From Octopus sinensis (Eukaryota), in contig NC_043001.1 in NCBI RefSeq assembly GCF_006345805.1, positions 50,220,001 to 50,284,000 of the forward strand: a stretch of 64,000 bases of DNA. Direction: 5' to 3'. Shown piece after piece: positions 1 to 64,000 of this stretch. The position numbers and the translations under genes are program-made. Below the pieces are notes generated by a model, which saw nothing but the letters and a program-made list of their open reading frames with translations, was not told where the DNA came from and made no database searches. How positions within the stretch are numbered: position 1 is the stretch's first letter; each line of letters starts with the position of its first letter.

Positions 1-10704: not shown

Positions 10705-12390
10705 CTAGCAGTAGAGCTTGGCGTTGCCCGAGATTAAGTTAGGATTATCAAGCTAATAAAGTATTTGTTTCAAACCAAACTAAGTTACACCGACGTTAAA
10801 TTTGAGCGAGATCCATTGATATTGGTAAACGTTTGGCTGAAAATGGGTTGCAGACAACTTGATTGGGAAATCCCATAAGGAATCGGTTTATCGATTTTTC
10901 CACTCATCGATTGTTTTTTTTTTTTTGGAGACCTTAAAGCATTCAAAAATCCCATGAGTCATAAGTAACGCCGGCATTAAGTTTGAACAAAATACGTCAA
11001 AATTGGGAAAAGTTATAGTTGAAAATGGGGAGTAGCCAATTTTAGTGGGAAATCCTATAAGGAATTGGTTTATCGCTTTTACATCCTGATTGAATGGAAA
11101 ACCCTATAAGGAATCAGTTTATTGATTTTTCACCCCAAATAGGACTTAACCGAACACAACATTGCTGATTCAAAAAATCTATATTTATACTTTAAAGTTG
11201 GTTTTCACACCCAAGCCAGTTCTGCAGAATCAGTGTCATGACGGGTACGCTTGGGCTGGGAGTGTGACCGGCAGAGGTGATCAGGTTTCACATGCCGGCC
11301 GTTTCGAAACTCCTCCTCCATCATCTAACCCTGGCCCATGGGTTGGGAACCTTCCGGCAAGGAAAATAGAACGCCCAAAAGGGCTCTCGATCCTCTGTGT
11401 CAGAAGAGGTTATGTTCAGATCACAACTAAGCCTTAACCGAAGCCTAAACTAAACTAACTAAAGGGGGCTCGGGAACCTCTAAAAGGCAGCGACTAATCC
11501 TAACCCCTCCTAGGGGTACTATCGTTCAAGGCTGCATCGAAGGTTGCCTCGGAGATCTGCATCGAAGATCTGCATTGGAGAAGGTTGCATCGAAGGTTTG
11601 TACTGGATAAGGATGGATCAAAGGTTTGCATTAGAGATCTGCAGTTAAGAATGTTGACTCAAAGATTTGGATTGGATAAGGTAGCATTAGAGATCTGAAT
11701 TGGAGAAGGTTGATTCGAAGGCTTGCATTGGGGATCCGGATTGGAGTAGCTTAGGAAAACTTACCAACAGACTTAACAAAAAATAAGGGGCCTGGCCCTT
11801 CTAGCCTAACTCCATGAGCAGCTTGGCCAAGCGCTGATATCAGCCAAGTGAGCATTGTTGTTGGAGAAGTCAGCATTGTCCAGTAAAGAAGAGGAAGAGT
11901 CCATGAGTCATGTTTGCCGTCGTTTGAGAATATGTCCGACCAATGCTTCCGGTTTATAACCACATAAGCTACAATGATGACTTGTTCTTTCTACGTCTAT
12001 AAAACTTCACTATAGACAACATTGCGTGTTCTGCCCTGAAGATCATACACAAAAAGAGCGTTTCTACTCCCCACACGGGAGCAGGCCACATGAAGTTGCC
12101 CATGTGAAAAGCACGGCTCTCCCAAATGGATGCCCGCTACCGATAGTGTTTGGCCTTGTGATTTGTTGATGGACATGGCGAAGCATGGCCTCACCGGGAA
12201 CTGCGATCTGCGGAAGTTAAACGGCAACCCGAGTGATAAAGGTGCATCCTTGGAATGAAAACATTTTCCCCGCTCCTGTACCCCGTAACAATGTTGGCTT
12301 CAATAAAGTGGGGCGTCAGGGACTTGACTACGAAGCGGGTCCCGCTGCACTGTTTAGGCGGATAAAGCGTGTAGTCTTTATCCCATTTGA
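10705..12390 (-). mobile_element. Helitron 3' portion: PIF1-type helicase C-terminus and 3' terminus
   Basis: ORF 11997..12227 PFNFRRSQFPVRPCFAMSINKSQGQTL...FSHGQLHVACSRV...NVVYSEVL; upstream PPKQCSGTRFVVKSL...VFIPR. Degenerate hairpin (cgggcaacgccaag) followed by CTAG at 10705-10708. Confidence 0.85.
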
Positions 12391-13149
12391 GTTTTATTGA
12401 ATGGTTCTATAAAATTTTCTTAACAATAGGATATATTGTAAGTTTACACACACACACACACACACACTTGGTGTTATTGTTGTTGTGATGCACGTAGTCT
12501 TTATTCCATTTGAGTAGTTGTTTTGAGTGAAAACGTGCCGTTTGAAGTGTTCAATTCGTTAGATGGTAGGTTTTCTCGGGTGGTGGATTAAAGCAGTGAC
12601 TTATTTCTGGTATCATTATATCATTGAAGATTTTATGGCAGGAGATAAGTTTCAGTGAAGGCTAACCTTTGTTTTGAGTCACAGAGTTGTCAATGATCTA
12701 TCAGCTGTTAAGGTACAGCGTTCGGTAAATTCCGTAAAAAAATTATATTTGTTTTTTTGAACTGGAAATGTACATTTAATTTGACGTTAGCATAAAGTGA
12801 AAAAGAGAGAAAATGACAGGGACATGTGTATATGTTGATGGTGGGGTGCGAGATAGAAAGTGTGTGTATGTAAGACAGAGAGAAGGTGTGTGCTGATGTG
12901 TGTGCGTGTGTGTGTATGATAGCGTAACGCCCCTCTCTCACACACACCAATAAAAGATGCGAGAAAAAGTAAATAAAATTTATGGTATCTCTCTTTGTCT
13001 GTCTGTCTCTCTCTCTCTGTCTCATACACACAGTAACTTACACTTTCTCTCTCTCATTCCGACAACACATCTCTCTCTCACTATGTCTGTCTGTCTGACT
13101 GTCTCTCTCTCTCTCTCTCTCTCAGTCAATCACGCACACACTCAAGAAA

Positions 13150-13328
13150 GATGCTTATAACGAGAGAAAACAAAAAATAGATAGAAGCATGGTTAGGGGG
13201 TGAATAATTAGTATAGAGATCGTGAGGGAAGAAGAAGAAGGAGAAGAAGAAGAAGAAGAAGAAGAAGAAAGAAGAGAAGAAGAAGAAGAAGAAGGAGAAG
13301 AAGAAAAAAGAAAAAAAAAAGAAGAAAA

Positions 13329-13363
<35 letters not shown>

Positions 13364-14230
13364 AGAGAAGAAGAAAGAAGAAGAAGAAGAAAGAAGAAAG
13401 AAGAAGAAGGAAGAAGAAGGAGAAGAGAAGAAGGAGAATAGAAGGAAAAAGAAGAGAAGAAGAAAAAGGAGAAGAAGAAGGAGAGGAAAAGAAAAGAAGA
13501 AAGAAAAGAGAAGAAGAAGAGAGAAGAAGAAGGAAGAAGAGAAGAAGAAGAAGGAGAAGAAGAAGAAGAAGAAGAAGAAGAAGAAGAAGAAGAAGAAGAG
13601 AAGAAGAAGAAGAAGAAGAAGAAGAAGAAGCTGAAGAAGAAGCTGAAGAAGAAGCTGAAGAAGAAGTAGGGAAAAAGCAATATATAACAAGTCGGTGTAT
13701 CTCGACTAAGATTCTCAAAATGGTCAACGATTCCCAGAATACTTATAGGTAAAAGCAGAGAACTGGAGTTCAGAAAAGTGATTTTAAAATTTATGAACTG
13801 CATTGAAGATATGTAAAATAAAGAAAATATAGAATATATAGAAAAATATTTGAAATTTAAAATTTCAGTATGTCCAAGTATAATTACAATAACGTGTCAT
13901 ATAATAAGTAGTTGGTAAGATGTATAGATTGAAAATTAATACTTAGTAACGTTGATATAATAGCCCTATAAAGGAGACTGCAGTAAAATGGGTTTATAAA
14001 GTTTGAAGATTAAGAAAGATAAAGATTAAGATTTAGAATGAGCAGAAGCAAAACATTATATTAAGTTTTGCAGTAAGTTGCTAATTTTAAATGATAAATT
14101 GAATGTGAGAAACTTTTCGGAACAAATGCCCGATATACAATCACCTAAGAAGGCCTTCATGTATGCCCTGCCACTTCTGTCGATAGATATGCAAATCATG
14201 CAGAGTCCCCCTTGGAGCTATTTTTCTTTC
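13150..14230 (+). repeat. Inverted paralog of the 3' flank of the membrane-protein pseudogene (38640-39560), with an expanded GAA tract at 13228-13670 and a Hero-type RT fragment at its end
   Basis: Colinear with the reverse complement of 38640-39560. 14140-14205 encodes PDIQSPKKAFMYALPLLSIDMQIMQS. Confidence 0.7.
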
Positions 14231-14323
14231 TCTTTACGATTCTCATTCAAACGGGCATGATCAGTCGCTTTTCTTTATCTATGATTGTAATATGTATAAC
14301 CGCTATTATTATTATTATTATTG

Positions 14324-16044
14324 TTCAGTAGTTTTATTTTTATAGCGTGCTTTCACTTCACTACCGAGCGCAGCTCTGTGTGCCTTGGGTATGTGCTGTG
14401 ATTTGTTGTGATGCTCTGATGGTTATTGTATGGAAAGTGTTCTGCGTAGGATGTGTGCAGTGCCTAGTAGTGCAATTTTCTGTATGTTATATGTGTTTGT
14501 AAGTCCTGGGTTTTTGTTACGTATTTGTCTGAATATTTTTATCATGCCTAATGCACCTACTATGATAGGAATTGTTTCTGTTTTCAGGTTCCACATTCTA
14601 GTTATCTCTATTCCAGGTCTTTGTATTTTGAGAGTTTCTCCATTTCTTTTAGAGACACGTTGTCATCTGCCGGTATTGATACATCAATTAGAAAGCATTT
14701 TTTTCCTTCATGATCTCTGACAACTATATCTGGTCTGTTGGCCTTAATTTCTCTATCTGTTTGTATCGGCATATCCCAGAGTATGTGACCTTTTCTGGTG
14801 TGTGCCTATACCATCTTTTTTCTGTTGTTATTCCATAATGTTGGCATAGCTTCCAATGTATGTAGGTTCCAACTCTGTGATGTCTGTGAATATATTCCTT
14901 CTTAGCCAGGACTGGGCAGCTAGAGATAATATGATTTATTGTTTCTTGTCCATCTCCACATATTCTGCAGTTACTTGTAATATTTCTTTTCATTACATGT
15001 TTTTGGTAATTTCTGGTGGGGAGGCTTTGGTCTTGTGCTGCAATTAAAAATCCCTCTGTTTCTGCTTTGAGTCCTGAGCTTCTCAACCATTGCTGGGATT
15101 TTTCTTTGTCTATTTCTTTTGCGTTTAGTTTAGTGCAGTATTTACCATGAAGGGGCTTTTCTTGCCATCGTTTTGTCATGGCTCGTTGCTGTTCTATTTT
15201 TAGTTTGGATTTCATTTGTTTTATAGCTTTTGTTGTTTCTTCATCATCTTCTTCTTCTTCTTTGTGTTATTAGGTGGTATGATTTCTTGTGTGTTTGTCA
15301 GCTTCCTTAAATACTGAGAACAGTTTTTTGTTTTGCTCGTGTTTTGCTGCTATCTGGATCAGTTTTCCTTCCTTCTGAAGTAGGTATTTTTGCAGTCCTA
15401 TGGTGGTTATTTTATAGTAGTTTTCCAGCTGTATAAGGCCTCTACACCTTCTATACGTTGTATATATAGTCTTTCTATGTCAGATTTTGGGTGATGCATC
15501 CTAGATCCTGTCAGTATTTTTCTTGTTTTCCTATCTATTTTGGACAGTTCATTTCGTGTCCAGTTAAGGATATTGTAGCTGTAACTTATAACTGGGACAG
15601 CTAAAGTGTTGATACCTATTATCTTGTTTTTAGCATTGAGCTCTGTTTTTAGTATTGATCTAACTCGTCTATAATATTCTTTTTTTATTTTCTCTTTCAT
15701 TTGTGTGTGTTGTGTCTTATCTAGTTCATGGATTCCTAAGTATTTGTAAGTTTGGCTTTGGTCTAATTCTTTTATTTCATTGGTTTTATCTAGTGTGATG
15801 TTGTTACTCTTAACTAGTTTTCCTCTTTTCATGGTTACTTTGGCGCATTTTTCTAATCCAAATTTCATATCTATTTCTTTGGTAAATCCATGAACTGTCT
15901 TTAATAGTGTTTCCAGCTGTTTGTCATTTGCAGCGTATAGTTTTAGGTCATCCATATATAAAAGGTGGCTGATCGTTTTGCCGTAACATTTATATCCGCA
16001 TCCAGTTCTATTTAGCATATCAGATAGAGGTGACAGTGCCAAGC
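14324..16044 (-). mobile_element. 5'-truncated R4/Dong-type non-LTR retrotransposon
   Basis: RT motif LLYMDDLKLY (ORF 15407..16042); CCHC zinc knuckle CRICGDGQETINHIISSC and RH motif (14724..15215); PD-D/ExK restriction-like endonuclease (RPDIVV...LIDVSIP...KYK). (TAA)n on both sides. Confidence 0.9.
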
Positions 16045-16091
<47 letters not shown>

Positions 16092-16220
16092 TATATATTA
16101 TTATATTGTATGTTATTGTTATTGTTATTGTTATTATTATTTTTTATTATTATTATTATTATGATTATTATTATTATTATTAATTATTATATTATATTAT
16201 TATTATTATTATTATTATTA

Positions 16221-16552
16221 GTGAGAGAGCAGTTCATGCCATCAAAGTGACACTGGGGTAAAATATACGAAGCCCAATATACCCATCATGACTACTCGTC
16301 TGATAAGAGTACACCAGGCACATGCATCACAGCCATATGTGCGCGACATTGTGATCTCATATCAAGATAAACAGCACATGACCTTGCAGGTGGGGCCCAG
16401 TTAGAATTTTCTTCAGGTCGAGTAGCCCATCCTGCTCAAAAGGTCCCTGAATAAGGGTTGCTTTAGGATGTTGAAGGAAACACCCATGTTTCCAGAGGTG
16501 AATTATTCAAACTCCAAGAATCCCTTTCAACACATGGCTATGATGCTCCCCC
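16221..16552 (-). mobile_element. 3' part of a non-coding (AAT)n-tailed retroposon (element X), copy 1
   Basis: Homologous to 16620-17107, 42021-42545 and about 52080-52602; bounded by (ATT)n. Confidence 0.65.
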
Positions 16553-16585
16553 AATATTATTATTATTATTATTATATTATTATTA

Positions 16586-16619
<34 letters not shown>

Positions 16620-17107
16620 GAGTGAGAGAGCAGTTCATGCCATCAAAGTGACACTGGGGTAAAATATACGAAGCCCAATATACCCATCATGACTACCCGT
16701 CTGATAAGGGTACACCAGGCACGTGCATCACAACCATATGTGCGCGACATGTGATCTCATATCAAGATAAACAGCACATGACCTTGCAGGTGGGTCCCAG
16801 TTAGAATTTTCTTCAGGTTGAGTAGCCCATCCCGCTCAAAAGGTCGCTGAATAAGGGTTGTTTAAGGATGTTGAAAGAACCACCTATGTTTTCAGAGGTG
16901 AATTATTCAAACCCCAAAGAATCCCTCTCAACACATGGCTATGATGCTCCCCCACTACTTCTGCTCGTGATCAGAGATGCACATATCGTCAGCCACTAAG
17001 GAACATGCTCAACTGGTTAAAGTCAAACAACTGACAAGCAAATCTGTGGTATTGAGCAGAATATTTGCTGTAGCCATCTTTTTATACAAGACAAAACAAT
17101 GTACATG
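16620..17107 (-). mobile_element. Element X, copy 2
   Basis: As above; sits directly beyond the (AAT)n tail of the full-length LINE. Confidence 0.65.
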
Positions 17108-17132
17108 ATTATTATTATTATTGTTATTGTTA

Positions 17133-17186
<54 letters not shown>

Positions 17187-17191
<5 letters not shown>

Positions 17192-20100
17192 TAGTTTTAT
17201 AGCGTGCTTTCACTTCACTACCGAGCGCAGCTCTGTGTGCCTTGGGTATGTGCTGTGATTTGTTGTGATGCTCTGATGGTTATTGTATGGAAAGTGTTCT
17301 GCGTAGGATGTGTGCAGTGCCTAGTAGTGCAATTTTCTGCATGTTATATGTGTTTGTAAGTCCTGGTGTTTTTGTTATGTATTTATCTGAATATTTTTTT
17401 ATCATGCCTACTGCACCTACTATGATAGGAATTGTTTCTGTTTTTAGATTCCACATTCTGGTTACCTCTATTTCCAGGCCTTTGTATTTTGAGAGTTTCT
17501 CCATTCTTTTAGAGGCACGTTATCATCAGCCGTTATTGATACATCAATTAGAAAGCATTTTTTTCTTCATGATCTTTGACAACTATATCTGGTCTGTTGG
17601 CCTTAATTTCTCTATCTGTGTGTATCGGCATATCCCAGAGTATGGTTGCTTTCTCGTTTTCTGTGACCTTTTCTGGTGTGTGCCTCTACCATCTTTTTTC
17701 TGTTGTTATTCCATAATGTTGGCATAGCTTCCAATGTATGTAGGTTCCAACTCTGTCATGTCTGTGAATATATTCCTTCTTAGCCAGGACTGGGCAGCTA
17801 GAGATAATATGATTTATTGTTTCTCGTCCATCTCCACATATTCTGCAGTTACTTGTAATATTTCTTTCATTACATGTTTTTGGTAATTTCTGGTGGGGAG
17901 GCTTTGGTCTTGTGCTGCAATAAAAAGCCCTCTGTTTCTGCTTTGAGTCCTGAGCTTCTCAACCATTGCTGGGATTTTTCTTTGTCTATTTCTTTTGCGT
18001 TTAGTTTAGTCCAGTATTTACATGAAGGGGCTTTTCTTGCCATCGTTTTATCATGGTTCGTTGTTGTTCTATTTTTAGTTTGGATTTCATTTGTTTTATA
18101 GCTTTTGTTGTTTCTTCTTCTTCTTCTTCTTCTTCTTCTTCTTCTTCTTCTTCTTCTTCTTCTTCTTCTTCTTCTTCTTCTTCTTCTTCTTCTTCTTCTT
18201 CTTCTTCTTCTTCTTCTTCTTCTTCTTCTTCTTCTTCTTCTTCTTCTTCTTCTTCTTCTTCTTCTTCTTCTTCTTCTTCTTCTTCTTCTTCTTCTTCTTC
18301 TTCTTCTTCTTCTTCTTCTTCATATTTATTAGGTGGTATGATTTCTTGTTTGTATTTGTCAGCTTCCTTAAATACTGAGAACAGTTTTTTGTTTCGCTCG
18401 TGTTTTGCCGCTATTTGTATCAGTTTTCCTTCTTTCTGAAGTAGATATTTTTGCAATCCTATGGTGGTTATTTTATAGTAGTTTTCCAGTTGTATAAGGC
18501 CTCTACCACCTTCTATACGTTGTATATATAGTCTTTCTATGTCAGATTTTGGGTGATGCATCCTAGATCCTGTCATTATTTTTCTTGTTTTCCTATCTAT
18601 TTTGGTCAGTTCATTTAGTGTCCAGTTAAGGATATTGTAGCTGTAACTTATAACTGGGACAGCTAAAGTGTTAATACCTATTATCTTGTTTTTAGCATTG
18701 AGCTCTGTTTTTAGTATTGATCTAACTCGTCTATAATATTCTTTTTTTATTTTCTCTTTCATTTGTGTGTGTTGTGTCTTATCTAGTTCATGGATTCCTA
18801 AGTATTTGTAAGTTTGGCTTTGGTCTAATTCTTTTATTTCATTGGGTTTATCTAGTGTGATGTTGCTACTCTTAACTAGTTTTCCTCTTTTCATGGTTAC
18901 TTTGGCGCATTTTTCTAATCCATATTTCATATCTATTTCTTTGGTAAATCCATGAACTGTCTTTAATTGTGTTTCCAGCTGTTTGTCATTTGCAGCGTAT
19001 AGTTTTAGGTCATCCATATATAAAAGGTGGCTGATCGTTTTGCCGTAACATTTATATCCGCATCCAGTTCTATTTAGCATATCAGATAAGGGTGACAGTG
19101 CCAAGCAGAAAAGGAGTGGAGAGAGCGTGTCTCCCTGGAATATTCCTCTTCTAATGGGGATGTCTTTGGTTTTCATGAGTCCCTCTTTTGTTTGGAGCTG
19201 TAGCACTGTTTGCCATTTATTCATAGAGTGCTCTATGAATTTTATGATTGTTGGTGCTACTTTGTTAATGGCTAGTGTTTCGAGGATCCATGTGTGGGGG
19301 ATGCTATCAAACACTTTTTTGTAGTCGATCCAGGCCATACTGAGGCCTTTCTTCTTTCTGTGGCTGTCTTCAGTTATGGCTTTATTAATCATTAGTTGAT
19401 CTTTACAGCCATATGAGCCTTTGCGTCATCCTTTCTGCTCTTCTGGGAACAGTTTGTTTTCGTCCAGGTGCTTGTTCAACCTTTGCGATATCACTGTAGT
19501 AAATGCCTTGAACATTGTAGGGAGACAGGTTATTGGTCTGTAGTTTTCTGGTTTTGCTGTCTCATTTGATTTGGGAATTAAGATGGTTTTCCCCTTCGTG
19601 AGCCATTCAAGCATTGTCTCTGGCTCTGATAGATATTTCAACCAGAAGTTGGGGATATTGTCATGCCCAGGTGCCTTCCAGTTGCTTAGTATTTGCAGTG
19701 CCTGGGTGACCTCTTCAGTTGTTATGGGGGTCCAAAGTTGTTCAGATGCCGAGTTTGTTATTTTGATACTCCTTTCTTTTGGTTGTTCGTTCGCCGACCA
19801 TATTTCTCTCCAGAATTCTTCCACTTCTTCTGCCGTTGGTGCTGCAGTGATTTCTATTTTATTTTTGCCAAGTTCTTGGTAGAACTTTTTGGGGTTGGAG
19901 TTGAACTTTTTGTTTTGTTCAAAGAAGCGCTGGCGTTTCTCGTACCAGCGGATTCTTTGTGCTTTGGCAAGGATATCTTGCTTCAGCTTTTCTTTTATCT
20001 CAGGTAAATCTTTTTCTGTGATGTTATATTTGCGGAGTATTTTTGTTTTCTTTTTGTTGCTTAGTAGCGTTGATTGTGTGCTGATTTCATTAAGAATCGA

Positions 20101-21296
20101 CAGATCTTTTCTCATTTTTTGTATTTTGTTTTGGATGTTATTTATCCAGAGTGTTTTTTTGGGTGGTGGTACTCCTGTTTGGATGGGTTTGAGTGAGTAT
20201 CCAGCTTCTTTTGTGGCTTCAGTGGCTACTGCGTATACTAAGTCATTTAACTCAGTGATATCGCTTTTTGTTTCAGTGGCTATTAGTTCCGTGACGGCTA
20301 GGTTTATGCTGTTTATAATTGGTGTTGTTTCGTCTATTTTGATTCTTGGGAGGTATGGTCGGTGGTCCATTTTGAGCTCTGTGGTTTTCAGTTCTTTGAT
20401 TATTTTACTTTTTATATTATCATAATCATTAGGCTCCCCTTCGTTGCTTACATCGTGTTTGTTGGGAATGTTTCGTTTGTCTTCGTGTTTTACTATTTCA
20501 GTGTTTATATTATTGGGTATTGTTGTGTGGCTTCTATCTACATTTTCCTGGTGTTTTTTTCTTTTAGATGTTCTATTTCTATTTCTGATATTTTTTTTTG
20601 CGTTGAGAATGTATCTTCGTACGTTAGCTAATTTATTAGGGTTCATTGCTGTATCCAAGTCTATATTTATGTTGTTTTCCTTCCATATTTTATATGTATG
20701 TGTTGTTGTGTTTTCATTTTTTGGGTAGAGCACTGCTGTGAAGTATGAGTGTAAGATAGAAATGTATTCCTCACGTCTCCATTTATGTCTTTTGGGTTTT
20801 AATTGCGGGACATAAGGAACAACGTCCGGCCCATTATTTTGACGGTCGTCATTTTCGTAGGGTACCGGTCCGTTCATTTCTGTTGTCACATTATTTCGCA
20901 CGTGTAGTTTTTCGTACATTTTTTGTTGTAAGTTTAAAGTACGTACCGCTCGATTGTTATTCTTGGGTTGAATAATATCGGTGGTATTTAATTTCTTCGT
21001 AGTTCCTTTGTACATGGTGTTTGGGGTCGGGGATGATCTGGTGTTGATGGATCGTAATGCTTCACGCATGTTTACATGTGTTTTGTTAGAGGTGGAGATG
21101 ATATCGAGTCAAAATACAACATTTCGTTTCGAAAATAGTAATAAATTTCAATTAGTATTACTTACTCGGATACAGTCCAATCCTTTGTTAGTAAATCTTT
21201 GGCTCCATACGATGTCCTTGTTTTTGATGTTTGTGGATAGATTTCGGAACTCTGTTTTTTCCTTCTTACATCCTAAACGTCCCCCGGTGTTCTCTC

Positions 21297-21297
<1 letters not shown>
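17187..21297 (-). mobile_element. Essentially full-length R4/Dong-type LINE (RT + CCHC + restriction-like endonuclease), lightly disabled
   Basis: ORFs 19426..21069 and 18001..19392 are in frame and split by one TGA (EQKG*RKGSYGCKDQL). Motifs NYRPITCL, RGIFQGDTLSPLLF, YMDDLKLY. Frameshift near 18030 before the zinc knuckle and endonuclease. (TAA)n at both ends. Confidence 0.93.
18113..18321 (-). repeat. In-frame (GAA)n expansion (about 70 Glu codons) inside the LINE ORF
   Basis: The sibling copy has only EEEEDDEE at 15237-15262. Confidence 0.95.
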
Positions 21298-21366
<69 letters not shown>

Positions 21367-21379
21367 CATATATTATTCA

Positions 21380-21437
<58 letters not shown>

Positions 21438-21459
21438 TACTATTATTATATTATTATTA

Positions 21460-21493
<34 letters not shown>

Positions 21494-21517
21494 ATTATCA
21501 TTATTATTATTATTATA

Positions 21518-24500
21518 TGTTTGACATTTGCTTTGTATTCGTACAAGGTGACTCCAAGTCTCACCCAGAGACTTCAATAGACAACAAGTTAGAAGTTCAA
21601 ATTGGTGTTTATGCCTAAGGTGCTATATACTTGGCTTTGCACATATTGTTCTAGAGAATGTTTTAAAAAAACATAAGAAAATTATAAGTTCGTTTTAAGA
21701 TTTGAGATTACGTAGACAGTATTTTACGTAGGATATGGGCAGTTCCCATGAGCACTACCGTTTGAATTTCTGCTATTTTGGGGTTTCCTGGTATCTGAGC
21801 AAGGTAGGAATCAGCCATTTTGCTATCATTCTTAGGGCACCTTGACTACAGATACTGTATAAGTCTTGAGGTTACACATTTTGCCAATTTCTGTTTCAAG
21901 ATCTTTATACTTGCTCAGTTTTTGGTAGGTCTTGACAAATATATTTATGTCGATTGGGACAGTCATATCAGTTAGGAGGTATGATTTTTGTCTGAAGTCC
22001 TTCAATATAATGTCTTGCCTCTTCGCATCTATCTTTCTGTCAGTTTGAATGGTGAAGTTTCAGAGGAGTGAAATGTAGTCATTTTCAAGCACTGTAGGTG
22101 GTTTGTGTTCCCACTATTTTTCATTATGGAGCAGGTCCAGGTTTTTGCAAATTACCCAATGAATATATTGTGCTGCTCTATCATGCCTGTTGAGATACTC
22201 TGTAGGCACAAGAAGACTACACATGGAGACAATATGATCAATGGTTTCATTTTGTTTACATACACGACATGTTGGGCTACTGTCAGTCTTTAATATTTAG
22301 GCCTGGTACCTCCTTGTAGGTAGGCATTGATCTTCGGCTGCCATGGATAAACCCTTCAGTTCCTGATTTTAAGCCAGAAGACACAAACCATTGACGGGTA
22401 AGGGTATTGTCAACATCGACATTATTAGCTCTCTTTAGGTATTTGTCATTGAGATGTTTTTCTTGCCAATTATCAGTAAGAATATCTTAGGCAGCAGTTT
22501 TAACACGGGTTTTCATACTCTTAGCTTTTTCTGTGCGTGTTTCTAGTACGTTTAATTCTGGGATTTGTTGTATTTGGAATTCACTTAGATATTTCTTTGC
22601 CTGCTTTTTTACTGAGTATAATGGTTTCTTGTTTTCGTGCTTTAAGACAAGTTTTAACAACCAGTCATCAGAGTTTTTCAGGTAGGTGTTTAGACTAACT
22701 GTGGCAATTTTCATTGTTAATTCCAGTTGTAAAAGTCCACGGTCACCCTCTTTTCTTGGCAGGTAAAGTCGTTCTATATCTGCCTTAGGGTGGTGCATTC
22801 TATGTATTGTCAACTATTTTCGTATATATATCTGACCAGTTAATGATATTGAAGCTGTAAATCACGACTGGTATGGCTAAAGTATTGATCGTTTTGATCA
22901 TGTTTCTTGCATTCAGCTCTGTCTTGAGTATTGACCTTACTCTGCTATAAAATTCTCTTCTGATCCTTTCCTTCATCATTGAATGTTTGATTCTATCACC
23001 TTCAAATACCCCTAGCAATTTGTAGCTCTCCGCTGGTTCTAACTCCGTTATAACATACTCTTGGTCAAGATTAATGTTTGGTATTTCTATTATTTTTCCT
23101 TTGATAACAGTAGCTTTTGCACATTTATCGAGGCCAAATTGCACTCTGATATCATCACTGAATTTTTTAACAATTGTTGGTAAACCCTGTGTTTTTTGGT
23201 CGTATTTTGCAAAGAGCTTGAAATCATTTTATAGCCATATTATACATCATCGAGCAATTTCAAGAGAGGTATTAAGGCTAGACAAAAGAAGGGCAGGGAT
23301 AGATAGTCACCCTGGAAAATGCCATAAGAAATGCTTACATCTCCAGCATTGAGAGATTCATTGTCACTGTTCGAAGTCAATGTGGTTCTCTATGATCTCA
23401 TACTTACAGACAAGAAGTTTCGCAGAGTAGGTGCTATTTTATACATTTCCAGACATTTCTTAATCCACTTATGTGACAGAATATCAAAAGCTTTTTTATA
23501 GTCTATCAAGGCTATCGACAAGTTTTTGTGTCGTTTGTGAGAATCTTCCAAGATCATCTTATTGATGAGTAGCTGATCTTTACAACCACAAGACCCACGT
23601 TTACATCCTTTTTTCTCATTAGGGAATATGCCACTTTCTATTAAAAACTATAGGTATATTCAGTCAAAACAGATGTTAGTATTTTATACATTGTTGTTAA
23701 GCAGGTTATAGGTCTATAATTTTTTGGTTCATTTGTTTCTTCATTTTTTGGAAGTAGGAAAGTTTAACCATTAACTAGCCAAGAGGGAATCATACTAGGT
23801 TGTTGCAAAACATTGTTGTAAAGTTTTTTTTAGCAGTTCATGACTCTCTAGGAAGGCATTCAACCAGAAGTTAAGAATTTTATTCTTTCCTAGAGACTTC
23901 TCCTTGCTTACATCCTCTACCGTGATACCCTCCCACTTTTGCTCTTTTAAGGAGTCTGTCTAAGTCAGTAGTTATTCTATCAATCCAATAGGCCTTTTTA
24001 TTGTGTGTTTTTCCTTCTGCACAAATTTTATTCCAAAATTCCTGCACTTCTTTTGATGGATAGACTTTACTGTAACTGGTATTTTCCCTATGTTCCTGTA
24101 TGCGGGCAGCTTTTGCACATACCTTTTGCTTGATAGTTTCTATGGTGGTATCGATGTCAAGTATAGTTTTCATATTATATATTTTCTTTAATTTTCAGAT
24201 TTCTGTTGGTTTGATAGTCTTGTCAAACTTAAGGTTTTTCAACATTCTATGTCAGACTTAAGTAACTGAATTTGGTGTTGAATACCATCTTGCCAAGTAA
24301 GCTTTTTATGGGAATGTTGTCATTTTCTAATCTTTTCCCCACATAGAATCGTTGAAATCTTCGTCTGTAGTAATGTTTCCAGCTGGTTATCATTTGCAGC
24401 ATATAGTTTTAAAACATCTGTGGCATGGAGATGAGAGACTGATATGCATGGGAGACCGCTGTTCTTCAATAAACAACCTTGCCCGAAGGTGCCTCGGAGG

Positions 24501-24555
24501 TAAAATTTCTAGGTGCAATTCCATAGTGATCCATAATCAAAGGGAGGTCTTTACC
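21518..24555 (-). mobile_element. Degenerate R4/Dong-type LINE, second subfamily
   Basis: Fragments QFGLDKCAKAT...ELNARN...INTLAIPV (22800..23144) and MHHPKADIERLYLPRKEGDRGL (22487..22813); (AAT)n tail at 21298-21517. Confidence 0.85.
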
Positions 24556-24699
24556 CTATTATTATTTATTATTATTATCATTTCATTGTAGGTAAGCCCC
24601 CACACATTATGTCTGTAATAGTATTGTCCCCTTCATCCTTCTCCCTGGTGGCAAATAAAAGAAATCATTATTATTATCATTATTAATATTACTATTATT

Positions 24700-27130
24700 A
24701 TTGTTGTAATTAGGTTTTAATGTTTGCACACGGACAGCACAGATTATAGCCCCTTTTTTCGGTTTTAAATCACTTTTAGTCATCCATAACCAAATTTTTC
24801 CTCTGTCTGTCTTAACTTCAACATCCCTCTGAAATTGCCTATGCATTCTTTTCTTTATCCACCTATTTTCCGTTTCATTCATTCTCAAGTCCTTGTACAG
24901 TGCGTTATCTTTGCAATCTTCCATCCTACACAAGCATGACTTTCTTACTTCCAATGATAGTGGTTCTGTGGCATTTTTACTTACCATACTATGTTGTTTT
25001 CTTCTGCTCTAATGCTGTGTTTGCATCATATCAGTCCCTTTCACCCTCTTTTTCTTGGTACATACATTCTGTCTGTGTCACTTTTGGGGTAGAGTATCCC
25101 ATATCTATTCAGAAATTTATCTTTCTATCTAAGCTGTTTAATTCATCTACTGTCCATGCGATTATCCCTGCTCCATATCTAAGTTGTGAAACCGCCCAGG
25201 TGTTGATAGCTTCAATCTTATTCGATTTGAGGATCAGTCTCAATCTGCGCAAGTACTCCACCTTAAATTTTTCTTTCTCCATCAATTTATCTATTTCCAA
25301 TATCCCCAAGTATTTAAAGCCCGTCTTTTCTATCTGCTTCATAAACTCTCCCGACGCTATCGTTAGCCCATCTATACATTTGAGTTTGTCTCTCTTCAAG
25401 TCTAACACACCACACCTTTTCAGTCCGAACTCCATTCTGATATCAGCATTGAAAGTATACACCGTGTCAACGAGAGAACTGACTTGGGTTTCATTTTTAC
25501 CATAAAGTTTGAGGTCATCCATGAATAACAAGTGGTTGACTTTTTGTAAGCGGCTTTCGAATACATACCAAACCTTTGCTTTCCTCAAAATCATTGTTAG
25601 TGGTATCATGCACAATACAAAATTCAGTGGGGACAGGTAGTCCCCTTGGAAGATGCCTCTCTTGACTTCTATTGTCCCTAAACTTCTTCCATATGCTGTC
25701 AGTTCCGTCCTCCATTTCGTCAAATATTTTCTAAGAAATTGCTCAACATCGACATTCGATGCAATAACAAAGAGGTTCATACATTCCATAATCCAAGAAT
25801 TTGGGATCGTATCGTACGCCTTACGATAATCGATTCATGAAATGGCAATGTTAGTTTTCTTCCGCTTGCAGTCTCTAAGTACAGTTTTGTCTTCTGCATT
25901 TACGCTTGCAACCCTTCTTCTCAGGTGGTAGGACTCCATTTTTTCAAGATCTTCGTACATTGACTTTGTGAGTATTCCAATCAATATCTTCCACATAAGT
26001 GGCAAACAGGATATCGGCCTGTAATTGTCTACCGTATTGCCTTTTTCGATATTTTTCAAGCACTGCACTGTCCTATCTATTGTCAACCACTCTGCTGTTA
26101 CTTGGTCGGTATTTAACAAGGTGTTGAGTTGTGCAGCTATTCGTGCATGACATTCACTAAATCTTTTGATTCATAGCCTTGAACTCCATCTGGTCCCGGG
26201 GCCACCCTGTTACCCATTTTTTGCTAATTTCCTTCACTTCCGTAACTGAAATGATTAGTTCTGCTTGTTTTGGACAGAATACTGTTTGTTTCAGTTCTTT
26301 CAACCATTCAGCATCCTTCTTGTGCTCTTTGTCTTTGATCCAGATGTCACTCCAAAACCTTTGACTTTCATTGTTATTCGGTATCAACTTTCGTATGTAC
26401 AATCTCCTTTTATTTCTTTGTAGAATCTCTTTTGATCTACTCCGAATAACCTATTTTGGTGGTATCCTTTCGTTCTTTGATCGTGTCTTACCATCTTTGC
26501 TTTCTCTGCAACGAAGCGTTGTTTCAGTTCCTCCATTACAACTTTCAGGCCCTTTCTTTCAATATCATACTTCCTTTTCAGTGCCTTGTATTTTTGTTCG
26601 CTTTTAAGCTCCTCATTCTCTTTTCGGTCTAACACAGAAATATCCAACGAGAGCATATCTAACCCCAACCGTATTCTCCTTTTCTACCATGGATCTTTAC
26701 TTTTGTCACTCCGATTATATTTCTCTTTCTTGACATCAACACCCACATTTTCTGCTACAAAGATACTTGCTGCATTGATCAAATTGTTTGTTTCTGTGAT
26801 GTATTTTGTTCTGATGTATTTCAGAATTTCATTCGCATTTTTCGTTTCTTGGTTCAATTTCCACCGATGCACCTTTTTCGGGTTGCAAAAAAAGCCGCTA
26901 TCGTACTCTTGTAGCCTTGCCCTTTTTCTGTCGTAGATCCCCTAAGATGAACACCATTTTCGTCTACGGGGTTGCTCAGGTATTAACACTTCATGACCAC
27001 AGCATTGACTTTTTCGTTCCATCAACGCCGTGTGTGCTGGTCTCTTGCTGGATAACGACCGACTGGAGCCGCATCATTATCTTTGAGCCTGCAGGGTACA
27101 ACGCTGTCACCATCAAGGGCTTCAGTTCCA
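24700..27130 (-). mobile_element. Degenerate R4/Dong-type LINE, third subfamily; 3' end replaced by AAT-rich repeat
   Basis: KRGIFQGDYLSPL...HLLFMDDLKLY...MEFGLKRC (25109..25789); NYRPISCLPLMWK (25835..26119). Confidence 0.85.
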
Positions 27131-27239
27131 TTACCACCGTTATTCACACTATTATTCGAATCATCAATCGATGAACATAATATTCGAATATTATTCACAT
27201 AATATTCAAATCATCAATCGATGAACATAGTATTCCTTA

Positions 27240-28790
27240 CAGGATACAGTTCTTTTGGAAGTGATTCCTCAAGCTTGTGGTATATCAAAGTAGTATCCAT
27301 CTTCTCCGTTAACAAAAAGCAAGGGATATTGTAAAGTATGATATGAACGATGAGTTTCATTTAAGAACGTGATGCTATTGTCACAATACTTCAAAACAAT
27401 ATCTCGTTCTCCAACAATAATAATTGCCACTTCATTACACTCAAGAACATTGAATCGACGGACATGTTCTCCTGCTGGTCTTTTGTCGGCATCAATGACA
27501 ACTTGAAAGTCCGCAGTTGAAGTATATTCTAAAGCATACTGAAAGCTTCTCACATAAGAATTCTTTTCGTAAAGCATTTCTTGAAGCTTAAAAAGAAATT
27601 CAAATCTTGTACCTGGACAATTATTGCTGCAACACTGTGCTTCTTTTTGAACGTCACCTATAAAATATATTTGAAAAAATTGTGTATCTTTATTCTGTAA
27701 AGGCTTAAGAGATAAATTTGTCCTTGCACTTTAAAAGTCAGCATAAATCCACTTAAGTTTTGCCCGAAATGATGTCATTTGAAAAGCACAATTGTATGCT
27801 AGAATATTTTTAAGAAAGTGTTTTGATTCTGAAGTGGTACCCAAAACAGGATGTTTTATAAGTTCTTGAGGCTCAGTTATTAGTAAATGGACTTTACCTT
27901 TATAACAACACATACCTAATGGTTCCTTGCCTCACTTCCTAACACCACACTTTTCCCATGTTTCGCACATAGAGCCCAGGGGGACAATTTTTTCAGATGC
28001 ATAACTTACGATTAGGATCATAATTAAATGCTACACCTTGCCATTGAAATCGCCAATACGTTTTCTGCTGATTTTCTCTGGAAAGCTTTCTCCTTTTTAA
28101 TCGTATTTTTCGGCCGCTTTCACTCTTGTTTTCTATTTATTCTACCTTTTCTCTCCTTTTTGCAATCGTATTTCTTTGACTTTTTTATTTTCTTCTACGT
28201 TTATATTTCTATAATTTTCCTTCTTTCTCTGCAATCTTATTCCCATATCTTTATCACCTTCTTGTTCTCTTGTCCTCCTCTCATACTCCCTCATTTCTCG
28301 CAACCTCACTTCCCGATGGTTTTTGCTTTCTTCTGCGCTTTTCATATTAAGTATTTGAATTCTCATTCTTTTGACTTTTTTACTGTCGTGTGATATTTCA
28401 TTTCCTCATGGTTGTTTATGGGAAAGAGAGCATCATAGTGACCGCTGTCAATTTCGCCACTGTACAACAATGAAATCTTCCTTTCTGTAAATGTTTGCTG
28501 CAAACGGTGAACAGAGGAAGAATAATTTCATCGTCATTTTTGTGGTGAACCTGAATTGTAACATTGTACAATTCACTAATAGCAGCTAATTCCACATTAC
28601 TAATGTATGTTCTATCCCTAATCATGTATGCTTGGTATTCCTGCGTTGTCCTATTAGGAATAAAAGAATGAAAATACTTCCAATTATTGCATATGTATCG
28701 CACGGACTCTTTCCGAAGTGTTCGGTAATTTGTGTTGTTTTTGAGCATGAGTGACACAACTCTGAACATGTAGTTATCATCACCCATGAC
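27240..28790 (-). mobile_element. Helitron 5' coding region: OTU protease domain, charged coiled-coil linker and Rep N-terminal part (pseudogenised)
   Basis: 28416..28787 GDDNYMFRVVSL...VELAAISELYNV, plus frameshifted LLYSGEIDSGHYDALFP (OTU His box). 27731..27913 CCYKGKV...YNCAFQMTSF. 27269..27577 KRPAGEHVRRFN...NEVAIII...HRSYHTLQYPLLFVNGEDGY. Confidence 0.85.
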
Positions 28791-29352
28791 TTTATTAAAG
28801 GGGTGAATTAATAAATTAATGTAATTGTTGAATATTTTTCAATAAATTCAGTAAAGAACTTCACCTTCAGTTTAAACTTTAGATGGTTTCGTGAACAGAA
28901 CGTGACAGAAAATTACAACACCAAAACGGATAAGATACTAAGTGATAACAATTTCTCATTTAGAAATCTCTCTTTCTAACTTTGCGATAGATGAATGAGT
29001 GATTATAATTTTGTAAATAATAAAAACGAAATTAAGAAGGTACTTCACTATCAATGTTGACTTGAAACATCGTCTTCGTGAAAAAGAAAATGATTTGACT
29101 TTAAGAATTTAGCAGACGATAACTTCTTTATCGTCTGTTCATAAATGGAAAAATGGAATATTTCGGTTATTTCCGGATAATTTCGGTTAAAACGTTGTCA
29201 AATATACTTGTCTATAGATTTGTGAGTCTGTGCATATGTGTGCGTGTTACAGAGAGAGAGGGGGGAGGGGGGAGAGAGAGGGAGAGAGGGAGAGAGAGAG
29301 AGAAACAGACAGACAGAGACAGACAGAGAGTGAGAGACAGAGAGAAAGAGAA

Positions 29353-29383
<31 letters not shown>

Positions 29384-30026
29384 CGCGAGCGAGAGAGGAC
29401 AGATTGAAAGCACGCGCATGTCTATCTCTAAATGACAACTGTATTAACGTTACTATTCCACTGCTACTCCATATTTGTTGCTTATACAACTCTATTCTTC
29501 CCTTTTCTGATATCAGTCACATTCTCCATTCCAGTGGCTCCCAAACTATGCCTGTGTGTGTGCGTGTGTTTGTGTGTACACATACACAGACACACACACA
29601 CACAAATACATACACATATATAGGCCTGTGTGTGTGTCCATACATGCATACATTCAGATGGGTCGCGAACGGAATCTTAGTGGGTCGCAAAAAGTTATAA
29701 AATTACGCATTAGCTTTGGTTAACTACTGTCTATCGAGATAGTTCAAGGCTTATGTTTTCAATACCAAACTTGTTGTTTTATCAAGCAGTAGGCTTTTTC
29801 ACGGAATTAACAAATCAGAGGTTGTCATTTTCTCAACTTATTTATTCGTACGTAATCGTAAAAAAGGAAAGGTCCGTTTTTACCTATTTATAGAGAACTT
29901 TAACAAGGCGAAGTATAACACTGATCGAGCCGATAACAGTTACTACTTCAAGGTTTTGTATTAGTGTTAGTATTTACACATAGGGTATAGAGACATTGAA
30001 ACAGTTATAAAACGTTTTGTTTCACA

Positions 30027-32007
30027 TCTCTATATATAAAACTGAAATGCGTTTTTACCGCTTGGATCGCTTTCAATGCCACTACGTCCCGTCTGATTCG
30101 CTCCAAAATTTACAGGGACATGTAGAATGAGGTGACGATGCCCGTGGGCTACCGTAGAAATATCTAGCTTAAAAGGTGTGGTTGCTAGGGGCCATCTTCC
30201 TCACTCACGCTATTTCCTCCTTTCCCTCTCTTACTCCCCTTCATGTATAACTTTGAGATATCCACACCCGTTATTTAATGTATTCCCCTCAACTCCCTTT
30301 CACTTTCCCTTTTTAAGTTCGTCAGACGGCGTTCTTTGATGTACCTGTCTGCATTCATAGGAGAATTATCATCGCCACAACTTATGTATATTTCTTCCTC
30401 ACTCACTCACTCTTTTTCCTAATGATAATTATCATCGCCACCACCAACACCACCAACAAACAATACTCACTCTATTTCATACAAACGGCCTTCTTTTATG
30501 TATCTGTCTGTGTGAAAGAGAGAGATAACTGAAATTTTTTACTCGATTTTTGTAGTGCTTGCGTGTGTATGCATGTATGTGTATATGTATGTATGCATGT
30601 ATGTGTGTGTGTGTATGTATCTATGTATGAGTGTGTATGTATGTGTATGTATGTGTGTGTATGTGTGTATGTGTGTGTATGTATGTGTGAGTGTGTATGT
30701 TTGTATGTGCCTTTGCCTGTTTATGTAACGGTCTGCTATGTAGAAAATAGTGAGGTTGACTCAATGGAAATACATACATACACACACACATACATACACA
30801 CACATATACACATACATACACACACATACATACACATACATACACACACACATACATAGATGCAAACCTATGTTAAAAGTGCTGGCAAGTTTGCATGACA
30901 ACTATTTTTTTTCCTCAAATGAAAGGCGTGACCTCTAGGACAAAATTCCTCATCTTATAAAATGTGGCCCCAGTACACCCGAATGAAATCGCGTTATATT
31001 AATCAAAATGTGAAAAGGGGTCTAAATGGGGCTGGAAAGGGATTAAAATTTAAAGGAGCGGGTGTTTAGGAATTCTCTGTTACATCAAGCTAAAAAATTT
31101 GCGCCAGCCTTTTAATCGTCAATGTGTTGCCGTCCATGATGAAGAAGTTTTGAATGCTTGCCATGGTGAGTCTACTGTTGTGAAAAAGAATCACTTCAAA
31201 ACTTGGTGTTTAGGGATTTTCTTTTACATCAAGTTCAAAATTTTACGCCAGCCATTAAACTGTCAAAACGTTGCTGTCCGTCGTTAAGAAATGCCAGCCA
31301 TGCTGACTCTACTACCCTCAGATTCTATCCCTTCAAACTTTGGTTTCCAATATTTTATTAATTTTATTCAGTTCGCATGTTCGTCTGTCCCTTTTAAATG
31401 TTAGTGTTTTGCTGTCTGCCTTGAAGCAGACCTTTCTGTTGTTACTGCCTGATATTTATGATTGATCTTTCTAAATATTTTATTTCTCAACTTACTCAAG
31501 ATCTTTTGTTGTTTATAAATGGGAGAGAGATAGATAAAGATAGAGAGTAAGAGAAAGTGAGGGAGAGTCCGAGAGAAAGGAAGAGTAAGAGAGTGGGGAA
31601 AGTGAGAGAGAAACAAAGAGGGAGAAACATTATCATCATCATCATCGTTTAACGTCCGTTTTACGTGCTAGCACGGGTTGGACAGTTTGACCGGGGTCTG
31701 GGAAGCCAGGAGGCTGCACCAGGCTCCAGTCCGATCTGGCAGTGTTTCTACAGGTGGATGCCCTTCCTAACGCCAACCACTCTGTGAGCGTAGTGGGTGC
31801 TTTTTTAGTGCCGCCGGCACAGGTTCCAGGGGGGCTGGCAACAGCCACGATCGGTTGGTGCTTTTTACGTGCCACCAGCACAGAAGCCAGTCAAGGCGGC
31901 GCTGCAATCCGCCACGTTCGGATGGTGCTTTTTACGTGCTGAAAGGAAGCAACAGAAAGTAACAACCACACTCTTACCCGCGTGTAGAGCGGGTCACCTT
32001 CAGCTAG
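30027..32007 (+). mobile_element. Non-autonomous Helitron nested in the hAT element
   Basis: A|TCTCTATATATAAAA 5' end; subterminal hairpin acccgc-gtgtaga-gcgggt; CTAG|T 3' end; inserted between A and T. Confidence 0.8.
31631..31935 (-). mobile_element. RTE-type retroposon 3' end nested in the Helitron
   Basis: Reverse complement of the 316-490 family with (GAT)n tail. Confidence 0.7.
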
Positions 32008-32409
32008 TTTAATATAAATAGCAAAAAATTTTAATAAATAAGACATTATGGATTTCACTAGTAAGTATATAAATTATTAAAAAACTATAGGTGTGATCAC
32101 CAGGAGGCTATCAATTAGCCAATGAAATGATTGGAATAGACAGCAGCTAGACGGTAGATAGATCAATAGATGTTAATTCTATTATTGAGTGTAGCAAGAA
32201 ACAGGCTCATCCTTCCCACAGGCCTCACTGAAGATGTAATCTGAAATAAATTTGTTAATTTCATTAATGTTTTTACTCAGTAGAGTTAAGTGGGCCGTCA
32301 TAAACTGGTGTGATAAATAGTGGGTCGCGACACTAAAAAGTTTGGGAACCACTGCTCCATGCCATTATATTTCCCTTCACAGTATCGCTCTTGCACTCTT
32401 CTTATTTCA

Positions 32410-33790
32410 TAAGTTATAAGATAATTAGCCGGGAATATTTTAATACCACCTCGTATGTTTAGAATGTAATCTAAGACGTTATTGTGTGTGTATTATTATC
32501 CTTCTCTAACTGTGAGTAAACGCGCTAAGTTAGGTCATATTTAGGCTAAGCATATAGCCAAGACTGGAACATTTTCCTGGTTGGTAACAAAAATTTAACT
32601 AGTCTTTGTCATTTAATTTAAATAATGCTGTTGTTGATACAATGCTGGTGATAATTAATAGACATTTTGAATGTTTCAGTTGCCTGGAAACCTGGTCATG
32701 AAAAGACAAAATGTAAACTAGGATACTTGATAACAGTTAATAGTAGTGGCAAAGGAAAATGTATGGATATGTTTAAAATTTCACACTCATATATATATAT
32801 ATGTGTGTGTGTGTGTATCTGTGTACACACACACACAGACACACACACAAATACATACACACACATATGCCTGTGTGTGTGTCCATATATGCATACATAC
32901 AATACACTCACGCGCACACACACACATATATATATATATACAGACATATAGACGCCTACCTATATGCATACATTCATATAAATATCTCCCTCCTTTTATA
33001 CTCAACGGCGAAAAGAATACTGCGTGAACCAATTGATTTGGCAAGCAAGGTCTTATTTCCGTAAGTGGGATCAGCATGCCATAATACCAGCAAAAGAAAG
33101 GTCTCAAACACAGAGTGCATTCTCTCGCTATGACTTCATACGTCTGCTATTATTCGGTATACGTGGCTTTTAACAGTTAGAACTTCCATCTGCAAGTTGT
33201 TTGCAACTAATAATCGCAGACAACATTGTCGTTATCTACCTTATGTATGTATATATTCATATATGTATATATGTGCATATATAAATATATATGTATGTAG
33301 CTATGCATATATGTTTGTTTCATTTGAAGTGAATAAATCACTCAAGCTCAAGTCGTTATAGTGTAGACCAACTGTTTTCTCCCACATTTAGTTTAATCCC
33401 GAAAGCAGAAAAAGTTTGCTTTCATGTTCGAGAATTAATACTGATGTTTCTAAGAAATTAGTTAAAGCTGTACTTTACAGTATTTACTGAATATATATAT
33501 ACACACATATATATCTCATAGTAACTCGCCCAGAAAAAATGTAAGAAAATTATTATTATTTCTTGTTATTGTTGATGCTGTTGTGGTCGTTGGTACTGAT
33601 GCTATTGTTTAGCCGCAGGTCAACCTTAAATAAGCAGTTCTATTATACGAAGCAATCCATCTCCGACCACTACCCTGTTTATAGATATGTAATGCCCACT
33701 CGAAAGTTTCTATCCAATGTATCCTTTTCTAAAAATTTAAGGGATGATATGAGGGATATTTAGTTGTCATTTTTAGCATAAACAATGATC
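32410..33790 (+). promoter_or_regulatory. Conserved upstream module of gene copy A (putative promoter and 5' UTR exon; candidate donor at 33541)
   Basis: Colinear with 56790-58250 upstream of the intact gene; GTAAGA at the equivalent position in both. Confidence 0.45.
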
Positions 33791-34185
33791 TGAGATTGCT
33801 TTCGTTCTCCTACCATTCTTGGAATCCCTATAAAATGGTGTTGCATTTTTCCATTCTGTCTGAGCAGCGGAGAAAAACTGGATACATTGACCCCATAGAA
33901 ATAGTGGTGAAGTTATTTTACCATGCGCACTGTATAAGGAAATACGTAAGAGTTTACAACAATATAATTCGTCTCTGTACAGTCTCCTAAATACTCATAA
34001 TTAAAAAATGGCATTTAAATTTTATCGAACAAAGGCGTGGTAAAACAACTTGCTTCCCAACCACATGGTTTGAGATGCAGTCTTACTGAATCAAACCTTG
34101 GGCAAGTGTTTTCTACTATAGCCTCGAGCTGACCAAACCGTTGTGAGTGGATTTGGTAGACAGAAACTGAAAGAAGCCCATCGTA

Positions 34186-34220
<35 letters not shown>

Positions 34221-34299
34221 GCTTTCGGTGCGAATGGCTTTTTACACGGTGCCGCTTTTACAATCTTGTAAATAATAATAATGGTATATTTATATAAGC

Positions 34300-35435
34300 T
34301 TAAAGCGATCACCGTGCATTGGCTGAGGAAAATAGTCTAATAAAGAGGCATATAAACCATCAACAGAAAAATAGAAGGCTTTCCTATCCGTATGGGAGTT
34401 GAACCCACATCCCTTTGTTAACGCGACTAAGTGTATTACCTTTTCACCAGCGAATCAAACTTTCTTTTCCTGTGAAATTTAAGAACTATAATAGTTCGTG
34501 TTTGTTTCATTATTATTTACAGTATTGTAAAAACGGCGCCGCATAAAAAAAAAAACCGAAAGCATATAGAAAGTTTATTTACATATCCACGCGGATAGGA
34601 AATCCTTCTGTTTTTTTTATGCCCCTTTATTATACTATTTTCGGATCTTTTCGGTTTGAACGGCAGTTTTTTCTAGCGGTGTCATGAAATTGTCACTCAA
34701 AATTATGACCCTAGTATCGATCTATTGCATTTCAATCTGTTTTAGGGTTAGGGTTAGTTAGGGTTAGGTTTAGGGTTAGGGGTGGGGAGAAGGGTATCTT
34801 TTTTTTCTTCACGAAAATAAATAAACCCAATCTGTTTCTTAAACGAGGGACATATTCATACGGCACAGAATGTTTTTTTTTACCTCAATAGACGTATTTG
34901 ATTGGTTGAAATTGCAGAAATTGAAGAAAGAAACAACAAATATCTTACAAACTATAGAATTTTCTCAATAATGCCAAGAGAAAAAGATGTTTTATAAACA
35001 CATTCTACCAGTATACGAAGTTTAAAATTTTTAGTTACCTAGAAATTATGTTAAAAACTGCCGTTCAAACCGAAAAGATCCCTATTTACCCTAGTTATTG
35101 CACGGTGGTCGCAATAAGCTTTAAGCTTATATAAAAATACCATTATTATTATTAACAGTATTGTAAAAACGGCACAGTATAAAAACCATTCGCACTGAAA
35201 ACACATAGGAAGTTTGTTTACATACAAAAGATACAAACAAACACGAACTATTATAGTTCTTAAATTTCCCAGGAAAAGGGAGGCTAATTGGCTAGTATAA
35301 AGGTAACACAGTCACGTTAACAAAGGAATGTGGGTTCGACTCCTATGCAGATAGAAAAGCCTTCTTTTCTCTGACGAGGGTTTATTTGCCCCTTTATTAG
35401 ACTATTTTCCTTAGTCAATGCACGGTGATCGCCAA
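34300..35435. repeat. About 200-bp inverted repeats with a tRNA-like segment, enclosing the MITE
   Basis: 34300-34505 is the reverse complement of 35235-35435; B-box-like ggttcgactcc at 35333-35343. Confidence 0.7.
34643..35081. mobile_element. MITE with 28-bp TIRs and an internal TTAGGG-like tract (duplicate at about 44702-45141)
   Basis: ggatcttttcggtttgaacggcagtttt / aaaactgccgttcaaaccgaaaagatcc; flanks ctattttc and ctatttac (8-bp TSD, one mismatch). Confidence 0.8.
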
Positions 35436-35446
35436 AAATACTATTA

Positions 35447-35538
<92 letters not shown>

Positions 35539-35842
35539 ATACTTACGTGGGTTGGATGTGTGTGTGGGGAGATGTTTGTGGCTCGGCAAATTGATCGATA
35601 AAATAAGTACCAGGCTTAAAAATTAAGTATTGGGGTCGATTCATTCAACTAAAAGCTCAAAGTGGGCACCAGCAGGGCTGCAGTATAATGGCTGAAAATA
35701 GTTAAAGAAGTTTTTATCGACTCCGAACGGATAAGACGACCTCAGCGAAATTTGAAGTATATAAAGACAGACAAAACACCACAAAGCATTTTATCCGGCA
35801 TGTAAACAATTCTGCCAGCTTCTAAGAACCATCAAATACCAT

Positions 35843-37985
35843 ATTGTAAAAGCACTTCTTTTATCAATCACCATTATTATCTCACTGACATCAATCATTA
35901 ACATACAAGCGGAAAACCTCGAAAATAATTGTGAAATTAAAATTTCTCCTAATGTCAGTCAAAATTTAACTCGGTTAGTAAAATCAGGCAAACTGGTTTT
36001 CAATTTTGAAGTCCATATAGCTGATAAAAAGCTCGATGATCTTCTCAATCCTGTACCACTGGATTATTTTGCAAATGCGAGGCATTTCATGTGGATTCCA
36101 GATAAACCAGATGGTTTAGTAATGTATAAAAATGTCCTCTTTGATTTTTCAGTTCATTAATTTAATATATTAGACTTTTACATTGCTTCTCTAAATATTG
36201 TTGTCGATATAAATTGTGGAAAACAAAATATTCGGAGATACGATTCGGTAAGTTTGATTTTCGAAGAATTAAAGAGAATCGTAGTTATCGATAACTTGCA
36301 GATGGGAGAATCTGGATATATGTGTTTTTTTATAAATTTGTCGCGTCGCTTGAGGAATAACAGCCTTTCTACGTTATCAACATAGAGAAGATTGGGTATA
36401 AATCGAGAGATACTGAAGAACCATTGCTGTGAACTACATGAAAATGATAAGCACACTTACGAATCGAAATCCATTTGTTCTGGAAATATCATTGAAAATA
36501 GTATGTTTGACAATTGTGCAAATATTGTTGGAGCAGTTCTGTGGGTTATATTTCCATTATTCATCAGTTTTGTATCAGAAGCTAAATTACCACTATCAGC
36601 TAACCACTCTTTGCCAACTAAAAACACATCGCCAAATTCCAGTGAACCTAACCAGCAACAATCAGCTGACGAGGAAGTCGTCTTGTCAATTGAACAGGCA
36701 TCGCCAGATTCCCCTGAATCTAACAAGCAACAATTACATCACGATGAATTTACAATTGAACACACATTGCCAGACAAATCGGAATGGATTTGTGTAAAAC
36801 ATGATATTTGCAGTTTTTCTCATTTTTTCATCGTGGTTATTTTGCTTTCATTATTCGACTACTGTTGTTTCAAGACTAAGAAGAGGCTTTCTTATTCTGC
36901 TTTCTCTCTCAGAAATTCTCCTGGATCTATTACTGTATTACTTATTTTTATATGAAACGTTGACAATATTTTCACACGATCGTATTCCGTTGGGTTATCG
37001 CTCCTCCATTCTAGGAATCCCGAAAGGTAATGAACTTTCAGGTAGTTTTGTTTTGAATCCTATTGTTGGGATAATCAGTTACATAATTGTTAACTTTATT
37101 CTCTTAGTTCTTCTCAGTCGTGTAAGTGACGCTATTGCTTATAATGCATTATATCAAGAATCCACTTGCACATTTCTCATTAAAGATAAAAAAATTTTAA
37201 TGGAGTATGGTAATTTGAATGTTACTGCACTTCAGGATTATGATCGACTCCTTGCAATAATGAAAGCTAATATTTCTGTTGCTGCAAACCCAGATTTCTG
37301 GTACTTACTATTTAGTACTTGGATTAAACGTATAAAAAAAATGGGATAAAAATGTTCCAAAATTTATATTTTTTTCCTTTTATTGTGATTTTATTTGCTG
37401 TATTTTCTATCTGCGAATTTCTTCTGTGTCTCGTTTATTACGGAATCCCCTTCGTATATTTGATTCTAACTTTACCATTAAGTTATTTCAAAATGTATAT
37501 TTTACCTCTCTATGAGAAACGTAGTCATATTTTCAAGTGTGTTATTGTAATTTTATCGTTGATGTCATTGCTAATTCATATAGCATGGGCATTTTATTCA
37601 AGCTACGTATTTCTTGTTGAATTTATACAGTTAACCAAACCTGTTCACCCAGATTTAGTTCTGTCAATATGTGGAGAGGAATTCATTAAAGCCAAGTTGT
37701 TTAAAGTAATCGTTAACAAACACTGTCCTTTGAGACACGAGATTGGTAAATCCATTGTAAAACTATTTCTAATCGTATCTTTTTATCTTTGCTTGCAATA
37801 ACATAATAAGTCGAAAGGATTTGGGTCTATCAACATTCACACGGATTGCCTTGATGTTGGTGACTTCTGCGATACCTAAATTTTTGTCGAAAATTACTAC
37901 TAAATTTCCTTTTAAGAAACCTCTGTTAGACAATGTTATTGAAACAAAACATTTGGAAAATGAAATGAATCCGAGAGCAAGTTAT
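35843..37985 (+). pseudogene. Pseudogene of the multi-pass membrane protein family (copy A)
   Basis: Colinear with 60597-63407. No ATG or splice acceptor; in-frame TAA near 36097 and 37327; +1 frameshifts near 36826 and 37790; deletion of about 52 codons covering two hydrophobic segments. Confidence 0.9.
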
Positions 37986-38064
37986 GAAATCAATAATATT
38001 TTTCGAAAACTGAAACTATTCCAATATTCCAGAAATTATTCCATCGCTTTTAACTACTGTGCAT

Positions 38065-38700
38065 AGTAATCTGATAGATTACGCCTGATTTTTAGCTCCC
38101 TCGATACTCTTAGCATCATTACTGTTCGCATCTTCCCTGTTTTATAAATTTCGACTGTTGATGTCAGTGGTAACTGCAACGTGCCTCTTTTACGATAAAG
38201 AGCTGAGCTGTTCTATAGAATACATTGCACTTTTGTTCAATGATTTGAACTCGTGATAGTACCACCTCGTATATTAAAAGTGGCCACGAAGGTCGCACAT
38301 ATAAGCCGAAATGAAAACGCCATATTTTACATCCCTAGTAGTTTGATTCATCAATTGCTGTTAGTCTACATCCGGATTTTTCATTATCTGTATCCCGCAA
38401 CTCTTCTCTGGCAATGTTCCAGCCTATATACACTCCAAGCTCTTTACGTGTTCTTCTTTAACTGTTGGGATACTTTCTCTTGCTATTTTAAATTTTAATT
38501 TAATTTTTTCACTGCCTTAATAAATGTTAGAATACGTGTCTTTTTTGCTCTAAATCGCATCCTTTATTGCTTCATCAGCTCATCTAGCCTCGTAAGGGCA
38601 CTCTGCATGATTTGCTTGTCTATAGATAGAAGTGCCAGGTTATTCATTAAGGCCTTCTTATGTGATTGTATATGGGCCATTTGTTCCAAGATGTATGTCA
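38065..38700 (-). mobile_element. Hero/R2-group non-LTR retrotransposon RT fragment abutting the gene 3' end
   Basis: Minus strand: ...QSALTRLDEL...RFRAKKTRIL...IPTVKEEHVKSLG...WPLLIYEVVLSRVQIIEQKC...LQLPLTSTVEIYK. Confidence 0.75.
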
Positions 38701-39892
38701 CTTTCAATTTATAATTTACAATTTTTTATATTTTACTTGTAAATTTATGATTTTAAACTTCATACATTTATGCTTTACTCCAATCCCATTATATGCATAT
38801 TACTAGCTAACTATCAATTTTCCCTCTCTACGGCTTTATCTACTATTCCATTTATAAAGAATTCGCAACTTACTGTATAACTTACATAACATTTTTATTT
38901 CTGCTAATTCTAAACTCTTATACTTAACCTTCAAACTTAATACATTATATATTTTATCTTATCCCTTTTTACCTTGATCGTGTTTTATTACAGTCTGCTT
39001 TATAGGGCTGTCATATCTATATTACTAGCTAAGTATTTACTTTCAATCTAAGCATCTTATCTACTACATTTTATACGACTCGCTATTGTAATTATGCCAC
39101 TGCTCTTGGACATACTAAAATTTTAAATTTCAAATTGATTTTCCTATATCTCCTCTATTTTCTCTATTTTATATATCATCAATTTATCTAAACTATATTC
39201 GTTCAAAACTAACATAGATTATAACTTTTTTGACCACTTTTCAATTAAAGTAATTCTGGCAATAGTTCTTACCATTGTCATCAGTTTCATTCGTCTCATA
39301 CTTTTAATCTTAAACTGAAATAATTTCTCACACATCTAATGAATTTTTGTACCGGTCATAATGTTGTATTGACTGACCATTCTGAGAATCTTTAGTCCAG
39401 ATACACTGGTTTGCTATATATTGTCTTTTCCTCATTTATTAATGTCCGTAGTTCTTGTTATTTTTCCTTTTTCTCCTTCTCTCATGATCTCTATGCTAAT
39501 TATTCACCGTCTAACAATACTTCTATCCACTTTTCGTTTCCTCCCGATATAAGCAAAAAAAAAAAAAATGTCATGTCTGGACGACGCAAAACGTAAGAGC
39601 CACACCTTTGATACAAGTCTGACGAAGTGCAACTCAAATGTCTAAAGCCGCAAACGTTACACAAATTTTAACTTCGAATTATTTACGTAAATAATTGTTA
39701 ACAGAAAAGTTAATCAAAAATAATTGTAACGAATCATTAAAGGTGAATTAAATGATTTATTCGTTTTCTTGTTTGTATTATAGTTTACTCTTCAGCACAC
39801 CCACACAACGTTTTTAAGGTCATGAAACCGGGATTTTCTACACCTGAAGAATTTCGGTATGAGTCTGGAATCCGACAGTGTTAATAGTCCAG

Positions 39893-40030
39893 AATGTTAG
39901 AATACGTGTCTTTTTTGCTCTAAATCGCACCCTGTATTGCTTTATCAGCTCGTCTAGCCTCGTGAGGGCACTCTGCAAGATTTGCTTGTCTATAGATAGA
40001 AGTGTCAGGTCGTCCATTAAGGCCTCCTTA
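39893..40030 (-). mobile_element. Second Hero-type RT fragment retaining the DD motif
   Basis: Minus strand PKEALMDDLTLLSIDKQILQSALTRLDELIKQYRVRFRAKKTRILT; direct repeat of 38525-38655. Confidence 0.75.
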
Positions 40031-40125
40031 GGAGATACAATACCTTTATACCCTACCAGGACCTAAGATATATACAATTTTCAGAATGAGATAAAAATCC
40101 AAGGCTATGAAAGAGTTTAGAACAT

Positions 40126-40605
40126 TTATAAATAGAATGTCTTACAGCTGTTTCTGGGATATTTTATATATCCCTTAATCGGAGACGATGCGAGAAAATG
40201 GTTAAGCAATAGTTAATTTAGATAAGATATGAAATAGAGAGTGAAGTGGAGGAATGAAAATAGTTGTAAGATATACATGGATATTGCATCTGTAGATCCA
40301 TTGTTTAGACAGAATGGTATACATATAAGATTCCAATACCTTGTAAGTTCCAACAGTATTAAGTACTGTTGGAACTTACTCACAAGGTATTGAAATCTTA
40401 TATGTATACCATTCTGCCTAAATAATGGATCTACAGATGCAATATCCATGCATATCTCACGTCTATTTTCATTGCTTCACTTCACTCACTATTTCATATC
40501 TTATCCAAATTAACTATTGTGTAACCATTTTCTCACACCGTCTCCGATGAAGGGTTATATGAAATATACCGGAAACAGCTGTAAGACTTTCTAAATTTAT
40601 ATAAA
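40126..40605. repeat. About 480-bp imperfect palindrome (loop 40359-40363) with a hammerhead-like motif in each arm; duplicate at about 50179-50658
   Basis: Arms are reverse complements along about 235 bp. + strand motif at 40540-40587: gtct-CCGATGA-stem II-GAAACAGCTGTA^agac. Confidence 0.85.
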
Positions 40606-40712
40606 TTTATATAAATCCGGAAGTGCTGTTCTATCTTATGTTATGTTTCGATGTCGCTTGATCGAGGATGCAACGGGTAGGTTTAGCATTTTCAAATTTA
40701 TAATCTTGAAAT

Positions 40713-40769
40713 ATCATGCTGATGAGGGAAATGAATTTTAAAATTCTAATCCCGAAACGCGTACATGAT
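40713..40769 (+). ncRNA. Minimal type I hammerhead ribozyme (Penelope-type)
   Basis: atcatg-CTGATGA-ggga...tccc-GAAAC-gc-GTA^catgat: canonical core, stems I and II pair, palindromic stem III ACGCGU. Confidence 0.8.
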
Positions 40770-41297
40770 TAATCGTAAGACTGGTTGATTTCGATTTTTT
40801 TCCTTGTTGCCTATGTGAGTTACAAGTATTGCGGTCTCTGGAGACATATTGTAGTTAAAAAAATTAGCGGTTTTTAACTGCTATTTCTAAATTTTCGGTA
40901 TGTGGTAAAGCAACTTTTTGCTAAACACTTAATTATATTTATAATTATAAAAAGGCTTTTTGTATAAGTTTTTACCGATTATGGTTTTTTTTCCATACCG
41001 TAGCTACATAGTGAAATTTGTTAATTATTAAATTAATATATATATACATAGAGAGAGCGAGAGGAATACAAAAAACGGGAAAAGAATGCAAAACATCCAC
41101 TCAGATGATACAAAAGAGGGAGAAGAAAAAACACAGACAGGTCATTCAATGTTTTCTTTCCTCAATCGAATTTCGAATGACCCGTCCGTGTTTTTTTCTT
41201 GTCCCTCTTTTGTTTAATCTGTCTGGATGTTTTGTTGTCCTTTTTTGTATTCCTTTTTATATATACATATGGCAGCGTACGTACAGTTTAGTCTCTC

Positions 41298-41379
<82 letters not shown>

Positions 41380-41529
41380 ATATATATAATATATATACAT
41401 ATATGCATTTATACATGTACGTATACTATATATATATAGATGTAGACATATATATATATATATATATATGCATGCATATATATACATACATATTCATATA
41501 TACATATATATACACGTACATATATATCG

Positions 41530-41563
<34 letters not shown>

Positions 41564-41667
41564 GTACATATATATGTATACATATATATATATGCATATA
41601 CATACATATATATATATATATAATATATATACATATACATATATATATTCATATATATATATATACA

Positions 41668-41710
<43 letters not shown>

Positions 41711-41962
41711 ATATATATAAAGGTAAATTTTACAATTTACCTTTTCAAATCAGCTTGCTAAGTATATAGTCAAGAATATTAAATTTATTAACCGTAATAA
41801 ATTCCCTCTACCTAGAAAGGAACCTCTAAGGAAATTACACTCTATTATAAAAGTACTAAGGAAGAAAGGCGCACTGGTTTATGCAAAAAAAAAAACAGGT
41901 ATCCTTGGTAATATAAGCATTCCTTAGTATCAAAGACTTCTTAAGAAAGAAATAACTAAGAA

Positions 41963-42545
41963 CTCGGTAATGCAGTGAAAGCATATTATAAAAATAAAAC
42001 TACTGAATAATAATAATAATATGCAGTACTTGGCAGTGATTCTCATGACTTCTGATCTTATCTGATTGGAAGTGTTATCAAGAACATTGTTTTGTCTTGG
42101 TATAAAAATGGGCTACAGCAAATATTCTCCTCAATACCACAGATTTCCTTGTCTGTTCTTTGACCCCAACCAGTTGAACATGTCCATTAATGGCTGGCGA
42201 TATTTGCATCTCTGATCATGAGTAGAAGTAGTGGGGGAGCATCATAGCCATGTGTTGAGAGGAATTCTTTGGGGTTTGAATAATTCACTTCTGGAAACAT
42301 GGGTGTTTCGTTCCTTATTCAGGGACCTTTTAAGCGGATGGGCTACTCGACCTGAAGAAAATTCTGAGTCCCACCTGCAACGTCATGCACTGCTTATCTT
42401 GATATGAGATTATCATGTCACGCACATATGGGTATGATGCATGTGCCTACTGTACCCTTATCAGACGGATAGTCATGATGAGTATACTGGGCTTCGTATA
42501 TTTTACTCTAGTGTCACTTTGATGGCATGCACTGCTCTCTCACTC
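41963..42545 (+). mobile_element. Last about 45 nt of the R4/Dong LINE, then (AAT)n, then element X, then (AAT)n
   Basis: ctcggtaatgcagtgaaagcatattataaaaataaaactactgaa matches the LINE 3' end at 14324-14370; element X spans 42021-42545. Confidence 0.7.
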
Positions 42546-42918
42546 AATAATAATAATAACAATAATAAGAGTAATAGCAGTGAGAAGAAGAAGAAGAGAA
42601 GAAGAAGAAGAAGAAGAAGAAGAAGAAGAAGAAGAAGAAGAAGAAGAAGATAACAGATAGCGAATATAATATGAAAAGGTAAAAACATACTTTGAACAGG
42701 TAAAAAAAGCAAATTAAATAAAATTTGGTTTTTTTTTGCGGAGAGCGAAAGTGGTAACAAAAATAGGACAGTGAGAACAAGACAGTAAAAGCAAACGTGA
42801 CGGTTGTTAAACCAAGACGATGCTTTGCAGGAAGGACTGTTCTAACGAAGTCGCGTATTGTCCTTACTTTCGGAACGCGGAGTAGACAAAACAGGGAAAA
42901 ACTTATTTTGCATGTCTC

Positions 42919-43018
42919 NNNNNNNNNNNNNNNNNNNNNNNNNNNNNNNNNNNNNNNNNNNNNNNNNNNNNNNNNNNNNNNNNNNNNNNNNNNNNNNNNN
43001 NNNNNNNNNNNNNNNNNN
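42919..43018. other. Assembly gap (100 N)
   Basis: Direct reading. Confidence 1.
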
Positions 43019-44244
43019 CTATATGCATACATTCATATAAATATCTCCCTCCTTTTATACTCAACGGCGAAAAGAATACTGCGTGAACCAATTGATTTGG
43101 CAAGCAAGGTCTTATTTCCGTAAGTGGGATCAGCATGCCATAATACCAGCAAAAGAAAGGTCTCAAACACAGAGTGCATTCTCTCGCTATGACTTCATAC
43201 GTCTGCTATTATTCGGTATACGTGGCTTTTAACAGTTAGAACTTCCATCTGCAAGTTGTTTGCAACTAATAATCGCAGACAACATTGTCGTTATCTACCT
43301 TATGTATGTATATATTCATATATGTATATATGTGCATATATAAATATATATGTATGTAGCTATGCATATATGTTTGTTTCATTTGAAGTGAATAAATCAC
43401 TCAAGCTCAAGTCGTTATAGTGTAGACCAACTGTTTTCTCCCACATTTAGTTTAATCCCGAAAGCAGAAAAAGTTTGCTTTCATGTTCGAGAATTAATAC
43501 TGATGTTTCTAAGAAATTAGTTAAAGCTGTACTTTACAGTATTTACTGAATATATATATACACACATATATATCTCATAGTAACTCGCCCAGAAAAAATG
43601 TAAGAAAATTATTATTATTTCTTGTTATTGTTGATGCTGTTGTGGTCGTTGGTACTGATGCTATTGTTTAGCCGCAGGTCAACCTTAAATAAGCAGTTCT
43701 ATTATACGAAGCAATCCATCTCCGACCACTACCCTGTTTATAGATATGTAATGCCCACTCGAAAGTTTCTATCCAATGTATCCTTTTCTAAAAATTTAAG
43801 GGATGATATGAGGGATATTTAGTTGTCATTTTTAGCATAAACAATGATCTGAGATTGCTTTCGTTCTCCTACCATTCTTGGAATCCCTATAAAATGGTGT
43901 TGCATTTTTCCATTCTGTCTGAGCAGCGGAGAAAAACTGGATACATTGACCCCATAGAAATAGTGGTGAAGTTATTTTACCATGCGCACTGTATAAGGAA
44001 ATACGTAAGAGTTTACAACAATATAATTCGTCTCTGTACAGTCTCCTAAATACTCATAATTAAAAAATGGCATTTAAATTTTATCGAACAAAGGCGTGGT
44101 AAAACAACTTGCTTCCCAACCACATGGTTTGAGATGCAGTCTTACTGAATCAAACCTTGGGCAAGTGTTTTCTACTATAGCCTCGAGCTGACCAAACCGT
44201 TGTGAGTGGATTTGGTAGACAGAAACTGAAAGAAGCCCATCGTA

Positions 44245-44279
<35 letters not shown>

Positions 44280-45506
44280 GCTTTCGGTGCGAATGGCTTT
44301 TTACACGGTGCCGCTTTTACAATCTTGTAAATAATAATAATGGTATATTTATATAAGCTTAAAGCGATCACCGTGCATTGGCTGAGGAAAATAGTCTAAT
44401 AAAGAGGCATATAAACCATCAACAGAAAAATAGAAGGCTTTCCTATCCGTATGGGAGTTGAACCCACATCCCTTTGTTAACGCGACTAAGTGTATTACCT
44501 TTTCACCAGCGAATCAAACTTTCTTTTCCTGTGAAATTTAAGAACTATAATAGTTCGTGTTTGTTTCATTATTATTTACAGTATTGTAAAAACGGCGCCG
44601 CATAAAAAAAAAAACCGAAAGCATATAGAAAGTTTATTTACATATCCACGCGGATAGGAAATCCTTCTGTTTTTTTTATGCCCCTTTATTATACTATTTT
44701 CGGATCTTTTCGGTTTGAACGGCAGTTTTTTCTAGCGGTGTCATATGAAATTGTCACTCAAAATTATGACCCTAGTATCGATCTATTGCATTTCAATCTG
44801 TTTTAGGGTTAGGGTTAGTTAGGGTTAGGTTTAGGGTTAGGGGTGGGGAGAAGGGTATCTTTTTTTTCTTCACGAAAATAAATAAACCCAATCTGTTTCT
44901 TAAACGAGGGACATATTCATACGGCACAGAATGTTTTTTTTACCTCAATAGACGTATTTGATTGGTTGAAATTGCAGAAATTGAAGAAAGAAACAACAAA
45001 TATCTTACAAACTATAGAATTTTCTCAATAATGCCAAGAGAAAAAGATGTTTTATAAACACATTCTACCAGTATACGAAGTTTAAAATTTTTAGTTACCT
45101 AGAAATTATGTTAAAAACTGCCGTTCAAACCGAAAAGATCCCTATTTACCCTAGTTATTGCACGGTGGTCGCAATAAGCTTTAAGCTTATATAAAAATAC
45201 CATTATTATTATTAACAGTATTGTAAAAACGGCACAGTATAAAAACCATTCGCACTGAAAACACATAGGAAGTTTGTTTACATACAAAAGATACAAACAA
45301 ACACGAACTATTATAGTTCTTAAATTTCCCAGGAAAAGGGAGGCTAATTGGCTAGTATAAAGGTAACACAGTCACGTTAACAAAGGAATGTGGGTTCGAC
45401 TCCTATGCAGATAGAAAAGCCTTCTTTTCTCTGACGAGGGTTTATTTGCCCCTTTATTAGACTATTTTCCTTAGTCAATGCACGGTGATCGCCAAAAATA
45501 CTATTA

Positions 45507-45598
<92 letters not shown>

Positions 45599-45902
45599 AT
45601 ACTTACGTGGGTTGGATGTGTGTGTGGGGAGATGTTTGTGGCTCGGCAAATTGATCGATAAAATAAGTACCAGGCTTAAAAATTAAGTATTGGGGTCGAT
45701 TCATTCAACTAAAAGCTCAAAGTGGGCACCAGCAGGGCTGCAGTATAATGGCTGAAAATAGTTAAAGAAGTTTTTATCGACTCCGAACGGATAAGACGAC
45801 CTCAGCGAAATTTGAAGTATATAAAGACAGACAAAACACCACAAAGCATTTTATCCGGCATGTAAACAATTCTGCCAGCTTCTAAGAACCATCAAATACC
45901 AT

Positions 45903-48045
45903 ATTGTAAAAGCACTTCTTTTATCAATCACCATTATTATCTCACTGACATCAATCATTAACATACAAGCGGAAAACCTCGAAAATAATTGTGAAATTAA
46001 AATTTCTCCTAATGTCAGTCAAAATTTAACTCGGTTAGTAAAATCAGGCAAACTGGTTTTCAATTTTGAAGTCCATATAGCTGATAAAAAGCTCGATGAT
46101 CTTCTCAATCCTGTACCACTGGATTATTTTGCAAATGCGAGGCATTTCATGTGGATTCCAGATAAACCAGATGGTTTAGTAATGTATAAAAATGTCCTCT
46201 TTGATTTTTCAGTTCATTAATTTAATATATTAGACTTTTACATTGCTTCTCTAAATATTGTTGTCGATATAAATTGTGGAAAACAAAATATTCGGAGATA
46301 CGATTCGGTAAGTTTGATTTTCGAAGAATTAAAGAGAATCGTAGTTATCGATAACTTGCAGATGGGAGAATCTGGATATATGTGTTTTTTTATAAATTTG
46401 TCGCGTCGCTTGAGGAATAACAGCCTTTCTACGTTATCAACATAGAGAAGATTGGGTATAAATCGAGAGATACTGAAGAACCATTGCTGTGAACTACATG
46501 AAAATGATAAGCACACTTACGAATCGAAATCCATTTGTTCTGGAAATATCATTGAAAATAGTATGTTTGACAATTGTGCAAATATTGTTGGAGCAGTTCT
46601 GTGGGTTATATTTCCATTATTCATCAGTTTTGTATCAGAAGCTAAATTACCACTATCAGCTAACCACTCTTTGCCAACTAAAAACACATCGCCAAATTCC
46701 AGTGAACCTAACCAGCAACAATCAGCTGACGAGGAAGTCGTCTTGTCAATTGAACAGGCATCGCCAGATTCCCCTGAATCTAACAAGCAACAATTACATC
46801 ACGATGAATTTACAATTGAACACACATTGCCAGACAAATCGGAATGGATTTGTGTAAAACATGATATTTGCAGTTTTTCTCATTTTTTCATCGTGGTTAT
46901 TTTGCTTTCATTATTCGACTACTGTTGTTTCAAGACTAAGAAGAGGCTTTCTTATTCTGCTTTCTCTCTCAGAAATTCTCCTGGATCTATTACTGTATTA
47001 CTTATTTTTATATGAAACGTTGACAATATTTTCACACGATCGTATTCCGTTGGGTTATCGCTCCTCCATTCTAGGAATCCCGAAAGGTAATGAACTTTCA
47101 GGTAGTTTTGTTTTGAATCCTATTGTTGGGATAATCAGTTACATAATTGTTAACTTTATTCTCTTAGTTCTTCTCAGTCGTGTAAGTGACGCTATTGCTT
47201 ATAATGCATTATATCAAGAATCCACTTGCACATTTCTCATTAAAGATAAAAAAATTTTAATGGAGTATGGTAATTTGAATGTTACTGCACTTCAGGATTA
47301 TGATCGACTCCTTGCAATAATGAAAGCTAATATTTCTGTTGCTGCAAACCCAGATTTCTGGTACTTACTATTTAGTACTTGGATTAAACGTATAAAAAAA
47401 ATGGGATAAAAATGTTCCAAAATTTATATTTTTTTCCTTTTATTGTGATTTTATTTGCTGTATTTTCTATCTGCGAATTTCTTCTGTGTCTCGTTTATTA
47501 CGGAATCCCCTTCGTATATTTGATTCTAACTTTACCATTAAGTTATTTCAAAATGTATATTTTACCTCTCTATGAGAAACGTAGTCATATTTTCAAGTGT
47601 GTTATTGTAATTTTATCGTTGATGTCATTGCTAATTCATATAGCATGGGCATTTTATTCAAGCTACGTATTTCTTGTTGAATTTATACAGTTAACCAAAC
47701 CTGTTCACCCAGATTTAGTTCTGTCAATATGTGGAGAGGAATTCATTAAAGCCAAGTTGTTTAAAGTAATCGTTAACAAACACTGTCCTTTGAGACACGA
47801 GATTGGTAAATCCATTGTAAAACTATTTCTAATCGTATCTTTTTATCTTTGCTTGCAATAACATAATAAGTCGAAAGGATTTGGGTCTATCAACATTCAC
47901 ACGGATTGCCTTGATGTTGGTGACTTCTGCGATACCTAAATTTTTGTCGAAAATTACTACTAAATTTCCTTTTAAGAAACCTCTGTTAGACAATGTTATT
48001 GAAACAAAACATTTGGAAAATGAAATGAATCCGAGAGCAAGTTAT
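45903..48045 (+). pseudogene. Pseudogene copy B (duplicate of A, possibly an assembly artefact)
   Basis: Identical translated fragments and the same lesions as copy A. Confidence 0.85.
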
Positions 48046-50765
48046 GAAATCAATAATATTTTTCGAAAACTGAAACTATTCCAATATTCCAGAAATTATT
48101 CCATCGCTTTTAACTACTGTGCATAGTAATCTGATAGATTACGCCTGATTTTTAGCTCCCTCGATACTCTTAGCATCATTACTGTTCGCATCTTCCCTGT
48201 TTTATAAATTTCGACTGTTGATGTCAGTGGTAACTGCAACGTGCCTCTTTTACGATAAAGAGCTGAGCTGTTCTATAGAATACATTGCACTTTTGTTCAA
48301 TGATTTGAACTCGTGATAGTACCACCTCGTATATTAAAAGTGGCCACGAAGGTCGCACATATAAGCCGAAATGAAAACGCCATATTTTACATCCCTAGTA
48401 GTTTGATTCATCAATTGCTGTTAGTCTACATCCGGATTTTTCATTATCTGTATCCCGCAACTCTTCTCTGGCAATGTTCCAGCCTATATACACTCCAAGC
48501 TCTTTACGTGTTCTTCTTTAACTGTTGGGATACTTTCTCTTGCTATTTTAAATTTTAATTTAATTTTTTCACTGCCTTAATAAATGTTAGAATACGTGTC
48601 TTTTTTGCTCTAAATCGCATCCTTTATTGCTTCATCAGCTCATCTAGCCTCGTAAGGGCACTCTGCATGATTTGCTTGTCTATAGATAGAAGTGCCAGGT
48701 TATTCATTAAGGCCTTCTTATGTGATTGTATATGGGCCATTTGTTCCAAGATGTATGTCACTTTCAATTTATAATTTACAATTTTTTATATTTTACTTGT
48801 AAATTTATGATTTTAAACTTCATACATTTATGCTTTACTCCAATCCCATTATATGCATATTACTAGCTAACTATCAATTTTCCCTCTCTACGGCTTTATC
48901 TACTATTCCATTTATAAAGAATTCGCAACTTACTGTATAACTTACATAACATTTTTATTTCTGCTAATTCTAAACTCTTATACTTAACCTTCAAACTTAA
49001 TACATTATATATTTTATCTTATCCCTTTTTACCTTGATCGTGTTTTATTACAGTCTGCTTTATAGGGCTGTCATATCTATATTACTAGCTAAGTATTTAC
49101 TTTCAATCTAAGCATCTTATCTACTACATTTTATACGACTCGCTATTGTAATTATGCCACTGCTCTTGGACATACTAAAATTTTAAATTTCAAATTGATT
49201 TTCCTATATCTCCTCTATTTTCTCTATTTTATATATCATCAATTTATCTAAACTATATTCGTTCAAAACTAACATAGATTATAACTTTTTTGACCACTTT
49301 TCAATTAAAGTAATTCTGGCAATAGTTCTTACCATTGTCATCAGTTTCATTCGTCTCATACTTTTAATCTTAAACTGAAATAATTTCTCACACATCAAAT
49401 GAATTTTTGTACCGGTCATAATGTTGTATTGACTGACCATTCTGAGAATCTTTAGTCCAGATACACTGGTTTGCTATATATTGTCTTTTCCTCATTTATT
49501 AATGTCCGTAGTTCTTGTTATTTTTCCTTTTTCTCCTTCTCTCATGATCTCTATACTAATTATTCACCGTCTAACAATACTTCTATCCACTTTTCGTTTC
49601 CTCCCGATATAAGCAAAAAAAACAATGCCATGTCTGGACGACGCAAAACGTAAGAGCCACACCTTTGATGCAAGTCTGACGAAGTGCAACTCGAATGTCT
49701 AAAGCCGCAAACGTTACACAAATTTTAACTTCGAATTATTTACGTAAATAATTGTTAACAGAAAAGTTAGTCAAAAACAATTGTAACGTATCATTAAAGG
49801 TGAATTAAATGATTTATTCGTTTTCTTGTATTATAATTTACTCTTCAGCACACCCACACAACGTTTTTAAGGTCATGAAACCGGGATTTTCTACACCTGA
49901 AGAATTTCGGTATGAGTCTGGAATCCGACAGTGTTAATAGTCCAGAATGTTAGAATACGTGTCTTTTTTGCTCTAAATCGCACCCTGTATTGCTTTATCA
50001 GCTCGTCTAGCCTCGTGAGGGCACTCTGCAAGATTTGCTTGTCTATAGATAGAAGTGTCAGGTCGTCCATTAAGGCCTCCTTAGGAGATACAATACCTTT
50101 ATACCCTACCAGGACCTAAGATATATACAATTTTCAGAATGAGATAAAAATCCAAGGCTATGAAAGAGTTTAGAACATTTATAAATAGAATGTCTTACAG
50201 CTGTTTCTGGGATATTTTATATATCCCTTAATCGGAGACGATGCGAGAAAATGGTTAAGCAATAGTTAATTTAGATAAGATATGAAATAGAGAGTGAAGT
50301 GGAGGAATGAAAATAGTTGTAAGATATACATGGATATTGCATCTGTAGATCCATTGTTTAGACAGAATGGTATACATATAAGATTCCAATACCTTGTAAG
50401 TTCCAACAGTATTAAGTACTGTTGGAACTTACTCACAAGGTATTGAAATCTTATATGTATACCATTCTGCCTAAATAATGGATCTACAGATGCAATATCC
50501 ATGCATATCTCACGTCTATTTTCATTGCTTCACTTCACTCACTATTTCATATCTTATCCAAATTAACTATTGTGTAACCATTTTCTCACACCGTCTCCGA
50601 TGAAGGGTTATATGAAATATCCCGGAAACAGCTGTAAGACTTTCTAAATTTATATAAATTTATATAAATCCGGAAGTGCTGTTCTATCTTATGTTATGTT
50701 TCGATGTCGCTTGATCGAGGATGCAACGGGTAGGTTTAGCATTTTCAAATTTATAATCTTGAAAT

Positions 50766-50822
50766 ATCATGCTGATGAGGGAAATGAATTTTAAAATTCT
50801 AATCCCGAAACGCGTACATGAT
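50766..50822 (+). ncRNA. Duplicate of the hammerhead ribozyme at 40713
   Basis: Identical sequence. Confidence 0.75.
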
Positions 50823-51350
50823 TAATCGTAAGACTGGTTGATTTCGATTTTTTTCCTTGTTGCCTATGTGAGTTACAAGTATTGCGGTCTCTGGAGACAT
50901 ATTGTAGTTAAAAAAATTAGCGGTTTTTAACTGCTATTTCTAAATTTTCGGTATGTGGTAAAGCAACTTTTTGCTAAACACTTAATTATATTTATAATTA
51001 TAAAAAGGCTTTTTGTATAAGTTTTTACCGATTATGGTTTTTTTTCCATACCGTAGCTACATAGTGAAATTTGTTAATTATTAAATTAATATATATATAC
51101 ATAGAGAGAGCGAGAGGAATACAAAAAACGGGAAAAGAATGCAAAACATCCACTCAGATGATACAAAAGAGGGAGAAGAAAAAACACAGACAGGTCATTC
51201 AATGTTTTCTTTCCTCAATCGAATTTCGAATGACCCGTCCGTGTTTTTTTCTTGTCCCTCTTTTGTTTAATCTGTCTGGATGTTTTGTTGTCCTTTTTTG
51301 TATTCCTTTTTATATATACATATGGCAGCGTACGTACAGTTTAGTCTCTC

Positions 51351-51432
<82 letters not shown>

Positions 51433-51582
51433 ATATATATAATATATATACATATATGCATTTATACATGTACGTATACTATATATATATAGATGTAGAC
51501 ATATATATATATATATATATATGCATGCATATATATACATACATATTCATATATACATATATATACACGTACATATATATCG

Positions 51583-51616
<34 letters not shown>

Positions 51617-51722
51617 GTACATATATATGTATACATATATATATATGCATATACATACATATATATATATATATAATATATATACATATACATATATATA
51701 TATTCATATATATATATATACA

Positions 51723-51765
<43 letters not shown>

Positions 51766-52825
51766 ATATATATAAAGGTAAATTTTACAATTTACCTTTT
51801 CAAATCAGCTTGCTAAGTATATAGTCAAGAATATTAAATTTATTAACCGTAATAAATTCCCTCTACCTAGAAAGGAACCTCTAAGGAAATTACACTCTAT
51901 TATAAAAGTACTAAGGAAGAAAGGCGCACTGGTTTATGCAAAAAAAAAAACAGGTATCCTTGGTAATATAAGCATTCCTTAGTATCAAAGACTTCTTAAG
52001 AAAGAAATAACTAAGAACTCGGTAATGCAGTGAAAGCATATTATAAAAATAAAACTACTGAATAATAATAATAATAATATGCAGTACTAGGCAGTGATTC
52101 TCATGGCTTCTGATTTTATCTGATTGGAAGTGTTATCAAGAACATTGTTTTGTCTTGGTATAAAAATGGGCTACAGCAAATATTCTCCTCAATACCACAG
52201 ATTTCCTTGTCAGTTCTTTGACCCCAACCAGTTGAACATGTCCATTAATGGCTGGCGATATTTGCATCTCTGATCATGAGCAGAAGTAGTGGGGGAGCAT
52301 CATAGCCATGTGTTGAGAGGAATTCTTTGGGGTTTGAATAATTCACTTCTGGAAACATGGGTGTTTCGTTCCTTATTCAGGGACCTTTTAAGCGGATGGG
52401 CTACTCGACCTGAAGAAAATTCTGAGTCCCACCTGCAAGGTCATGCACTGCTTATCTTGATATGAGATTATCATGTCACGCACATATGGGTATGATGCAT
52501 GTGCCTACTGTACCCTTATTAGACGGATAGTCATGATGAGTATACTGGGCTTCATATATTTTACTCTAGTGTCACTTTGATGGCATGCACTGCTCTCTCA
52601 CTCAATAATAATAATAACAATAATAAGAGTAATAGCAGTGAGTAGAAGAAGAAGAAGAAGAAGAAGAAGAAGAAGAAGAAGAAGAAGAGAGAAGAAGAAG
52701 AAGAAGAAGAAGAAGAAGAAGAAGAGAAGAAGAAGAAGAAGAAGAAGAAGAAGAAGAAGAAGAAGATAACAGATAGCGAATATAATATGAAAAGGTAAAA
52801 ACATACTTTGAACAGGTAAAAAAAA

Positions 52826-53894
52826 GCAAATTAAATAAAATTTGGGTTTTTTGCGGAGAGCGAAAGTGGTAACAAAAACAGGACAGTGAGAACAAGACAG
52901 TAAAAGCAAACGTGACGGTTGTTAAACCAAGACGATGCTTTGCAGGAAGGACTGTTTTAACGGAGTCGCGTATTGTCCTTACTTTCGAAACGCGGAGTAG
53001 ATAAAACAGGGAAAAACTTATTTTGCATGTCTCGTTTCTCTGTTTGTTTGTTTTTTGTTGTTCGAAAAAAAGTTCGTTTTCTGTTTTTGTTTTTATGTTT
53101 TCGTTTCTCATTGTGTCTACGATTTTTAAATGTCCTGTATCCATATATGCATGTATATATACATATATCTGTAGGTATGTACATATATGTATGCATATAT
53201 GCATATATTTATATATTATTTATATTATTATATGAACGAACGCCACACATCCTTTTCCAAATATGTTTTATCCTAATAATTACGACGCGCACTCTTATTC
53301 TATCTCTTCTCTGTCTATCTATCTCCCTCTCTTGTTCTTCTTTTCTGTTTTTCTCTCCCACCCTTTCCCTACTCTTCTCCTCTCCCCTTCACCGTTCCCT
53401 CTCTCTCTATCTCACTCTTCCTCCTTGACTCTCACGTCGCTGACACATGACGAAATGCCATCTATCTTTCTTCCACATCCTTCTTAAAGACAAGTCGTGC
53501 TTTTATATGTCTCTTCTCAAACTTCGTTTTTCTAGTGTTCATAATCTTCACATCGTCTTGGCTTAATAGCCCTCTCCATTTGTTTTTACTGTCTTGTTCT
53601 CACTGTCCTGTTTTTGTTACCACTTTCACCTTCCGCAAAATATCTCAAATTTCATTTAATTTGCTTTGCGGGAAGGACTGTTTTAACGAAGTTGCATATT
53701 GTCCTTACCTTCGAACGCGGAGTAGATGAAACGGGGGACAACTGATGAAGAGAATGTTCTTTATGCTGCATGTCTCGTTTCTCTGTTTGTTTTTTTTTTC
53801 GTTGTTCGAAAAAAGTTCGTTTTCTGTGTTTTTGTTTTTAATGTTTTCGTTTCTCATTGTGTCTACGTTTTTTATGTCTTGTACCCATATATGT

Positions 53895-53954
<60 letters not shown>

Positions 53955-54049
53955 GTATGTACATATATCTATATGTATATATGCATATATTTATATATTA
54001 TTTATATTATTCTATGATCGAACGCCACGCATCCTTTTCCAACTAAGCT

Positions 54050-54050
<1 letters not shown>
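52826..54050. mobile_element. Penelope-like terminal repeat cluster with direct and inverted partial copies
   Basis: 52826-52905 is inverted at 53585-53665; 52937-53270 is repeated at 53665-54045; the same family lies reversed at 58500-58900. Confidence 0.55.
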
Positions 54051-54145
<95 letters not shown>

Positions 54146-55747
54146 GAGGATAATATCGATATTTAAGTATCCATATTATCAAGTGGCCAGCATGGGAAAA
54201 ATACCGTACAAAGGTAATAATTTTTAACAATTAAAAATGAGGGTGTCTAAGAGACACCAACATGCCGAAATAGCAGTCGAAACTCTGACTACAAAAACCA
54301 CGTTAAGTGTTCGTATCGCACCATGAGATATATATATATAAAGTAAAAATTAAAAGAGTCAAAAGGAAGAGTAAGTAAAAATTAAAAGAGTCAAAAGGAA
54401 GAGTAAGTATGGTTAGGCAACTTTTTAATCGTTACAAATGTTTCGATACATACAATTTTATAATTATGAGCATAATTCTGTTTGAATTCGGAAGTACTGG
54501 TCGTTAGATGTATGTTGTCTGATGTCGCCTGGTCAGATAAGGCATGTTTAATTTTTGCAGTGCTGCTCTCAAATTTAAAATCTTGAATTACTGTACTGAA
54601 GAGGAGAATGATAGAGTGGAAATATGATTTTACATTTTTCACATCTGTCTAGCTCCGAAACGCGTATATAGTTAATCATAGCCGGGTGGATTAGTTATTA
54701 TACCGTTTGATAAGGGCAAAAAAATCTGTGCTCTTTGTAACTCGGAACTCTTTCATATTTTGTTCGCCCGAGGGTACCTTGTTAACTCGATTGTGCAAAA
54801 TTCTTTCAGATGCCCCCACTGGAAAAGGCATACATTTCTCTCATACCAATGAAGTCTAATATAGTTAACCCCTTGATTTCCTAAGAAAATTGGAAAAAAA
54901 TTTGAATTAAATTTGTAAGGGGATATCACTCCCCTGTTATTATAAGAACTGCTAGTTGTCTAGAACTGCTGACATCCCTGACAGCAGCACTGTATCCTGC
55001 CATGACCATTGTGACACCCCCTCTCTCTATCAAGTCGTTACAGTCGAACACACAGACACAGTCTTTTCTGTTGCTTGACCATTAATACCTGCTATATATA
55101 TCTCTCTCTCTTGCTGCCTTCGAAACACACTGCCACACATACATAGACGCACACACACATACATGAAAGCAATTTCTCACACTCAAACGCTCTAGCACTC
55201 ATTCTTAAAATAATTCAAATATTAACACCAGTCATACAGAATACATTCACACTCTTTGATTTTCCTGTACTCCCCTTCTGCTAACCGGATTTTGACCTTG
55301 TATTATCTCAACGGACCTTCTCGTCTGCTTTCACCCAACCTGGCGTCAACGCATAAAGATGGACAGTTTGTGCCATTTATTCCATGGGCTCCTCGTGAGC
55401 GTTTTGTCGAAAAGTTTGCTGTGCATTTTGTTGGAGAATTAAGTTCCTGGATTTTCCTGAAGAGAAGGCTGCAAAATGGACTCCTTATTCAATCCGAATT
55501 AGGGACTTTGCAACCTTTGAAACATATGTAGAAAATAATAAAAAGGAATTTTGTTAAATCTTCGTTCAGCTCCATTTCTTCCTACACTAAATATATAAAA
55601 CTTCAAATTTCCGCACTAAGGCACGGATTTTAGGCCCCATGGTCGTAACCCCAACCGTGCCTTTTCTGTTGTGATTTTTGCTACCCAGGTATTGGTTATC
55701 ATTTGAATTATCCGTAATTAGATAATTCATTTATCTACTTCAATAAC

Positions 55748-55781
<34 letters not shown>

Positions 55782-56404
55782 ATATATGTTTTGCAAACAA
55801 CTTTGTGCAAGTGCTACCAATCTAAATTTCCGCATACCGGAAACCAATCTAAAAGAACTGTGATGCGCATGGTATTGCTGTTTAAAATTTATAGTTAAAC
55901 AATAAAAAAATTGAAAAGTTAAAAAATTAAGACATTGGAAAGTCGAATTGGGCTGCTGGAGATTGTCTAAAGGGTGTTCGATATATGTACAGTGTAGTGA
56001 TTTAGGTTGCATTTAGATCTGAGGTAAAATTTGAATGTATGAAAAAAAGCGGTGGTTGTATGTACCTAAGGCCTCGTTATATTTATTTAGTAGTATTGAA
56101 AAGTTATGCTTTAATATGTTGAATGCTTCTTTTAGATATAACTTGCAGGCTGAGCGTGACCTTGGTATGAAAGCCCTGAATCTATTATGGACCATCATAA
56201 GTTATATGTAATATTCCTATTTTTGTGATGATGTATGCGACTGGCGTGGGTTGTGGGTTTACTGTGTTTCTCATCTCTAAAAGAATTGAGATGCGCAGCG
56301 TATCGCTGTTTAAAATTTATATTATCGGACCGGAGGTCTATTATCCTTCTATAGCACTTTCATAGCCTTACCTGCCATCTTAGGTCTTCTGGATACCAAA
56401 ACCT

Positions 56405-56437
<33 letters not shown>

Positions 56438-56506
56438 TCATACATGCACATACCTATGTATATAAATCTATGCATGTGCATACAAATGCGCGTGTGTGTG
56501 TGTAAA

Positions 56507-56538
<32 letters not shown>

Positions 56539-56902
56539 CTTGTGAAATCGAGAGATATAATTTACGATGAAAATTTGATTTCATTTTCATTGTGGGGAAT
56601 TCAGAGCTCACCTCTGACTGTCGCCGCCTCAGACTGTCACTCGTCTTTCCCTAGCGTCTTCCGAGTAGAGCCTTTAAATATTGTCTGTCTGCTTTAGCAT
56701 CTCTGACTACCACTCACTGCCACTTCGTGTGTTGTTTTACTACTTTTTTTACCTACAGCGTACAGCGTGAAAGACAGGGTCACACTAAACGTGTTATTAT
56801 ATAAGAAGATAACTAGTCCGGGAATATTTTGATATCACCTCGTATATTTAGAATGCATTCTAAGACGTTATTGTGTGTGTATTATCGTTCTATAACTGTG
56901 AG

Positions 56903-57412
56903 TAAACGCTCTAAGTTAGATCATATTTAGGCAATGCATATAATTAAGGCTGAAGTATCTTCCTGGTTGCTAAGAAAAATTTAATTAGCCTTTGCTATTT
57001 AATAGAAATAATACTGTTTTTTAAATAATGGCGGTGAAACTTACTAGACATTTTCAATGTTTCAGGTGCCTAATATTTTGGACATGAGAAGGTATAATGT
57101 AAACAGGATACTTGATATCAGTTAAGTCCTATTTAATAAAGGTATAGTAGTGACAAAGGGAAAATGTATGGATATGTTTAAAATTTCACACTCATATATA
57201 TATGAGTGTGAAATTTTAAACATATCCATACATGGATATTAGGCACCTAAAACATTGAAAATGTCTATTAAGTTTCACCGCCATTGTTTAAAAAACAGTA
57301 TTATTTCAATTAAATAGTAAAGGCTAATTAAATTTTTGTTAGCAACCAGGAAGATACTTTAGCCTTAATTATATGCATTGCCTAAATACGACTTAACTTA
57401 GAGCGTTTACAC
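56903..57412. repeat. Fold-back inverted duplication centred on the (TA)n at about 57200
   Basis: 57201-57412 is the reverse complement of 56903-57200 with about 100 bp missing. Absent from the paralogous module at 32500-32800. Confidence 0.9.
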
Positions 57413-57899
57413 ACACATATATATGAGTGTGTGTGTGTGCCCGTATATGCATACATACAAAAACACTCACGACATGCAGACATATACACGTCTACCTATG
57501 TAAATACATTCTTACACATATCTCCCCCCCTTTATACTAAGTGGCTAGAAGAATACCACATGAAACAGTTGCTCTAGTAAGCGGGGCCTTATCTCTGTAA
57601 GTGGGGTCAATGTGCAATAACACCAGCGAAAGAAAGTTCTCAGAACGATGTGCCTTCTCTCTTGATGACCTCATACATCAGGTAGTATCTGGCATCTGTG
57701 ATATCTAACTGTTAGCACTTCTTTCTGCAAGTTGTTTGCAACTAATATACTCAGAGAGCATTGTCGTTATCTAGGTTATGTATGTATATATTCATATAAG
57801 TATATATGTGTGTATATAAATATGAATGTATGTATCTATGTATTTATGTCTGTATTTAAAGCCATTAAATCAAACTAAAGTTATTATTGTGCAGACCAA

Positions 57900-57990
57900 C
57901 TATCTTATCGCACATTTATTTTAACCAGGAAAGCGAACAAAATTACATTTTCGTGTTTGAGAAGTGACTCGCTCACAAAAGGTAAGAAAA
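57900..57990 (+). promoter_or_regulatory. Candidate 5' UTR exon end and splice donor (AAG|GTAAGA, intron starting at 57982)
   Basis: Consensus donor conserved at 33541 in copy A. An alternative donor AAG|GTAAGT near 58060 is not conserved. Confidence 0.35.
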
Positions 57991-60265
57991 CAATTCTTAC
58001 TATTGTTATTGCTGTTGTTGTGGTCACCGTCGTTGGTATTGTTGCTATTGTTTAGCTGAAAGGTAAGTTTGAACAAGTAGTTCTATTGTACAAAATGTTC
58101 CATCTCCGACCACTATCCTGTCTACAAAGGCGTAATGCCTACTCGAAATTATTATAGCCAATGTATCCTTTTCAAAAAAAATTTAAGCGCTGATATAAGT
58201 AATATTTAGTAGTCATTTTTTGACACAAAGAGAGAAACCACCAGGATAATTTGGACATTCACTGATGAGGAAATCAGCTACGAATTTTCGATGTTCCATG
58301 TTTTTGTCGAATTTTCCGTTGGTTATGTTTTCGTCTAATTTTACTCTTGTCACGGATTCCTTAGTTTTCTGTTTGCTGTGTTTCCGTTAATTTTTTTCTT
58401 TGTTGTGTTCTTTCTATTCAATCCTTGATACTCCCTGTTTGTTTACTGATATATATGTGTGTGCATATATATAATAACAATTTAATAAATAAAACATATG
58501 CATACATACATATATGTACGTACCTACATCTATATGTATATATACATGCATATATGAGTACAGGACACCACAAATAAACGTAGAACACAACGAGAAACGA
58601 TAACATAAAACCAAACAAGTAAAAGGACTTTTTTTAACAACGAAAAAACAGAGTACAAGACAAACAACACAAGCAAAATTCCCCTTCTTCAGCTGCCCCT
58701 GTTTCGACTCAATGCTTGTTTCGAAGGTAAGGGCAGAACACGACAACACCGAAGCAGTCCTTCCCGCAAAATGAATTAAATAAGATTCATTTGCGGAGGG
58801 GTAAAATAAAAAAAAAGTGACAAGAACAGGACGTAAAAGCAATACAAATGAAGAAAAAAACAGTATAAATAACGATAAAAACAGTAAAAGACAGGACAAG
58901 GAAACAAAAAATATATATATATATATATGACAACTGGTGTTTGTGTGACAGCATTACCATAAATTAACGGTTGGGCAAAGTGATCGACAGAATGAGTACT
59001 GGGCTTAAAAATAAGTATAAGGGTTGATTCATTCGACTAAAAGCTAAAGGTGGGGTCCTAGCAGAGCCGCAGTATAACGACTGAAACGACTAAAAGATAG
59101 AAGTTTTTGTTGACCCCGAAAAAATAAGCCGATCTCGGTGGAATTTGAAAATAGTATATAAAGACAGACAAAAACACTACAAAGCATTTTATCCGGCATG
59201 CAAACAATTCTGCCAACTTTCTGCCACCAGCCTATTAAAATAATGAAATTATTTCCAATATTAATCCCCCTTGCAGAAAGATTGCCCTCCGGGTGGTTTT
59301 CTGCTAGCCACTTGACAATATTTTCACATTGATATTTTCAGTCGCAAATTTTTTTGGACACAAAATTCCAAAGTGATATTTGTGTAATAATGAAACCAAA
59401 CTAGGAGTGTTGCTTAGTAAATATTTCTTCCAGTAATTTATCGTTGTTGTAATATACCTCTCATTTAAAGAATCTTCAAGGTAACCCAACTACGTTTAGC
59501 GTGCTGGAAGTAGCAGCGATCACATGCTTATTATTGGAAGGCTTATAGCGTTCCAAACAGCCACCAACAAAATCTCTTCTTTATTTATTAAAAAATTTAT
59601 GCCGGTATATTAAGAAATTTTCATTTTATCAAAATTATTCATTTAACAAATTCCGGAAACTGATATTAACATAAGCTTTAAAGTTATACAGCTATTTTGT
59701 CTAATAGCATTCATTCATTCATTAAATAATTTTTTAAAAATTACGTATATAGAATAAACTGTAGGATTTGCAAATAGCGAATTAAAAATTGAAATGAAAA
59801 TATTGAAATGAATATATATTAAATTATCATCAATGAAAATAGAGGCGAGAGAGAGTGAGAGACTGTTGCAAATGAAAATGGAAAATTTCACCTGCAACGA
59901 ATATTGTTTATTAAACATTAAAGTCTACTCTGAATATTCAAATCTGTAAAAACACTTGTAGTTCAAATATTACATAATCTTCAGAAATCAAAATTACAGG
60001 AAATTTCTTGGAACATGAATTTATAAAAAATTCCAGATGGTCAAGCCTTTAATAATTGCTTTCTTTTAGTAACTGTTACACATATAATTAATGAATAACT
60101 TTCTTCATTATGATATATATACATCCATAATTTTAGTTCAAATATCACTTGATTCAACTGATATAATATTTTACTATTTTGATAAAACTGGACTAATCTT
60201 CAACTAGGAACCATCCAATACCGTGTAAAATGTATCTTTTTTCTGTCCGTTTTTTCTTTCTTTCT

Positions 60266-60345
<80 letters not shown>

Positions 60346-60564
60346 TTTTTTGCACTCAAAGAAATCACAATAAAAATTTCAAGAGGAAGTGTCAAGAGAT
60401 TGATATGAAAATATACACAGTATGACTATGAACGAAAGCATGATTAAAGAATAAACAAAACTAAACAAGCTACAAGACAGTTACCTTTAGTTTTGAATAA
60501 ATATTTTCCATTCTAAATAGTTACGGAATAAGGAAAATGAAATTAAACCTCCATTAATTTATAT

Positions 60565-60600
60565 GTTCAATTTTTCTTTATTACAGAAAACGAAACATGG
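60565..60600 (+). promoter_or_regulatory. Splice acceptor and strong start context
   Basis: ttcaatttttctttattacAG (60585-60586) is followed 10 nt later by aacATGG. Confidence 0.7.
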
Positions 60601-63407
60601 CTGTCATGCAGATGGTAACAGCACCTCTTTTATCAGTCATCCTTATTATTTCTCTCACATCACTAAACACATATGCAAAAGAACACAGAAATAATTGTAC
60701 AACTGAAATTTCTCCCACTGTCATTAAAAATTTAACTCGTCTAGTAAGATCAGGCAAACAAGTTTTCAATTTTGAAGTCCATATAATTGATAAAAAAATT
60801 GATGGCCTTCTCAATCCTGTGCCACTAGATTATTTTGCAAATGCGAGACGTTTCACATGGATTCCAGATAAACCAGATGGTTTAGTAATGTATAAAAATG
60901 TCCTCTTTGACTTTTCAATTCGCTCATTTAATATATTAGACGCTTACATTGCTACTCCAAGTATTGATATCGATATGAATTGTGGAAAACAAAATGTTCA
61001 GCGATACGATGTAATATATTCGATTTTCGAGGAATTAAAGAGAATCGTATTTATCAATGAATCGCAGATGGGAGAATCTGGATATATGTGTTTCTTTATA
61101 AATTTGTCGCACGACATGCAGAAGAACAGTCCTTATACGTTATTAGCGTACAGAATATTGGGTATTTATCGTGAGATACTGAAGAATTATTGTTGTGAAC
61201 TACATAAAAATGATAATACTACTTATGAACCAAAATCCATTTGTTCTGGAAATACCATTGAAAACAGTATGTTTGTCAATTGTGCAAATGTTGTTGGAGC
61301 AGTTCTGTTGGCCATATTTCCATTGTATATCAGGTTTATATCAAAAGCTAAATTACCTCCGTATTCCTGCAACCAGCCACAATCAGGTAACGCGGAGGTG
61401 CATTTGGATATTCTACCCTCATCACCAAATTCAAATGAACCTAACCAGCAACAATCAACTAACGAGGAAGTGCATTTGGAAACTCTACCCTCATCACCAA
61501 TTCCCTAGAACCTAACCATCACAATCAACTAACGAGGAAGTGCATTTGGAATTCTACCCTCATCACCAAATTCCTAGAACCTAACCATCAACAATCAACT
61601 AACGAGGAAGTGCATTTGGAATTCTACCCTCATCACCAAATTCCCTAGAACCTAACCATCAACAATCAACTAACGAGGAAGTGCATTTGGAATTCTACCC
61701 TCATCACCAAATTCCCTAGAACCTAACCATCAACAATCAACTAACGAGGAAGTGCATTTGGAAATTCTACCCTCATCACCAAATTCCCTAGAACCTAACC
61801 ATCAACAATCAGGTAACGAGGAAGTGCATTTGGAAACTCTACTCTCATCACCAAATTCAAATGAACCTAACCAGCAACCATCAACTAACGAGGAACTGAA
61901 TTCTCGAAATGAAGACACATCGCCGAATTCCCTAGAACCTAACCAGCAACAGTCAACTAACGAGAGATTAAATTCTCAAAATGAAGACACATCGCCAAAC
62001 TCCCTAGAACCTAACCAGCAACAATTACCTAACAATGAATATCTATGTAAATACGCATTGCCAGACAAATCAGAATGGATTAGTATACAACATAATATTT
62101 ACAGTTTCTCTCATTTTTTATATTGGTTGTTTTGTTTTCATTATTCGACTTTGTGTGTTTCGAGACTAAGAAGAGGTATTCTTATTTTGCTTTCTCTCTC
62201 AGTAATTCTTCTAGATCTTTTAATGTATTACTTATATTTATATGAAACGGTGACAATATTTTTACATGATCGCATTCCATTGGGTTATCGCTCGTTCATT
62301 CTAGGAATCCAGAAAAGCTATGAACTTTCAGATTGTTCTGTTTGGGGTCACTTTTTGGGGATAATCAGCTACATAATTGTTAACTTTATCCTGTTTGTTC
62401 TTCCCAGTCATGTAAGTGAGATTATCGCTGAAAGTATGATAGATACAAAACTCAAAGAAGATTCTTTTTCTACACTTCAGGGTTTTGATCGACTCCTTGC
62501 AATAATTAAAGTTAAAGTTTTTATTGCTGCCGACCCATATTTCTGGAAATCTATATTTGTTAAGTGGATTACGCGTATACATAAAATGTGGACTATTTTC
62601 TACAAGAGTAATATTTTTATAAAAATTATATTATGTTTGCTTCCTATTTTGGCTACAATTTTATTTGTTGTATTTTTTATCTGTGAATTACTTCTCCGCC
62701 TCGTTTATTACGGAATCCCATTCATATATTTGATTCTAACTTTACCATTAAGTTATTTCAAAAAATATATTTTACCTCTAATGAAGAAAAATATATATCC
62801 TTCCAAGTGTCCTGATAAAATTTTATCATTGCCGTCATTGCCGTTTTTTATATTATGGGCATTTGCTTCAAGCTATGTATTTCTTATGAGTTTTCAAATC
62901 ATTTGCACTTATGTATTTTCAATAGCTATTGCAATGCTTGCTAAACCTGATATTGTCGGTGGTATATGGTTTGTTGCCATGTTTTTCGTTCACGCTTTTA
63001 CAGTTATGAACGCTCTTCAGGAACATTATAAAGGGATACTAGTTCAATCAATAAAGTTTACCAAAATTATAAAACCAAATTTAGTTCAGTTAAAATATGA
63101 AGAGGAATACATTGATGCCAAATTGTTTGAAGCAATCGTTAACGAGTATTTTCCTTTAAGTTACGAGATTGGTAAAGCCATTATAAAATTAATTCTAATC
63201 GTATCTTTTTTCTTTGCTTGCAATAACATAATAAATCGAAAGGATTTGCATCTATCAGCATTCGCACGGATTGCTTTGATATTGATGACTTCATTGATGC
63301 CAAAAATATTGTCGAAAATGAATGCTAAATTTCATTTTGATACGTCTCTGTCACACAAAGTTATTCACACAATTTATGAACTTCCAAAAGGAAATGAATC
63401 CAATTGA
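60597..63407 (+). CDS. Uncharacterised multi-pass membrane protein, about 938 aa if six homopolymer deletions are corrected: signal peptide, Cys-containing glycosylated ectodomain, TM, 24-aa repeat loop, about 8-9 further TMs
   Basis: ORFs 60597..61508 and 61752..63407 are in the same frame; the disruption is confined to repeat units 2-5; the whole sequence is colinear with pseudogene A. Confidence 0.8.
61389..62030 (+). repeat. Coding tandem array of nine 72-bp units (NEEVHLEILPSSPNSLEPNHQQST)
   Basis: Unit starts at 61389, 61461, 61531, 61601, 61672, 61743, 61815, 61887, 61959; lengths 72,70,70,71,71,72,72,72,72. Confidence 0.95.
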
Positions 63408-63489
63408 ATTTACGAAACTATTAACATTTTTCCAAAAATATAATTATTCCAATATTCCAGAAATTATTCTATCGCTTTTAACTACTTTG

Positions 63490-64000
63490 TATAGTAATCT
63501 GGTGGATTTCACCTGATTTCTACATCCTTCGATTCTCTTAGCATCATCACCGTTCACACCTTCCTTACTACATTAATTTCGACTACTGACTCCAGTGGTA
63601 ATTGCATTGAGCCTCTTTTCGATAAAAAGCTGAGCTGTTCAATAACCGACGTACGCCGAACCACTTTCTAATGAATGCATTGCACTTTTTCTCAATGATT
63701 TGGACTCGTGATAGTGCCACCTCGTATATTAAAAGTGGCCACGAAAGTTGCGGATATAAGCCGAAATGTAAGCCCCTTAGCTTGCTTCCCTGGTAGCTTC
63801 GAACCAACTGTTAGTCCACTCCTGGCTTGTTTCATGATCTGCATCCCACGACTCCTATCTGACAATGTCCCAGCGTATATATGCCCCAAGCTCTTAAATG
63901 GTTCTTCTTAATCTCTTGGAATGCTTTCTCCAGCTATTCTAAATTTTACTTTTATCTTGCACTATTCTAATAAGTGTCAGACTACGCGACTCTTTTACTC
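63490..64000 (-). mobile_element. Hero-type RT fragment at the same position as in copies A and B
   Basis: ORF 63583..63807 ...FGLYPQLSWPLLIYEVALSRVQIIEKKCNAFIRKWFGV..LNSSAFYRK; GTLSDRSRGMQIMKQA. Confidence 0.8.

Follow-up and report, generated by a model that had tools for sequence, protein, structure and literature searches.

Gene content and reading frame of the locus

The window (the whole stretch of 64,000 nt of Octopus sinensis DNA that was analysed) contains the gene LOC118763557, whose RefSeq extent coincides exactly with positions 60597..63407 (CM016863.1, 50,280,597-50,283,407), together with a paralog pseudogene that occurs twice. The features are as follows.

35900..37984, + strand: paralog pseudogene, located by tblastn, with the family motifs in different frames
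45960..48044, + strand: second copy of the pseudogene, with tblastn coordinates and scores identical to those of the first
60571..60586, + strand: probable 3' splice acceptor (TTTTTCTTTATTACAG), read from the sequence, 10 nt 5' of the ATG
60597..60677, + strand: signal peptide of 27 aa (MAVMQ...LNTYA/KE), with residues 2-25 forming the hydrophobic core and positions -3/-1 occupied by small side chains (T-Y-A, then K)
60678..61283, + strand: extracellular or luminal domain of about 200 aa, predicted alternating beta-alpha, from Cys conservation, sequons and the AF2 model
61287..61340, + strand: TM0 anchor (NVVGAVLLAIFPLYIRFI) with R/K residues adjoining its cytosolic end, from hydropathy and the invariant Pro242
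61371..62033, + strand: coding 72-bp (24-aa) tandem repeat, 9.3 copies, encoding an acidic, Ser/Pro/Asn/Gln-rich disordered linker that is predicted to be cytosolic
62058..62177, + strand: conserved juxtamembrane segment with LPDKSEWI, then FLYWLFCFH as a short amphipathic helix, and SRLRRG where TM1 begins on the cytosolic side
62178..63311, + strand: eight-helix membrane domain, from family-averaged hydropathy, the positive-inside rule, AF2 helix boundaries and motif coordinates
62178-62243, 62352-62408, 62613-62711, 62721-62759, + strand: TM1, TM2, TM3 and TM4
62829-62939, 62952-63017, 63168-63233, 63252-63311, + strand: TM5, TM6, TM7 and TM8
62685..62687, + strand: codon for the Glu of FICE, which is invariant throughout the family and embedded in the membrane within the outer half of TM3
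62706-62720 and 62940-62951, + strand: tight outer turns YYGIP and AKPD
63405..63407, + strand: stop codon of LOC118763557, read from the sequence
63728: candidate poly(A) signal ATTAAA, read from the sequence

The start codon of LOC118763557 is the ATG at 60597, which has a favourable context (AAACATGG) and is preceded by an in-frame stop codon at 60555, and the upstream acceptor suggests that an intron interrupts the 5' UTR and that a single exon holds the entire CDS. Since open frames of 303 and 551 codons are present in DNA of 33% GC and homologs are found at E = 1e-199 to 1e-52, the coding signal is far beyond chance. The span 60597-63407 is not a continuous frame in the assembled sequence, which the first-pass annotation had missed: in the acidic Ser/Pro loop the frame shifts by -1 six times (path 0>2>1>0>2>1>0), owing to 1-nt homopolymer deletions at 61498, 61520, 61549, 61572, 61619 and 61690, all inside the 72-bp repeat array, and five in-frame stops result (61506, 61530, 61575, 61653 and 61671). 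The loop itself, which had been noted before, is present, but as assembled it is a frame-broken tandem repeat. This copy, as assembled, is thus unable to encode the full protein. A second copy on an unplaced scaffold (L001, 98.8% identical), however, reads through the array without interruption and has a single uninterrupted ORF of 938 codons. The RefSeq models are only 501 aa (LOC118763557) and 841 aa (L001) long and drop most or part of the membrane domain, an example of gene models being distorted by errors in a coding tandem repeat. At three loci the RefSeq models splice away portions of the TM domain, and therefore what is expressed may not be the full ORF. The internal GT..AG junctions in the RefSeq models use donors near 62043 and 62634 and have one acceptor, near 62921, in common.

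Are the frameshifts real? LOC118763557 could be a decaying pseudogene, a dying duplicate in a birth-and-death family of which only other paralogs or alleles function, and we regard this as possible but doubtful. Besides the five stops, three deletions out of the six recur as one identical change, at a constant position, in successive repeats, so that one real variant may have been spread by unequal exchange, and a clear pseudogene paralog lies 23 kb upstream. Relaxed constraint would also fit the 3' 1.6 kb, where the two copies diverge by 2.6% (36 nonsynonymous and 6 synonymous changes; dN/dS 1.6 there, about 1.2-1.6 overall and not significantly different from neutral) and 6% of residues differ, while L001 may be an allele or a very recent duplicate. 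However, all six lesions are homopolymer contractions within 193 bp of tandem repeat, a pattern that is typical where long reads across repeats are left unpolished; the net shift of -6 restores the frame; the remaining ~2.6 kb of the ORF has neither stop nor frameshift; and the two copies do not differ over the 1.2 kb that lies 5' of the divergence switch. We therefore consider it more likely that the six deletions arose as errors of long-read assembly, or belong to a single allele, than that they mark a dead gene.

The first-pass annotation had also described clustered paralogs, and within the window these amount to one frameshifted pseudogene and its probable assembly duplicate. The pseudogene at 35900..37984 matches O. 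bimaculoides P0002 at ~78-85% identity in the 5' two-thirds and at ~60% in the remainder, it carries four frameshifts and an internal deletion, and it is without the first ~20 codons. Its second copy lies in a 99.6%-identical 10-kb block (43019-53033) that begins immediately after a 100-N gap (42919-43018), and because of this arrangement we presume that 45960..48044 is probably a haplotype or assembly false duplication.

Predicted architecture of the protein

The anatomy proposed for the N-terminal half agreed well with our analysis. The signal peptide had been put at about 27 aa, which is the length we obtained from the hydrophobic core and the small -3/-1 residues, and its position is kept among paralogs. 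The ectodomain contains six Cys, as previously counted, namely C34, C129, C165 (YMC), C199/C200 (YCC) and C216 (IC), and a seventh was also observed in the stretch from the signal peptide to the TM helix. The six are invariant in octopus paralogs and invariant or nearly so across 32 sequences including bivalves. All five N-X-S/T sequons (N33, N45, N154, N169 and N207) were likewise recovered, and hydropathy places a TM helix, TM0, directly after the ectodomain as described.

The eight TM helices that follow the linker, defined by hydropathy and AF2 boundaries, are in line with the 8-9 hydrophobic segments reported earlier, and the motifs LPDKSEWI, SRLRRG, DRIPLGYRS, YYGIP and AKLFEAIV occur at 60597-63407 and again in the paralog at 35.9-38.0 kb. 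The TM3 Glu, which is invariant in alignments of 14, 24, 28 and 32 sequences, was found in the C piece of LOC118763557 together with SRxxR, GGP, NPxFW, YYGxP and AxP. Conserved positions of the C piece (in its own alignment numbering) are W10, R42, P77, G99-G100-P101, F165-W166, E213, G222, P224 and P300, and the Trp of SEW and one Arg of SRxxR are invariant or nearly invariant throughout the family. All sequons are N-terminal, the predicted cytosolic loops are rich in K/R (10.4, 3.0, 10.2 and 6.6 residues per sequence), and AF2 gives eight long helices after the linker; for these reasons we infer an N-out/C-in topology in which the linker and the loops rich in K/R face the cytosol. No internal duplication was found by hhalign between TM1-4 and TM5-8.

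AF2 models were made for the intact 938-aa copy and for the TM domain of the window alone, with alignments of 23-24 sequences, and they reached a mean pLDDT of 50 and 59 and a pTM of 0.31 and 0.32, respectively. The ectodomain was the best-predicted part (mean pLDDT of 10-residue blocks mostly 56-85 over residues 31-180, with a dip to ~42 at 101-110), and pLDDT was <35 throughout the repeat-encoded linker. When these low-confidence models were compared by Foldseek with PDB and BFVD, no match had an E-value below 0.018 and no TM-score was meaningful; because the models are poor, the Foldseek lists are uninformative and provide no evidence for a new fold.

Mollusc distribution and turnover of the family

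The first-pass annotation suggested that homologs might exist among unannotated invertebrate proteins, and this proved to be the case, every named one being a mollusc (Octopus, Argonauta, oysters, mussels, clams). The family comprises at least 130 clusters at 50% identity from cephalopods and bivalves, with E-values from 1e-199 (octopus) to ~1e-10 (bivalves), and its named members are labelled "uncharacterized" except for two O. bimaculoides entries that UniRef calls STRA6. Homologs that are full-length and collinear with LOC118763557 include O. bimaculoides A0A0L8GC23/LOC106875165, Argonauta hians 'LOC115209402-like', Ostrea edulis LOC125647777, Saccostrea LOC133189949 and LOC134247628, Mytilus californianus LOC127730538 and LOC127704956, Mercenaria LOC128555111 and LOC123548840, and Sinanodonta woodiana ACJMK2_019411. 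They share with it the signal peptide, six-Cys ectodomain, TM0, eight-TM domain, Glu, SRxxR, GGP, NPxFW and YYGxP, and even at the 17-20% identity between octopus and bivalves the Cys pattern and TM motifs are still conserved. A repeat-expanded linker is carried by LOC118763557 and O. bimaculoides P0002, the repeat units of P0002 being few and degenerate as compared with the 9-10 units of O. sinensis, whereas the linker of other members is 20-40 aa long.

The genes of the family are intronless (single exons are shown in Saccostrea, L004, and Argonauta, L008) and often stand in tandem or in head-to-head pairs, one such pair of paralogs being 55% identical. Two Logan contigs for P0229 (L006, L007) both carry the gene and its head-to-head neighbour, and for that reason they look genomic rather than transcript-derived. 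Further homolog searches with alignments gave nothing beyond close relatives, a scan of JGI metagenomes for related loci that would deepen the alignment found none, and the exact full-length and C-piece protein sequences are not on record in transcript and assembly collections. Literature searches on STRA6 in molluscs, on the LOC identifiers and on mollusc-specific TM families returned no paper describing the family.

The Octopus paralogs all fall into a single clade, younger than the split from Argonauta, and the sequences indicate that the family expansion in Octopus is independent. The birth-and-death turnover proposed earlier is supported by this clade, by the neighbouring pseudogene and by the dN/dS between the two copies, the last being indistinguishable from neutrality. 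Identity to Octopus paralogs is 60-73% in the ectodomain as against 51-62% in the TM domain, that is, the ectodomain is the more conserved within Octopus, the opposite of what is expected for a diversifying ligand-binding domain.

On this evidence we lean towards the view that these proteins are an undescribed membrane-glycoprotein family, so far observed in molluscs only, of which LOC118763557 would be a nine-pass member of ~938 aa with a type-I start.

Candidate identities, proposed function and comparison with known systems

No significant family was obtained when more than 40 members (window pieces, five octopus paralogs, ten distant homologs and 28 alignment members) were scanned against Pfam with hmmscan; the best E-values were 0.017-0.15, all to unrelated families. 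This agrees with the earlier statement that no Cys-loop, GPCR, iGluR/IR, DEG/ENaC, TRP or TMC signature could be recognised. NCBIfam returned nothing, and two family profiles gave only chance matches (E >= 0.044) among PDB sequences. The searches for a characterised family (Pfam, NCBIfam, PDB profiles and hhalign against STRA6) were thus all without a match, and sequence comparison detects no relation of the mollusc family to any receptor, channel or other known family.

Among the other identities, we consider it unlikely that the protein is a membrane-embedded enzyme of the secretory pathway (e.g. an acyl- or glycosyl-transferase or a hydrolase, with a luminal alpha/beta domain) rather than a surface receptor or channel. 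Beta and alpha elements alternate in the predicted fold of the N-terminal domain, the buried invariant Glu and the conserved Pro, Gly, Tyr and Arg would suit catalysis as well as transport, and HGSNAT and NRF-6/acyltransferase-3 are likewise built from a signal peptide, luminal domain and 8-11 TM helices. Yet no member matched Acyl_transf_3, EMP70 or any transferase family in Pfam, the invariant columns hold no evident His, Ser or Asp catalytic constellation, and the fucosyltransferase matches in Foldseek were weak (E >= 0.67, TM-score <= 0.19).

The UniRef name 'Receptor for retinol uptake STRA6', attached to O. bimaculoides P0003 and P0004, would make the family STRA6-type retinol-uptake receptors, which we judge very improbable even if the family superficially resembles STRA6 in size and in predicted topology (nine TM, N-out, C-in). 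No scanned member matched Pfam RBP_receptor (PF14752) at thresholds from E <= 0.1 up to E <= 10, no STRA6 chain was found in PDB sequences by the family profiles, and when the family profile was aligned to STRA6 of zebrafish and human with hhalign the probability was 0.10-0.15% (E 0.4-0.6). The target of this comparison was zebrafish 5sy1_A residues 126-569 with the human sequence; the human probe matches 5sy1_A at E = 7e-139. STRA6 (5SY1) was absent from the 50 Foldseek matches listed for each model, although models of such low confidence might miss it. The STRA6 identity was rejected on the hhalign probability and on the absence of a Pfam RBP_receptor or PDB STRA6 match, and the UniProt/UniRef label, for which we found no support in either of the two octopus entries, could misdirect studies of retinoid signalling in molluscs.

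Domestication of a membrane glycoprotein from a virus or transposon, for instance from a mollusc herpes-like virus, would explain the patchy distribution of intronless, multicopy genes, which in the window lie among retroelements, but it is very unlikely, as neither the octopus nor the bivalve profile found a relative in IMG/VR viral contigs, BFVD gave no significant fold match, terminal repeats and adjacent viral genes were not seen, and in oyster and Argonauta the family genes are flanked by ordinary genes of the host (ankyrin, Arf, RRM).

For the undescribed mollusc family, a receptor or channel role is plausible as a hypothesis, and ligand sensing or a sensory or immune role, as proposed in the first-pass annotation, would be likewise hypothetical. 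The protein would putatively reside in the plasma membrane or the secretory pathway, where the disulfide-bonded ectodomain may bind an extracellular or luminal partner and the eight-helix bundle may, via its buried invariant Glu, move or sense a cation, a proton or a small polar substrate; the protein would then be a transporter- or channel-like receptor, not one coupled to a kinase or G protein. We hold this mechanism as a whole (membrane site, partner-binding ectodomain and Glu-dependent bundle) with low confidence. Quite unlikely, in our estimate, is the broader proposal of a mollusc-specific, fast-evolving class of ligand-operated channels or transporters for recognition (chemosensation, self/non-self, gametes), with the repeat linker as a tunable signalling or scaffolding tail. 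The class would be fast-evolving, as the copies differ at 6% of 3' residues with dN/dS >1 (within the range of neutrality) and because the Octopus expansion is accompanied by pseudogene turnover. Molluscs include major aquaculture species and cephalopod models of neurobiology, and at least 130 clusters with no Pfam entry, solved relative or literature represent an annotation gap and a candidate new family. If a transport, channel or receptor function is true, the family would add a lineage-specific module of membrane signalling; otherwise it is one orphan family among many.

Several known systems resemble this architecture. STRA6, whose 5SY1 structure is reported to have nine TM helices in an N-out/C-in arrangement, shares with the octopus family a multi-pass organisation, a similar size and the nine TM helices (predicted in the octopus family), and it is not known to have a module of signal peptide, Cys-rich ectodomain and TM0. 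Neither an intramembrane helix nor a calmodulin-binding region of the STRA6 type is recognisable in the octopus family, which differs from STRA6 in its cleaved signal peptide, 200-aa Cys-rich ectodomain and cytosolic linker. TM9SF/EMP70 nonaspanins, NRF-6/acyltransferase-3, HGSNAT and SLC44/CTL are architectural look-alikes, some of them expanded in invertebrates, with a signal peptide or anchor, a glycosylated Cys-containing domain of ~200 aa (luminal or extracellular) and 9-11 TM helices, and none of our tests makes them homologs. The Pfam models EMP70, Acyl_transf_3 and Choline_transpo, among others, had no match in the more than 40 members scanned, and the combination of TM0 with a long cytosolic linker is atypical of TM9SF/EMP70, NRF-6, HGSNAT and SLC44/CTL.

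Reading frame of the window gene and its second copy

The range 60597-63407 is base for base that of Octopus sinensis chromosome CM016863.1 50,280,597-50,283,407 (assembly GCA_006345805.1), which is annotated in RefSeq as LOC118763557. It splits into an ORF of 303 aa at 60597-61508 and one of 551 aa at 61752-63407, called the C piece, which carries the membrane domain; the two share a frame and were used as separate search queries. A single frame open across the whole range, as assumed in the first-pass annotation, is not present: the supposed loop is encoded by a tandem array at 61371-62033, 9.3 copies of a 72-bp (24-aa) unit, and six frame slips inside it (0>2>1>0>2>1>0) give five in-frame stops, at 61506, 61530, 61575, 61653 and 61671.

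The top database match, LOC118761507, belongs to the same assembly and sits on an unplaced scaffold, VCDQ01000806.1 (L001). There the gene is a single uninterrupted ORF of 938 codons, and window 53922-64000 is collinear with L001:3286-13409 at 98.8% identity. Aligned with this copy, the window gene shows exactly six 1-base deletions (61498, 61520, 61549, 61572, 61619, 61690), each within a homopolymer run; three of the six are one GGAAATT>GGAATT change that recurs in consecutive repeat units. Since six homopolymer contractions fall in 193 bp of tandem repeat, the rest of the 2.8-kb ORF is clean and the net shift of -6 restores the frame, the deletions have the appearance of errors in unpolished long reads. 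They may instead stem from a genuine variant unit that spread through the array by unequal exchange, and it is possible, if rather doubtful, that the window copy is a real pseudogene, which would be compatible with the description of the family. The window member is broken only inside its coding repeat, and a near-identical intact copy exists.

All 42 substitutions between the two genes lie 3' of 61811, and divergence switches sharply inside the repeat array, from about 0.15% upstream of ~61.8 kb to 2.6% downstream. The coding differences in the 3' part were 36 nonsynonymous and 6 synonymous. Overall dN/dS is 1.6 and that of the TM domain 1.2, without a significant excess over neutrality (p = 0.19). 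Therefore, L001 is an alternate haplotype or a very recent duplicate; the pattern points to a breakpoint inside the array, from recombination or gene conversion, and to alleles or copies that are unusually divergent. From the dN/dS between the two copies, recent purifying selection is not apparent in the 3' part.

The RefSeq protein of the window locus (P0015, 501 aa) lacks the frameshifted repeats, modelled as an "intron", and also some 290 aa of membrane domain, taken out as a further one; that of L001 (P0001, 841 aa) loses 97 aa despite the intact ORF. The introns modelled inside the large coding exon are as follows.

~61389-61836: model intron, canonical GT..AG
~62043-62921: model intron, canonical GT..AG
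L001 equivalent of ~62634-62921: model intron, canonical GT..AG

The acceptor just before ...IAMLAKPD (~62921) is common to two of them, and a junction at a similar position is used in the O. vulgaris model (P0194), which is fused to a gelsolin-like neighbour. Such internal introns may reflect genuine exitron-like splicing or be artefacts of annotation. At 60571-60586, 10 nt before the ATG, a good 3' splice site suggests a 5'-UTR intron followed by a single coding exon, and the Saccostrea and Argonauta homologs are likewise single-exon.

Paralogs and surrounding DNA

Using octopus paralogs as tblastn queries, we found further copies at 35900-37984 and 45960-48044, with identical coordinates and scores. 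In these the family motifs lie in different frames; the sequence shifts frame four times, has an internal deletion and lacks a start, and is accordingly classed as a pseudogene. Each lies in one of two 10-kb blocks (32960-42918 and 43019-53033) that are 99.6% identical, the second starting immediately after a 100-N scaffold gap (42919-43018), so the doubling is probably two haplotypes set in tandem at the gap, a false duplication that doubles the pseudogene. Given these lesions and the duplication signature, the window holds one gene, broken as assembled, and probably one pseudogene.

The DNA around the gene is AT-rich (33-39% GC), typical of octopus, and carries retroelement debris.

7957-8457, minus strand: 166-aa ORF weakly matching GIY-YIG nucleases (E = 0.004, short of the Pfam cut-off), which may be a Penelope-like element endonuclease remnant
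8815-9393: TGTATG-type repeat, source of spurious long ORFs
13126-13803: purine/pyrimidine-biased tract of about 0.6 kb
14724-21069 and 25109-25789, minus strand: non-LTR retrotransposon remnants, with ORFs matching RVT_1 (E = 5e-20, 3.5e-10) and zf-RVT (2.4e-06)
60253-60350: (TTTC)25 microsatellite, about 250 bp upstream of the ATG

One non-LTR remnant ORF is broken by a long poly-Glu (GAA-type) tract, and the same element is present as two partial copies that overlap at 15.4-16.0 kb and 18.0-19.4 kb.

Protein architecture and extent of the family

When 60597-63407 was translated in a single frame, all the listed protein features were found: a 27-aa signal peptide; ectodomain cysteines at 34, 129, 165 (YMC), 199/200 (YCC), 216 (IC) and 229; five ectodomain sequons (N33, N45, N154, N169, N207); a TM helix after the ectodomain (TM0, NVVGAVLLAIFPLYIRFI); an acidic Ser/Pro-rich stretch; and LPDKSEWI, SRLRRG, DRIPLGYRS, YYGIP and AKLFEAIV with a series of hydrophobic segments. 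A sixth sequon, N548 (NES), falls in the predicted cytosolic tail. From family-averaged hydropathy, the positive-inside rule and AF2 helix boundaries we infer the order signal peptide, ectodomain outside, TM0, cytosolic linker, short amphipathic helix, eight TM helices (TM1-TM8) and cytosolic C-terminus. The K/R-rich loops (10.4, 3.0, 10.2 and 6.6 K/R per sequence) are all on the predicted cytosolic side, the ectodomain would be disulfide-bonded and glycosylated, and the linker is presumably disordered. TM3 carries an invariant Glu (FICE; codon 62685-62687) in its outer half, seven residues ahead of the YYGIP turn, and no internal duplication of TM1-4 as TM5-8 was detectable.

A search with the C piece retrieved 19 proteins, from Octopus species only (bimaculoides, sinensis, vulgaris); those of full length are 51-61% identical to it. 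Of the 1.84 billion cluster representatives searched by HMMER with a profile of 14 octopus sequences, 130 matched at E <= 1e-3 and 111 of these at E <= 1e-10; the majority are 750-860 aa long and were matched over both ectodomain and membrane domain. All those with a source name are mollusc proteins called "uncharacterized" or "hypothetical", which bears out the expectation of homologs among unannotated invertebrate proteins; outside Octopus, they come from Ostrea, Saccostrea, Mytilus (galloprovincialis, edulis, trossulus, californianus), Mercenaria, Sinanodonta and Argonauta. The others are metagenome or SRA-assembly contigs, some Mb-sized, presumably host DNA. Bivalve proteins with 17-20% identity to octopus still keep the six Cys and SRxxR, GGP, NPxFW, C-E, YYGxP and AxP, and within Octopus the ectodomain is more conserved relative to the window (59-73% identity) than the membrane domain (51-62%).

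In a FastTree tree of 118 members, the Octopus paralogs formed one clade (support 97), sister to Argonauta, with the named bivalves in the other half of the tree; thus, the 8-10 octopus genes arose as the family expanded inside the octopus lineage. In O. sinensis, seven loci are carried on one 213-Mb chromosome. A head-to-head pair of family members, about 700 bp apart and 55% identical, was present on a metagenome scaffold (L005) that encodes a bivalve-type member.

L005:630-3053, minus strand: family member
L005:3749-6049, plus strand: family member

Local duplication is therefore not confined to octopus, and the arrangement suggests a shared bidirectional promoter. The homologs are shown to form a real and conserved family, restricted to molluscs, whose single-exon genes encode predicted nine-pass glycoproteins; none of the characterised families is detectably related to it.

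Possible function and comparison with known families

The proposal of a receptor or channel, sensory or immune, is a guess. Speculatively, and with low confidence, the ectodomain would recognise a partner and the eight-helix bundle, via the buried invariant Glu, would transport or sense an ion or small polar solute; an enzyme of the secretory pathway is a still less probable reading of the same architecture.

Two O. bimaculoides members (P0003, P0004) are called "Receptor for retinol uptake STRA6" in UniRef. A human STRA6 probe sequence picked up 5sy1_A (E = 7e-139), from which zebrafish residues 126-569 were obtained. When the family profile was compared by hhalign with the zebrafish and human pair, the probability was 0.15% (32 sequences) and 0.10% (117 sequences), so the name was not corroborated; neither Pfam, PDB nor hhalign (zebrafish residues 126-569 and human) provided a link. 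The name appears to be an automatic mis-annotation, and a STRA6-type receptor is very improbable. Equally improbable is a captured viral or transposon glycoprotein, as family relatives were not found in viral contigs.

Pfam scans of the window pieces and of five paralogs, ten distant homologs and 28 alignment members came back empty at thresholds from E <= 0.1 to E <= 10, nothing was found in NCBIfam, and the best PDB chain for the family profiles was an 84-aa antiporter subunit at E = 0.044. AF2 models from alignments of 23-24 sequences had mean pLDDT 50 and pTM 0.31 at full length, the ectodomain being the best part (block means mostly 56-85), and mean pLDDT 59 and pTM 0.32 for the TM domain alone. 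Foldseek searches of PDB and BFVD with these low-confidence models returned nothing with E < 0.018 or a meaningful TM-score, a result that speaks neither for a new fold nor against a known one. Literature searches found no paper on the family. With no confident full-length match to a characterised family among these searches, the suggestion of an undescribed family stands: it is judged genuinely undescribed as a family, set apart by sequence and not by fold comparison. Nothing so far points to an unusual mechanism, and taxonomically restricted orphan membrane families are common.
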